Source of the DNA: Blasia pusilla
Taxonomy: Eukaryota
DNA: 64,000 bases
Assembly: GCA_050084515.1 (NCBI GenBank)
Contig: CM114271.1
Span: 9,424,001 to 9,488,000, forward strand
Direction: 5' to 3'
The notes under the pieces were generated by a model. The model ran no database searches and was not told where the DNA came from. It worked only from the letters and a program-made list of their open reading frames with translations. The position numbers were made by a program, and so were the translations under genes. Shown one piece after another: positions 1 through 64,000 of this stretch; the stretch's first letter is position 1, and every line of letters starts with the position of its first letter.

Positions 1-1132
1 TAGAAGAGAGTATTTAGTGGTCCACATTTGGCCCTAAAAAAATCTCCTCTTTCCTGGGGGCGAGAAAAAAGGAGACATCATAAGACCACTACAAACATTT
101 TTCCATCACTCTCCATGTGAGCCTAAGTTTCTTAACATTCCCTGTCTCAGTCAACAAAAAGCAGTGCCCTTGGTATTTTTGTTGGAGGACCACCCGGATG
201 CCAACCTCTCTTTTGCAGGATTGTTGCTCGCATCATGGCCTCCCTAAATTTCCCCATAACGAACTTTTGTTGGTTGTGAATGGTGTCTGCTCAAGACCAA
301 CTTTGTGAAATGTGAACACATCGAGATCCTAAGGTGAGAAACCGAGAAGTCTGCACCCTCCCAACCCGTAAGAAAGCTCACCATAAGAAAGGAAAGATTT
401 TTAGAAGTGATTTTCTTCCACCCTGCACCCACGACGATCTAACAAGTTGGGAATCCAAAATGGCAATCCGACAAGTAGTAGGAATCCTGCACATCTTAGA
501 CAAGAAAAGAAGCCTACAACTGGTTTGACGAATGTAGGGGAACAAGCCAAAAGTTAAGAAGCCCGCCACAATGCGTCAGAAGTTGGTCTCACACGGAAAG
601 AGTCCGATCACCCAAGCAGTCAACCTGTCAAAATCCGACAGCTTGCCTGGAAATGGTTAAATAGTTGCAGTGGGCAAAAAGCAAAAAGTTGCAACCCATC
701 GGAATCATACGGGTTGCAGAATTGTAATTCTGAGTAGCTAAAAGAACACAATCCACAAGTCCAAAAAAATATTCTAGAAAACTTTTACAAACACCATTAT
801 GGGTTGAAAAAATCTCGTCCGTTTGTTACCTCCGAAGGAACCTCGGAAATGTACATTTCCTCGGCTTGAGAACATTTTCAATTACTAACTTTGGATCAAC
901 CTGTCCGAGTCCGATGGGTTGTTTTGTCCCAGACCAACCCATCGCCTTACGACGGGTTGGTCAACCCTAAACGGGTTGATGGCCTAGAGCAGCCCATGCT
1001 CGCCTGAGAGCAACCCGTCGCTATCAGACGGGTTGCAGCTTTCCGAAAACACAGGGAAAAACCAAAAGCAACTGCAACCCGTCACGTTGCAGGTACACCA
1101 CGGTTTTCCCTGTGTATGTGGGAAAGATGCAA

Positions 1133-4100
1133 TGTAGTACCCTTCAAAAGGGCTAGATCAAGAGGCCCTTCTGGCTCTCGTCCATTTGCCAAGAGAAACG
1201 GAGATTCTCCAGTTGCAGAATGCTTGGTCGAGTTGTATCAGTATTCCGCCATGCTCAGCCACCTGACCCAATCGCGTTGATCAACACTCATAATTCCTCA
1301 ACTACTGATTCACGATAGAGTTTACCTTTTCAGTGTGTCCATTAAATGCGTGGGTGGAAAGCCGATCAAACTCAGCTTGGTCTTAAACCTTCGAACAAGT
1401 GCTTCGAAAGCATCGGTAAACTTTGATCCCGATCTGAAACAATGCTCCTCGGCAAACCATGAGCACGCCACCAGCTATCAAGGAATAGTTGCGTTGCGTC
1501 GATATGCCGCGGAATCCACCGTCGGCACGAATCTCGCCAACTTGCTAAACCGATCAACAATCACAAGTATAGCGTTGTATCCCCCAGATTCGGAAGACTC
1601 GTGATGAAATCCATACTCACACTTTGCAAGGGTCCTTCGGGATCGGCAAGGGATGCAAACAAGCCCATTTCTTATCATAAGAGACTCTATTCGCTAGCGG
1701 TGTCACACAGTCTTCACATATTGAGCAACATCCTTCTTCATGTTGGGCCAAAAGAACCGCCGACTGTAATCGCTAGCGTAGATTTCTCTCCTTTATGTCC
1801 GCCAAGGGCCTGTCGTGACATTCCGCTAACACCTTGGTTCGCATCCTGCCTTGCCCTACAAAGATCCTACTCTGTTTGAACCTTAGTAAACCGTGCCTCA
1901 AGCTTATGTTGGCCACCTTCTCACCCTGCTTCAACTTCCTCAGGTATTCCCCTGCTTGAGCATCCTTCATATATCCTTGACAAATCCTTCTCTCCAGATC
2001 TGTTTCCTTAGGGAACATTGCTCTCAAGACTGCGGTCGCCGATGGCATGTGTTCCTCCTTGCGACTTAACGCATCTGGAATCACATTATCTTTACCTGGC
2101 TTGTGGATCAACTCTACATCCATCAGCGCCAAGGTATCATGCCATCGCAGTTGTTTCGGCGTCACTCGATCCTGGGTCTCAAAATACTTGAGTGATATAT
2201 TATCGGTGAATACTCGAGTCCTGTGGAGCCCTAGATAATGCCGCCACTTCCTCAAGCAATGTACCACCGCAAACAACTCTTTCTCGTGAGTAGGCCATCT
2301 CCTTTCAGTGTCGCTAAGCTTCTTGCTCTCATATGCTACCGGTCTCCCTTCTTGCACCAACATTCCTGCAACCGCGAAATCACTAGCATCGGTATGCACT
2401 TCGAACGGTTTGTCAAACTCCGGCAGCTTTAACATTGGTTCCTACGATAGAATCTGCTTCACTCGGTTGAATGCCTCATTAACTTCCTGGGTCCAAGTCG
2501 TGTTGGCAAACTTTGCCGTCCAATCCGTGAGAGGTCTCACAATTTCCGAAAAGTTTTTCACATAAGTACGATAAAATTGCACCGCACCTATGAACCTCCT
2601 TATCCCCTTTACAGTGGATGGGGGTTCCCACTCGAAAATCGCCTTTACCTTTTCCATGTTTGGACTGACGCCATCTGCACTGACCACGTGACCCAAGAAT
2701 TTGATCTTACTCAAACCAAATTCGCTCTTCTCTACATTGGCATACAGCTGATTTGCCCTTAGCTTAGACAAGACCGCTCTCACATGTCGAACGTGCTCCT
2801 CTAGTGACTTCGAATAGATAAGTATGTCATCGATATAGATGATAACATACTCATCCATTTCCTTGTGAAAAATGGAGTTCATCAATGTGGTGAACGTTGG
2901 AGGCACGTTACATAGACCGAAAGGCATCACTACAAACTCAAAGGAACCGTATCTCGTCCTGCACGCAGTCTTCTCCACATCGCCTCGGCAATCCGAATCA
3001 AGTAATATCCTGACTTCAAGTCAATCCTACTGAAATATCTCGCGCGTGCCAGCCTATCAAAGAGATCATCTATCTTAGGAAGAGGATAATTGTTCAGAAC
3101 CGTCACTTTGTTCAGTGCACGGTAATCAACACACAGCCTTATCTTTCCATCCTTCTTCTTTACGAAGAGAACAGGTGCTCCATAAGGTGACTTGCTAGTC
3201 CTAATGTAACCCTTTTCCAATAGCTCACTTAACTGCTTTTTCAACCTAAGAAGTTCCTCCTGATTCAACCTATATGGTGCTTTGGAAGGCGGTTGGTAAC
3301 CGGATATGATCTCTATCTTATGATCTACGGCTCTTTGCGGCGGCAATTCAGTCGGAAGCTCATTTGTCAAGACATCCTCAAACTCCTTGACCACTTCCTG
3401 GAATGGTTCAAGGACTCCCCTTGAAGCAGTGTCCTGATCTCTGCGTATACTGCTTGTAGCCTCCTCCAATTGTCTCATCAAGCAGAGAAATCCATCCTCC
3501 AACTCAGTCATGCTCCTCCTTGTGATCGAGTTCACCAACTCCATTTTCGCTGGAACCTCACGGACCAACCGCACCTGTAACCGTTTGCCTTTTAGCAAGA
3601 CGCTCAACCTCAATGGTTGGCGTCTTAACTCCACCTCATACGCATCTAGGAATGTATTCCCCAAAACTCTGTCAATGCCGTCCATTTCGCATACAATGAA
3701 ATTCTCCTTCAACTCGAATACCCCGCATCCTACTATCAAATCCAAGACCAAATCAGAAGTCCGATGAGACTTGCCTCCTGCAAATCCCACGCGAATGGGC
3801 TCGTCCGCCTTAGAGGTAGACAGCCCCAGTTCCTTCACGATTCTCGGGCTTAGGAAGGAGTGCGAAGCACCTGTATCCACGAGCAACAACAGGTCGCGAT
3901 CAGCAATCTTGGATCTTAGGTACACCAAATTGTGCGTCCTCTTGGTGACTTGAAGGGACGTCTCGAGATCGTCCGCCAACAGATGCTTAGCAACAAACGC
4001 AATCATACTCCCATTACTAACCTTTGGTTTCGAACACCCTTTTGACAGATGCCCCGGTTCACCACAGTTGTAGCATACGACCTTGCCGTTCCCTGACTTT

Positions 4101-5068
4101 GAGTGTTGTCCTCCTTTCGGTTTCGCATGAAGTTCCATTCGTTTTGATGCCAGGGCAGACGACCCTCCTCGTTCGTGCTGGCCCCCACTCCAGCCTCTTT
4201 TGAACGCCTCCTTATTTTTCGACTTCTTCGAAAAAACTTTTGGCTCGAAGGGTTTATGGGTTTGGACCTCATCGTCCCCAATCCGCTCCGCTAGCTTCAG
4301 AAGGTCCGCGCACGTTTCTGGAAACATCGGCATTTGGTATAGGGCCTTTTCAGCGCTCGGCTTGAGTCCACTAATGAAGATAGACTTCTTCGCGTGTTCA
4401 TCCATCTTTGGACTAGAAGTCAGCTTCGCACTAAACTCCCTCACATAGGCGCTTAAGGAACCACTCTGCCGCATCCGCACGCATTCCACCGTGTCACGCA
4501 ACCCTTGGTACTCTGGAGTGAACCGATCCCCAATCAACTCCTTGAACTCCTCCCAACTCAGAGGTGACTCGCCGCCCAGATATTCCTCTTGTTGAGCTGT
4601 CCACCATTGTAGAGCATGATCCTTCAGGAAAGTAACGGCTACCGTCATCTTCTCCTACTCAGCAGCCCTCTGCGCCTCAAGTCTGATTCGATTAAGGAAA
4701 TCCTTCACTTTCCGCGAGCGCCCCACTCCCGTGAATGGCGTGGGCAGGTTCGTCTTGCAGAGCTTTTTGCCCGCACTGGGGTTTCGAGTGGCCTCTAACT
4801 CTGCAATCCGCTTGCTTTGCTGGGACATCTGCTCCACCAACACCTTCAACAAGTCCAACGTCTGGCTCGACTCCGACCTTTCCCTTGAGTTTGGGCCCAC
4901 TGGCCCCGCGGAAGGAGTCGCCTCTGGAACGTCCTCATGACTGGCGTTCAGCTCTTCGGGAGTCTCCGTCTCCTCCATAGCTTCACAGTCCGGCATTGGT
5001 TCCTCTCTTGGTTCCCGTCGCTTGATTCGGCGCTTCTTGGGCTGTTCTCCCTCGATCGCCATTTCCAA
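1133..5068 (-). pseudogene. Gypsy gag-pol polyprotein with stops and frameshifts
   Basis: Gag (ALQWW), Zn knuckle [14 protein letters not shown], protease [21 protein letters not shown] (2442-2978), RNase H HTDASDFAV (1773-2435), integrase IVDRFSK and IVSDRD. In-frame TAG at 4655-4657. Confidence 0.93.
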
Positions 5069-5197
5069 GCCAACTCACTCAGATCTCCTCCTCGTTTCTT
5101 GCGTCCCTCCTCCAGCGTTCAAGACTAGCCGCTACCTTGAAATTTCCCAAGCGTCCGGCTGATCCCACGACCCCAAGTTCTTGCTCACCAAGGATTA

Positions 5198-5209
5198 GCT
5201 CTAATACCA
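5198..5209 (-). promoter_or_regulatory. Primer-binding site (initiator Met tRNA)
   Basis: TGGTATTAGAGC on the minus strand, 2 nt from the LTR end. Confidence 0.85.
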
Positions 5210-5211
5210 CT

Positions 5212-6214
5212 TGTCGCGCCCCTACTCTCCTTGAACGTCAATCTTTAGTGTTGCGGAAGCGTGCGTTTAGTAGGTCACGAACTCATCGCCGATCTGCACC
5301 CAAACACGCACTCTCGTTAGTCGGGTTTGGCCAACCGGCGTTCCAACCCACCGAGTCCTCAACTCGGCGTCTCGTCAAGCTCAACCTTCCTTAGTTCCTA
5401 GCTTCCAACACATGGCAAGTCCTTCAAGACTTGGAACAGACTTTCTAGTTAGTCCAAGGATCTGAAACGGCACTTGCGTGCCTAGCGATCCCAACTGTTC
5501 AACGGTCCTCGGGTGAGTTCCAAACCAAGACCCAAGTAATTGAGTCGTGGGGTGGAATCCTAGAGGGATGTCTAAAATCGCCTCACTGAACTTGGTGCAG
5601 GTTTTCCAACCCAACCCCCAAACTCGCGTTCCGTTCCATGCCCTTGAGCCGCCCCACGGCGCCCAAAGTGGGGTTTTGGGTTCCAAGCACTCTCGGAGAC
5701 CTTCCCCCTTACTAGTACTTCTGGGGTTCTCCAATAACTCCTTCCCTTTGGGAAAAGAGGGTCGGGCCCTTCATTGTGGCCCTCAACCCGACTCCACTTA
5801 CAATCGTTTTTGGGTCGTATCTCGGCCCTTGCTTATGCGTTTGCAGCGATCTTTGGTGCGTTTGGACTGACTCTCCATAAACTTTCCAAAGCACCCTTAT
5901 TTGCTCCAAATGCATCTTGGCGCTAAAAGTTATGGCCATAAATACAGTCGGAAACTCTCAAACGCTAGTGGCGTTCCAAATCCGGATCTTCCCTTTGGCA
6001 ACCCACTTCCTAGACTTGACTTCTTTCAAGTCTCATTCCGTGTTTGGTCCAGGTTTCTCAATCGCGACCATAACACCTGAAACGCGACTCCTCGTTCGCG
6101 TCTCGTCTCTTGTCTCCTCTTTGAGACAACTCCAACGCGCAAACCATCTTAGCGTGAGCCCGCTAATGTTCCGATGTTCTGCTTGGCACTTGTTTGGTCA
6201 TGAGGGTCGCGACA
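5212..6214 (-). repeat. 5' LTR of Gypsy 1 (~1.0 kb)
   Basis: Inverted ends TGTCGCG...CGCGACA; near-identical to the solo LTR at 31482-32483. Confidence 0.92.
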
Positions 6215-6244
6215 GCTTTGGCCCAAAAACTTATTAAATCTGTG

Positions 6245-6410
6245 GTCAATCGAACATCTCGTCGGAGTCCGACGAGTTGCATTCTTAAAAAAACATCTGA
6301 AAAAGCGTCGAGTCGAGCAACCCGTCGGAGTCCGACGAGTTGCTTTTGGCAAAAAAAACCTAACCCATTCATCAATCGAGCAACTCGTCGGAGTCCGACG
6401 AGTTGCGAAA
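6245..6410. repeat. Palindrome array in the remnant of ParB-MTase intron 2 (copy A)
   Basis: Three copies of (GCAAC)YCGTCGGAGTCCGACGAGTTGC, homologous to the reverse complement of 25540-25980; exon 2 donor junction near 6460. Confidence 0.8.
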
Positions 6411-6470
6411 GTGTAAAAGCATCCCAACAACCGTCCCGACCCAGCAAGAAGATACTCACGTGTTCATGCC

Positions 6471-9149
6471 ATGCCTACAGCTGAGGAGATCTTTGATGTG
6501 GTGGGACAGGCAAAGATTTTCAGTACTTTGGATCTTTGAACAGGATACCATCAATTGCCGATTCGGGAGAGTGACAAGGCCAAGACAACATTTTGGGGTG
6601 TCAACTCTCATGGCAAGGATTGTTTGTACCAGTGGAAATTCTTACCCTTTGGGTTGAAGAATGCACCTGCCGAGTTTCAGAGAGTGATGGACAGGATCCT
6701 AGCAGGGTTGGATTTTTTTCGGTGTTACATTGATGATATCTTGGTGTTCATTAACACGGTGGAGGAGCATCAGATACATTTGCAGATGGTGTTTGAGCGG
6801 TTGAAAGCTCATGGTCTATGTTTGCATCCAGGAAAGTGTAAGTTCTTCCATGAGGACGTTGAGTACTTGGGTCATGTGATCTATCCAAGTGGTTTGGGAG
6901 TTCAGCAAGCAAAGGTGGAGGCTATTGCACTTATTCCGCGTCCGGTAGATGTGAGTAGAGTTCGGGCATTCATGGGATTGGCGGACTACTATCAGAGGTA
7001 TGTGAAGGGATTTAGTGCTATGGCAAAGCCTTTGAACCAATTGCTGAAATCAGATCAAGAGTGGCACTGGGGAAATGATCAGGAGAGAGCTTTTGTGGAG
7101 CTTAAGGCCCAGTTGGTGGCGGCGCCTATCTTGAGGAGACCTATCGAGGGCGCCCATTTCAGTTTACACCGATTGGAGTAGGTTGGGACTTGGAGCGGTG
7201 TTGACACAACATGATGATGAGCACATGGAGTTTGTGGTGGCCTATGCAAGTCGTTCGAATAATGCAATGAGAGCGCTATAGTTCATATGAGGAGAGTGCT
7301 TGGCAAGAGTGTGGGTTGTGGCACACTTTAGGTGTTACTTGTTTGGCACACTGATTTACCCTTGTTATGATCACCGGCCGCTCAAGTGGTTGATGGAGTC
7401 GACAAGCTTACGGGGAAGCTTACACGGTGGGCTCTTATCTTACAGAGTATGACTTCCGGGTGGTACATAGACTGGAGTTGCCAACCTTGATGTTGATGGG
7501 TTGAGTAGGAACCCATGTACTAGTCAAGAGGATACAACTGGGGCTAGATGGCATGGCGAGGTTGATGAGGAGATGGTGCCAGGTTGGCATGCATCCGTCT
7601 TTTTATGTTGGTTAGGGGTGGACTCCAGTATGGAAGACCACATGATATCTTACTCTAGTCAGAGGGTAGATGGCCACACTTCAGATCCTAAGGTTTGAGA
7701 TGGTGTTACGGATCAGCGTGATATTCATGATGATGCGTTGGTGTTGGAGTTCCTACGGACCAGTAGGGTGCCAGGCATAATGAGTGCCAAGGAGCGGGAC
7801 CGTGTTCTTCAACGTGCTAAGAGGTATCGATTGGAGGGAACACATATTTTCCGTGTGTGGGAGGATGGTAGAGTACAAGTAATTCCGCATTTGGCTCAGA
7901 GAGAGCGCATTGTGCGACATGCCCATGAGGAGTTGGGACATTTTGGGGTAAAGCGTACGTATAGCTTACTCCTTGGTCAGTATTGGTGGCGTGGCATGCA
8001 TACTCAAGTACAGCAGTTGGTGTCATGTTGTATGGTTTGTGATTGGGTGAGGGCATCATTCAATGCCCCTACACCACAATTACACCCCTTGCCTATTATG
8101 GGGTTGGGTTACCGTTGGAGTGTTGGCTTTGCGGGACCGTTACCGTTGACTGTACGACATCATCGATATGTGTTGGTGATGGTGGAGCACTTCTCCAAGT
8201 GGATTGAGTTGGTGGCATTACCGGAAAAGGCAAGTGAGGGAACGGCGTATGCGTTTCTTGATAGAGTGCTTAGTCATTTTGGTGCACCGGTGAAGTCTTT
8301 GAGCGACCAGTCTGAGTTTTAGGGTGAGTTTCAGGTCTTGTGTGATAAGGCGTTGATTGATCATTGGACCACGTCTCGAGATCATCCAGAGGTGGATGGT
8401 TTGGCTGAGCGTGTGGTTCAGACGGTGAAAAGGGCATTGCGCAAGTTTGGCCTACAGAAGGGGCATCTTGGAGACTAGGATATTCAGTTGCCATGGTTTA
8501 TAGGTTCAGTCGCCAAGCATCCTTGGCTTCCTTCTCACCTTATTTTCTATTATACGGCTGAGACCCAGACTTGCCAGCACCAATTTGTTGGGAGTCTAGT
8601 GAGGTGGTGAACCTTGATGACCCAGAGATGTGGATGAGAGTGTGTTCTCAGCAGGCAGAGCTTTTTCAGAGAGTTATGCCAACAGCCTTTGAGAATCTTG
8701 CGATTGCTCAATACAGGGATACGTTGCGGTACGCAACCATTCGAGATGGAGGTTATCGACCATCGATTCGTAGGTTCCATGTGAGGGACTATGTCTATTT
8801 GCAGCAGATTGCACCGACAATGTTGGATGTGACGGCAAGCCGCACTATTTTACGAGTGCGCGAGGTGTTAGCTTCTGGAGTTCTCATGTTGGAGGGTCGT
8901 GATGGAGTTGTTTGGAAGGACCATGTGCGTAATTGTGCGCCATGTCATCTTCCAAATGTGGATGGTACTGTTGACCCAAGCTTAGCCATGATACGTGCTA
9001 GCTTGAGGTGCATGTTGTGTGGATCTGCTGGTAACGCAGCCCGTATGTTGGTGTGTGATCGGTGTTCTAGGGGTTGGCACATGATGTGTTTGACTCCACG
9101 TATGGATGTTGTTCCTACAGGATGGTGGGTTTTTCCTCGATGTACTTAG
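6471..9149 (+). pseudogene. Gypsy pol (RT-RH-INT-PHD), disrupted
   Basis: RT LPFGLKNAPAEFQR and YIDDILVF; integrase Zn finger AHEELGHFG...CMVC; core MVEHFSKW; C-terminal CMLC...LVCDRCSRGWHMMCL...WWVFPRC. Confidence 0.9.
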
Positions 9150-9430
9150 GAGGGGTAGATGACTTGATCTTTGCATGATATGGATTACAGATGTGCGACT
9201 AACGATGGGGCAACCTAGCACCTGGCCTTCTGATTCATGCACCCAAGAAGGTGTATAGCATGTAGTAGATGTATAGGGCTATCTGGGAGTTAGAGGGACC
9301 TAACCGCTTGTTAGGGGGACGAGTTATGATACACTTGTGTTTGTGGATGCTCTCGTCTATGTTATGTATGTATGTGAGTATGGTATGTCAGTAATGTATG
9401 TTGTATGACGATATGGATTCGCACGACAGC

Positions 9431-9891
9431 TGTCATGACCATACGGATTATGTCGTAGAGTATAGTGTGCTAGTAGAGGCCATACCTTATGTAGGGCCGC
9501 AGTGTTTAGGTAGAGATGCGATTTCATACATAGGGTTGGGGGTTACTTAGTTGAGGGTGACTTTTCCAGTAGGGCCCGCTCTTAGGTTGGAGGATATAAG
9601 GTGGAGTGCACTCAAAGAACAGTCAATTCTTTGAGTTGAGCGTGTTGCGTTGGGAGTTAGCCTTGGTAGTGAGTAGAGCTCTTGGCTATGGTGTTTCCCG
9701 CAAGCTTCGACCTAGATTCTCCCATCGTGGAGTGGGTTTGGCTCGATTGTATGTGATTCTATACTTGTTTTATGACAGTAGGTCAGTTGTGATACACTTG
9801 TGTTTGTGGATGCTCTCGTCTATGTTATGTATGTATGTGAGTATGGTATGTCAGTGATGTATGTTGTATGACAATGTGGATTTGCACGACA
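9431..9891 (+). repeat. Probable 3' LTR of Gypsy 2 (~460 bp), preceded by a duplicate of its last ~105 bp (9322-9428)
   Basis: TGTCATGA...GCACGACA; MTase exon sequence resumes at 9892. Confidence 0.65.
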
Positions 9892-10870
9892 TCTCTCATC
9901 CTCCAAAATATGTCGAGCGCCTCCAAGTCCTCCTCCGTAACTAGCGCTTGGGTTCCATGTTCATCGTAAGGCTGAACATAGAACGGAGGGAAGCTGTCGA
10001 CGTAGGATGCTGTCGTTGCCGATTGTCTCAGCTTTGCAATATCCTCGTCAGACTGAATTTTGCGGACGTACTCCATTGTCTGCAATCGGCAAAGTGGAAT
10101 TCTCGGGGCGTTTTGGCCCTCCATCAGTGCCATCTGCTTTACCACCTATCACAACGGGGATAAGGTCAATAAAGTACACTGAATTGCCATTTGAATTGCA
10201 AGATGGGCCTTCACATAACTCAAAGAACAAAGATCGTATCTTACCTGCTCGAAGATTGGGTCGGTGTCTTGGCCCGCCAACTGCTATGGGACAGCAGCAG
10301 GCAAGTCCACTGGAAACTCGTCGATCTGATAGAGGTCGATTTCTTCCGCCGGGCTAGTAGACGAGGAAGACCGCTCTCCTGCTTCTTCAGCGATGTCCAC
10401 CATCTCCATGCTGGTGGTCCTCATGACCTCATTGTCCGTCACTTGAACTTCGGCCGTTTCTGCTATATTGATTGTGTCCCAGACTTCATCGGGGACATTT
10501 CCTGCATCTCAACACTTTCGGTTGGACGGGTCGGGCTTTCTTCAATGGCAATCGCTTTTTCCCTTCGAGCTTTTGCCAATTTTTCTCTCCTCACCGACGC
10601 ATCCAGATGCTTCTTTTCAGGCTTTTCCTCGGCGATCCTTTTCTTCAAGGCCAGCGATGCCTCAGCCTCTACGTTCTGTTTTTCGAGCGCCTCCTCAATA
10701 CGTTTTGCAAGAAACTCCTGCCTGTGCATATCCGCTTCCCTTTCGCACTCCTCGATCTCTTGCTTCCTTATCTCATTGGCCGAACGAGGCCCTATAGATG
10801 GTGGCGTAGGAGTCCTGCACTTGGGAGTGAAGCTCCCAGCCTTGCTTGCCTGAGTGTTTTTCCTCGTCAT
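9892..10870 (-). pseudogene. ParB-MTase gene, exon 1 and part of exon 2 (copy A)
   Basis: MTRKNTQASKAGSFTPK... and VKQMALMEGQNAPRIPLCRL...DIFWRMRD; homologous to 24340-25316. Confidence 0.85.
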
Positions 10871-10918
10871 TGTTCCCAAAAATGCATCCTATGGACAAAG
10901 AAATTGCTTTCTGTGCAC

Positions 10919-11076
10919 GATGAGTGGCCTCGAGGAGTCGCCTTGATGAGTCGCCTCGAGGAGTCACCTTGATGAGTCGCCTTATTAATGTCGCGATGAG
11001 TCGCTCGAATCGTCTTGCGATCGTTCGCTTGAATTGTCTCATGATCGTTTGCTCGAATCGTCTCGCGATGAGTCGC
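10919..11076. repeat. Short tandem repeats (GATGAGTCGCCTY and CGCTCGAATCGTCTCGCG) in the putative 5' UTR of the ParB-MTase gene
   Basis: Visible tandem units; also at 24155-24305 and 38323-38392. Confidence 0.7.
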
Positions 11077-11164
11077 CGTGTAAAGCGTCCCTTGGTATCT
11101 GGTCAGTTGTTGCGCGAAAGAGCAATTGAGTTCGCGAAACAAAAAAACCAGAAATGAGCAAACT

Positions 11165-12080
11165 CTTGCCTATTTATACTTTTTGAGCCGTTGGAATGAC
11201 CGTCGGGTCGCATTGTCGTTCCGACGGCGATGTGTCGGCCGTTATGGAAGTCTGGATGTGAAAACCACCAACCTGACGGCTCTGACGGGTTGCACGCTTC
11301 CCGCGGGTTCCAGGCATCCGTCCATCCTTGAAACCTGTCGGAGACCGACAGGGTGCGCGCCTCTGCTATCCTCGGGCAACAACACAAGGTACCCGCGCAA
11401 CCCGTCGGAGACCGGGGCGTTGCACGGGTCTTGGGATAACAAGGCGGGGCACCCGCGCAACTCGTCGGAGGCCGACGGGTTGCACGCTTCCTTCATGTAA
11501 GCGTTACAAGGCAAGGCACTTGCGCAACCCGTATGAGGCCGATGGGTTGCGCGCCTCCGCCATCTTCAAGCAAGAAGGCGGGGCACCCGCACAACTCGTC
11601 AGAGGCCGACGAGTTGCACGCTTCCTTCATGTAAGCATTACAAGGTGAGGCACTTGCGCAACCCGTCCGAATCCGACGGGTTGCACGCTTCCCTTATCTT
11701 GGGGTAATAGGCGAGGTACCAGGGAAACCCGTCAATTAGCGACAGATTGCATGCTTTTCTATCACTCGGGTAACAATGCAACAACGCATACTTCCGAGGA
11801 AACCCTTAGCAATCTGACGGGTCACAAGATCTACCATGAGTTGGACAATCCCACAAAAGTCCCCAAAGATTGGTTGCCTTAGCAAATGCAAGCAACGTCT
11901 CGTGTTTGATGCTAGCAAAATCGACTCAAAAGACCATTGGTCGGCAAGAAGGGGGTAGCAACCCAACGGACTTCAACGGGTTCCAACTTACATTGGGACA
12001 TGGAAACAAAAATAGAATTGGGTGCTACGCAACCCGTCTCTGATTCCCAAATTCTGCAATCCATCGGACTTTGGCAGGTT
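11165..12080. promoter_or_regulatory. Divergent promoter region with a TATA box (minus strand, ~11170-11179) and a ~60-bp-period palindrome array
   Basis: AGTATAAATAGG is conserved in copies A, B and C (AAGTATTAAA in D); repeated GCAACCCGTCGG-AGG/AGA-CCGACGGGTTGC. Confidence 0.65.
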
Positions 12081-12269
12081 GCAACAGAATTGAATCCATC
12101 ATGTCAGACAATCTCACCTACCAAACTTCATCTTGTCACTCATATTGTGTCAGGAGAATCTGAGTCCCTATTCACTATAAATTGAACATTCTCATTCTCA
12201 TTCTCATTCCCATACCCATTCTTATCCTCGTTCTTATTCTCTGTCTCCTCCCGATGGAATCTTCTAGGA

Positions 12270-15200
12270 ATGGATAATTATGTGAAGCTCACTTGTGGCA
12301 GTCATCTAGCGGCCCTTCCTCAATCAGAAATCGTTCAACCGCAAGCTTGTGAGTCTTTCATACTAGTGGATGAAAATTTCTCTCAGTTCGATTTCTTCTC
12401 CAAATTGGAACCATCTTTGTGTCCAAGGATGTTAGGGTGGACAGTACGGAGGACATAATAGGTGACACAATCCAGCCAATGATTGCAGACCGTAAAGTAT
12501 GGAATCTCCTACCTCTAGCAAATGGTCAATACAGAGTTTACGGCTGGCCTCTGAATTCCCCTTTTTCCCAAGTACACGGTTGAGAATTTCCTAGTGCATC
12601 GAGCTCTACGTTTGCAACTCCTAGCTCACTAGATCTGGCATCGAGTCCAACTTCACACTCTCGTAACAATGTTGTACTTCCTGAAGACATTATGGGTGTC
12701 GTCAACCTCAGTGGATCTGTCGGACACCAAATGGGCCCTCTGTCCGCCTACTCGTTCCTCTTGCGAGTATCCGGCAATAGTTTGCTATCGTCTCTAGCCT
12801 TGAAAATGTTCAAGCACATTCTTGTCCACGAGCTGCCGCCCACGTACGATGGTAATTGCATTTTTGAGTTGCCTCCACTTGCTGCTTCTGCTCAAAAGAA
12901 AGATGGAGGATGCTTGAAGGGTATGGATAGAAAGTCTGATTTTCATCGATGGTGCAGGCTTCAACAGACTAGTGCTTTAATTCCATATGGTCCTTGGATT
13001 TTCTTCCACCGCCAATGCGTTGGAGCCTTGGAGTGTAGGAGTCCAGAAGGCCCGTATCTAGAGCGCAACGGGCGGGTCAATACGTCCCAATTCCCCCCCA
13101 AGAATGCAGAAACTCCATATGAGATCGGTGCCACCATACCATCGGGAGGCCATCGATGTCCTCATTGTCAGGCATCCCCTTTCTTCGTTGGAGCGTGTCC
13201 TGCATACATATTTTTCATTGTCCACGACTTGGGCTCCACGTCAGAGTACACAAGGCTGGCAGTTCATGTTGGCTCCCACGCTCATCCTGTGACCGATGCA
13301 ATTCAGAGACACATCAAGGAGGGTGTGGCGAAGAAAGTGGCCGAGATCTACAGAAACTCTCCAAGTTCAAAGCCTGGAGTGATCAAGCTCACAACAACAT
13401 CACAAATTTGTGAACAATTTCTTGGAATCCCTAGACAAGACAAGATCACGGCTGCTGAGGAGAAACAACTCTGGGAAAATCTCGCATTTCTCGCTGATCC
13501 TGAATGCCTCCGGAATTTGTTGCGTCAAATACGAGTATTGGATGGAAAGACGGCAAAAATGGATGCCATTGCCAGAATCAAGGCCAACTCTAGATTTCCA
13601 TTCATTCAGAGATGGCAGTTCATGGGCTAGGGAGGCGAAGGATCCAGGGCCTATGTCTTCAAAATGTCAACGACAGGTTCGTCGAGTGGCCTCGATCTTA
13701 TAGATCGATTGAGGGAAGGGGAAGATCTTTACGGCAGCTGGGTAAACTTTGATATTTGCTATAGAGTGTTGAACGGATGGTTGACAATGGGTGCTCACGT
13801 TTATGACCATGTGGAGAAGGGACTCAAAAATATATTTGTGTGTGAAGTAAAGGCAGAAGACGTTGGCAGTTTGAAGATGTGCTGGTTACTCTCATTGGAG
13901 GTGGTGAAGGAAAACAAAAGGCCACCTCCGGAAATTTATGGGTTCATGGCGGACAATGCACAACCTAGGTGGATTGCTATCAGGGAAGTGTTCTGGGGTG
14001 GAGAGGTTCAACCGGAGAGGGAAAGGTCGGATGCTTTCCATTGGCAACACTGTGTGACCCGGTACACCAAATCTTGCATCAAGGAGAATAAGAGGACAGA
14101 GCATGTCACTCTACTCCAACGCTGCAAGGACAGCAAAACCTTGAAACAGGCCATGGAATGCCAAGAAGAACTTCATGGGTGGTGGAGGAAGCATGCGATT
14201 GAGGGTAAGTACAAAGAGTTGTGCTCTTGGTTGAGTTGGTGGACTATACGTATGAAACAATGGGGAAACTTCATGCGGCATGTGAGTTCACTATTTCGTA
14301 TTGTCAAGCTCACGTTGAGAATTGTTTGAAAAGTTGGAGCTCAAGTTGAGAATCGTGGGAACTATAGGGATTTCAAACCAAATAAACCAAGCAACTTGTC
14401 AGATGCGACAGGTTTCCCGAGTGTGCAACCCATCGGAAACAGACGGGTTGCTCGAGTGTGCAACCCGTCGGAAATGGACGGGTTGCCTGAGTGTGCAACC
14501 AATTGGAAACCAACGTGTTGCATCCAGAATTTTGGTGCAACCCGTATACAAGTATGCAAGTCGCATGTATACAAGGCCTGCAAATAGTTCGACACGGATG
14601 GGTTTCGGATGACTTGCACTTGGATCTTCCAGCCCGAAGTGGCCAAAGGTTCTTGCAAACCGTCGGAATGGGACGGGTTGCAGTAGGTGGTTCTTGGGTG
14701 TTGCAACACGTTGGGACCCGACGGGTTGCAGAGTCGTTCATGGGATGCCTCGGCCTTGCAACCCGTCTGGTTCCGACAGGTAACTTATTTCCTTGACTTC
14801 CTCCTGGAGATCGTCACAAGCATGCCAACGAATTTCACTTGTGGAGGCATGCCAACAAGACCAGGCAAGAGCAATGCTACAGTCTGCAGCATCCCATATC
14901 TTCCTCACAAAAGGCATAACAAAAGGAAGGGGGCCTTCGATCTACGAGCTCTATGTCAAGGCGGCTGTGAGATCTGGTGATGAAAAACTATATGTGGAAG
15001 CCTTCAACCGGTGTGTAGCAGGAACTCCCCTCGAGCAAGACGTACACATTGGTGGGGATATTCGTGGGCTCGCTTCAAGACGTCCCATACAGATGGTGGT
15101 AGAGGAGTCCGAGCGAGACTCGTGGAGACCAAATAAGTATCTTGACTTCAGGCAGGTGAAGAGGCAGCATCGAGAAAAGAATCCGGTGATTGATTTGGAT

Positions 15201-16241
15201 GAGGAAATTACGCCGCCCAAGTATTCGGGGACCCCGGATTGCTCCCAAATCCGTGATGGAGTAACTTCTCCAAAATCAGTGAATGTTTTATTTCAAAAGC
15301 CCTCCTTTGCTGGAAATTCACAACATCCGGTCGTTGGGATGGTTCAACAATATGGGATTCCGGTCATGGAGGTGGATTGCAACTTGAAACAGTGGCATAT
15401 ATCTCGGAGCAACCCCGAACATGGACCCACTTGCAGGGCAGGATCTTATGGCATTAGGAGAGCATGCGGCACTTTCCTAAATAAGAACTGTATAAGGACT
15501 GGACGACCGCTGCCTGGGTTTTGGGGACTCAAAACCTTTGATCGTTTCACGAGGACCGGGGATCAATTGAAGTACTTCTTCAGCCCAAATGAAACTTGCG
15601 CTTTTCGGAAGTCTTATCCGACTGCCATTGGAGCTCCGGGAAATACCCCCACGATTTGGCCCATCGCCGTAGATACGAATTGCACTCAAGACGAAGTGAA
15701 CAATCTTACAAGTGCCGGTTTCAAACTCGTAGACGGAGGAAGTTTGGAGCATGTTCGCATTACAGAGACCTTTGCATTTTGTATTCAACCCAAGATTGAT
15801 GTCAACACGTACCCGGAGAAGGTGGATGATCTCAATCCACTATTTTTGTTTGAGTCTAGAAATGGGGTGAAGAGAAACAAAATGTGTAGGCCAACGGTGG
15901 AGAGAGCAAAGCGAATTGCATCAGCTCGAGAGGCAAAAATGGAGATCATCGGCACAAAAGATATCCACAATGGCAATGGAATAGGAAGGATGTATTGGGT
16001 CAGGAACAACATTGTAAATTCAAGTGTCACAGGGATGTATGTGGTGCATATTTGATGCTTTCCCACATGTTTATGTGATGACTTTGTCCAAAGAGAGACA
16101 AGTGGCAAAAGGTATTTCCCTTGTAAGCACATGTACTATGTGTTGCTTATAGTTTTAAGAGAGTCGGAGGTAGGAGTAGAAATCCACCAACCAATTCTAT
16201 CCCTCAAAGAAGTGCGAAGTATTTTAAACAAACCAATTTGA
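12270..16241 (+). pseudogene. Mutator-like transposase (GCM-like Zn domain, DDE, SWIM), copy A
   Basis: CVGALEC...RCPHC...HVGSHAHP; NFDICYRV, FMADNAQ and DAFHW; C-terminal C(L)CDDF...PCKHM. Has stops; the exon 2 acceptor and AESVH motif are deleted near 14790. Confidence 0.82.
14282..14790 (+). repeat. Transposase intron filled with palindromes (copy A)
   Basis: GTGAGT donor after NFMR(H/Q); about 8 degenerate TGCAACCCGTCGG-NNN-CCGACGGGTTGCA units. Confidence 0.75.
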
Positions 16242-16655
16242 GGATGCAAAATGAGGTTTTAGATTGTTCTTTCATTTCTCGAAAACCTTCACTTTGAGCT
16301 TCAACTCTATTTTGCCCAGGGCAAATGATAGCTTTTTTCCTGACCTTGGACGCAAAAAGTGATTGGTTCCACACTTATGATTCCACTGATTTTTTAGTTT
16401 TCTAAATTTTGTGCAATTTGCAACTCCTCGGACTCAGATGGGTTGCCAAAATATGGAAGAGGAAAGAAAAACTGTCGGAGTGCTTAAGAACTGAGAAGAA
16501 AAGTGCAAAAAGATTCACACAAAAAGTTTCCTCTCTTCAACCCAATGGAAACTCTCTTCAAATCACAGGAAACTCTCTTTAAAAAAGAAGTATCTCTTTC
16601 GGTTGAAGGTAGTCTCCTCTCTCCTCTCTTCTCTCTTCCTCTCCTCTTACTACAC

Positions 16656-17052
16656 CTCATGAGGAAATAAACGCCAAAAAACGGGATTTTGCAAAGAAGA
16701 AGCAAGACCAGGCGGCCGAGTCATCTCGACAAAGAGCTGCCTAGCGGATGGTGTACAGGTACCTCATCAATTGTAAGAATGCAGGTACTTGTAAAAAATT
16801 ACCGGTAGCTTGCAAATTATGGGCTTCTCTGCCTGATGGAGAGGCATTCTCCATGTACAACATGCATATGGGACAAGGCATGTCCGACTAGGAGGTTAAT
16901 AATTGTCAAATGTGGTTGGACTTCAATGACCCAGAGGACATTACAGAAAAAAATCTACGCGTGGTGTATGATGCAGTGGTCGCACATAGGGACGACATTC
17001 CGAACTTCGTGCAACCTGACAATTTTTTTGAAGGAGATGGGAAGGAGCAAGC
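16656..17052 (+). pseudogene. Fragment of ParB-MTase exon 3 from an older copy, abutting the end of copy A
   Basis: EEINAKKRDFAKKK...WLDFNDPEDITEKNL...FFEGDGKEQA; homologous to 51005-51410. Confidence 0.8.
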
Positions 17053-18277
17053 TGTAATGTACAAGAGTTTCTATTTTACAATCGTTTAATAAGTTCGATC
17101 CCCAAGAGGATCATTGTTTGATGAAAAGAGAGTTCAAAATTACAATTATGTCGTAATAGTTGTGTTAAAATGTGTATGAGTTATATTCAATGTCTTATCA
17201 ATATCTGCAGATCTTTCTTAGTACCAAAGGATCTTTTCTCGATTCTCTCTTGTGCAATTGACAACATGCTCAGGTAGATTTCCTCTCGATATCAAGAAAC
17301 CTCACAGAGACCTCAACATGAAAGCTGGCTTCTCCTACTTTCGGAACTCAATCCGTCTCGGCAGGCTACTCCATGTCAAACAGATTTCCTACAACTCATG
17401 TTGATTATTTCATTTATGAGAAAGGTTCGCCTGATTCACTCTTCACTCTGCAGACCCAAAAAGAATACTCAGACATAAGTATCGCACATCAGAATGAATG
17501 AATTATTGCTTTACTACTCCATCAAGAATGAGAAAGCTTCAAAGTGTATACAAGCTCGAGAGGGTACTACTCCCTTGCTTGGACCATTCCTACAGCATAA
17601 GGACTTCGTAAGAGAATGATGATTATGGCTTCTATCTTGCTTCTTAAATACTTGCTCGAGTAGGAGTGATCCAAAGATTTGAAGCGTTATGGATGAAGCT
17701 AGTGTCTCTTCAGCATTTGTAACTACCTAGATCTATGGTTCTCTTAGCTTTTCCTACGATCCCTGTGAATCCGCAGAACAAAAGTGTCATAACTACCAAT
17801 TTGATACAAAGAGTCGCACCCCTTCCTAATCTAACTGTTCTAACGGTGTGTCGCTTGAAATCACTGTCATTCTTAGCTTTGCTTCGTTGGACTTCTCGAA
17901 GACGAAGCACTTCATTCTTCGTTCTTGTTTCAGGTGCTTCGTGCTTCGCGCTTCGTATAAGAGGGAAGTACTTCTTTCTCTTCTTCTTCCCACTTTGTTC
18001 AGGAGCGAAGGACTTCCTAAAAAGGTTCTTAAGAGTGCTTCGTTGTCTTTTCCAAGCTTTGCATTGGTTCTTTAGACTTCGTTATTGCATTTCCCTCTCC
18101 TCTAAGGCAAATCCTTGATCTTCCATCTTTCTGCCTTGTCCCAGGAGCTTCGTGATTCACTTTAATCTTACTCATTCCTCCTCATAATAATAAATAATAA
18201 TCAAAATCATAATGCACAAGAGTCTTCGTTGAATAAAAAGATATATTCTTCAAAAGTACAAAATTGTGGGTATCACA
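17053..18277 (-). repeat. LTR family 3 (~1.2 kb): 3' LTR with a polypurine-tract remnant, cut by copy B
   Basis: Minus strand TGTGATACCC...TACATTACA; homologous to 46708-47935; preceded by GGGTA as at 54207-54211. Confidence 0.85.
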
Positions 18278-18683
18278 TACCCGAGGTTCGTAAGAGGAGA
18301 GAGAAGAGAGGAAGAGAGGAGAGAGGAGAGAGGAAACTACCTTCAACCAAAATAGATACTTTCTTTTAAGAGAGTTTCCGTTGGGTTGAAGAGAGGAAAC
18401 TTTTTGTGTGAATTTTTTTGCACTGTTTTGTTCACTTATTAAGCAGTCCCACAATTTTTCTTTTCTCTTCCATATTTTGGCAACCCATCTAAGTCCGACC
18501 GGTTGCAAATTGCACAAAATATACAAAACTGAAAAATCAGTGGAATCATAAGTGTGGAACCAATCACTTTTTCCATCCAAGGTCTGGAAACAATCTACCA
18601 TTTTCCCAGGCTGAATAGAGTTCAAGCTAAAAGTGAAGGTTCTTGAAAAATGAAAGTACAATCTAAAACCTCATTTTGCATCC

Positions 18684-21600
18684 TCAAAGTGATTTGTTTA
18701 AAATACTTCGCACTTCTTCGAGGGACAAAATTGGTTGGTGGATTCCTACTCCTACCTCGGACTCTCTTAAAACTACTAGCAACACATAGTACATGTGCTT
18801 ACAAGGGAAATACCTTTTGCCACTTGTCTCTCTTTGGACAAAGTCATCACATGAACATGTGGGAAAGCAACAGATGTGCGCCATATACACCCCTGTGACA
18901 CTTGAATTTACAGTGTTGTTCCTGACACAATACATCCTTCCTATTCCATTGCCACTCAAGACATCTTTCGTGGCGATGATCTCCATTTTTGCCTCTCGAG
19001 CTGATGCAATTCGCTTTGCTCTCTCCACCATTGGCCTACACATTTTGTTTCTCTTCACCCATTTCTAGACTCAAACAGAAATAGTGGATTGAGATCATCC
19101 ACCTTCTCCGGGTACATGTTGACATCAATCTTGGGTTGAATACAAAATGTGAAGGTCTTTGTAATGCGAACATGCTCCGAACTTACCACGTCTACGAGTC
19201 TGAAAACGGCACTTGTAAGATTGTCCACTTTGTCTTGAGTGCAGTTCGTACCTGCAGCGATGGGCCAAATCGTGGGGGTATTCCCCGGAGCTCCAATGGC
19301 CGTCGGATAAGACTTCCAGAAACCGCAAGATTCATTTGGGTAGAATAAGTACTTCAATTGATCCCCGATCCTCGTGAAACGATCAAAGGTTTTGAGTCCC
19401 CAAAACCCATGCAGTGGTCGTCCTATCCTTGTACAGTTCTTATTTAGGAAAGTGCCGCATGCTCTCCTAATGCCATCAGATCCTGCCCTGCAGGTGGGTC
19501 CACGTCCTAGGTTGCTCCGAGATATATGCCGCCGTTTTAGGTTGCAATCCACCTCCATTATCGGAATCCCATATTGTTGAACCACTCCAATGACCGGATG
19601 TTGCGAACTTCCAACAACGGAGGGCTTTTGAAATAAGACATTCACTGATTTTGGAGAAGGGTCTCCATCACGGATTTGGGAGCGGTCCGGGGTCCCCGAA
19701 TACCTGGGCAGCGTAATTTTCTCATCCAAATCAATCACCGGATTCGTTCCTCGATGCTGCCTCTTCACCTGCCTGAAGTCAAGATACTTATCTGGTCTCC
19801 ACGAGTCTCGCTCGGACTGCTCTACCACCATCTGTATGGGACGTCTTGAAACCCGCCCACGAATATCCCCACCAATGTGTACGTCTTGCTCGAGGGGAGT
19901 TCCATCTACACACCGGTTGAAGGCTTCCACATACAGTTTTTCATCACCAGATCTCACAGCCGCCCTGACATAGAGCTCGTAGATCAACGACCCTCTTCCT
20001 TTTGTTATGCCTTTTGTAAGGAAGATATGGGATGCTGCAGACTGTAGCATTGCTCTTGCCTGGTCTTGTTGGCATGCCTCCACAAGTGAAATTTGTTGGC
20101 ATGCTTGTGACGACCTCCAGGAGGAATGAACACTTTCTGCACCACTTGTGTTGGGGCAGAGGGCATTTTCATGAATGTTCAATCCCTGCAACGACGGCAA
20201 TGTTAGAGGGGAACAAAAATAACTCATGAGTCAAAGAAATAAGCTACCTCTCTGAACCAGACGAGTTGCAAGGCCGAGGCATCCCATGAACGACTTTGCG
20301 ACCCATCGGGTCCCGACGTGTTGCAACCCTAAACCCACCTACTGCAACCCATCGGAACCAGACGGGTTGCAAGGCCGAGGCATCCCATGAACGACTCTGC
20401 GACCCGTCGGGTCCCGACGTGTTGCAACCCTAAAACCACCTTCTGCAACCCGTCGGATTCAGACGGGTTGCAAGAACCTATGGCCACTCTGGAAGATTCA
20501 AGTGCAAGTCATCCGAAACCCATCCAGGTCGAACTATTTGCAGGCCTTGTATACATGCGACTTGCATACTTCTCTACGGGTTGCAGCAAAATTCTGGATG
20601 CAACCCGTCGGTTTCCGTCGGGTTGCACACTCGGGCAACCCGTCGCATCCGACAGCTTGCTTGGTTTCTTCGGTTTGAAATCGCTATAGTTCCCACGCTT
20701 CTCAACTTGAGCTGCAACTTTACAAACAATTCTTAGCGTGAGCTTCACAAGACAAAATAGTGAACTCACCTACCGCATGAAGTTTCCCCATTGTCTCATA
20801 CGTACAGTCCACCAACTCAACCAAGAGCACAACTCTTTGTACTTCCCCTCAATCGCATGCTTCCTCCACCACCTGTGAAGGTCTTCCTGGAATTCCATGG
20901 CCTGTTTCAAGGTTTTGTTGTCCTTACAGCGTTGGAGTAAAGTGACATGCTCTGTCCTCTTATTCTCCTTGATGCAAGATTTGGTGTACCGGGTCACAGA
21001 CTGTTGCCAATGGAAAGCATCCGACCTTTCCCTCTCCGGTTGAACCTCTCCACCCCAGAACACTTCCCGGATATCAATCCACCCAGGTTGTGCATTTTCC
21101 GCCATGAACCCATAAATTTCCGGAGGTGGCCTTTTGTTTTCCTTCACCACCTCCAATAAGAGTAACCAGCACATCTTCAAACTGCCAACGTCTTCTGCCT
21201 TTACTTCACATACAAATATAGTTTTGAGTCCCTTCTCCACATGGTCATAAACATGAGCACCCATTATCAACCATCCGTTTAGCACTCTATAGCAAATATC
21301 AAAGCTTACCTAGCTGCCGTAAGGATCTTCCCCTTCCCTCATTCGATCTATAAGATCGAGGCCACTCGACGGACCTGTGGTTGACATATTGAAGACATAG
21401 ACCCTGGATTCCTCGCCTCCTTGGCCCATGAATTGCCATCTCTGAATGAATGGAAATCTAGAGTTGGCCTTGATTCTGGCGATGGCATCCATTTCGGCCG
21501 TCTTTCCATCTAGAATCCGTATTTGACGCAGCAAATTCCGGAAGCATTCAGGATCAGCGAGAAATGCAAGATTTTCCGAGAGTTGTTTCTCCTCAGCCGC

Positions 21601-22782
21601 CGTGATCTTGCCCTGTTCAAGGATTCCAAGAAATTGTTCACAAATTTGTGATGTTGTTGTGAGCTTGATCACTCCGGGCTTTGAACCTGGAGAGTTTCTG
21701 TAGACCTCGGCAACTTTCTTCGCCACATCCTCCTTGATGTGTCTCTGAATTGCATCGGTCACAGTATGAGTGTGGGAGCCAACATGAATTGCCAGCCTTG
21801 TGTACTCTGACGTGGAGCCCAAGTCGTGGACAATGAAAAATATGTATGCAGGACACGCTCCAACGCAGAAGGGCGATGCCTGACAATGAGGACATCGATG
21901 GCCTCCCGGCGGTATGGTGGCACCGACCTCGTATGGAGTTTCTATATTCTTGGGGGGGAATTGCGATGTATTGACTCGCCCGTTGCGCTCTAGATACGGG
22001 CATGCTGGACTTCTACACTCCAAGGCTCCAACGCATTGGCGGCGGGAGACAATCCAAGGACCATTTGGAATTGAAGCACTAGTCCATTGAAGCGTGCACC
22101 ATCGATGACAATCAGACTTTCTGTCCATACCCTTCAGGCATCCTCCATCTTTCTTTTGAGCATGAGCAGCAAGTGGAGGCAACTCAAAAATGCAATTACC
22201 ATCGTACGTGGGCGGCAACTCGTCGACAAGAATGTGCTTGAACATTTTCAAGGCCAGAGACGAAAGCAAACTATTGCCTGATACTCGCAAGAGGAACGAG
22301 TAGGCGGACAGAGCGCCCGGTTGGTGTCCGACAGATCCACTGAGGTTGATGACATCCGGAATCTCTTCAGGAAGAACAACATTGTTACGAGCGTATGAAG
22401 TTGGAGTTGAAGCCGGATCTACTGAGCTAGGAGTTGCAAATGTAGAGCTTGGTGCACTAGGAAATTCTTGACCGTCTACTTGGGAAACAGACGAATTCAG
22501 GGGCAAGCCGTGAACTCTGTATTGACCATTCGCTAGAGGTAGGAGATTCCATACTTTACGGTCTGCAATCATTGGCTGGACTGTCTCACCTATTATGTCC
22601 TCCGTACCGTCCATCCTAACATCCTTGGATACAAAGATGGTTCCAATTTGGAGAAGAAATCGAATAGAGAGAAAATTTTCATCCACTGCTATGAAAAACT
22701 CAAGAGCTTGCGGTCGAACGATTTCTGATTGAGGAAGGGCCGCCAGATGACTACCACAAGTGAGCTTCACATAATTATCCAT
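18684..22782 (-). pseudogene. Mutator-like transposase, copy B (best preserved; two exons, intron 20186-20769)
   Basis: GCM-like RRQCVGALECRSPACP...HRCPHC...HVGSHTH; SFDICYRV, FMAENAQ, DAFHW and PNTSGAESVHSSW; SWIM CSCDDF...CKHMYYVL. Phase-0 GT-AG intron; nonsense and frameshift lesions. Confidence 0.85.
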
Positions 22783-22934
22783 TCCCAAAAGATTCCAATG
22801 GGAGGAGATTGAGACTGAGAATGAGAATGAGAATGTTTTATTTACTGTGAATAGGAACTCAGATTCTCCTGACAGAATTTGACTGACAAGATGAAGTTTG
22901 GTAGGTGAAATTGTCTGACACAATGGATTCAATT

Positions 22935-24062
22935 CTGTTGCAACCTGTCAGAGTCAGGTGGGTTACAGGATTTGGGAAACAGAGACGTGGGTTGCGAAGC
23001 ACACTTCATTTTTTTGGAACCCGTCGGAGTCCGTTGGGTTGGTACCCCCTTCTTGCCGACCGAAGATCTTTTGAGGCGATTTTGCTAGCATCAAACAAAA
23101 GATATCGCTTGTTTTTGCGGGATTGTCCAACTCAAGGTACATCTTGTGACCCGTAAGATTGCAATGGGTTTCCTCGGAATAATACGATGTCGCATTGTTT
23201 CCCGAGGGATAACCTGTTGATAACCGACGGGTTGCCCTGGTAACTCAACTATTAACCCAAGCTAAGCGAAGCCTGCAACCCGTCGGCTTCAAACGGGTTA
23301 CACGCTTCTGCCTTACCTTGTAACGCAAACATGAACGAAGCTGGCAACCCGTAGCTCTCCGACGAGTTGCGCGGGTACCGCGCCTTCTTGCCCGAAGATG
23401 GCGGAGGCGTGCAACCCGTCGACATCAAACGGGTTGCCCAATTATCTCATGGTGTAACACTTACATGAAGGAAGCGTGCAAACCGTCTGCTCCCATGAGT
23501 TCCACGAGTGCCGCACCTTCTTGCCCAAAGACGGCGAGGCGTGCCACCTGTCGCCCTCAGACGGGTTGCGCAAGGGCCTCGCCTTGTTTCGCTTATATGA
23601 AGGAAGCATGCAACCTGTCGGCCTCTGACTAGTTGCGCGGGAAGCCCGCATTGTTATCCCTTCACGAGGGAAGCGTGCAACCCAACGGTCTCCGAAGGGT
23701 TGCGTGGGTACCTCCCATTCTTGTCCGAAGACGGCGAAGATGCACAACCTGTCGGTCTCCGACGGGTTGCGCGGGTACCTCGAGTTCTTGTCCGAAGATG
23801 GCGGAGGCGCTCAACCTGTCGGTCTTCGACGGGTTGCTCGCGCACCTTGCGTTCTCGTCCCAAGAGGGCGGAGGCGCGCAACTTGTCGGACTCCGACGGG
23901 TTGCCACGAGGACATGCCTTGAACCCTCGGGAAGCGTGCAACCCGTCAAAGCCGTCGGGTTGTTGTTTTTCACGTCCTGACTTCCTTAACGGCCGGCACG
24001 TCGCCGTCGGAAGGACGATGCGACCCAACGGTCAGCCCAACGGCTCGAAAAGTATAAATAGG
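22935..24062. promoter_or_regulatory. Divergent promoter with a palindrome array and TATA box (AGTATAAATAGG, ~24051-24062)
   Basis: More than 10 degenerate 27-bp palindromes at ~60-bp spacing between the two start codons. Confidence 0.65.
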
Positions 24063-24339
24063 GGAGAAATCGCTCATTTCCGGTTTTTCATTTTGCGATC
24101 TCCATTGGTTTCCCGTGCAGCAGCTGACCAGATACCAAGGGGCCCTTTACACGGCAACTCATCGCGAGACGATACGAGCGAACGATTGCGAGACGATTCG
24201 AGCAAACGATTGCGAGACGGTTTGACGGAACGATTGCGAGACAATTTGAGCTACCCATCAAGGCGACTCATCTCGACATCAACAAGGCGACTCATCAAGC
24301 GATTCATCGTGCACATAGGTGGAGGCATTTCCGGGAAAA

Positions 24340-27300
24340 ATGACGAGGAAAAAATCTCAAGAAAACAAGGCTGGGAGCTTCACTCCCAAGTCCGTGAGGA
24401 CTCCTGCGTCACCATCTCCAGGGCCTCGTTCAGCCAATGAGATAAGGCAGCAAGAAATCGAGGAGCGGGAAAGGGAAGCGGAGATGCACAAGCAAGAGCT
24501 TCTTGCAAAACGTGTCTGAGGCGCTCGATAAGCGTAACGAGAGGCCGTGGCGTCGCGCAGCCTTGAAGAAAAGGGTTGATTTAAAAGCGAAAAAAGCGTC
24601 TGACGCCGCGTCGGTGAGAGCGAATTGGCTAAAGCTCGGAGGGAAAAATAAATAGCCATTGAAGAAAGCCTTGCTTGTCCAACCGAAAGTGTTGAGATGC
24701 GGGAAATGTCCCCGATGAAGTCTGGGGACACAATCAATATAGCGGAAACGGCCGAAGTTCAAGTCACGGACGATGAGGTCATGAGGACCGCCAGCGTGGA
24801 GATGGTGGACATCGCTGAAGAAGCAGGAGAGTGGTCATCCTCGTCTCTAAGCCCGGTGGAAGAAATCGACCTCTATCGGATCGAAGAGTTTCCAGTGGAC
24901 TTGCCAATTGCTATCTCAGAGCAGTTGGCTGGCCAAGACACCGACCCAATCTTCGAGCGGGTAAGAGAGGATCTGTGTTTTTTGAATTATGTGAAGGTCC
25001 ATGTTGCAATTCATTGGCAATTCAGTGTAGCTTATTGATCTTGTCCCCGTCGTGACAGGTGGTAAAGCAGATGGCACTGATGGAGGGCCACAACGCCCCG
25101 AGAATTCCACTCTGCCGATTGCGGACAATGGAGTACGTCCGAGAAATTCAGTCTGACGAGGATATTGCGAAGCTCAAACAATCGGCAGCGACAACATCCT
25201 ACGTCGACAACTTCCCTCCGTTCTATGTTCAGCCTTACGATGACCATGGAACCCAAGCGCTGGTTACGGAGGAGGACTTGGAATCGCTCGACATATTCTG
25301 GAGGATGAGAGATTAGGAATTTAGAAGGGCGATAGAGGGGACGGAATTCAGCTGGATGAGGAACCTGTATTTCTTCATCTGGGATGGAAATCACAGGTTC
25401 ATGGCGTGGAAAAAGTTTGCAGAGGAGCGCCCAAACTCCTTGGAGGCACATTTTTGCGTGAAGGCAGTGGTCCTTCATCCATACCCTCATCACATGGTGA
25501 CGGTGGAGATGGCCATGCATGCCATGAACACGTAAGTTTCTTCTTGCTGCAAATCGTCGGACTCCGACAAGTTGTTCGAGTCGCCACTATTTTTGGGATG
25601 TTTTTGGCCAAAAGCAACTCGTCGGACTCCGACGAGTTGCTCAACTGATCACTGGTTTAGGATGTTTTTGGCCAAAAGCAACTCGTCGGAGTCCGACGAG
25701 TTGTTCGACTGACCACAGGTTTAGGATGTTTTTGGCCCAAAGCAACTCGTCGGACTCCGACGAGTTGCTCGACTGGCCGCATTCTTTGGATGTATTTTGA
25801 AGAAAGACACTCGTCGGAGTCCGACGAGTTGCTTGACTCCCCACATTTTTTGGATGTTTTTTGAAGAAAGCAACTCGTCGGAGTCCAACGGGTTGCTTGA
25901 CTCGAAGCTGTCTTTGGAGGTTTTTGGATGTTTTTGGCCAAAAGCAACTCGTTGAAGTCCGACAGGTTGCATTCGGAAGTTGGGAGCTACATTCTTGGCA
26001 TCAAATTGCAGCTTTCATTGAAATTGCGCAACCTGTCGGACTCTGACGGGTTGATATGTTCACTTTTGATATGGACTATCTGATAACCCGTCGGAGTCCG
26101 ACGGGTTGAAACCAGAAAATCACAAATCTGAATGCAATCCGTGGGACTCCGATGGGTTGCAAAATTTAGCTCGTTGCTACAATCCGTCCTTGAGCTATGA
26201 CAACCTCTCGAAGTCCGACGGGTTGCAGGAACCCATGTATGTTACAAAATTTCTTATATTGAGTTTGGATGTGCAAGATTGTATCGGAGGGGAATGTCAC
26301 GCACCACTGGATCCAGGATTGCGATCGGGTGAAGAAAGTGCTAACGACGCACCCGGCAGAGTACAAGGGGTTCTTGGGCGACGCCCTTGTAAATGAGATG
26401 CTGGCAAAGGGTGCACAAATCAAAAAGAAGACTTGGGCAAATAAATTTATTTCCCAAGATGCAAACCATCACAATCCTTTCTTTGTCGTCGAAGATACAG
26501 GCCGCCAAGAAGAGCGCGCATTGAGTGGAGCGGAGGGAGAAAGTTTACGTATGCGAGCATGCAAAATTCATCCAAGCTGCGCAGTATCTCTGACTCACGA
26601 AGTACCACGACAAGCAAGATGACACTACATCGCCATTCTCAACCTTGAACTTGGTCTGGATTTCTACAAGGAGCTGAAGGCGATTATCAAGCGCGAGCGG
26701 AAAAGGGATGAAGATCCGCAAGGTCGGATTGGGGAGAAAGTGTCTCTCGATCGCGTGCATTGATTTTCCTTGTCTGGAATAAGCAAATTTAGGAGAATAC
26801 GACTGATGAAAATCAGTCTTGAGGGCACAGAGGCCCAAAAGAGGGTGGCACACCATCCTTCGGGTGTCTCTAATCCAGTGATCTCCCACTGGCTTCGCGA
26901 ATGGTCATTCTGGGACGTATTGCGGCTTGTCGGGAAGTCCATGCTTGTGGGTCTCCAAGCGGAGCTGAAAAGAATAGAGCCACTTCCAGAGGAAGAAAAC
27001 CTCGAGAATGCTGATGATTTTGAACTTAGGCTTGATGACATCCATAAAAAACCCAGGTTTCAGGACTATGTTCAAGGAATGCATCCTCCCTCAGGCAGAC
27101 CTTGACAAATAAATCGAGGTGAAAAAAAGGCATTTCGCAAAGAAGAAGCGAGATCTTCATGAGCAGGCGGCCGATGCATCTCGAATAAGAGTTGCCCAAC
27201 GCATGGTGTTCAGGTACCTCGTCCATTGTGAGAATGCAGGTACATGGCAAAAAATACCGGCAGCCTACAAATTGTGGGCTTCTCCGCCTGATGGAGAGAC

Positions 27301-28334
27301 ATATTCCATGTACGACACGGAGATGGCTCAAAGCATGTACGATTGGGAGGTGGAGAATTGCCCGATTTGGCTGGACTTCAACGACCCTGAGGACATAACC
27401 GAGAAAGATCTACGCCTGCTTTATGATGCAGTGGCCGCAGATAGGGACGACATCCCCAATTTTGTGCAGCTTGACTTAATTGAGAGCAACCCGTCGGAAC
27501 CCAACGGGTTGCAGGTGGTAATGCGTTTTCTGTGTGTTTCTGGAATGATGCAATCCTTCCGAAAGCGACAGGTTGCTCTCAGCCAACCATGGGCTGCTCT
27601 TAGCCAGCAACCTGTCGCCTTCCGACGGGTTGCTCATGGACAAAAACAACCCATCGGACTCCGACAGGTTGCTCCACTGTTAGGATTATAGCGAAGTTCT
27701 CTAGGGTTAAGCAAAGTTGTTTGGGGACGTGTTGCACATTATGTCACCATACTGAAAGTAGACCAGTGGTCAAGTAGCTCTTTCTTGGTGCTGACATTGT
27801 TTCCAATGTGCATCTTTACAGATGGACCACTCCTATGTTTACTGCTTTGTTCGGCCCGAGCACAACTTCCAGGTGTTTAAGATCCTGGATCATGTGGATC
27901 CATGCTCCGATGGGTACAGCTTAGATAGTTTATACAATTACCCCCCGGGAATTTACATGCAAGACGGTACCCCCTTACTTGGAGGAAGGGAAAATTTGCC
28001 AGCCCTGATGCAAACGCTCATCGAGCTCTCCTCAAGGCCGGGTGACCTGGTGTTCGACTTAGTGGGTCTTTCAGGGGTGAGTATCAGAGGCATCTGGCAT
28101 AGTGGCAGGAACATTCTCTGCCTTGAGGGAAGGCAACAACTATTGGACCTTTGCAAGGAGGCAAAGGCAGATTACGACATGCTATTTGGGGCGTACAACT
28201 CTCCTCCGAAGCCGAGAGCTCTGGTTCCAGACCCACCATTGGTAGTGACACCATCGTCACTTCCCACGATTCCAAATATCGGGAGGGCAAGGCCAACAGT
28301 AAAATTGCAAGAGCTATCGGACGATGACGAGTGA
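24340..28334 (+). pseudogene. ParB/Srx-domain plus beta-class N4/N6 DNA methyltransferase-like gene, copy B (exons ~24340-24960, 25059-25531, 26278-27470 truncated, 27822-28334)
   Basis: Exon 2: IPLCRL...VREI...IAKLKQS...PPFYV...FFIWDGNHRFMAW. Exon 4: GGRENLPALMQTLIELSSRPGDLVFDLVGLSG...GRNILCLE. Intron phases match. Confidence 0.8.
25540..26230. repeat. Tandem ~64-bp units, each with a 27-bp palindrome (ParB-MTase intron 2)
   Basis: GCAACTCGTCGGACTCCGACGAGTTGC at 25614-25640 and 25742-25768; near-perfect copies at ~25678, ~25807 and ~25870. Confidence 0.9.
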
Positions 28335-28390
28335 GTTCAAAGAACTCAAGGACCCAGCTTGACTGCAACGTTTGGAGTAGGGATTTATTT

Positions 28391-29520
28391 GATGACGAGG
28401 GCAAAAGAATTCATAGAATAGATCAAATGTACAATTCCGAGCTTCTTTTGGATGTAATAAAGGACAAATTTTTTTCGAACGATGGTGGTGTTTCTTAAAG
28501 TTTGTTGAATATCTTTTATGTCTTTTCGAATGTGATCATCTATGTACTTCAAAGATTTCTATTTTGCAACCCGTCGGATTTCCACGGCTTGCAACTTTTC
28601 ACTTTTTGACTAGTGCACCTTTTTAACCACTTCCAGGCAACCTGTCGGATTTCGACAGGTTGGCTCCGTGAGTGATCGGACTCTTTCCCTGTTGGTCCAA
28701 CTTTAGAGGCAGTCTGGCGGGCTTCTTCACTTTGGCACCTTCCCCTAGTATCGTCAAACAAGACGTAGGCTTCTTCTCTTCTCTCAGACGTGTTGGATTC
28801 CTACTACTTGTGGGATTGCCATTATGGTATTTCCAAGGACGGAGCACATATTGATACTGGATGGGTGTCACATTGCAGAGCGTACAAGATATACTGCCGA
28901 GGAAGGCGGTGGGACTCAAATCAGGTTACATGGGACCGTTATGGTGTACCTAAGGGGGGGGGGCCAAGGCTCTCAAATTCACCAACATTTTCAATCCCTA
29001 TCTACAATCGGCCAGAGGAGCCACTTGTATCCCAGGACATTCCTTTTGTATAGGAACCTAGGAGAGTTAGGAGTAAATTTGTAGATGACGAGGCTGAAGA
29101 AATCATAGACTAGATCGAATGTATATTTCTGAGGTTCCTTCGGAGGTAATAAAGGACGAGATTTTTTCAACCGATAATGGTGTTTGTAAAAGTTTATTGA
29201 ATTTTTTTTTTGGACTTGTGGATTGTGTTTGTCTAGCTACTCAGAATGTTTATTTTGCAACCCGTGTGATTCCGACGTGTTGCAACTTTTCACTTTTTCA
29301 CCACTGCAACTTTTCAACCATTTCCGGCAAAAGTCGCCGGTTCAGCGGGTTGGTCGCTTGAGTGGTCGGACTCTTTCCCTGGTAGACCAAATTCTGAGGC
29401 ATTGTGGCGGGCTTCTTCACTTTTGGCTCATTCCCCTAGTATCGTCAAACCAGTCTTAGGCTTCTTTTCTTCTCTAAGACGTGCTGGATTCCTATAACCA
29501 GTCGGATTGCCATTTCGGAT
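28391..29520 (+). repeat. Internal ~440-bp duplication (period ~690 bp) downstream of the MTase gene
   Basis: 28391-28830 resembles 29084-29520; the same arrangement is present in copies E and F. Confidence 0.7.
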
Positions 29521-30195
29521 TCCCAAACAGTTGAATTTTTGTAGGTACAGGGTGGAATGGAATCACTTCTCAAAATCTTTCCTTTGTTATGGTGAGAATG
29601 CTTGCAAGGGGTGCAAGCCATCTAATTCCGACGGGTTGCAAGAGTTGGAACCTGTAAAATTCCGACGGGTTGGGAGGGGTGGAGCATCTCAGTTTATCAG
29701 ATTTAGGATCTGAATGAAGGGACATCAGTTTCTCTTTACTCCAGACAGCTAACAATCTTTTGGTTTAATTATCGTCTCATGTGTTGAGATGAGATTGCAA
29801 CTTCTGGTCACATTATTTGCCAATGGTCATTAAAAAAAAATAGCCTTGGGCACAGCTTATTGTAGATTGAGATTGGCAATGTGAAAAAACTTGGGCTCAT
29901 ATGGAGAGTGATAGGAAAATGTTTGTAGTGGTCTTATGATGTCTACTACTTTTTAGCCCCCTGCAAAATGGAAGTTTCTTTAGGCCCGAACGTGGACCAC
30001 TACCTACTCTCTTCTAAAGATTTCATGAATTTGAAAGCAAACAAAAATTTCAAATATGTCAAAAAGTATTGAAGAGAGGAGGCGGATTTGGCCCTTTTTT
30101 TGAAGAGAGACTCTCCTCTCTTCCTCTCTTCCTCTCTTACTCTCTTCCTCTCTTCCTCTCCTCTCTTCCTCTCTCATGCCAGAATACCAGCCCTC

Positions 30196-33100
30196 GACAC
30201 CACACCTGATCCTACCAAGAAGCAATAACCTAAAACTGATCTTCAAGAATCTGAATCTCTTGCCCAATCCGAGTCACAAAAACCTGTCATTTCGGTCCCT
30301 ACTCCATAGGTGGTGCCAAACTCAATAGTGTCTTTGATGTACTTCAACACACACATCCGTGCCTTCCAATGGTTCTCAAGAGGCTTAGTTGAGAACCTAC
30401 TCAACACTCCCACAACGAACCTAATGTCTAGTCTAGTGTTACACAAAAATATCAAACTGCCTACAAGCTTTCTGTACAACTTTTCATCTCCCAATGGTGA
30501 AACATCCTCCATCGAGAGTTTCAACTCTACCTCCATTGGCGAGACCACTGCCTTACACTCGGTCATCCCGAATGCCTTCAAGATTTCTCTAGCATACTTT
30601 TGCTGAGAGAGAATAATAGAATCTGACAGTTGCCAAATCTCTAGCCCTATAAAATAGTGCAAAAGACCTAAATCTGACATTTCAAACTCAGATTTCAACA
30701 CTCCCTTCATTTCCTCTATTTTATTACTAGGGTCTCTTGTGATGATCAAATCATCCACATACAGGACTATCAACATATACATCCCATCTTCGCAAAACAC
30801 ATACAAATTTGCTTCTGACGGACTCTTGATGAGACCCTTCTCTCAGAAGAATGTATCTATTCGTTGATACCATACCCTTGGGGCTTGCTTCAACCCATAC
30901 AATGCTTGATGAAGTAAACACACTTTCTCTTCTGATCCGGGTGTCTCAAAACCAGGTGGTTGAGATACATATACCTCCTCCTTGAGATTCATGTTCAGAA
31001 AGGCAGACTTTACATCATATTGGTATACATGCCAACGTCTTGTTCCTGCAACCGCTATAACAATTTGAATGGTTATCATCCTTGCAGCAGGAACCAAAGT
31101 CCAGTACTAGACACAATCACAAGGTGGTGATGGTGGAAATCGTTGGGGTCGAGGTCAGCAGTAGAGGGTCCTTGGATCTTGCAATTACTGTGAGATAAAG
31201 GGTCACTATGCAAAGTTTTGCTTCAAGAAAGAGGCAGATATGAGAACATGAGCCTTACAACAACAAAACTATGTGGAGCAACAACACCAAGTGTGGAACC
31301 ATACAATGCTCGATGAAGTAAACACACTTTCTCTTCTCATCCGGGTGTCTCAAAACCTGGTGGTTCAGATACATACACCTCCTCCTTGAGACTCCCATTC
31401 AGAAAGGCATACTTCACATCGTATTAGTATACATGCCGACGTCTCGTTCCTACAGCCGCTTCAACAATTCGAATGGTTGTCTATTGCGCCCCTACTCTCC
31501 TTGAACGTCAATCTTTAGTGTTGCGGAAGCGTGCGTTCAGTAGGTCACGAACTCATCGCCGATTTGCACCCAAACACGCACTCTCGTTAGTCAGGTTTGG
31601 CCAACCGGCGTTCCAACCCACCGAGTCCTCAACTCGGCGTCTCATCAAGCTCAACCTTCCTTAGTTCCTAGCTTCCAAAACATGGCAAGTCCTTCAAGAC
31701 TTGGAACAGACTTCCTGGTTAGTCCAGGGATCTGAAACGGCACCTGCGCGCCTAGCGATCCCAACTGTTCAACGGTCCTCGGGTGAGTTCCAAACCGAGA
31801 CCCAAGTAATTGAGTCACGGTATGAAATCCAAGAGGGATGTCTAAAATAGCCTCAATGGACTTGGTGCAAGTTTTCCAACCCAACGCCCAAACTCGCGTT
31901 CCGTTCCATGCCCTTGAGCCGCCCCGCGGCGCCCAAAGTGGGATTTGAGTTCCAAGCACTCTCGAAGACCTTCCCCCTTACTAGTACTTCTAGGGTTCTC
32001 CAATAACCCCTCCCCTTTGAAAAAAGAGGGTCGGGCCCTTCATTGTGGCCCTCAACCTGACTCCACTTACAATCGTTTTTGGATTGTATCTCGGCCGCTG
32101 CTTATGCGTTTGCAGCGATCTTTAGTGCGTTTGGATTGACTCTCCCTAAGCTTTCCAACGCACCCTTATTTGCTCCAAATGCATCTTGGCGCTAAAAGTT
32201 ATGGCCATAAATACAGTCGGAAACTCTCAAACGCTAGTGGCGTTCCAAATCCGGATCTTCCCTTTGGCAACCCACTTCCTAGACTCGACTTCTTTCAAGT
32301 CTCATTACGCATTTGGTCCAGGTTTCTCAATCGCGACCATAACACCTGAAACGCAACTCCTTGCTCGCGTCTCGTCTCTTGTCTCCTCTTTGAGACAAGT
32401 CCAATGCGCAAACCAGCTTAGCGTGAGCCTGCTAATGTTCCGATGTTTCGCTTGGCACTTGTTTGGTCATGAGGGTCGCGACATTGTCATCCTTGCAGTA
32501 GGAGCAAAAGTCTCATAGTAGTCAAAACCTTCGATTTGTGAGCATCCTTGTGCAACCAACCTTGCTTTGAATTTATCCAATGTACCGTCCAACTTGTACT
32601 TGGTCTTGTACACCCACTTGGTGCGTATTATCTTCCTGTCCTTTGGGTTCTCAACCAAAGTCCAAGTTTCATTTCTCTGAATAGCGTCCATCTCCATCTG
32701 CATGGCCTCTCTCCATTGAGGATGAGCAAGGGCCTCATCGAAGCATGATGGCTCTTCCACCTTCAAGATCTATGTCATCAAGGCCATGTTGACGAGATGT
32801 GCGGAAGCTCTATTTTGCTCCTCTAGTCTCTTGGATCTCCTTGGATGTGTAGCAACTTCATCAGTTGTTGGTGGATCCTTACCATCCAAGAGTTGCTTTA
32901 TCCACTTAGGGTATGACCATTGAAGTGGAAGAGCACGATGCTCTTTGTAATCATCACCAAATTCTTCTTCTTGATGATCTAGTGTAAACATTGGTGGTAT
33001 GCTCTGGTGGGTTATCTCTTCGTTTGATGATAATGTGGACGGACCACTAATATCCGCCACTTGACGAGGTTGTTCCTAGAACACCGCATCACGACTCACA

Positions 33101-35248
33101 AGCATCTTCTTTGCCTCAGGACACCATAGGCGATAAGCTTTAGACTCATCATTGTATCCCATAAATATGCACTTCCTGCTCTTGGACTCCAACTTGGTCC
33201 TAGATGCTTCAGGATTATGTACAAAGCACTCACTACCAAAAGTGCTGAAATGTTGGACTGATGGTACCTTACATGAGTATGATTGATGAGGAGTCATGCC
33301 TTGCACTGACTTGGTAGCACTTCTATTTAGAATGTAAATGGCAGTATTAACAACTTCAGCCCAAAATCCTTTTGTCAAACCTTTTGCTTTCATCATACAT
33401 CTTGCCATCTCCACCATTTTACGGTTTCGACGCTCAAAAACTCCTTTGTGGTGTATGTGCCGTGGTTAACTGTCGCTTGATTCCATGCTCCCCCAAATAT
33501 TTGTTGAATTTTGTTGATAAGAATTCTCCTCCTTGATTGGTGCGAAGCTTCTGTACCTTCTTTCCTGTCCCATTCTCAACCAGCTTGTGCCATACTTTAA
33601 ATTTTCCAAAAACACTTGCCTTATCACAAATGAAATATACCCACATCTTCCTACTATAATCGTCGACAACTAAAAAGAAGTAGGAAGAACCACCTAATGC
33701 CACTGTTCTCATTTTACCACAGAGGTCAACATGAATCAGCTCTAGAGGAGCCTTTGCTCTATTGCTGGACTCTTGTGGAAATGGTTGTCGGTGTTGCTTG
33801 CCCATCATACAAGCTTCACATGTATCCGACACTCCATAAATTGTTGGTAAATCAACAACCATGCCAGATTTCTGCATCTGACTTAGTAAGGGAAAGCTTA
33901 GGTGACCAAATCTTTCATGCCACAACTTACTGCTACTAAGATCTGTATCTACACTTGTCATGAAAGCACATAACTCATAGATATTTCCACGTCGTATACC
34001 TTCATCCAATACTTTCCCATTGGCATCCTCAATGACTGCTCCGGTTTTCTTGAAACAAACTTCTAGGTCACGATCACATAATACAGCTACTGAAATCAAA
34101 TTTCGCTTCAACTGTGGTATGTACAATACATTAGTTAACTTCTTTTCATCTCCTTTTTGAAAGACTAAAGAAATTGTGCCTTTCCCTTTTACATGGCACT
34201 TTGCATTATTTCCAACAGTAACAACGATGGGCTCCTGAAGAGGCTGTAAGGAGCTATACCAATCCTTATGATTGGTCATATGCTTAGATGCTCCACTATC
34301 GAGCACCCATGCATCTTGACTCTTTGACTTAGTGGAACGTTCTGCCTATATGCAAAACTCTTCGATTGCTACCCAAGCATCTACTTCATGTTCTCCTAGT
34401 TCTACAGAATTTCCAGACTCCTTCTTAGGTCTTAAAAAACAGTTCTTCTCATCCTGACTCCTCTTTCTACAATCTTTGATAAGATGACCTAGCTTACCAC
34501 AATAAAAGCGTTTGAAGGCTTTCCTTGGAAATTTCTTCTTGACATTTGAACTCAAATCCTGATTTCTACCTCTCTGTACGTTGGCAGTAAATGTTGCATT
34601 ACTTCCTTCTCTTGCTTTAAAGCGCATTTCCTCTTCTACCAACATTGCACTAAATTGTTCAAAAGTAAGCGGCGTGGGTCTTACTTGAGTATTCAATGCA
34701 GTGACCAAACTGTCATACCTTGGAGGCAAAATCCCTATGCACTGACGTGCCAAATCTTCGCTAGACTTTGAAATTCCTACGGACGCCATCTGATCTTGAA
34801 GATTCTTGATCCTTGTCAAAAATTGCTCCGCGCTTTCTCCTTCTGAAAATTTCTCGGACGTAAGCTGATTCTCCAGATTTTGAATCCGAGTCTCGTTCCT
34901 CGTTTCATACTGATTATTCAGAATGTTCCACGCCTCAATAGCAGTGGTTGTATGTTGAATGAGAGTCATGATAGAATCAGTTACATTCATGACAATTACA
35001 TATAGAGCATGAGCATTTCTACGTTTCCATGCCAGCAATACAATAGGATCGATATTCCCAGATAAAGATGAATATGCAGAACTCAAAGTAGCTTGTGGAT
35101 TCAAATCGACCCCTGTGGCCGTCTCCCAGATCTCAAATGATTCGAGGACAGTTCTCATTTTGAACTTCCACAATGTATAGTTAGACCCATCTAACTTCCC
35201 TTCACTCAGCGGAGGAGGGCGAGCACGAACTGACGAAGAAGTAACCAT
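30196..35248 (-). pseudogene. Copia gag-pol polyprotein, disrupted
   Basis: LDGSNYTLWKFKM; knuckle FYCGKLGHLIKDC; LDSGASKHM; LWHERFGH; VVDDYSR; KARLVAQG; LYVDDLII; FCDSDWA. Confidence 0.93.
31482..32483 (-). repeat. Solo LTR of the Gypsy 1 family inside the Copia RT
   Basis: Homologous to 5212-6214; 5-bp target-site duplication TTGTC at 31477-31481 and 32484-32488. Confidence 0.93.
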
Positions 35249-35308
35249 CTCTCAAGATTTTGTGCAAACACACTAGGTTGCCAGATACAAAATACTGGAA
35301 AACCTATT

Positions 35309-35320
35309 GCTCTGATACCA
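35309..35320 (-). promoter_or_regulatory. Copia primer-binding site (initiator Met tRNA)
   Basis: TGGTATCAGAGC directly adjacent to the LTR. Confidence 0.9.
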
Positions 35321-35711
35321 TGTGAGAAAACAGAAAGTGATGAAATCACTAAAATCTTTACATAACTTAGAGATTCAAAGTGGCCTAGTCCGTCCGTGCG
35401 CTCATAGAAGAGCTTCGATGGAACCTGAACATGGAGATAACTCGACATACGAGAATGCGCTACCGCTACGGCTCCCGACTATTTCACTACTCGGGAAAAG
35501 CCCCGGACCCCTGCGACGCATCAGGGTGCCCCGTACCCTGATGCAATATAGGGTTAGATAATCCTAGTGCCGCTACTCCGTAAACCACCTACGTCATATT
35601 ACTATGACTCCTTCGACGTCTAAGTCGGAGCCATCAATCTAGGCTTCTCCTCATACAAGGGGGCCGATGAGATTAATGGTGCTCAGAGGAGTGGATGTTG
35701 AGAATCCAACA
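35321..35711 (-). repeat. Copia 5' LTR (~390 bp)
   Basis: Minus strand TGTTGG...CTCACA; MTase exon homology resumes at 35712. Confidence 0.8.
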
Positions 35712-38275
35712 TTGTCAATTTATCGATGGCGGGTGTCGACTTTTGGGAACTCAAAATTTGCAGCTTATCCACAAGAATTGTGCAGTGAATGATGACGCGT
35801 GTCCGGGTCGTTGTTTCTCTATGTCTTCCCAAGGATGATGGAGTGTATTCCACATCCTGGTCTGCTCCCTGAGACAAACCTCGCGCCTCTCGCTTCCGCT
35901 TTTCCCGAGTCTGCGGTCGGCTTGTTGGAGTCTCTATTACCTCGGACTCTGTTGGAGTTTTCTTGGGAGAGGACGTGGTCTGGCCCTCTCTCCCCACTCG
36001 CCCACACGATTCCGCCTCTTGCCTTGAATTCTCAGCCTCTTTTTTGGAAGACTCGACCTCAAAATTCTTTGATCCCCTCGCCTTTGCTTTCAGACCCGCT
36101 GTAGATTTGTCCTTGGCGGTAACGACCTTGGACACCAACTCCGCTGTCTCGAGGGCTTGCTTCTCCACATCTCCTTCGAAAAAGTCTTCAGGATGGATGA
36201 AATTCGGGATGTCGTCCCTACCTGTGGCCACTGCATCATACACCCATCGAAGATTGTTTTTGGTAATGTCCTCGGGGTCGTTGAAGTCCAGCCAGATTGG
36301 GCAATTCTCCACCTCCCAGTCGGACATGCTTTGAGCCATCTCCATGCCGTAACTACCTCTCCATCAGGCAGAGAAGCCCACAATTTGCAGGCTGCTGGTA
36401 TTTTTTGCCAGGTACTTGCATTCTTACAATGGATGAGGTACCTGAACACCATCCGTTGGGCACCTCTTTGTCGGGATGCATCGGCCGCCTGCTCCTGAAG
36501 ATCTCGCTTCTTCTTTGCGAAGTCCCTTTTCTTCGCCTCTATTTCTTCATCTAGGTCTGCCTCAAGGAGGATATGATCCTTGAACATCATCCTCAAGCCT
36601 GGGTTTTTCATGGGCTTGTCCCGGATGTCATCAAGCCAAAGTTTGAAATCTTCAGCACTCTGTAGGTTTGCTTCCTCCAGAACATGCTCTATTTTTTTTA
36701 GCTCTGCTTGGAGACCCACGAGCATGGACCTCTCGAGAAGCCGCAACACATCCCAGAATGACCATTCACAGAGCCAGTGGGAGATCACTTAATCAGAGAC
36801 ACTCGGAGGATGGTGTGCCGCCCTCTTTTGGGCCTCTATGCCCTCGAGACTGATTTTCATCTCACAGATTCTCCTGAATTCCAAAATTCCAGACAAGACA
36901 AATCTATGGACGTGGTCAAGAGATACTTTCTCCCCAATCCAACCCTGCGGATCTTCATCCCTCTTCCGCTCACGCTTGATTATCGCCGTCAGCTCCTTGT
37001 AGAAATCGGTGCCAAGTTTGGGGTTGAGAATGGCGATGTACCACTGTATCTTGCTTGCAGTGTACTTTGTAGCTGTAGATACTGCAGCTTGGATGAACTT
37101 AGCATGCTCAGACGCAGACACATTTTCCCTCTGCTCCAGCTCCAATGAAGCGCTCTTCTTGGCGGCTTGTATCTTCGACCAACAAAGGATTGTCACGACA
37201 ACATCTTTGGAAATAAAGGTATTTGCCCAAGTCTATTTTTTTATTTGAGCCCCCTTCGCCAACATCTCATTTACAAGAGCGTCGCCCAAGAACCCCTTGT
37301 ACTCTGCCGAGTGGATCGTTAGCACTTTCTTCACCCGGTCGCAATCCTGGATCCAGTGGTGGGTGACGTTCCCTTCGGATACAATCCTACACATCCAAAC
37401 ACACTAAAAGAATTTTTGCAAGCTACATGGGTTCCTGCAACTCGTCAAACTCCGACAGGGTGCTACACCTCATGACGGCAAAAATCAAGTTCCCCTATTC
37501 CAATCACCTACCCGTGGCGGCGAATGTAACCCGTCAGAGTCCGACGAGTTGCTTTCGGCCAAAAACATCCTAAAAACAGCGGCCAGTCAAGCAACTCGTG
37601 AGACTCCGACGAGTTGCTTTAAGGCATCCGATGATTTGGTACCACTAGTTAAACAACTCGTCGGAGTCCTACGGTTTGCAGCAATCAAAATAAAGGAAGA
37701 GGAAACTTACATGTTCATGGCATGCTTGGCCATTTCCATCGTCGCCATGTGATGAAGGTATGGATTTAGCACGAGTGCCTTCACGCAAAAATGCGCCTCC
37801 AATGAATTTGAGCGCTCCTCTGCAAATTGGGTCCACGCCATGAACCTGTGGTTTCCATCCCAGATGAAGAAATAGAGGTTCCTCAGCCTATTTTATATTG
37901 ATTGTGTCCCCGGACTTCATCAGGGACTTTCCTGCATCTCCACACTTTCGGTTGGACGGGCCAGGCTTTCTTCAATGGCAATCATTTTTTCCCTTCGAGC
38001 TTTTTCCAATTCTGCTCTCCTCACCAATGCGTCCGCACGCTTCTTTTCACGCTTTTTCTCGACGATCCTTTTCTTCAAGGCCTGCGACGCCTCAGCCTCT
38101 GCGTTCTATTTTTTGAGCGCCTCCAAAACACGTTTTGCAAGAAGCTCCCGCTCCTCGATCTCTTGTTGCTTTATCTCATTGGCCGAACAAGGCCCTAGAG
38201 ATGGTGATGCAAGAGTCCTCATGGAATTGAGAGTGAAGCTCCCAACCTTGCTTGCTTGAGATTTTTTCTCGTCAT
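35712..38275 (-). pseudogene. ParB-MTase gene, exons 1-3 partial (copy C)
   Basis: ORFs 35683-36345, 36090-36788 and 36789-37196; FFIWDGNHRFMAW near 37835-37872; deletion at ~37888. Confidence 0.8.
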
Positions 38276-39485
38276 TGTTCCCGAAATGCCTCCTCCTCAA
38301 AAACGAAGTTACTTTTTGTGCATGATGAGTCGCCTTGATGAGTTGCTCGAATCGTCTCAAGATGAGTCGCTCGAATCGTCTCGCGATGAGTCACTGTGTA
38401 AGGCACCCCTTGGTATCTAGTCAGTTGCTGCACGGAAGAGCAATCGAGATCGTGAAACGAAAAACCAGAAATGAGCAAACCCTCGCCTATTTATACTTTT
38501 CGAGCCGTTGGGCTGAACATTGGGTCACATCGTTGTTGTGACGGCGACGTGTCGGCCGTTATGGAATTCAGGACATGAAAACCACCAACCCGACGGCTTC
38601 GAGGGGTGCACGCTTACCGCAGGTTATAGGCATCCGTCCTCCTCGGGTTAAAAAGCCGAGCCATCCTGGCAACCCGTCGGAGACCGACAAGTTGTACGCC
38701 TCTGCTATCTTTGGGCAAGAACGCGAGGTACTCGCGCAACCCGTCGGAGACCGGAGGGGTTGCACACTTCCCTCGTCTTGGGATACCAAGGCGAGGTATC
38801 CGCGCAACTCGTCGGAGGCCGACGGATTGCACGCTTCCTTCATGTAAGCGTTACAAGGCGAGGCACTTGCGCAACCCGTCGGAGGCCGACGGGTTGCACG
38901 CTTCCCTCATCTTGGGGTAATAGGCGAGGTACCTGGGCAACCCATCAGTTACGGACACGTTGCACACTTTTCTATCCCTCAAGTAACAATGGGACAATGC
39001 ATAGTTCCAAGGAAACCCCTTGCAATCTGACGGGTGACAAGGTCTACCCTGAGTTGGACAATCCCGTAACTGTCCCCAACAATTGGTTGCCTTAGCAAAT
39101 GCAAACGATGTCTCATGTTTGATGCTAGCAAAATCGACTCAAAAGACCATTGGTCGGCAAGAAGGGGGTACCAACCCAACGGACTCCGACGGGTTCCAAC
39201 TTGCATTGGGACACAGAAACAAACAACGGAACTGGGTGCTTCGCAACCCACGTCTCTGATTCCAAAATTCTGCAACCTATTGGACTCTGACAGGTTGCAA
39301 CAAAATTGAATCCATCATGTCAGACAATCTCACCTACCAAACTTCATCTTGTCAGTCAAATTTTGTCAGGAGAATCTTAGTCCCTATTCCCTCTAAATTA
39401 AACATTCTCATTCTCATTCTCATACCCATTCCCATTCTTATCCTCATTCTTATTCTCAGTCTCCTCCTAGTGGAATCTTCTGGGA

Positions 39486-42400
39486 ATGGATAATTATGTG
39501 AATCTCACTTGTGGCAGTCATCTAGCGGCCCTTCCTCAATCAGAAATCGTTCGACCGCAAGCTCGTGAGTCTTTCATACCAGATGATGAAAATTTTCTCT
39601 CAATTCGATTTCTTCTCCAAATTGGAATCATGTTTATGTCCAAGGATGTTAGGGTGGACGGTACGGAGGACATAATAGTTGAGACAATCCATCCAGTGAT
39701 TGCAGACCGTAAAGTATGGAATCTCCTACCTCTAGCAAATGGTCAATACAGAGTTTACGGATTGCCTCTGAATTCCTCAATTTCCCAAGTAGACGGTCGA
39801 GAATTTCCTAGTGCACCAAGCTCTACATTTGCAACTCCTAGCTTAGTAGATCCGGCATTGACTCCAACTTACACGTTCATAACAATGTTGTTCTTCCTGA
39901 AGACATTCCGGATGTCGTCAACCTCAGTGGATCTGTCCGCCTACTCGTTCCTCTTGCAAGTATCAGGCAATAGTTTGCTATCGTCTCTCGCCTTGAAAAT
40001 GTTGAAGCACATTTTTGTCAACGAGCTGCCGCCCACGTACGATGGTAATTGCATTTTTTAGTTGCCTCCACTTGCTGCTTCTGCTCAAAAGAAAGATGGA
40101 GGACACTTGAAGGGTATGGACAGAAAGTCTGATTGTCATCGATGGTGTAGGCTTCAACGGACTAGTGCTTCAATTCTAGATGATCCTTGGATTGTCTCCT
40201 GCCGCCAATGCGTTGGAGCCTTGGAGTGTAGAAGTCCAGCATGCCCATATCTAGAGCGCAACGGGTGGGTCAATACGTCGCAATTCCCCCCCAAGAATGC
40301 AAAAACTCCATATGAGGTCGGTGCCACCATACCGCCGGGAGGCCATCGATGTCCTCATTGTCAGGCATCCCCTTTATGCCTTGGAGCATGTTCTGCATAC
40401 ATATTTTTCATTTTCCACGACTAGGGTTTGATGTCCGAGTACACAAGGCCGGCAGTTCATGTTGGCTCCCACACTAATCCTGTGACCGATGCAATTCAGA
40501 GACACATCAAGGAGGATGTGGCAAAGAAAATGGTCGAGGTCTACAGAAACTCCATATGAGGTCGGTGACCGGGTTCAAAGCCCAGAGTGATCAAGTTAAC
40601 AACAATATCACAAATTTGTGAACAATTCCTTGGAATCCCTGGACAAGGCGAGATCACGGTTGTTGAGGAGAAACAACTCTGGGAGAATCTCGCATTTCTC
40701 GCTGATCTTGAATGCTTCCGGAATTTGCTACGTCAAATACGGGTACTGGATGGAAAGACTGCCGAAATGGATGAAATTGCCAGAATCAAGGCCAACTCAC
40801 TCTACTCCAAGGCTGCAAGGATAGCAAAACCTTGAAACATGCCATGGAATGCCAAGAAGAACTTCATGGGTGATGGAGGAAGCATGCGATTGAGGGGAAG
40901 TACAAAGAGTTATGCTCTTGGCATAGTTGGTGGACTGTACGAATGAGACAATGGGGAAACTTCATGCGGCAGGTGAGTTCAATTTTTTGTCTTATCGAGC
41001 TCACGCTGAGAATTGTTTGAAAAGTTGCAGCTCAAGTTGAGAAGCGTGGGCACTATAGGATTTCAAACCAAAGAAACCAAGCAACTTGTCGGATGCGATA
41101 GGTTGCCCTAGTGTGCAACCCGTTGGAAATGGACGGGTTGCCTCAATGTGCAACCAGTCGGAACCCAACGGGTTGGAAGTCGCATGGCCAAATTTACTTG
41201 CAACCCGTCGGAATCAGACGGGTTGCCTAAGAGTGCAACCAGTCGGAAAAGTCAGAAATCGACGGGTTGCATCAAGAATGTTGGTGCAACCCATATACAA
41301 GTATGCAAGTTGCATGTATACAAGGCGTGCAAATAGTTTGATCCGGATGGGTTTTGGATGACTTGCACTTGGATCTTCCTGCCCAGAGTGGCCAAAGGTT
41401 CTTGCAACCCGTCGGAATTGGACGGGTTGCAGTAGGTGGTTCCTGGGTGTTGCAACACGTCGGGACCCGACGAGTCGCAAAGTCATTTATGGGATGCCTT
41501 TGACTTGCAACCCGTCTCATTCCGACATGAAGCTTTTTTCTCATACGTTGGAGCTATTTTGGTTCCCTTCTCACATTGCCGTCGTTGCAGGGATTGAACA
41601 TTCATGAAAATTCCTTCTGCCCCAACATAAGTGGAGCAGAAAGTGTTCATTCCTCCTAGAGGTCGTCACAAGCATGCCAAAAAATTTCACTTGTGGAGGC
41701 ATGCCAAACAATACCAGGCAAGAGCAATCCTACAATGTGCAGCATCCCATATCTTCCTCACAAAAGGCATAACAAAAGGAAGGGGGCCTTTGATCTACGA
41801 GCTCTATGTGAGGGCGGTTGTGAGATCGGGTGATGAGAAACTATATGTGTGAAAGCCTTCAATTGGTGCGTAGCACGAACTCCCCTCGAGCAAGATGTAC
41901 ATATTGGTAGGGATATTTGTGGGTGCGTTTCAAGACGTCCCATACAGATGGTGGTAGAGCAGTCCGAGCGACATTCGTGGAGACCAGATAAGTATCTTGA
42001 CTTCAGGCAGGTGAAGAGGCAGCATCGAAGAACGAGCCTGGTGATTGATTTGGATGAGGAAATCATGCCGCCCAGCTATTTGGAGACCCCAGATTGCTCC
42101 CAAATCTGTGATGCATTAACTTCTCCAAAATCAGTGAATGTTTTATTTCAAAAGCCTTCCGTTGCTGGAAGTTCGCAACATATGGTTGCTTGGGTGGTTC
42201 ATCAGTATGGGATTCCGGTCATTGAGGTGGATTGCAACCTCAAACGGTGGCATATATCTCAGAGCAACCCTAGACGTGGACCTACTTGCAAGGCAGGATT
42301 TGATGGCATTAGGAGAGCATGCGGCACTTTCCTAAATAAGAACTATACAAGGACTGGACGACCACTCCCTGGATTTTTGGGACCTCAAAACCTTTGATCT

Positions 42401-43097
42401 TTTCACGAGGACCGAGGATCAATTGAAGTTCTTCTTCTGCCCAAATGAATCCTACGCTTTCCAAAAGTCTTATCCGGCTCCCATTGGAGCTTCAAGGAAT
42501 ACACCCACGATTTGGCCCATTGCGGCAGGTACGAATTGCACTCAAGACAAAGTGGACAATCTTACAAGTGCCGATTTCATACTTGTAGATAGAGGAATTT
42601 TGGAGCATGTTCGCATTACAGAGACCTTCGCATTTCGTATTCAACCCAAGATTGATGTGAATATGTATCCAGAGAAGGTGGATGATCTCAATCCACTATT
42701 TCTGTTTGAGTCTAGAAATGGGGTGAAGAGAAACATAATGTGTAGGCCAACGGTGGAGAGAGCAAAGCGAATTGCATCAGCTCGGGAGGCAAAATTGGAG
42801 ATCATCGCCATGAAAGATGTCCAGAGTGGCAATGGAATAGGAAGGATGTATTGGTTGAGGAACAACACTGTAAATTCAAGTGTCACAGGGGTGTATGTGG
42901 TGCACATCTGTTGCTTTCCCACATGTTCATGTGATGACTTTGTCCAAAGAGAAACAAGTGGGAAAAGGTATTTCCCTTGTAAGCACATGTACTATGTGTT
43001 GCTTGTATTTTTAAGAGAGTCAGAGGTAGGAGTAGGAATCCACCAACCAATTTTGTCCCTCAAAGAAGTGCGAAGTATTTTAAACAAACCACTTTGA
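39486..43097 (+). pseudogene. Mutator-like transposase, copy C (~0.5-kb deletion of the catalytic core at ~40798)
   Basis: GCM-like region in ORF 40062-40424; intron ~40973-41590; intact SWIM CSCDDF...CKHM in ORF 42423-43097. Confidence 0.82.
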
Positions 43098-43511
43098 GGA
43101 TGCAAAATGAGGTTTTAGATTGAACTTTCAGTTTTCCAAAACCTTCGCTTTGAGCTTGAACTCTATTTAGCCCATGGAAAATGATAGATTTTTTCCAGAC
43201 CTTGGATGGAAAAAGTGATTGGTCCCACAATTATGATTCCAATGGATTTTTCAGTTTTCTAAATTTTGTGCAATTTGCAACTCGTCGGACTCAGATGGGT
43301 TGCCAAAATGTGGAAGAGGAAAAAAAAGCTATGGGAGTGCTTAAGAACTGAGCAAAAAAGTGCAAAAAAGTGACACAAAAAGTTTCCTCTCTTCAACCCA
43401 ATGGAAAATCTCTTCAAATCTCAGGAAACTCTCTTCAAAAAAAGTATCTCTTTGGGTTAAAGGTAGTTTCCTCTCTCCTCTCTTCCTCTCTTCCTCTCCT
43501 CTTACCGCACC

Positions 43512-45427
43512 TCTTCAAACTGCCAACGTCTTCTGCTTTTACCTCAGAGACAAATACAGTTTTGAGTCCCTTATCCACATGGTCATAAACACGAGCACCC
43601 ATGGTGAACCATCCATTCAGCACTCTGTAGCAAATATCAAAGCTTACCCAACTCCCGTAGAGATCTTCCCCTTCCCTCATTCGATCTATAAGATCGAGGC
43701 CACTCCACGGCTCTGTACTTGAGATTTTGAAGACATAAGCCCTGAATCCTTTGCCTCCCTGTCCATGAACTACCATCTCTAAATAAATGGAAATCTATAA
43801 TTGACCTTGATTCTAGCAATGGCATCCATTTTGGCCATCTTTCCATCAAGTACCCGTATTTGACGTAGCAAGTTCCGGAAGCATTCGGGATCAGTGAGAA
43901 ATGCAAGATTTTCCCAGAGTTGTTTCTCCTCAGCAGCTGTGATCTCGCCGTGCCCAGGGATTCCAGGCAGTCGTTCACAAATTTGTGATGTTTTTGTTAA
44001 CTTGATCACTCTGGGCTTTGATCCCGGAAAGAGTTTCTATATACCTCGGCCATTTTCTTTGCCACATCCTCCTTGATGTGTCTCTGAATTACATCGATAA
44101 CAGGATGAATGTGGGAGCCAACATGAACTTCCAACCTGGTGTACTCTGACGTAGAACTGACGTCATGCACAATGAAAAATATGTATGCATGACATGCTCC
44201 AACGTAGAAAGAAGATGTATGACAGTGAGGACATCGATGGTCTCCTAGCGGTATGGTCGCACCGACCTCATATGGAGTTTCTGCAATCTTTGGGGGAAAA
44301 TTGCGACATATAAACTCGCCCGTTGCACTCTAGATACGGGCAGCATGGACTTCTACACTCTAGGGCTCCAACGCATTGGCGGCGAGAAACAATCCAAGGA
44401 CCATATGGTGTCGATGTCCTCACTGTCATACATCCTCTTCCTAGTCGTTCCTCTTGCGAGTATCGAGCAATAGTTTGTTGTCGTCTCTGCCCTTTAAAAT
44501 GTTCAAGCACATTCTTATCAATAAGTTGTTGCCCACGTACGATGGTAATTGCATTTTTGAGTTGCCTCCACTTGCTGGTCCTGCTCAAAAGAAAGATGGA
44601 GGACGCTTGAAGGGTATGGACAGAAAGTCTGATTGTCATCGATGGTGCAGGCTTGGACCATATGTAAGAGGATGTATGATAGTGAGGACATCGATACCAT
44701 ATGGTCCTACTTTCAATGGACCGTACTAGTCCGTTGAAGCCTGCACCATCGATGACAATCAGACTTTTTGTCCACACCCTTCAAGCATCCTCCATCTTTC
44801 TTTTGAGCAGGACCAGCAAGTGGAGGCAACTCAAAAATGCAATTACCATCGTACGTGGGCAGCAGCTTATTGACAAGAATGTGCTTGAACATTTTAAAGG
44901 GTAGAGACTACAACAAACTATTGCTCGATACTCGCAAGAGGAACGACTAGGCAGAGATAGGGCCCGGTTGGTGTCCGACAGATCCACTCAAGTTGATGAC
45001 ATCCGGAATGTCTTCAAGAATTACAACATTGTTACGAACGTGTGAAGTTGGAGTTGATGTCGGATCTACTGAGATGGGAGTGGCAAACGTAGAGCTCGCT
45101 GCACTAGGAAATTCCAGACCCTCTACTTGGGAAACACAAGAATTCAGAGGTAAGCCATAAACTCTTTTGACCATTCTTGAGAGGTAGGAGATTCCACACT
45201 TTACAATCTGTTATCACTGACTGGACTATCTCACCTACAATGTCCTCCGTATCGTCCACCCTAACATCCTTGGAAACAAAGATTGTTCCAATTTGGAGAA
45301 GAAATCGCAGTGAGAGGAAATTTTCCTTCACTGGTATGTAAGACTCATGAGCTTAAGGTCGAATTATTTTTTATTGAGGAAGGGCCGCTAGATGACTGCC
45401 ACAAGTGAGTTTCACATAATTATCCAT
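43512..45427 (-). pseudogene. Transposase 5' half with an internal inverted duplication (copy D)
   Basis: MDNYVKLTCGSHL...WVSFDICYRVLNGW...DVGSLK; cut at the copy C end. Confidence 0.8.
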
Positions 45428-46707
45428 TCCCAAATGATTCCATCGGGTGGAGAATGAGAATAAGAATGAGAATGAGAATGTTTAATTTATAGTGAACAGT
45501 GACCACTATTCTCTTGATAAAATTTGACTGACAAGATGTTGTTTGGTAGGTGAGATTGTCTGACGCAATAGATTGAATCCTGTTGCAACCTATTGGAGTC
45601 CGACAAGTTGCAAATTTTGGGACCTGGACACGTGGTTGCAAAGCCACGGAGTGCCATTGTCTGTTAGAGTCCGAATGCAACTTACAACCCGTCAGAGTCC
45701 GTTGGGTTGAACGCGGTTGTCACTTGGTATCCCCTGCATGTGTGACCTGTCTGATTCTGTTGGAGTCAGGATCCAGGGGACCTCGCATGGATTTCCTACG
45801 ACAACCCGTTGGACTACGACGGGTTGAAAAGGTACCTCACCTCGCTTTCCCTTTTGGAGATAACCGAGTTGCGGGTGGATCTCGCGTCGATTTCCCTTGT
45901 CCAGTAAACCGTGCAAACCATGAGGGACAGACGAGTTTTTTAGAGACCGTGCCTTAGTTTCGCCGTATGGTGGGAACTGTTCAACCCATGGTAGACCTTG
46001 TAACCCGTCGGAGATTGACGGGTTGCTTGGGGACCATGCTTTGTCAACCCGGATGAGGAAAGCAGGCAACTCGTCGGTCTCCGACGGGTTGCCCGGGTAC
46101 CTGGCCTTGTAACCCCAAGATGAGGTAAGCGTGCAACCCGTCGGTCTGCGACGGGTTTCCCGGGTACCTCGCCTTGTTACCCCAAGTTGAGGGAAGCGTG
46201 CAACCCGTCGGTCTTTGAAGGGTTGCATGTCTGACGAGGGGGACAAGTTGCACGTTTCCCACGTGCAAAGTTCCATAACGGCCCACATTGTCATCGGTAC
46301 AGTAATTCTAACGTCCCAACGGTCAGCTCAACGGCTCAAAAAGTATTAAAGACATAGATTTCACTCATTTCCCTTTTTTATTTCATGATTTCAGGTGCTC
46401 TTCCTCCCAGTTGTTGAGGTTAGCTTCTCTTATGGCCAAGCCGGTTACATTTTGACCCCTTTGTTGGAAGGTAACAAAAATCCAACTTCCGACGCTTTGA
46501 GGGTCCGATTTCGGCAAGCCTCTCTGCTTGAAGGTGACAACGCTTTACCACACAATGCTTGGAGAGTTGGTTTTAGGCACTCCATCAAAGCTTCTAGGGA
46601 TCTGTTGTGCACAAGAGCAGCTAACATTATCGAGGAGGAAGAATTGACCCAACGTGCACGATGACGAGGAAGAAAACACAAGCAACAAAGGTAGGGAGCA
46701 TCACTCC

Positions 46708-47935
46708 TGTGATACCCATAATTTTTTACTCTTGAAGAATATATCTTTTTATTCAACGAAGACTCTTGTATATTATGATTTTGATTATGATTATTTATTA
46801 TTATGAAGAAGAATAAGTGAACCATGAAGCTCCTGGGACAAGGCAGAGAGATGGAAGATCAAGGATTTGCCTTAGAGGAGAGGAAAACGCAATAACGAAG
46901 TATCAAGACTCAGAACGAAGCTTAACGAAGCCTAACGAAGATATACGAAGCTTTGTCTACAAAGTGCTTCGCTACATAACGAAGCATCACGAAGAAATGA
47001 AGAACGAGGTACTTCGCTCTTTAACGAAGCGGGAAACACTTAGTACGAAGCACAGGAAATAAGAACGAAGCATGGAGTACTTCGTCCTCTTGAAGTCCAA
47101 CGAAGCGAAGCTAAGAAGGATTGTGATTTCAAGAGACACATGTTAAAAAAGTTAGACTAGGAAAGGGCGCAACCCTTTGTATCAAATTGGTAGTTAGAAC
47201 AATTTTGTACTGCGGATTCACGGGGATCATAGGAAGAGCTAAGAGAACCATAGATCTAGGTAGTTAGAAACAATGAAGAGACACTAGCTTCATCAAGAAC
47301 GTTTCGGATCTTTGGATCACTTCCACTCCAGCGAATATTTAAGAAGCAAAGCAGAAGTTATTATCATCATTCTCTTACGAAGTCCTTATATTGTAGGAAT
47401 GGTCCGAGCAAGAGAGTAGTACCCTCTCGAGCTTGTATACACTTTGAAGCTTTCTCGTTCTTGATAGAGTAGTAAAGCAGTCATTCATTCATTCTGATGT
47501 GCGATGCTTATGTCTGAGTATTCTTTTTGGATCTGCAAAATGAGGAGTGAATCAGGAGAACCTTTATCATCAGTGAAATAATCAACATGAGTTGTAGGAA
47601 ATCTGTTTGACAAAGAGTAACCTGCCGAGACGGATTGAGTTCCGAAAGTAGGAGAAGCCAGCTTCTGTGTTGAGATCTCTGTGAGGTTTCTTGATGTCGA
47701 GAGGAAAATCTACCTGAACATGTTGTCAATTCCACTAGAGAGAACCGAGAAAAGATCCTTTGGTACTAAGAAATATCAGAAGATATTGATAAGACATTGA
47801 ATATAACTCACACACATTTAAATACAATTATTACAACAGAATTGTAATTCCGAACTCTCTTTTCATCAAGCAATGATCCTCTTGGGGATCGAACTTACTA
47901 AATCGACTATCAAATAGAAACACTTGTACATTACA
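46708..47935 (+). repeat. Solo LTR, family 3
   Basis: TGTGATACCC...TACATTACA; 5-bp target-site duplication ACTCC at 46703-46707 and 47936-47940. Confidence 0.92.
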
Positions 47936-49090
47936 ACTCCCAAGTCCATCAGGACTCCTGCGTCTCCATCTTCTGGTCCTCGCTCGGCGAATGAGATAAG
48001 GCAACCAGAAATAGAGGAGCGGGAAAGGGAAGCAGATATGCACAGGCAAGAGTTTCTGGAAAAACTTTCTGGAGGAGGTCGCAAAGCAAAACTCTGAGGC
48101 TTAGGCATCGAAGGCCTTGAAGGAAAGATTTTTGGACAAGAAACGCGAGAAGAAGTGTCTTGATACCTCCATCAGGAGAGCAGAATTTTCGAAAGCTCGA
48201 AGAGAAAAAACAATCACCATTGAAGAAAGCCTTTCCTATCCAACACATAGTGTTGAGATGCACGAAATGTCTCCGATGAGGTATGGGGACACCATGAATT
48301 TAAAATCGATTGAGGAAAGTGCCCAAGTTCAAGTGACTGATGACAAGGTCATGAGGAGAGCAAGTGTGGAGATGGTGGACATATCTGAAGAAGCAGGAGA
48401 AGAGTCTTCGTCGTTATTGAGCCCGGTGGAAGAAATCGACCTTTATCAAATCGATGAGTTTCCCATGGACTTGCCAACTCCTATCTCAGAGCAGCTAGAG
48501 GGCCTGGACACCGACCCAATCTTTGAGCGGGTAAGAAGAATTCGGGTTATGTGAAAGCTCATTATATAATACATTGGCAAAACACATGCGCTTATTGATT
48601 TTGTCCCCATTGTGGCAAGTTGTTAAGTAAATGGCAATGATGGAGGGCCAAAAGTCCCCAAGAATTCCACTATGTCAACTGTGGACAATGGAGTACATTC
48701 ACAAAATTCAGTTGGAGGAGGACATTGCAAAGCTGAAACATCGGCAGAAACGACATCCTACGTCGACGGCTTCCCTCCGTTCTATGTTCAGCCTTACGAT
48801 GAACATGGAACCCAAGCTCTGGTGACGGAAGAGGACCTGGAGGCGTTGGACACATTCTAGAGGATGAGGGATCAAGAGTTCAAAAGAGCGATTGAAGGAA
48901 CCCAATTTAGCTGGATGCGGAACCTCCACTTCTTCATCTGGGATGGGAACCACAAGAACATGGCGTGGATGCAATTTGCAGAGGAGCACCCAAATTCATT
49001 GGAGGAGCATTTTCGCGTGAGGGCAGTCGTGCGCCATCCATTTCCTCATCACATGGCAACGGTGGAAATGGCAATGCATACGATGAATAC

Positions 49091-50174
49091 GTAAGTTTCC
49101 TCATTCTTATGTTTGATTGCTTCAACCAGTCAGAGTCCAACGGGTTGCATAATTGGAAAGCTTGAAGATGGGAAGGAATGATATGAGTCTCTTGCCCCCA
49201 TCCTCTTTGAGGTTAAGGTCATAGTCAAGCAAACCGTCGGAGTCCGACGGATTGGCTGGTGCCCAAGCATACCACATTAATCCGGGATACTAGGACTAGT
49301 CGAACATCGACGGGTTGAAAAATGACTGCATGATTTATTTGTTCTACAATATGTCAAACTCCGATGAGTTGCACAATGAGGGGTAAGAAATCATCGAACG
49401 CCTTAAAGTAACTCCTCGGAGTCTGACGAGTTGCTGGACTGTCCCCTATTTTTTGGATACTTTTGGCTGAAAGCAACCCGTCGGACTCCGACGGGTTGCA
49501 TTTTCCCCCTAGGGCAAGCCGCTGGAGTTCGACAGCTTGGTTTTAGGCATCCAATTCCAACTTTACAAGGCCGTTGCGCAACTCGTCGGACTCCGATCGG
49601 TTGATATGGGCAATTTTTATCCAAAAACTTGTCTTGGAATGGAAGTCATTCTACAACTGGTCGGAGTCCTACGAGTTGGAACCAAGGAATAGGAGTCATT
49701 CTCCACTTGCACCAGAGAGTCAAGAATAGAGAGTGCAACCTGTCGGACTTCCATGGGTTGCAACACTCTCGGGAGATTTCAAGGATGCCCAATCCGTCGG
49801 AGTCCAATGTGTTGCGACAATCGCTTTCACTTGCAGTGTCTTCGACAAAAAGTGTATTTCGTGCAACCCATTGGACCCCGACGAGTTGCAACACTTATCT
49901 ATGTAGTACCTTTTGGATCCCGATGGGTTGACAGTATTGCAACCCGTTGAAGTCCTACGGGTTGCAGGAAATACATTTTTCGTCGAAGAGACTACAAGTG
50001 AAAGCGGTTGTTGCAACCCGTCGGACTCCGACGGATTGGGCATCCTTGAAATCTCCCAAGAGTGTTGCCACCCACCAGAGTTTGATGGCTTGCACTCTTT
50101 GTTCATCACTCTTTGGTGCAACCAAAAAAAAACCGATAGGTTGCAGTATTCTTACCTTGTGTTTGGATTTGCAG
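49091..50174. repeat. Palindrome-rich intron 2 (copy D)
   Basis: Perfect GCAACCCGTCGGACTCCGACGGGTTGC at 49473-49499 plus many variants; internal duplication, ~49700-49900 vs the reverse complement of ~49930-50120. Confidence 0.8.
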
Positions 50175-52805
50175 GATTGTATCCGAGGGGAACGTCGCCC
50201 ACCACTGGATCTAGGATTGCGATTGAAGAAGGTGCTTACGATGTACCCGGTAGAGTACAAGGGATTCCTGGGTGACGATCTAGTTGATGAGATGCTGGCA
50301 AAGGGAGCTCAAATTAAGAAGAAGACCTGGGAAATACCTTCATTTCCCAAGATGCAGCCATCACGATTCTCTGTTGGTCCAAGATCCAGGCCGCCAAGAA
50401 GAGTGCTATGTTGGAACATGAGAGAAGGGAGAATGTGTCTACGTCGGAATGGGAAAAATTTATTCAGGTTGCCTTATCTGCAGCTACAAAGTACACTGCA
50501 AGAAAGATACAGCGTAACATTGCAATTCTCAACCCCAAACTTGGCTTGGAGTTTTACAAGGATCTGAAGGAAATAATCAAGCGCCAACGAAAGAGAGACA
50601 AAGACCCACAAGGTCAGATTGGAGAGAAAGTGTCTTTGGACCGCGGGCACAAGTTTGCATTGTATGGCATATCCGAGTTAAGGTAAATCCGATCGATGAA
50701 AATCAGTCTCGAGGGCATTGAGGCGCCAAAGCATGCGGCACACCACCCTATGGGAGTTTCCGATCCAATAATCTCCCATTGGCTATGGGAATGGTCATTC
50801 TGGGACGCGCTATGCCTTCTCGGGAAGTCCATGATCGTGGGTCTACAAGCGGAGCTGAAGAAGATTGAGCCACTTCCATAGGAAGCAAACCTAGAAGTTG
50901 GAGAAGATTTTGAACTCTGGCTTGATGACATCAGAGATAAGTTGACAAAAAACCTTGGATTCAGGATGATGTTCAAGAATCACATCCTCCCTCAGGAAGA
51001 TCTGGACGAGGAAATAGATGCAATAAAATGGGATTTTGCAAAGAAGAAGCGGGATCTTCATGAGCAGGCGGCCGAGTCATCTTGACAAAGAGCTGCCCAA
51101 CGGATGGTGTACAGGTACCTCATCAATTGTGCAAATGCAGGTACATGGCATAAATTTTTGGCAACCTACAAATTGTGGGCTTCTCCGCCTGATGGAAAGG
51201 GATTCTCCATGTACGACATGGAGATGAGATAGGGCATGTCTGACTAGGAGGTAATAAATTTTCCAATCTGGTTGGACTTCAACCACCCACAGGACATTAC
51301 AGACAAAAATCTACGCATGGTCTGTGATGCAATGGTCGCTGGTAGGGACAACATTCCAAACTTCGTGAAGCTTGAAATTTTTTTTGAAGGAGATACAGAG
51401 GAGCAAGCCCTTGAGACAGCGGAGTTGGTGGCAAAGGTTGTCACCGCCAAAGACAAATCCACAATGGATTTGAAAGCCAAAGCAAGGGGATCGAGGAATT
51501 CCTAGGCCAAGTCTTCGAGAAAAGAGGTTGAGTCTTAAAGGCAAGAGGCGGAGTCATCAAGGCGAGAGGGCTCGACTAGGTCCTCGTCAAAGAAAACTCC
51601 TGTGGAGTCTAAGGTAACGGAGACTCCAACCAGCCGAAAACACACTCGGGAGAAGCGAAAGAGGGAGGCGTCTGGTTCGTCCAAGGGAGGAGATAAGGAT
51701 GTGGAATACACTCCATCATCCTTGGGGAGGCATAGGGAAATGACCACCACGACAAATTTCCTTCTTCACTTGACTCATCTTGTCAATGAACTGCAAAGTT
51801 TCAGTTCTCATGAGTCGACACTTGCCATCGAGAAACTGACCGTGCTAGGGCGAAAAATCCTTCGAAACGGGCACGCCCCCTAGACGGTGCATGGGGTTGT
51901 TGAGGAGGTGGCGGTGGACCTCCTCATTGCAGATTTTCCTTATGGGTTTTGCTTGTGGGACAACAATCCGTCTGACATTGTCCCAGATTGGAATGTCCCG
52001 CTTTCCTATGACCAGATCGCTCTATTGTTTTCTTTTGCTGACGCGTATCTCAGTGACAGTGGTTGTTTCTTGGTCCTCATTGGAGGGAGCAAAGACGAGC
52101 TCTTCAACCTTCAGTGCATGAAGAGGTCGCTACTCGTGTCGCTAAAGTGGAGGACGGCGCAATCGTGGGTCATAAAAAATGAGTATCCACTCATATCTGC
52201 GACGAATCAAGTCCGGGTAAGTTCACTTTTTGAACGAATTGATTTTGTTGAGAAATACAACTTGTTGCAAATTCACCTTAGTAACCAGACGGGTTGCAAG
52301 TACAAATCCTTTTGCACTTGTGTCTGCAGTGATGCAATCCGTCTGAAAGCGACGGGTTGCAAATTCACCAACATGTCTCCAGTGATTGCAACCCGTCGGA
52401 ACCTGATGGGTTGCAAGTAGCATTGCTTTTCCACATGTTTCTGGAGTGATGCGACTCGTCTGAAAGTGACAAGTTGCTCTCATATTAGGAACTTCTCAAC
52501 TTTGAACAATTCCATTGAGTTGTAAGCCAACTGTCCAACTCCAATAGGTTGCGGTTCTATCCAGCAAAATGAGCAACTTGTTGGCTTCCGACGGGTTGCT
52601 CATAGGCAAAGAATCCTCTTAGAGTTGTAAAGCAACCCATCAGAGTGCGACAGGTTGCTATTCTATTAGGCCTATAGGCCAAGTTCTGATGGGTTGGTAA
52701 TCACTGGGGACTAGTAGGACAGGTTTGAAAAGCAACCCGTCGGACTCCGACAGGTTGCTCTTGTGTCTAGCCAAATCAGCAACCCATCGGTTCCCGACGG
52801 GTTGC

Positions 52806-55211
52806 ATCTTGTGTTACTTTATGGAGAGTCAACCATGGTCTTTATGCACCATTTGTTGCACAGTGTGCACAGCTTTACGATCTATGACGGCATCAAAAAA
52901 TATTATGAATCGGTTATTCCAGTAAAAACCGACGGGGATTGTCGTAAAGTCCAATGTCTCTTTCTCCTACACAAAATTTGAGAGCGCTTCCGCGCTGATT
53001 TCTCCCAACAAAAATGTAAAATCTATGAGAACACAAATCAGCAAGCTACATGGTGTTCCCGAGAGCATCAGCATGGAGCAATCTGCCCCCATACTCAATT
53101 CCTATCGAAAATTGGGTAGCGCTTCCGCGTGCCAATCTCCCGTACAAAAAATCAGCAAAGCAAAACAACAAACTTGCACGACTCTTGCTCTGGTGAGCAC
53201 TCCCATGAGCCATGAAGTGGGGAACATGGTCCCCCAACCTACACCAAACATCGAGCAACCAGCGAGCTCCCCCATGAAGCTCTCTCACTCACTCATTCTC
53301 TCTTTGTAAAATAAAATTCCAATTCAATCTCTCTCACAACACCATAGTTCTCACATGTGTGCACTCTCACATGTCTCTCTCAATGTCAAACCAAAACCAC
53401 TCTCCTAATGTCAAGAGCCAAGGAGGTGACTTGGGAGCATAGGTTACCACGGAGAGAGCTTGGGAGAGGGGAGGGGTATACCTCAAGGAGAGAGAGCTTG
53501 AGAGCTCATTCTCTCTTTATTGAACCTCTTGGCATGAGGCAGTGGAGCTATGGTCTTGCTTGCCTTGTGTGTGTAACCCAAGCCTCTCACCTGATGTACG
53601 AGGTCAAGGGCCTCTTACGACAAATATAAAGTTGATCATATACTTGAAATGGTATTTACCTAAAATAGGAAATTTCTCAATATGGCTCCAAATGAGCTGA
53701 AACGAAGGGGAAACCTGCTCTCTCAAGTTTTCCACGACTTCCTCAACCGACTGAGCCTGTCCTCCACTACTCACAAAGGCGCTCTACTAGATCTCACCAA
53801 TCTATCCTAAAAGACGTGACATGGTGGAGGAAGCCGGGAAGAACTTTGAACAACAGATGATCAAAGAAATATCTTATGTCAACAAACACTGGAAACGCCC
53901 ATTTGATAACCATGAAAAGCCACTCCCGGAACTACCACCAAAGATTACAGTCGATCTTGAGCAGCTTACTCCATTTGCATCCTTGGATGTCTTTGTCCAG
54001 AACAAAGTACTTGGGACTTCGTTGGTCGTTGTTAAGTGGAGAGAGAAAATGAGGAATCACACACCCAATATCATTAACAAACCTTTGACTATTCATGGCC
54101 ATTTTCCGTTTGCAACTGAGTTTGAATATAGGATTAGAAGACACAATTATGGATTTAGATATAGCACCTTGAAGTGTTCGCCGGGGTGGCTCGCATTTGA
54201 GGGAGGGGGTATGTGATACCCATAATTTTGTAAATTTGCGGATTAATACATTTTCATTCAACTTGAGTATGGATCTCTTCAAGGATGAAGACTATTTGAA
54301 GTAAATTTTGCAGATATAAGACTGTATGAATATTATTTTTGAGTATTCGATATTATGAGAAGTATTACAGTAGAGTATGAAGCTCCTAGGATAAGGCAGA
54401 GAGGTAGAACATCAAGGATTTGCCTTGGAGGAGAGGGAAATAAATTCACGAAGTCTAAAGACCAAAAGCAAAGCTTAGCAAAGACAACAAAGCCTAATAA
54501 AGAACCTGTTTATGAAGTGCTTCGCTCTTGAACAAAGCATGATGAATAAGAAGAAGCAGAAGTTCTTCGCTCTTCAACGAAGCACCAAGACGAAGCAGCA
54601 ATGCTTTGCGGAAGAATGAAGCACTTGGAACAAACGCAAAGAATGTTGCGCTTCATCTTCAAAAGAAGAGGAAGTGCTTCGTCTTCAAAGGAAGAAGAAG
54701 AGATTGTGACTTCGCAACGAAGATAAGACTGTTTGCGATTTCAAGCCGCATACCATTAGAGTAGTTAGGCTAGGAAGAGGCGTGACTTTTCTGACTAGAT
54801 AGGAAGGTAGGACAGTTAAGATTAGCGGATTTGTAGGGATCACAGTAAGAGTCAAGAGAATCGTAGATCAAATTAGTTACAAGATCCCAATAGGTACTAG
54901 CTTCACAAGAAGCGCTTTAGGACTACTATTGTTTGGAAGAATATTTAAAGACCATCAAGGTAGTTACTTTCATCACTCTCTTACAAAGTCTTTATGATGT
55001 AGGAATGGTCCAAGCAAGAGAGTAGTACCGTCTCGTGCTTGTATATACTTTGAAGCTTTCTCATTCTTGATGGAATAGTAAAGAATTCCCTTCCTTCATT
55101 TTGATATTCATGAATCATCTTATTGGATCTGCAGAGTGAAGAGTGGATCACGAGAGCACTTTCACCACTAGAATAATCAACAGCGAGTTGTAAGAAATCT
55201 GTTTGATAGAG
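52806..55211 (+). mobile_element. 3' part of an LTR family 3 retroelement: unassigned internal region, polypurine tract and truncated 3' LTR (54212-55211)
   Basis: GAGGGAGGGGGTA followed by TGTGATACCCATAA; LTR homologous to 46708-47610. The left boundary is uncertain. Confidence 0.6.
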
Positions 55212-58200
55212 AGGGGGGCTGGTATTCTGGCAGGAGAGAGGAAGAGAAGAGAGGAAGAGAGGAGAGTCTCTCTTAAAAAAAAAAGGGCCAAATCCGCCTC
55301 CTCTCTTCAAAACTTTTTGACATATTTGAAATTTTTGTTTGCTTTCAAATTCATTAAATCTTTAAAAGAGAGTAGGTAGTGGTCCACATTCGGGCCTTAA
55401 GAAACCTCCTTTTTTCAGGGGGCGAAAAACAAGTAGACATCATAAGACCACGAAAAACATTTTTCCATCACTCTCCATGTGAGCCTAAGTTTCTTCACAT
55501 TTCTTATCTCAGTCTACAATAAGGTGTGCCCAAGGGTATTTTTGTTGGAGGACCATTGGCAAATAATTTGACCAAAACTAGCAATCTCATCTCAATGAAA
55601 GGTTCAAATAAAGACTCTAACGATGGTCTCAACAGACTGTGGTGCTTTCCAAGGTTTAACTTCTCAGAATATTTGGTTGACATTATGGATTGACATCTCT
55701 TCTTGCAAAAGAAAGGCACAAGGAAATGCTTGTAAATGATTGTTGATTCTTCTTGCAGAAGGAATCAATACTCATCATACATTATGGAAAACCATTGGCA
55801 ACACTGTACCAAAATGAGAATTGTTGACCTTCCCCCATTCCCAAGTGTCTCTAAAGTGTTAATGTGTCATGAGACCTCACCCGAATGCGCATCGGGTACA
55901 ATGCCAACCTCTCTTTTTGTAGGGATTTTTGCCTTCATCATGCCCTCCCTTGAATTGCTCCATAATGAATGGTGTCTTCTCAAGACCAACTTTGTGAAAT
56001 GTGAACACACGAGACGATAATAGAACCAAAATATTGTTAGCTGTCTAGAGTAAAGAGGAACTGATGTCCCTTTATTCAGATCATAAATTTGAGAAATCGA
56101 GAAGCTGCACCCCTCCCAATCCGTCAGAATTTTACAGGTTGCAACTCTTGCAACCCGTTGGAATCAAATGGCTTGCACCCCTTGCAAGCAAGCTTACCAT
56201 AACAAAGGAAAGATTTTGAGAAGTGATTCCATTCCACCCTGCACCCACACAAATCCAACAGGTTGGGAATCCGAAATGGCAATTCTACAGGTAGTAGGAA
56301 TCTAGCACGTCTTAGAGAAGAAAAGAAGCCTTCAACTGGTTTGACGATACTAGGGGAACGAGCCAAGAGTGAGGAAGCCCGCCACAATGCCTCAGAAGTT
56401 GGTCTCATAGGCAAAGAGTCCGATCACTCAAGTAGCCAACCTGTCGGAATCCGACAACTTGCCTGGAAATGGTTAAAAAGTTTCAGTGGTCAAAAAGTGG
56501 AAAGTTGCAACCCATCAGAATCTGACGGGTTGCAAAATAAACATTATGAGTAGCTAGACGAATACAATCGACTAGTCCAAAAAAAATATTCAGCAAACTT
56601 TTACAAACACCATTATCGTTTGGAAAAATCTTGTCCTTTATTACATCCGAAGGAAGCTCGGAAATGTACATTTGATCTAGTTTATGATTTCTTCAGCCTC
56701 GTCATCTACAAATTTACTCCTAACTCTCCTAGGTTCATGTACAAGAGGAATGTCCAAGGATACAAGTGGCTCCTTTGGTCGATTGTAGACGGGGATCGAA
56801 AATGTTGGCAAATTTGAGAGCCTTGCCCCCCCCTAGGTACACCATAACAGTCCCATGTAACCTGATTTGAGTCCCACCGCCTTCCTCGGCAATAAATCTT
56901 GTACGCTCTCCAAGGTGACACCTATTCAATATCAATATGTGCTCCGTCCTTGGAGATACCATCATGGCAATTCGATAGGTAGTAGGAATCCAACACGTCT
57001 TAGAGAAGAGAGGAAGCCTAAGACTTGTTTGACAAAACTAGGGGAAGATGCCAAAGTGAAGAAACCCGCAAGAATGCCTGTAAAGTTGGACTAACAGGGA
57101 AAGAGCCCGATCACTCACGCAGCCAACCTGTCGGAATCCGACAGGTTGCCTGGAAGTAGTTAAAAAGGTGCAGTGGTCAAAAAGTGAAAAGTTGCAACCC
57201 GTAGCTATCCGACGGGTTGCAATATAAACTGTCGGAGTACATAGACGATCACAATCGACAAGACCAAAAAAGATATTCAGCAAACTTTTACAAACACCAT
57301 CATCGTTCAAAAAAATCTTGTCCTTTATTACATCCGAAGAACTATACCTTTGATCTATTGTATGAATTCTTCTGCCTCGTCATCAAATAAATCCCTACTC
57401 CAAAACGCTGCAGTCAATATGGGTCCTTGAGTTCTTTGAACTCACTCGACATCGTCCGAGAGCTCTTCCAGAATTAGTGTCGGCCTTGCCCTCCCGATTT
57501 TTGGAATCATGGGAAGTGACAATGGTGTCACTACCAATGGTGGGTTTGGAACCAGAGCTCTTGGCTTTGGAGGAGAGTTGTACGCCCCAACTAGCCTGTT
57601 GTAATTTGCCTTTGCCTCTTTGCAAAGGTCAAACAGTTCCTACCTTCCCTCAAGGCAGAGAATGTTCTTGCCACTCTTCCGGGCGCCTCTGATACTCGCC
57701 CCTAAAAGGCCCACTAAGTCGAACACCAAGTCACTCGGCCTTGAGCAGAGCTCGATGAGCGTTTGCATCAGCGCTGACAACTTTTCCCTTCCTCCAAGTA
57801 AGGGGGTACCATTTTGCATGTAAATTCCTGGGGGGGAATCGTATAAACTATCTAAGCTGTATCCATCGGAGGATGGATCCACTAGATCGAGGATCTGAAA
57901 CACTTGGAAGTTGTGCTCGGGCCTTACAAAACAATAGACAAAGGAGTAGTCCATCTGTAAAGAAGCAGGTTGGAAACAATGTCAACAGCAAGAAAGAGCT
58001 ACTTTCAGTATGCAACAACAAGAAAGGTCTACTATCAGTATGGTGACACAATGTGCAACTCGTCCCCAAAGAACTTCGCTTAACCCCAGAGAACTTAGTT
58101 ATCGTTCTAACATTGGAGCAACCTGTCAGAGTCCGACGGGTTGTTTTACAAGTGTTAGTGATTTTTTTTGCCATGAGCAACCCGTCGAAAGGCGAGCGGT

Positions 58201-60032
58201 TGTTGGCTTAGAGCAGCCCATGGTTGGCTAAGAGCAATCCGTCCCTTTTAGACGGGTTGTATCATTCCGAAAACACAAGGAAAATCATAAGTACTTGCAA
58301 CCTGTCGGAACCCGACGGGTTGCATTCACCCAATGGAGACTTGCGGTAAATTTGCAACCCGTCGCTTTCAGATGGATTGCACCAGCAAAATCTCCAGCTC
58401 AGACAATCTGACGGGTTGCATGCAGATAGGCAACTTGTTGGAGCAAGACAATTTGTATATGGATTTAGAGCCCTTACCCGGTTTTGACTCGTCGCCGATC
58501 TGAGTGGATACTTGTTCTTGATGACCCACGATTGCGCCGTCCTCCACTTCAATGACATCTTGACGCACTGCAGGTTGAAGACCTCATCCTTGCTCCCTCC
58601 AGTCAAGACCAAGTAACAACCCCTGTCACTGAGATAAGCGTCTACAAAGGAAAACAGGAGCGCGATCTGGTCATAAGAAAGAGGGACATTCAAGTCTGGG
58701 ACATTGTCAGATCGATTCTCGTCCCACAAGCGCAACCCAGAGGGTAAATCAACGATGAGGAGATCCACCGCCACCTCCTCGACCTCCCCATGGACCGTCT
58801 AGGGAGCATACTCGTTTTGTTGAAGCTTCCGTCCCAGCGTTTGTCGATGGTGGGTGTCGACGCTTGGGAATTGAAACTTTGCAGCTCATCTAGAATATTC
58901 GTGTAGTGAATGATGACGTTGTCCAGGTCGTGTTTTCTCTATGTCTTTCCAAGGATGATGGAGTGTATTCCACATCCTGGTCTCCTCCCTGGGACAAACC
59001 TAGCGCCTCTCGCTTCCGCTTCTCCCGAGTCTGCCGTCAGCTTGTTGGGATCTCTACTACCTCAGACTCTGGTGGAGTCTTTTTGGCGCACGACCTGGTC
59101 TGACCCTCTCTCCCCGCTCGCCCGGACGATTTCGCCTCTCGCCTTGAATTCTCAGCCTCTTTTTTGGAAGACTCGACCTCGGAATTCTTTGATCCTCTCG
59201 CCTTAGCTTTGAGACCCGCTATAGATTTGTCCTTTGGCGGTGACGACCTTGGACACCAACTCCGCTGTCTCGAGGGCTTGCTCCTCCGCATCTCCTTCGA
59301 AAAAGTCTTCACGCTGCACGAAATTTGGGATGTCGTCCCTACCTACAACCATTGCATCATACACGTGTCGAAGATTTTTATCGATGATGTCCTTGGGGTC
59401 GTTGAAGTCCAACCTGATGGGGCAATTCTCCACCTCCCAATCAAACATGCTTTGAGCCATCTCCATGTCGTAGATGGAAAATTTCTCTCCATCAGGCGAG
59501 AAGCCCACAATTTGCAGGCTGCCGGTATTTTTCGCCACGTACTTGCATTCTTACAATGGACGAGGTACCTGAACACCATGTGTTGGGAAGCTCTTTGTTG
59601 AGATGCATCGGCCGTGTGCTCTTGAAGATCTTGCTTTTATTTGCGAAATCCCTTTTCTTTGCCTCTATTTCTTCATCAAGGTCTGCCTGAGGGAGGATGT
59701 GATCCTTGAACATCGTCCTGAAGCCTAGTTTTTTTATGGGCTTATCCCGGATGTCATCCAGCCAAAGTTCAAAATCTTCAACACTCTCCACGTTTGCTTC
59801 CTCTGGAACTGGCTCTATTTCTTTCAGCTCCGCTTGGAGACCCACGAGCATGGACTTCCCGAGAAGCCGCAACCCATCCCAGAATGACCATTCACGGAGC
59901 CAGTGGGAGATCACTGGTTCAGAGACACCCTGAGGATGGTGTGCCGCCCTCTTTTGGGCCTCTGTGCCCTCGAGACTGATTTTCATCAGTCGGATTCTCC
60001 TAAATTCCGAAATTCCATACAAGGCAAGTCTA
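55212..60032 (+). mobile_element. MULE-like ParB-MTase DNA transposon, copy E (MTase-side end present, interrupted by copy F)
   Basis: End GGGGGGCTGGTATTCTGGCAGGAGAGAG...; MTase exons on the minus strand. Confidence 0.85.
57442..60032 (-). pseudogene. ParB-MTase gene, 3' part of exon 3 (58478-60032) and exon 4 (57442-57954), copy E
   Basis: VDLLIVDLPSG...; GGREKLSALMQTLIELCSRPSDLVFDLVGLLG; phase-0 GT-AG intron with palindromes. Confidence 0.82.
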
Positions 60033-63000
60033 GGGGGGCTCGTATTCTGGCAGGAGAGAGTAAGAGAGGAGAGGAAGAGAGGAAGAGAGGAGAGTCTCTC
60101 TTAAAAAAAAAGGGCCAAATCCGCCTCCTCTCTTCAAAAAATTTTGACATATTTGAAATTTTTGTTTGCTTTCAAATTCAGGAAATCTTTAGAAGAGAGT
60201 ATTTAGTGGTCCACATTTGGCCCTAAAAAAACCTCCTCTTTCCTAGGGGCGAGAAAAAAGGAGACATCATAAGACCACCCTAAACATTTTTCCATCACTC
60301 TCCATGTGAGCCTAAGTTTCTTAACATTCCCTGTCTCGGTCAACAAAAAGCAATGCCCTTGGTATTTTTGTTGGAGGACCACCCGGATGGGTACCTCTCT
60401 TTTTGCACGGATTGTTGCCTGCATCATGGCCTCCCCTAAATTGCCCCATAACCAACTTTCTGTCGGTTATGAATGGTGTCTGCTCGAGAAAGTTGGTCTT
60501 GAGGAACAAATCAGATCCTTAGGTTGAGAAACCGAGAAGGTGCACCCCTCCCAACCCGTAAGAAAGCTCACCATAAGAAAGGAAAGATTTTTAGAAGTGA
60601 TTTTCTTCCACCCTGCACCCACGACGATCTAACAAGTTGGGAATCCGAAATGGCAATCCGACAGGTAGTAGGAATCCTGCACGTCTTAGACAAGAAAAGA
60701 AGCCTACAACTGGTTGGACGAATGAAGGGGAACAGCAAAAGTCAAGAAGCCCGCCACAATGCGCCGAAGTTGGTCTCACCGGATAGAGTCCGATCACTCA
60801 GCGATCAACTTTTGCCGGATCCGACAGGTTGCCTGGAAATGGTTAAAAAGTTGCAGTGGGCAAAAGGAAAAGTCGGAATCATACGGGTTGTGAATTGTAA
60901 TTCGAGTAGCTAAAAGAACACAATCCACAAGTCCAAAAACATATTCCAAAGCAAACTTTTACAAACACCATTATGGGTTGAAAAAATCTCGTCCTTTATT
61001 ACCTCGAAGGAACCTCGAAATGTACATTTCACCTAGTCTATGATTTCTTCACCTCGTCATCTACAAATTTACTCCTAACTCTCCTCGGTGTGGTACCAAA
61101 GGAATGTCCTGGGATTCAAGTGGCTCCTCTGGCCGATTGTAGACGGGGATTGAAAATGTTGGCGAATTCGAGAGCCTTGGGCCCCCCCTAGGTACACCAT
61201 AACGGTCCCATGTAACCTGTCTTGAGTCCCACCGCCTTCCTCGGCAGTATACCTTGTACGCTCTCCAATGTGACACCCATCCAGTATCAATATCTGCTCC
61301 GTCCCCGGTAATACCACTATAGCAACCGCACAGGTAGAAGGAATCCAACACGTCTGAGAGAAGAAAAGAAGCCTACGCGTGCCTTTACGAGTTGAGGGGA
61401 AGGTGCCAAGGGAAGAAGCCCGCCAGACTGCCTCTTAAGTTGGACGAACAGGCAACCTGTCGGAATCAGACAGATTTCCTGGAGGTGGTAAAAAGGGTGC
61501 AGTGGTCAAAAAGCGAAAAGTTGCAAGGAGGAGAAATCCGACGGGTTGCAGTGGTCATAAAGTGAAAGTTGCAAGCAGGAAAAATCCGACAGGTTGCAAA
61601 GTAGAAGTCCGTGGAGTACATAGACGATCACATTCGAAAAGAAAAAATGATCAGCAAACATTTACAAGCACCACCATCGATCGAAAAAATCTTCTACTTT
61701 ATATCCTACGAAAAAAGCTCGGAACTGTACATTTGATCTATTCTATGAAATCTTTTGCCTCATTATCAAAAAACTCCCTACTCCAAACGCTGGAGTCAAG
61801 CTGGGTCGTTGAGTTCTTTGAACTCACTCGTCATCGTCCGAGAGCTCTTGCAAAATCACTTTCGGCCTTGCCCTCCCGATTTTGGGAATCGTTGGAAGTG
61901 ACGATGGAGTCACAACCAAGGGTGGCTCTGGAACCGGAGCTCTCGGCTTCGGTGGAGAGTTGTACGCCCCAACGAGCCTTTCATATTTTGCCTTTGCCTC
62001 CTTGCAAAGGTCAAACAGTTTCTGCCTTCCCTCGAGGCAGAGAATGTTCCTGCCACTTTGCCAGGCGCCTTTGATACTTGCCCCTGAAAGTCCCACTAAG
62101 TTGAACACCAAGTCACCCGGCCTTGAGCAGAGCTCGATGAGCGTTTGCATCAGGGCTGGCGACTTTTCCCTTCCTCCCAGAAGTGGGGTACTGTCTTGCA
62201 TGTAAATTCCCGGGGGGGAATTGTACAAACTATCTAAGCTGTACCCATCTCAGCATGGATCCACAGGATCTTGGATCTTGGACGGGTTGTCTTGTCCCGG
62301 ACCAACCCGTCGGAACCCGACGGGTTGTAGTTGCTTTTGGGTTTTCCCAGTTGATTTTGGTTTTTGGATGCAACCCGTCGGAAGGCGCGGGTTCCGCCCA
62401 GAGCAGCCCATGCTCGCTGAGAGCAACCCGTCGCTATCGGATGGGTTGCATCCAAAACCAAAATCAACCGAAAACCTAACAAAGAATCGCAACACGTTGG
62501 GTTCCGACGGGTTCTGTACACCGCGGTTTTCCCTGTGTATGTGGGAAAGATGCAACCCGTCGGAAACCGACGGGTTGCTCTCAACCGAGCATGGGCTGCT
62601 CTAAGCCAAAGAACCCGTCGCAGCCGACGGGTTGCTCACGGACAAAAAACCCAGATTGACTCTCATTCTACACATCATTATAAGATAATTGAAATTATTG
62701 TACAGGAATTGAGCCTTACCCGAATCTGACTCGTCGCGGATCGGAGTGGATACTCGTTTTTGATGATCCACGATTGTGCCGTCCTCCACTTTAGCGACCT
62801 CTTGACGCACTGGAGGTTGAAGAGCTCGTCATCGCTCCCTCCGGTCAACACCAAGAAGCGACCCTGTCACTCGGATAGGGCGTCGCAAAGGAGAACAAAA
62901 GTGCAACCTGGTCATAAGTGAGCGGCACATTCCACTCGGTACCTCGTCGACGGATTCTTGCCCCAAAGTCGCAACCCGAGGGCAGATCGGCGATCAAGAG

Positions 63001-64000
63001 ATCCACCGCAACCTCTTCGACCACTCCATTCACCGCCCAGGCAGCGTGCCCGTTTCATTGGAGCTTCCGCCCCCAGCGTTGTCAATTTTTTCGATGGTGG
63101 TGTCGACGCTTGAGAATCAAGCTCTTCGACTCATCCAAGAAAGGAGTGAATCGAAGGAGGACGCTTGTCAGTCGTTGTTTGTCTGTGTCTTCCCAAGGAT
63201 GATGGGCTGTATTCTCCTTGGGACAACCCGTGCACCTCTCGCTTCCGCTTCTCCCTAGCCTGGGGACGGCTTGTCGGGGTTTCTATGACCTCGGATTCTG
63301 GTGGCGTTTTTTTCGCCGAGGACCTGGTCCGACCCTCTCTCCCCGCTCGTCCGGATGATTCCGCCTCTGGCCTTGAATCTTCAGCCTCTCTTTGGGAAGA
63401 CTCGGCCTATGAATTTTTCCCTCCCCTCGCCTTGCCTTTGAGACCTGCTGTGGATTTGTCTTGGGCTGTCCGGACCTTGGAAGCCAACTCAGCTGTCTCG
63501 TGGGCCTGCTCTTCTACATCTCCTCCGAAGAAGTCTTCAGGCTAGATTGGGGATGTCATCTTGTCTTGAGGCCACTACATCATGAAGCACTCGTAAATCC
63601 TTATCCGTGATGTCTTCAAGGTCGTTGAAGTCGAGCCAAATGGGGAAATTCTCCACCTCCCAACCGGACATGTGCTGCCCCATCTCCACGTCGTACATGG
63701 AGAATGTCTCTGCATCCGGCGGCGAAGCCCACAATTTCAAGGCTACCGATAATTTTCCCCACTACCTGCGTTCTTACACTGGACGAGGTACCTGGAGACC
63801 ATCCGTTGGGCAGCTTTTAGTAAAATAGAATCAGCCGTCTACTCTTGTAGACTTCGCTTCTTCTTCGCTTGATCCCCTTTGTTCCCCTCTACTTCTTCGT
63901 CAAGCTCTGCCTGAGGGAGGACGCAAACCTTGAACATGGTCTTGAATTCTGGGTTTTTGGTTGGCTTGTCCCGGATGTCGTCGAGCCAAACCTCAAAATC
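60033..64000 (+). mobile_element. MULE-like ParB-MTase DNA transposon, copy F, apparently nested in exon 3 of copy E; runs off the window
   Basis: End GGGGGGCTCGTATTCTGGCAGGAGAGAG... directly abuts interrupted MTase coding sequence. Confidence 0.85.
61824..64000 (-). pseudogene. ParB-MTase gene, exons 3-4 partial (copy F)
   Basis: VDLLIADLPSG (ORF 62845-63033); GGREKSPALMQTLIELCSRPGDLVFNLVGLSG...GRNILCLE (ORF 61824-62228). Confidence 0.82.

What the first reader, a model, noticed from the sequence alone, without database searches (positions are those of the whole stretch)
25540..26230. A 27-bp palindrome fills the element's introns and promoter but avoids exons
Seen: GCAACCCGTCGG-NNN-CCGACGGGTTGC (perfect at 49473-49499) occurs many dozens of times: in the promoter, the transposase intron, MTase introns 2 and 3 and the downstream region. 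It often sits at ~60-65-bp spacing with locally different flanks. I did not see it in the exons or the retroelements. The same motif in unrelated flanks suggests it is maintained as a binding site for a dimeric protein (operator- or parS-like), not as a simple satellite. It is rich in CG/CCG, so it is also a plausible methylation target.
Basis: partly seen in the sequence, partly recalled or inferred. Interest (0 to 1): 0.82.

Follow-up and report, generated by a model that had tools for sequence, protein, structure and literature searches.

The report
Palindrome sites filling a transposon's non-coding DNA
A 27-base palindrome occurs 128 times in this window, only in the promoter, introns and tails of one DNA transposon family, and is most likely a set of docking sites for a paired protein made by the transposon.

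Summary
The palindrome has 68 matches at up to 3 mismatches and 128 at up to 7, against about 0 expected. All 128 lie in non-coding parts of 4-6 diverged copies of one roughly 12-kb element. That element has a MULE-like transposase gene facing away from a ParB-like/N6-N4 methyltransferase gene. None lies in 24.6 kb of its coding DNA or in 17.3 kb of retroelements and other DNA.

The motif is really two 13-base arms around one free central base, with the centre reading G-A-N-T-C. Information content falls to about zero just outside it. The two arms show no pairing covariation, which argues against selection for a hairpin.

Two gene copies whose exons align at 77-82% share almost no intron sequence, yet each keeps 11-12 motifs. 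A 44%-identical relative carries three copies of a different 26-base palindrome in the same intron.

Best reading (0.45): cis-acting sites for a dimeric element-encoded protein, arranged in arrays that change size quickly. Binding, the protein involved, methylation and even the introns remain untested. No RNA support was found.

The parts
25549..26226 (.). 11 motif copies in the putative intron (about 25532-26260) after the ParB-like exon of the methyltransferase gene, copy M2. The first 6-7 form a 64-bp tandem array. This is the finding's own stretch.
   Evidence: The exon ends AC|GTAAGT at 25531/25532 (read). No RNA confirmation.
22940..23904 (.). 12 copies between the two oppositely facing genes of copy A2/M2 (putative two-way promoter). 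About 10 units form a 67-bp array and two are solitary.
20243..20626 (.). 6 copies in the putative transposase intron of copy A2, in 35-bp and 101-bp (46+55) units.
   Evidence: WGS reads show variants in unit number.
18480..18506 (.). Solitary copy about 180 bp past the transposase stop of A2 and about 200 bp from the element end. The same site is at 16420 (A1) and 43277 (A3).
27486..27672 (.). 4 copies in the putative intron between the methyltransferase motif-IV exon and motif-I exon (M2).
28566..29673 (.). 5 copies downstream of the methyltransferase ORF (M2).
11330..12082 (.). 10 copies in the promoter region of copy A1 (67-bp array plus solitary copies).
14425..14784 (.). 6 copies in the transposase intron of A1.
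6254..6406 (.). 3 copies in a 63-bp array. The spacer is related to the 25549 array, so this is probably the remnant of A1's methyltransferase intron, cut off by retroelement insertions.
620..1036 (.). 5 copies in a fragment homologous to the methyltransferase downstream region.
37437..37679 (.). 4 copies in the methyltransferase intron of copy M3.
38669..39298 (.). 8 copies in the promoter region of copy A3.
41115..41533 (.). 6 copies in the transposase intron of A3.
45585..46226 (.). 7 copies in the promoter region of copy A4.
49122..50039 (.). 12 copies in the methyltransferase intron of copy M4. They are not a tandem array. The stretch includes the perfect copy at 49473 and a 189-nt-arm inverted repeat (49707-49895 / 49933-50121).
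52334..52805 (.). 7 copies in the second methyltransferase intron of M4.
56116..58380 (.). 11 copies in copy M5: 6 downstream of the gene and 5 in the intron.
61452..62578 (.). 8 copies in copy M6: 3 downstream of the gene and 5 in the intron, including a perfect copy at 62552.

Best explanation
The palindrome is a cis-acting double-stranded DNA site of this transposon family. It is recognised as two 13-base half-sites by a symmetric dimer of a protein, most likely one encoded by the element itself: the ParB-like/methyltransferase protein or the Cys/His-rich N-terminal part of the transposase. About 45-50 sites per roughly 12-kb element sit in the two-way promoter, the introns and the 3' regions. 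They occur alone or in 35- to 67-bp-unit arrays, so the element's whole non-coding DNA would be coated or marked.

The arrays grow and shrink by recombination between motif copies. In dead copies the sites decay, mainly by C-to-T changes.

Shown: the motif is discrete and symmetric; it is confined to the element's non-coding DNA; it outlasts the turnover of its flanks; a relative has a different palindrome in the same intron.

Inferred: that a protein binds it, which protein that is, and what binding does (regulation, or aiming the methyltransferase at the element's own DNA).
For: 1. Sharp unit edges: 0.7-1.9 bits per position inside the motif and <=0.3 outside.
2. A13 and T15 are kept (98 and 92 of 128) while the dyad base is free (A40 C31 G36 T21). 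Those two bases cannot pair in a hairpin loop, so structure gives no reason to keep them. This pattern is typical of dimer sites (the comparison is from established knowledge).
3. No covariation between arms: paired cells 80.5% against 80.1% shuffled (111 of 500 shuffles as high); both-side changes 33 against 26.3 (51 of 500). Each arm is held to the consensus on its own.
4. Confinement: 0 of 128 in 24.6 kb coding and 0 of 128 in 17.3 kb non-element DNA.
5. Copies M2 and M4 have exons that align end to end at 77-82%. Their motif-masked introns share only about 25 bp, yet they carry 11 and 12 motifs with a mean of 3.2 and 3.8 mismatches of 24.
6. Metagenome contig L001 encodes a 44%-identical transposase. 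At the same exon junction it has three copies of a different 26-bp palindrome, spaced 84 and 90 bp apart.
7. A published proposal holds that ParB-like/methyltransferase accessory proteins of algal transposons bind and modify their own element (PMC12477816, passage read).
Against: - No binding data of any kind.
- Between paralogous copies the arms are hardly better kept than neighbouring DNA. For A1-A3 pairs: arms 0.868, flanks 0.829, other non-coding 0.857, coding 0.910. For pairs with A4: 0.707, 0.628, 0.716, 0.850. Only transversions are clearly fewer in the arms than in the flanks (0.112 against 0.198), and array alignments are uncertain.
- Only 1 of 2 distinct relative families with usable DNA shows palindromes. 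L002-L005 and L007 (28-35% identity, degraded copies) show none.
- Part of the variety of flanks comes from duplications, including a 189-nt inverted repeat.
- The sites are internal, not at the element ends, unlike classical transposase-binding repeats.
- The DNA-binding domains are not identified: Pfam found nothing on the transposase N-terminus or the ParB-like exon, and the structure model failed.
- At >=95% likeness, WGS depth is 160-630 on the transposase exons and 190-330 on its intron, but 6-9 on the promoter array and 15 on the 25619-26019 array. Most genomic copies therefore differ in, or lack, those arrays.
Confidence: 0.45

Rival explanations
1. By-product without function. The palindrome is recombination- and slippage-prone, so it seeds minisatellites and inverted duplications. 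These are tolerated only where they do no harm, in the element's non-coding DNA, and are carried along when the element multiplies.
For: - Unit number differs between copies, with breakpoints inside motifs.
- 277 WGS reads carry an extra 35-bp unit at 20600-20636.
- By my comparison of breakpoints with motif positions, 6 of the 7 skip variants I examined among the rows shown end at or within 10 bases of a motif. More rows were not shown.
- Larger inverted duplications exist around motifs (L001).
- Conservation between copies is close to that of other non-coding DNA.
Against: - It does not explain how one 26-position consensus came to lie in some 20 or more unrelated flanks within a single element while the dyad base and the flanks are fully randomised.
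- It does not explain why motif number and sequence survive complete turnover of the rest of the intron.
- It does not explain why a distant relative has its own palindrome in the same intron.
Confidence: 0.2
2. Structure, not sequence, matters. The sites act as hairpins in the pre-mRNA (introns, UTRs) or as cruciforms or hairpins in single-stranded DNA during transcription, replication or transposition.
For: - The consensus folds as a 12-bp stem: -15.2 kcal/mol as DNA, z = -7.2, with 0 of 200 shuffles as good.
- Most copies lie in presumably transcribed DNA.
- Extended foldbacks occur around motifs.
Against: - No excess of compensatory changes.
- A13 and T15 are conserved although they could not pair in a hairpin.
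- No Rfam family matches.
- The arrays also fill the region between the two genes.
Confidence: 0.1
3. Host factor site. The palindrome is a repeated enhancer or silencer element read by a host transcription factor, or a preferred target of host cytosine methylation and silencing.
For: - Arrays sit in the putative promoter.
- Each arm contains CCGAC, which I recall as the core of a plant stress-response element. This is recalled, not tested.
- 256 of 519 deviations from consensus are C>T or G>A, at CG and at CCG.
- CpG observed/expected is 0.70-0.74 in the window.
Against: - 26 constrained positions are far more than known host factor cores need.
- The motif is absent from the other 17.3 kb of repeats in the window.
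- A relative uses a wholly different palindrome, which fits co-evolution with an element protein better than a conserved host factor.
Confidence: 0.1
4. Tiny mobile palindrome. Like bacterial REP sequences or mitochondrial GC clusters, the 27-bp unit inserts by itself into new places.
For: The unit boundaries are discrete and the flanks unrelated.
Against: - None in 17.3 kb of non-element DNA in the window.
- In alignments of 4 (A) and 5 (M) copies I saw no case of a single unit present in one copy and cleanly absent in the others. All differences are whole array units or larger deletions.
- No target-site duplication signal: flank information is about 0.
- 0 exact matches in 241 million metagenome records and in prokaryote genomes.
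Confidence: 0.07

Closest known systems
Repeated transposase-binding motifs of cut-and-paste plant transposons (En/Spm-CACTA subterminal repeats, Ac/Ds hexamers, Mutator TIR sites). Recalled, not from a call.
   Same: A short element-specific motif is repeated many times in non-coding DNA of the element, partly as inverted pairs. It is presumed to be read by an element-encoded protein and to be sensitive to methylation.
   Different: Those motifs cluster within a few hundred bases of the termini. Here the arrays are internal (promoter, introns, 3' regions), the unit is a long 13+1+13 palindrome, and the ends carry CT-rich tracts instead.
ParB-family binding sites in bacteria and plasmids (parS; sopC-type tandem arrays; scattered KorB-type operators). 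Recalled, not from a call.
   Same: Palindromic sites for a dimeric ParB-family protein, arranged either as tandem repeats with one palindrome per unit or scattered through promoters of one replicon. The element encodes a protein with a ParB_N-like stretch (lead only).
   Different: This is a eukaryotic nuclear transposon and I saw no partner ATPase gene. The ParB-like part is fused to a DNA methyltransferase. Its DNA-reading domain is unidentified, the palindrome is longer, and there is no binding evidence.
ParB-like/DNA-methyltransferase accessory genes of algal DNA transposons (Sola1-1_Ec32 of Ectocarpus; green and red algal elements). PMC12477816, passage read; PMC4738411, passages read.
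   Same: An accessory gene with ParB-like and N4/N6 methyltransferase parts is transcribed opposite to the transposase. The authors propose that it binds and modifies its own transposon.
   Different: The passages I read name no cis site, and supplements were not seen. Here the transposase is MULE-like, not Sola or EnSpm, and a candidate site family is visible.
Bacterial REP/BIME palindromes with their RAYT transposase. Recalled.
   Same: Imperfect palindromes of 20-40 bases, clustered, excluded from coding DNA and lying next to a transposase gene.
   Different: REPs are spread through intergenic DNA genome-wide and are moved by an HUH enzyme. Here the motif stays inside one element family, and the transposase has a SWIM-like finger and a MULE-like core.
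Short interrupted repeat cassettes (SIRC) of Arabidopsis. PMC10342631, abstract read.
   Same: Short repeats separated by diverse spacers, common inside mobile elements and thought to derive from internal transposon structure.
   Different: SIRCs are described as direct repeats dispersed in pericentromeres. Here the repeat is a strict palindrome tied to one autonomous element's promoter and introns.

Membership tests
Subterminal transposase-binding repeats (CACTA/hAT/Mutator type) | The motif is clustered within a few hundred bases of both element termini. | tested here: not met
   The ends lie at about 18283 and about 30195 for copy A2/M2. The nearest motifs are a solitary copy about 200 bp from one end and copies about 500 bp from the other. 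The arrays lie 2-7 kb inside.
Subterminal transposase-binding repeats (CACTA/hAT/Mutator type) | The motif is bound by the element's transposase or an accessory protein. | not testable with these tools
   No DNA-protein tool is available. The model of the Cys/His-rich domain had pLDDT 38.
ParB-parS / sopC-type partition or operator sites | Palindromic sites, often in tandem units that each carry one palindrome. | tested here: met
   Tandem units of 63-67 bp and 35 bp each carry one 27-bp palindrome.
ParB-parS / sopC-type partition or operator sites | A cognate ParB protein with a sequence-reading helix-turn-helix is encoded nearby. | tested here: inconclusive
   Exon 25317-25532 gave no Pfam hit at E<=1 and no PDB sequence hit. 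The protein atlas gave ParB_N/DUF6551 clusters at 0.91-0.92 (a lead only). No helix-turn-helix was identified.
ParB-parS / sopC-type partition or operator sites | A partner ParA-type ATPase. | not tested
   No dedicated search was run. I saw only two conserved genes in the element.
REP/BIME with RAYT | Genome-wide extragenic distribution and an HUH (Y1) transposase. | tested here: not met
   0 of 128 copies lie outside the element in this window. The transposase has a SWIM-like finger (E 0.0044, below Pfam's cut-off) and its relatives carry no Pfam family. The whole genome is not held.
MITE / foldback element | Each unit is flanked by target-site duplications and shows presence/absence between copies. 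| tested here: not met
   Flank information is about 0. No single-unit presence/absence was seen in the alignments.
Simple satellite or minisatellite | One homogeneous head-to-tail unit. | tested here: not met
   There are several arrays with unrelated spacers plus solitary copies, giving 43 flank groups. Individual arrays do behave as minisatellites.
Structured RNA family | A match to a curated family, or covariation that keeps pairing. | tested here: not met
   0 Rfam matches at gathering score in the window. No covariation above shuffles.

The most novel reading that the evidence does not exclude
A eukaryotic cut-and-paste transposon carries its own parS/sopC-like site arrays. Its ParB-like/methyltransferase protein loads on the 27-bp palindromes, whose centre reads G-A-N-T-C. 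I recall that sequence as the target of the best-known beta-class N6-adenine methyltransferases. The protein then methylates the element's own non-coding DNA, giving a self-addressed epigenetic mark that tells the element's DNA from host DNA. Each lineage co-evolves its own palindrome.
Probability: 0.15. Interest if true: 0.85.

Novelty: new variant of a known kind. Interest (0 to 1): 0.6.

Why it matters
ParB-like/methyltransferase accessory genes have been noted in algal transposons, with the suggestion that they bind and modify their own element (PMC12477816, passage read). The passages I read name no cis site. This window offers a concrete candidate: a discrete, symmetric, element-restricted site at about 45-50 copies per element, with a lineage-specific counterpart in a relative.

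That turns a vague idea into direct experiments: binding assays, and base-modification calls at the motif centre. If the sites instead prove to be by-products, they are still a clear case of a short palindrome driving minisatellite and foldback formation inside a high-copy transposon.

Tried and rejected
- **Whole genome:** not held, so genome-wide spread is untested.
- **RNA:** no RNA holder was listed for the stretch. Three raw RNA runs gave 63, 63 and 42 laid reads and no splice joint. The only RNA pile (25768-25900, 24 reads) carries a shared foreign end and comes from another locus.
- **Motif elsewhere:** 0 exact matches in metagenome contigs and in prokaryote genomes. In papers, only primer coincidences among the 20 of 51 hits listed.
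- **Protein searches with nothing useful:**
  - 545-aa transposase ORF: none.
  - 423-aa ORF in the atlas: none.
  - Methyltransferase exon: none.
  - HMMER on exon 27113-27484: 4 weak hits (best E 3.8e-6). Three have no Pfam family and one is an unrelated protease-lectin protein.
  - PDB sequence search: none for the ParB-like exon or the motif-IV exon.
  - Transposase relatives in viral contigs: none.
- **Structure:** the AlphaFold model of the Cys/His-rich domain (6-row alignment) had pLDDT 38, so no fold search was made. 'GCM/WRKY' remains unconfirmed.
- **Distant relatives:** L002-L005 and L007 have no recurrent palindrome. L006 is too short.
- **Rejected ideas:**
  - Helical phasing of sites: spacings of 35, 46, 55, 64, 67 and 71 bp share no common phase.
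  - Terminal inverted repeats made of the motif: the ends are CT-rich instead.
  - GANTC enrichment: 46 of 128 centres are GANTC, which my hand calculation from the column frequencies puts at about the number expected. Outside motifs there are 275 GANTC, near my rough composition estimate of about 250.
- **Not used:** Complex prediction, because it does not model DNA.
Full report

Yes. The pattern GCAACCCGTCGG-N3-CCGACGGGTTGC has 68 matches at up to 3 mismatches, against none in 100 shuffles. Allowing up to 7 mismatches of 24 specified bases gives 128 matches, against 0.1 per Markov-simulated window. Perfect copies lie at 38871, 49473 and 62552.

The stretch named in the finding, 25540-26230, holds 11 copies. 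The first six or seven belong to a 64-bp tandem array.

This is the only palindrome family in the window. Of 25 perfect palindromes with stems of 9 or more, 21 are this motif, and the remaining 4 equal the null of 2-4.

**2. What surrounds it?**

The window is eukaryotic and almost entirely repeats. Gypsy- and copia-type retroelements are identified by Pfam.

A self-comparison and two multiple alignments show four to six diverged copies (72-94% identical) of one composite element of roughly 12 kb. Its two genes face away from each other.

*The transposase gene.*
- It has a sub-threshold SWIM finger (E 0.0044) and a conserved Cys/His-rich N-terminal region.
- Its core has four relatives at about 46% identity among 5.8 billion protein clusters. 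None carries a Pfam family.
- I call it MULE-like from motifs I recognise, not from a family match.

*The second gene.*
- One exon gives ParB_N-type protein-atlas neighbours at 0.91-0.92, which is a lead only.
- One exon has a D-F-P-Y motif, present in copies M4-M6 but deleted in M2.
- One exon has a weak N6_N4 methyltransferase match (E 0.0075, below the cut-off) and a weak match to M.RsrI (E 0.04).

Genes of this kind have been described as accessory genes of algal transposons (PMC12477816, passage read; PMC4738411, passages read).

*Copy number.* A 1% sample of a whole-genome run of the same species label gives depths of 160-630 on the transposase exons and 190-330 on the transposase intron. 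It gives only 6-9 on the promoter array and about 15 on the 25619-26019 array, all at 95% likeness. The family is therefore high-copy, and those arrays differ or are missing in most copies.

**3. Where the motif lies**

All 128 copies lie in non-coding parts of this element:
- the region between the two genes;
- the putative transposase intron;
- two putative methyltransferase introns;
- the 3' regions.

None lies in 24.6 kb that I classed as coding. None lies in 17.3 kb of retroelements and other DNA.

The introns are inferred from several lines:
- ORF blocks and GT...AG boundaries;
- the four relatives' gene models, which all end where the transposase intron starts;
- contig L001, where the reading frame resumes with the same residues after about 360 bases.

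RNA gave no support either way. Three runs laid 42-63 reads each and showed no splice joints.

**4. Anatomy of the motif**

- The arms are 13 bases long, not 12. A at position 13 occurs in 98 of 128 copies and T at position 15 in 92 of 128.
- The dyad base is free (A40, C31, G36, T21).
- The centre reads G-A-N-T-C in the consensus and in 46 of 128 copies.
- Information per position is 0.7-1.9 bits inside the motif. Outside it drops to 0.2-0.3 at the first base and to about 0 beyond.
- Deviations from consensus number 519 of 3328 positions. Of these, 256 are C>T or G>A, at CG and at CCG.

**5. Structure or sequence?**

The consensus would fold into a strong hairpin: -15.2 kcal/mol as DNA, z = -7.2. 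The two arms nevertheless do not covary:
- paired cells are 80.5% against 80.1% in shuffles (111 of 500 shuffles as high);
- cells changed on both sides number 33 against 26.3 (51 of 500).

Each arm is therefore tied to the consensus by itself. The conserved A13 and T15 could not pair in a hairpin loop either. Both points favour a duplex site read symmetrically over a selected hairpin. No Rfam family matches.

**6. Is the motif kept better than its flanks?**

Two answers at two depths.

*Between paralogous copies*, with motif columns defined in a third copy to avoid circularity, the arms are only slightly better kept than the 20 bases beside them and no better than other non-coding DNA (one search agrees):

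| Pairs | Arms | Flanks | Other non-coding | Coding |
|---|---|---|---|---|
| A1-A3 | 0.868 | 0.829 | 0.857 | 0.910 |
| with A4 | 0.707 | 0.628 | 0.716 | 0.850 |

Transversions are fewer in the arms than in the flanks (0.112 against 0.198). This is what decaying dead copies would show, and array alignments are unsafe.

*At greater depth* the answer is clear. Copies M2 and M4 have exons that align end to end at 77-82%. With motifs masked, their introns share only one segment of about 25 bp, yet they hold 11 and 12 motifs at a mean of 3.2 and 3.8 mismatches. Across all copies the flanks fall into 43 groups, an upper estimate.

**7. Dynamics**

- Copies differ by whole array units, with breakpoints inside motifs.
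- 277 genomic reads carry an extra 35-bp unit at 20600-20636.
- By my comparison with the motif positions, six of the seven skip variants I examined among the shown rows end at or next to a motif.
- M4's intron contains an inverted repeat with 189-nt arms built of motif-bearing sequence.

The palindromes are therefore hot spots of rearrangement.

**8. Relatives**

The exact motif is absent from 241 million metagenome records and from prokaryote genomes.

A protein-guided scan found 7 loci:
- **L001** (44% identity) has, right after the same exon end, three copies of a different 26-bp palindrome (TATTGCTAGCGCCGGCGCTAGCAATA) spaced 84 and 90 bases apart. One copy is extended to perfect 29-nt arms.
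- **L002-L005 and L007** form a second family (28-35% identity). These are degraded copies with no recurrent palindrome.
- **L006** is too short to judge.

So one of two usable relative families shows the feature. The read-through tail of P0002 contains four residues that match the translation of L001's palindrome arm. This is a faint hint only.

**9. Explanation**

I commit to cis-acting sites for a symmetric dimer of an element-encoded protein, at 0.45. They are arranged in fast-changing arrays through all of the element's non-coding DNA.

I cannot say which protein binds. ParB-family proteins are known (recalled) to read palindromes in tandem or scattered arrays, and the centre of the motif matches a classic N6-adenine methyltransferase target (recalled). 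Against that, the transposase-plus-intron part is far more abundant in the genome than the methyltransferase part, and the relative's palindromes lie in the transposase intron.

The rivals are:
- a functionless recombinogenic by-product (0.2);
- a hairpin function (0.1);
- a host-factor or host-methylation target (0.1);
- a self-mobile mini-palindrome (0.07).

**10. Comparison with known systems, and novelty**

The system works most like transposon-internal protein-binding repeats and like ParB site arrays, but it fails the positional criterion of subterminal repeats. It is not a REP, a MITE or a single satellite.

I found no paper naming this motif. Searches returned no paper that describes palindrome arrays in ParB-methyltransferase transposons. 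These searches cover open-access text only. Supplements were closed, and the red-alga paper was not held.

I rate the finding a new variant of a known kind, with interest 0.6.

**11. Limits**

- No genome is held.
- There is no binding, modification or splicing evidence.
- The domain names for both proteins rest on weak hits.
Its repeats look plant-like to me, which is an inference from the Pfam families and the CCG-type transitions.

Noticed in passing
window 9800-30200, 35650-53400, 55200-64000: The window is a nest of 4-6 copies (72-94% identical) of one roughly 12-kb composite element: a MULE-like transposase facing away from a ParB-like/N6-N4 methyltransferase gene. Neighbouring copies lie in alternating orientation, tail to tail and head to head, and retroelements are inserted between or into them.
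   Followed up: partly
window 16600-16650, 18283-18335, 43468-43505, 30114-30195, 55212-55270, 60032-60100: Both ends of the element carry CT-rich tracts of 40-60 bp in inverted orientation. The transposase-side end is sharp (...CCTCTCCTCTTAC, then unrelated DNA in three copies). The other end runs to ...GCCAGAATACCAGCCCCCC. No classical terminal inverted repeat was found.
   Followed up: partly
window 27474/27475 versus 51506-52277, 58427-59177, 62643-63406: Copy M2 lacks about 800 bp that copies M4-M6 have. The missing part includes the exon with the methyltransferase motif IV, which reads D-F-P-Y in M4 and D-L-P-S in M5 and M6.
   Followed up: partly
window 25314 and 19057: Copy-specific defects. 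The stop codon at 25314-25316 starts with T where all 32 genomic reads have C. At 19057, 339 of 441 reads have an extra C that would join the 19055-20230 ORF to the SWIM-finger ORF.
   Followed up: no
window 18000-30000 (read depth): At 95% likeness the transposase half is 10-100 times deeper in genomic reads than the methyltransferase half and the promoter arrays. Most genomic copies may therefore lack or differ in the accessory gene.
   Followed up: no
window 49707-50121: An inverted repeat with 189-nt arms (83% complementary, 37 nt between them) lies inside the methyltransferase intron of copy M4 and is built of motif-bearing sequence.
   Followed up: partly
window 10919-11076, 24164-24251, 38337-38392: A second set of short tandem repeats (13-, 24- and 26-bp units, not palindromic) lies just upstream of the methyltransferase gene's start in each copy.
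   Followed up: no
window 12187-12241, 39403-39463, 45450-45480: A (CATTCT)n microsatellite lies directly upstream of the putative transposase start codon in several copies.
   Followed up: no
window 8562-9149: A gypsy-type retroelement has a PHD finger after its integrase (Pfam E 5e-8).
   Followed up: no
window 25768-25900: 24 RNA reads from three runs cover two units of the 64-bp array. They all carry T>G at 25783 and the same foreign upstream sequence, so a piece of this array is transcribed from another locus.
   Followed up: no
L001 1172-1231: In the relative's intron one palindrome copy is extended to a perfect 60-bp palindrome (29-nt arms, 2 nt between them).
   Followed up: partly
window 16659-18277 and 46708-47935: A 1.2-kb sequence (86% identical between its two copies) follows the end of copy A1 and is also inserted in the promoter region of copy A4. 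It holds no motif and was not identified.
   Followed up: no

Follow-up and report, generated by a model that had tools for sequence, protein, structure and literature searches.

A transposon-borne gene of the liverwort Blasia pusilla encodes a methylase-like domain that has probably lost canonical catalysis

Background

The closest described systems are the Plavaka, Mutator and Zisupton transposons of red algae. Their accessory genes are reported to include PAG2, which joins a PF01555 methylase to a SET domain, and PAG3, which joins a ParB-like region to a 2OG oxygenase, this ParB-like assignment also being weak (HHpred E 0.29); the accessory proteins of Plavaka were proposed to bind adjoining inverted-repeat arrays (bioRxiv 10.1101/2025.02.11.637652). 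Eukaryotic genes of the beta-class bacterial type are represented by Marchantia MpDN4MT1a/b, which carry TSPPY (bioRxiv 10.1101/2021.02.12.428880), and by bdelloid rotifer N4CMT (PMC8885841, PMC10406627); they are reported to be single-locus host genes with a canonical (T)SPPY and shown 4mC activity.

In this work we describe a gene found in a 64-kb window, the whole stretch of Blasia pusilla DNA that was analysed. Compared by description with what the preprint text gives for PAG2 and PAG3, the Blasia unit is likewise a giant eukaryotic DNA transposon with a PF01555-type non-transposase gene, tandem inverted-repeat arrays adjoin this gene, and the copies are mostly degenerate and weakly transcribed. 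However, the Blasia protein would combine a putative ParB-like region and a methylase-like domain in one chain, without SET or 2OG domains; its methylase signal is sub-threshold and its motifs IV and I are non-canonical, unlike PAG2 as described; and the host is a land plant, with a putative partner transposase of no assigned class. DN4MT1 also comes from a liverwort, but the Blasia gene differs from both DN4MT1 and N4CMT, as reported, in being a degenerate-motif transposon gene. We consider it probable (about 0.68) that this is an accessory gene, distinct from the transposase, of a DNA transposon family with a high copy number, and that its methylase-derived domain is likely non-catalytic. 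Its six copies here are dead.

Gene structure and copies in the window

The preliminary description placed the gene at 46661-52216. This span, here called copy F, does hold exons 1-3, whereas exon 4 lies outside it and was read from copies B, G and H.

46661-52216, forward: copy F, exons 1-3 of the four-exon gene
46661, forward: start of copy F, MTRK
46661-46702, forward: opening 14 codons of exon 1 (MTRKKTQATKVGSI), aligning with the starts of copies A, B and C
46703-47935, forward: solo LTR within exon 1, foreign to the gene, recognised by its TG...CA ends and sequence
47936-48530, forward: remainder of exon 1, a Glu/Lys/Arg-rich charged stretch and then an acidic one, with one frameshift
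48531-48618, forward: intron 1, donor GTAAGA, acceptor changed from AG to AA
48619-49090, forward: exon 2, putative ParB/Srx-like region with FIWDGNH(R/K)
49091-50174, forward: intron 2, phase 2, with palindrome copies and extra insertions
50175-52216, forward: exon 3, which completes the exon-2 domain and goes on to a long helical/charged linker and the methylase-like N-terminal half
51884-52216, forward: methylase-like N-terminal half, with DFPYG at the position of motif IV
51914-51946, forward: VDLLIADFPYG
52217-52480, forward: initial 264 bp of intron 3

Homology with the other copies is lost at 52480, inside intron 3, and copy F has no exon 4. Its solo LTR (1,233 bp, with a 5-bp target duplication, ACTCC) is bypassed by 111 DNA reads joining 46702 to 47936; further copies of this LTR lie at 17050-18277 and 54337-55213. 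DNA joints such as 49096 to 49473 indicate that the extra insertions of intron 2 are absent from many genomic copies. Exon 2 of copy F has one frameshift and two stops, and exon 3 has eight in-frame stops over 50318-52216, and its beginning carries further stops and a frameshift.

The window holds six decayed copies (A, B, C, F, G and H) of a single repeat that encodes the gene:

24340-28334, forward: copy B
24340-24960, 25059-25531, 26277-27474 and 27822-28334, forward: exons 1, 2, 3 and 4 of copy B
57442-60035, reverse: copy G, with a 5'-truncated exon 3 at 60035-58478 (motif IV DLPSG)
58477-57955 and 57954-57442, reverse: intron 3 and exon 4 of copy G, with one in-frame stop in exon 4
61824-64000, reverse: copy H, with part of exon 3 at 64000-62720 (motif IV DLPSG, frameshifts), then intron 3
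62279-61824, reverse: exon 4 of copy H, its first ~19 codons missing
9891-10870, reverse: copy A, with exon 1, intron 1 and codons 1-85 of exon 2, then truncated
35686-38275, reverse: copy C, with partial exons 1-2 and exon 3 to just short of motif IV

Copy C has two stops and one frameshift, and in copy B the remainder of exon 3, including motif IV, is deleted. The sole lesion-free exon in the window is exon 4 of copy B (170 codons plus stop). All six copies are pseudogenes, and none in the window is functional today.

The reconstructed exons encode 207, 158, ~680 and 170 aa, about 1,215 aa in total. The splice sites are canonical and phase-consistent at all three introns (GTAAG...YAG): CGG|GTAAGA...ACAG|GTG for intron 1 (phase 0; 98 bp in copy B), AC|GTAAGT...CAG|G for intron 2 (phase 2) and CGG|GTAAG...TTTACAG|ATG for intron 3 (phase 0). 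They are kept in most copies that hold them, the exceptions being two mutated acceptors, those of intron 1 in copy F and intron 2 in copy B. Moreover, the open frame of the Riccia protein P0001 stops at the end point of exon 3 (..KQFK|V..). Divergence between distant copy pairs, assessed by chi-square over codon positions, is two to three times faster at third than at first and second positions in all four exons (p 9.5e-5 to 2.3e-14), but not in introns and flanks. Individual values were 9.5e-5 for exon 1 (B against F), 2.3e-7 for exon 2, 2.3e-14 for exon 3 (C against F) and 2.1e-13 for the methylase-like N-terminal half (F against G and H), with no periodicity in the introns and 3' flank (p 0.91 and 0.98). 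Across exons 1-3 the RNA depth was 0-3, and no RNA-supported junction was among the joints listed. The four-exon gene of ~1200 aa is thus borne out by its GT-AG introns in the phases first proposed and by this periodicity. While the transposon family was active, purifying selection acted on the gene, and therefore the protein did something for the element.

The mobile unit

The gene forms part of a unit of ~11.9 kb, in which it stands head-to-head with a gene encoding a putative transposase-like protein with a SWIM finger.

18302-22947, reverse: partner gene, head-to-head with copy B, ~1,200 aa, transposase-like, with a C-terminal SWIM-type zinc finger
12373-16647 (forward), 38725-43502 (forward) and 43507-45644 (reverse, partial): further copies of the partner gene
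28335-30150, forward: 3' non-coding part of the unit in copy B, to the shared end
46000-46226, unstranded: 67-bp tandem array between the divergent genes at copy F (TRF, palindrome scan, blastn)
11330-11684, 23344-23963 and 38736-38897: equivalent tandem arrays

The partner gene scores below the cut-off against SWIM PF04434 (E 0.032), and a search for its relatives found none. Each unit of the 67-bp array holds a 27-bp palindrome, GCAACCCGTCGG-N3-CCGACGGGTTGC, which occurs 71 times in the window as opposed to none in 20 shuffles; of these 71, 66 fall in non-coding stretches of the unit, and neither the exons nor the transposase ORFs contain any.

The unit end of copy B recurs at 55235 (copy G) and 60055 (copy H), and its CT-rich terminal tract, read outward, is similar to the SWIM-side end read likewise. 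The proposal that the gene is spread by a mobile element holds: the copy map, discrete ends common to three copies on each side of the unit, and a DNA read depth of 180-650 with ~1% of a WGS run sampled support a repeated mobile unit present in at least tens to hundreds of copies. It might be argued that a host gene family was amplified by segmental duplication, as the partner gene fits no assigned transposase family, and neither clean terminal inverted repeats nor target-site duplications could be established. The depth and the discrete ends speak against this, as do the occurrence of copies in both orientations, nested or truncated within one another, the SWIM-finger gene and tandem array that always accompany the gene, and the independent decay of all copies, which make segmental duplication most improbable.

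Methylase descent of the C-terminal domain

Exon 4 carries REKSPALMQTLIELCSRPGDLVF(D/N)LVGLSG...GRNILCLE (copies B, 27822-28334; G, 57442-57954, reverse; H, 61824-62279, reverse). It matches positions 169-219 of the 221 of Pfam PF01555 with E 0.0075 and 16.7 bits (cut-off 26.7). M.RsrI (PDB 1EG2) or DpnA (PDB 5HEK), to whose motifs X-I-II(-III) exon 4 aligns, account for four of the five PDB sequences matching at E<=10, three PHROGs methyltransferase families match, and PF01555 is present in each of the 30 nearest ESM Atlas clusters (score 0.93). At E<=1 there were 69 matching phage records; among the 15 matches listed, 14 fall under annotated DNA methylase genes and one is unannotated. Against a custom HMM built from five phage PF01555 enzymes, exon 4 scored 27.6-37.1 bits (best of 4,000 shuffles, 8.3), and hhalign gave a probability of 97% over the methylase C-terminal half. 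No single exon 4 match reached its curated threshold; all these sub-threshold matches agree in identifying exon 4, judged by its sequence, as the C-terminal half of an N6/N4 DNA methylase of the beta class.

For the exon-3 half, no profile match was found in Pfam, PHROGs or NCBIfam, PDB searches gave no match, hhalign failed to align it to the DPPY region, and none of five phage tblastn matches lay in methylase genes; it scored 1.5 bits against the custom HMM. In a whole-library HMMER search its profile matched only two Riccia liverwort proteins, and kinship with Marchantia DN4MT1 was not shown. Co-folded by a language-model folder, the two halves gave ipSAE values of 0.68, 0.68 and 0.66 (best of three controls, 0.00), with modest partner pLDDT (52-58), at least 67% of contacts shared between runs, and a SAM ligand that lies outside the coverage of the calibration, where solved complexes reached the mark in 51 of 78 cases and mismatched pairs in 2 of 108. 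In the model, an exon-4 strand (residues 15-19) pairs with YLVL (62-65) and WRTAQSW (85-91) of exon 3, and the interface includes VAVDLLIVD (9-17) and DLVFDLV (84-90). Class I methylases of the beta-class type have the sheet order 6-7-5-4-1, and the predicted strand contacts fit this sheet. Passing the co-fold shows, at the level of a model, likeness to solved methylases. Neither AlphaFold2 model was usable (pLDDT 37.8 and 42.1).

A chance or convergent resemblance, with the domain adopting another Rossmann-like or an unrelated fold, would accommodate matches that each stay under threshold, an N-terminal half without similarity to methylases and the failed AlphaFold2 models. Nevertheless, five libraries converge on one family and, within its profile, on one C-terminal region, and the custom HMM scores against the shuffles, the hhalign probability and the sheet order of the co-fold contacts make it quite improbable. 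Assignment to the N6_N4_Mtase lineage in the beta-class order, as first suggested, is thus retained: motifs IV-VIII precede X-I-III, as in PF01555, from which the Blasia domain differs in falling short of the gathering score, in carrying DLPxG for (D/N/S)PP(Y/F/W) at motif IV and DLVGLSG for D(P/F)FxGSG at motif I, and in being split by a phase-0 intron within a 1,215-aa eukaryotic protein.

Two other early proposals were weakened or not sustained. For prokaryotic derivation by horizontal transfer, the likeness to phage and bacterial methylases amounts to ~30% along 60-85 aa, within exon 4 only, which is too little to build a phylogeny on. For the ParB/Srx domain there was no match in Pfam, PHROGs, NCBIfam, PDB sequences or phage and plasmid tblastn, the AlphaFold2 model (pLDDT 37.8) gave no support, and the only lead, a weak one, came from ESM Atlas. 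Phage and plasmid ParB-methylase fusions exist and have the order proposed here, ParB-like then methylase, the ParB part being putative in Blasia; the five phage methylases nearest exon 4 that were fetched (224-351 aa) have no ParB region.

Catalytic motifs and activity

The string VDLLIAD(F/L)P(Y/S)G, previously read as a DPPY-like catalytic motif, is present, but only copy F has the Y of DFPYG. The other four of five family sequences (copies G and H and the two Riccia proteins) carry DLP(S/T/K)(G/H) and lack D-x-P-aromatic, which weakens the catalytic reading. The second-position Pro is missing in all five and the aromatic residue in four, the fourth residue being S, S, Y, T or K. Motif I reads DLVGLSG instead of DPFxGSG, the first Gly of GxG being Leu in all three copies. 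With such motifs canonical catalysis is doubtful, and it is most likely, on sequence grounds, that canonical base-flipping catalysis was lost from the domain. Erm and KsgA enzymes work with N-(L/I)-P-Y, and thus Leu at position 2 is not disqualifying alone.

From these motifs, the less likely reading would be that the protein is catalytically active, a SAM-dependent DNA amino-methyltransferase that makes 6mA or 4mC with an atypical active site and marks element or host DNA. This reading would agree with features kept in the C-terminal half (the Lys-Pro-like EK(S/L)P of motif X, the PGD-hydrophobic beta-1 strand, the SG in motif I and an acidic residue following GRNILCLE), with purifying selection on both halves and with a co-fold passed with SAM; moreover, red-algal transposon PF01555 genes are taken by their authors as N6-adenine methylases (10.1101/2025.02.11.637652). 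However, the losses in motifs IV and I, a variability of the fourth residue that is unexpected for a catalytic residue, and a catalytic half recognised by no profile render an active enzyme unlikely.

A non-catalytic domain would have an analogue in METTL14, a pseudo-methyltransferase in which the Rossmann methylase fold is kept under selection and the catalytic motif has degenerated. The parallel is no more than an analogy, as METTL14 belongs to another methylase family and the Blasia protein has no known partner enzyme.

Proposed role of the protein

The ancestral protein would have had a charged and then acidic N-terminus, a DGNHR-motif domain, a long helical linker and, at the C-terminus, a Rossmann domain derived from N6/N4 DNA amino-methyltransferases of the beta class, in which the motif IV-VIII half precedes the X-I-III half. 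We infer that this domain may act as a DNA- or SAM-binding regulatory module. A plausible, purely conjectural target would be the element's own 27-bp palindrome, which is arrayed beside the 5' end of the gene and scattered through the introns and the ends of both genes; binding to it would parallel the proposal for red-algal Plavaka accessory proteins. Red algae are reported to have transposons in which inverted-repeat arrays adjoin accessory genes of the PF01555 and ParB-like kinds (10.1101/2025.02.11.637652), and the Blasia family may be a comparable case.

Repeat copies and gene model

Blastn of positions 46000-53000 and 18300-30500 against the window located six copies of one repeat, which encodes a four-exon protein. 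Divergence between copies is 12-30%, and the copies are truncated or lie nested within each other:

9891-10941, minus strand: copy A
24130-28700, plus strand: copy B
35714-38346, minus strand: copy C
47936-52480, plus strand: copy F, the feature under study
57086-60035, minus strand: copy G
61547-64000, minus strand: copy H

Peptide anchors and junction sequences bore out the exon joins proposed in the preliminary description. They also agree with its protein of about 1200 aa interrupted by introns of phases 0, 2 and 0, the summed exons amounting to about 1,215 aa.

Table. Gene model (a slash marks the exon boundary)
Exon 1: M-T-R-K to PIFE(R/Q); donor /GTAAGA
Intron 1: 98 bp in copy B; acceptor ACAG/; phase 0
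Exon 2: VVKQMA to AMN-T; donor AC/GTAAGT
Intron 2: acceptor CAG/G; phase 2
Exon 3: IVSEGNV to (N/S)Q.R; donor /GTAAG
Intron 3: acceptor TTTACAG/ATG; phase 0
Exon 4: MDHSYVY to DDDE, then stop

The start codon of copy F is at 46661, and its exon 1 is broken after 14 codons by a 1,233-bp solo LTR (46703-47935) with TG..CA ends and a 5-bp duplication, ACTCC; 111 genomic reads of the same species label skip it, running straight from 46702 to 47936. The earlier reading of 46703-47935 as a coiled N-terminus was dropped, as this interval is the solo LTR. The same 1.2-kb LTR also occurs at 17050-18277 (minus strand) and 54337-55213. Copy F is without exon 4, because homology ends at 52480, within intron 3; this exon is known from copies B, G and H. 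Just upstream of the copy B start codon there is a 24-bp tandem repeat of 3.7 units (24164-24251), which in one frame gives a repeated 'RDDSSKRL'-like peptide and is probably 5' UTR.

The mobile unit and its partner gene

The unit extends over about 18302-30150, with ends common to three copies on each side. Similar CT-rich tracts are read outward at the two ends and the outermost bases differ; a CACTA classification was dropped, since the termini do not read CACTA. In the four copies that retain the 5' part (4/4), a large partner gene lies head-to-head with the methylase-like gene, and a 67-bp tandem array containing a 27-bp palindrome sits between the two. The partner gene is found at:

12373-16647, plus strand
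18302-22947, minus strand
38725-43502, plus strand

Its ORFs include some of 545, 423, 391 and 348 aa, with N-terminal Cys/His-rich motifs; inspection by eye also picked out a DDE-like stretch (FD..., FMADNAQ...). A C-terminal SWIM-like finger matched PF04434 with 14.2 bits (E 0.032), under the cut-off of 19.6; no MULE, KDZ or other transposase family of Pfam matched, and the PDB gave nothing relevant. A word-indexed search of about 5.8 billion protein sequences with the 545-aa ORF returned no relatives, which is weak evidence. The partner gene may represent an unclassified transposase lineage.

Sampling about 1% of one WGS run gave a genomic read depth of 180-650 over the methylase-like gene, against a single-copy share of at most about 5x, taken from 547 reads at least 99% alike. 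Therefore, the genome holds at least tens to hundreds of copies. The shared ends, the head-to-head putative transposase gene and this high copy number uphold the proposal that the gene is spread by a eukaryotic transposon.

Other repeats lie in the same window, whose content is eukaryotic and plant-like. The stretch 52896-54067 is very high-copy (DNA depth about 2,000 versus 180-650 for the gene) and gave the strongest RNA of the analysed stretch, 30-93 per strand class; the abundance of 'opposite strands' joints in 53408-53656 points to a repeat that forms hairpins. Three LTR retrotransposon polyprotein ORFs, two gypsy-like and one copia-like, were recognized by eye from RT, integrase and gag-like sequences, and the second gypsy-like polyprotein ends in a PHD-like Cys-rich tail:

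1776-5074, minus strand: LTR retrotransposon polyprotein ORF
6540-9146, plus strand: LTR retrotransposon polyprotein ORF
30246-35251, minus strand: LTR retrotransposon polyprotein ORF

The palindrome arrays

The 27-bp palindrome of the 67-bp array unit reads GCAACCCGTCGG-N3-CCGACGGGTTGC. Allowing two mismatches per arm, 71 copies were counted window-wide versus none in 20 shuffles, and all but three of the 71 (68) have a 3-nt spacer. They fall in the intergenic arrays (18), intron 2 (14), intron 3 (11), the gap between ORFs of the partner gene (15), two 3' regions (8) and elsewhere (5), and none of the 71 lies in an exon or ORF. Examples of sites are:

14425-14729
20298-20660
23344-23963
25614-26160
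41115-41478
49229-50039
58118-58323
62302-62578

The palindrome could serve as a binding site for a protein or form a hairpin, and the 'NPSESDGL' peptides that recur in many frames arise from it. Intron 2 of copy B has in addition its own 64-bp tandem array (5.5 units, 25549-25928), with the palindrome variant GCAACTCGTCGG-N3-CCGACGAGTTGC present in every unit; outside all the copies, a related stretch is found at 6215-6430.

Decay of the copies and past selection

All six copies in the window are dead relics, each with its own lesions. Exon 3 of copy F has eight in-frame stops between 50318 and 52216; copy B has six stops in exon 1 and has lost the end of exon 3; copies A, C and G are truncated and copy H is frameshifted. 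The only lesion-free exon is exon 4 of copy B. In distant copy pairs third codon positions diverge 2-3x faster than first and second positions, and introns and flanks were compared in the same way.

Table. Divergence at codon positions 1/2/3
Exon 1, B vs F: 0.146/0.161/0.306; p 9.5e-5
Exon 2, B vs F: 0.120/0.108/0.323; p 2.3e-7
Exon 3, C vs F: 0.181/0.164/0.338; p 2.3e-14
Methylase N-half (end of exon 3), F vs G and H: 0.117/0.085/0.348; p 2.1e-13
Exon 4, B vs G and H: 0.087/0.084/0.168; p 6.9e-4
Introns 1 and 3 plus 3' flank: 0.120/0.119/0.113; p 0.91
3' flank, B vs H: 0.129/0.128/0.132; p 0.98

The third-position excess indicates that the lineages diverged under purifying selection on the frame and then died. 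Among close pairs the periodicity of exon 1 was not significant (B vs A, p 0.071; B vs C, p 0.15), which fits recent neutral decay.

Three RNA runs with the same species label were aligned at 80% likeness. Depth was 0-3 over exons 1-3, and among the 15 joints listed (542 further joints exist) there was no splice joint with RNA support. Copy G reached a depth of 8-17 in exon 4 and in its 3' region. In all three runs RNA with the first mate on the plus strand, at depth 4-17, was seen at 56412-58169 and 61100-62271, that is, over exon 4 and about 1 kb downstream in copies G and H. Either 3' bias over a long 3' UTR or a separate transcript arising in the 3' region of the element could account for it.

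Exon 4 as a methylase-like half

The preliminary description had assigned the C-terminal part of the protein to the beta-class N4/N6 methyltransferase fold. This assignment holds for exon 4, where Pfam, PDB and PHROG matches are all sub-threshold; the exon-3 half, the region VAVDLLI.D.P.G...LSD.GC.LVL..G...W....W.I.N..P, matched no profile. Both exon-4 ORFs (2/2) matched PF01555 (N6_N4_Mtase) at its C-terminal end, profile positions 165-219 of 221, with 16.7 and 14.3 bits (E 0.0075 and 0.039), under the gathering score of 26.7; the other 15 pieces in the Pfam scan matched no methylase family. A profile of three exon-4 copies found five PDB sequences at E ≤ 10. Four of them belong to M.RsrI and DpnA, enzymes of the beta class, and their alignment covers motifs X-I-II. 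In the ESM Atlas, PF01555 was present in 30/30 clusters nearest to exon 4, and three DNA-methyltransferase families of PHROG matched it with E 0.003-0.02.

Phage sequences pointed the same way. Tblastn with exon 4 gave 69 phage records at E ≤ 1 (best 1e-2), and among the 15 matches listed of these 69, 14 lay under annotated DNA methylase genes and one in an unannotated record. Against an HMM built from five phage methylases, all of them PF01555 members (E 1e-24 to 1e-42), the exon-4 halves scored 27.6-37.1 bits while the maximum of 4,000 shuffles was 8.3 bits, a test that is partly circular because the references were chosen through exon 4. A protein-homologue search with exon 4 found no relatives (weak evidence), NCBIfam gave no match for six pieces, and the AlphaFold2 model of exon 4 (pLDDT 42.1) was too poor to use.

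The exon-3 half had no match in Pfam, PHROGs, NCBIfam or PDB. None of its five phage tblastn matches was in a methylase gene, its score against the phage-methylase HMM was 1.5 bits, and hhalign did not align it to the DPPY half of the phage methylases. PDB profile searches with this half, with or without its Riccia relatives, gave only chance-level matches (indoleamine dioxygenase, SRY, phage Gp39), and a protein-homologue search with the exon-3 piece found no relatives, again weak evidence.

The exon-3 half has structural support from a predicted co-fold with exon 4. With the exon-3 half as a separate chain alongside exon 4 and SAM, ipSAE was 0.68, 0.68 and 0.66, the best of three controls being 0.00; partner pLDDT was 52-58 (overall 52-63, modest) and contact agreement between runs at least 67%. 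The mark used is reached by 51/78 solved complexes and 2/108 mismatched pairs, a calibration outside which the SAM ligand falls. In the lowest-error contacts VYCFV, with which the strands of exon 4 begin, meets both YLVL and WRTAQSW in the exon-3 half, and the interface includes both VAVDLLIVD and DLVFDLV. Class I methyltransferases have the sheet order 6-7-5-4-1, and the predicted contacts fit strand 7 between strands 5 and 6 (at co-fold pLDDT 52-63). The motif order (IV-VIII, then X, I-III) fits the beta class by position. What such a pass shows, as a model, is a predicted likeness to solved methylases.

Catalytic motifs and Riccia relatives

An HMMER search of the whole library of 1.84 billion representatives with the N-half profile recovered two proteins and no others at E ≤ 0.001, both hypothetical proteins of the liverwort genus Riccia: one from R. 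sorocarpa (488 aa, E 1.9e-12) and one from R. fluitans (305 aa, E 2.8e-7). Both are exon-3-like fragments, and they share only 39% identity across the N-half.

Motif IV of PF01555 is (D/N/S)-P-P-(Y/F/W), and the SAM loop of motif I is D-(P/F)-F-x-G-S-G. At the motif IV position copy F reads DFPYG, copies G and H read DLPSG, and the Riccia proteins P0001 and P0002 read DLPTH and DLPKG; the canonical form is absent from all five family sequences. VDLLIAD(F/L)P(Y/S)G had been taken for a catalytic-type motif, a claim that these readings weaken: the fourth position is variable, and the aromatic is a private mutation of the decayed copy F, because the other four sequences read DLP(S/T/K)(G/H). Motif I reads DLVGLSG in copy B, NLVGLSG in H and DLVGLLG in G, against DFFAGSG in M.RsrI; the canonical loop is absent, the first Gly being Leu in 3/3 copies. 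From these sequences we infer that the domain descends from a beta-class amino-methyltransferase and probably no longer uses the canonical mechanism.

Exon 2 and the proposed ParB/Srx domain

Exon 2 contains FFIWDGNHR in two of three copies and FFIWDGNHK in the third. ParB/Srx proteins have a motif of the type G-x-x-R / DGxHR after a beta strand, and the DGNHR-like motif is short and insufficient alone to define this fold. For the exon-2 pieces and for P0003, which is copy B exon 2 read through its single stop (as X), none of Pfam, PHROGs and NCBIfam gave a match at E ≤ 1. The PDB gave one irrelevant match, tblastn no phage record and one irrelevant plasmid record, and the AlphaFold2 model with one stop read through as X (mean pLDDT 37.8) was too poor to use. 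In the ESM Atlas, an unaltered 72-aa ORF piece of exon 2 had 5 of its 30 nearest clusters in the PF02195-marked set (PF02195 being in 11% of members of the cluster shown) and 3/30 in the DUF6551-marked set, a weak ParB match to be taken as a lead only. The ParB/Srx domain of the preliminary description gained no support from these tests.

Discussion

We regard as real the gene itself and its introns, as well as its descent from methylases and its carriage by a transposon. Few transposons bring along accessory genes for modifying chromatin or DNA. The closest parallel comes from a Bostrychia moritziana genome preprint, which describes giant Plavaka transposons in red algae (bioRxiv 10.1101/2025.02.11.637652). 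According to that text, PAG2 pairs a SET domain with PF01555, whereas PAG3 joins an N-terminal ParB-like region (HHpred E 0.29) to a 2OG oxygenase and is adjoined by inverted-repeat tandem arrays. Homologues are also present in elements of the Mutator, Zisupton and Fanzor types, and the majority of copies are degenerate, with weak expression (bioRxiv 10.1101/2025.02.11.637652). The element described here shares with them a gene inside a DNA transposon and an adjoining inverted-repeat array, its partner being a putative transposase. It is the same kind of element in another lineage, with an architecture unlike that of PAG2 and PAG3 and with degenerate motifs. To date, PF01555-type and ParB-like genes joined in a cassette next to inverted-repeat arrays are described only for the red-algal giant transposons, in that preprint. 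Literature searches turned up no description of the present family and no counterpart from liverworts or from land plants of other groups.

Within the liverwort lineage, Marchantia has a bacterial-type 4mC methylase, DN4MT1, at work in sperm; MpDN4MT1 is a host gene that carries TSPPY (bioRxiv 10.1101/2021.02.12.428880). The (T)SPPY of the eukaryotic N4C methyltransferases MpDN4MT1 and N4CMT is absent from the present family, which reads DLPxG.

As to function, a single ParB-like and methylase-like protein could load on its own palindrome arrays and modify or shield the DNA (by 6mA, 4mC or non-catalytic occupancy), with escape from host silencing or guidance of transposition as the purpose. 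We consider this reading unlikely, with a probability of roughly 0.12; if true, it would make the element a land-plant counterpart of the red-algal PAG cassette, and its pool of transposon-borne beta-class methylase genes might also be the source of, or sister to, the liverwort sperm 4mC enzyme DN4MT1.

At the level of the window the message is modest: six relics, in which the attractive 'DPPY-like' motif is a private mutation of one copy. The family itself would offer a natural example in which selection maintained a methylase fold whose active site is non-canonical, and it would extend the red-algal cassette theme to the liverwort lineage.
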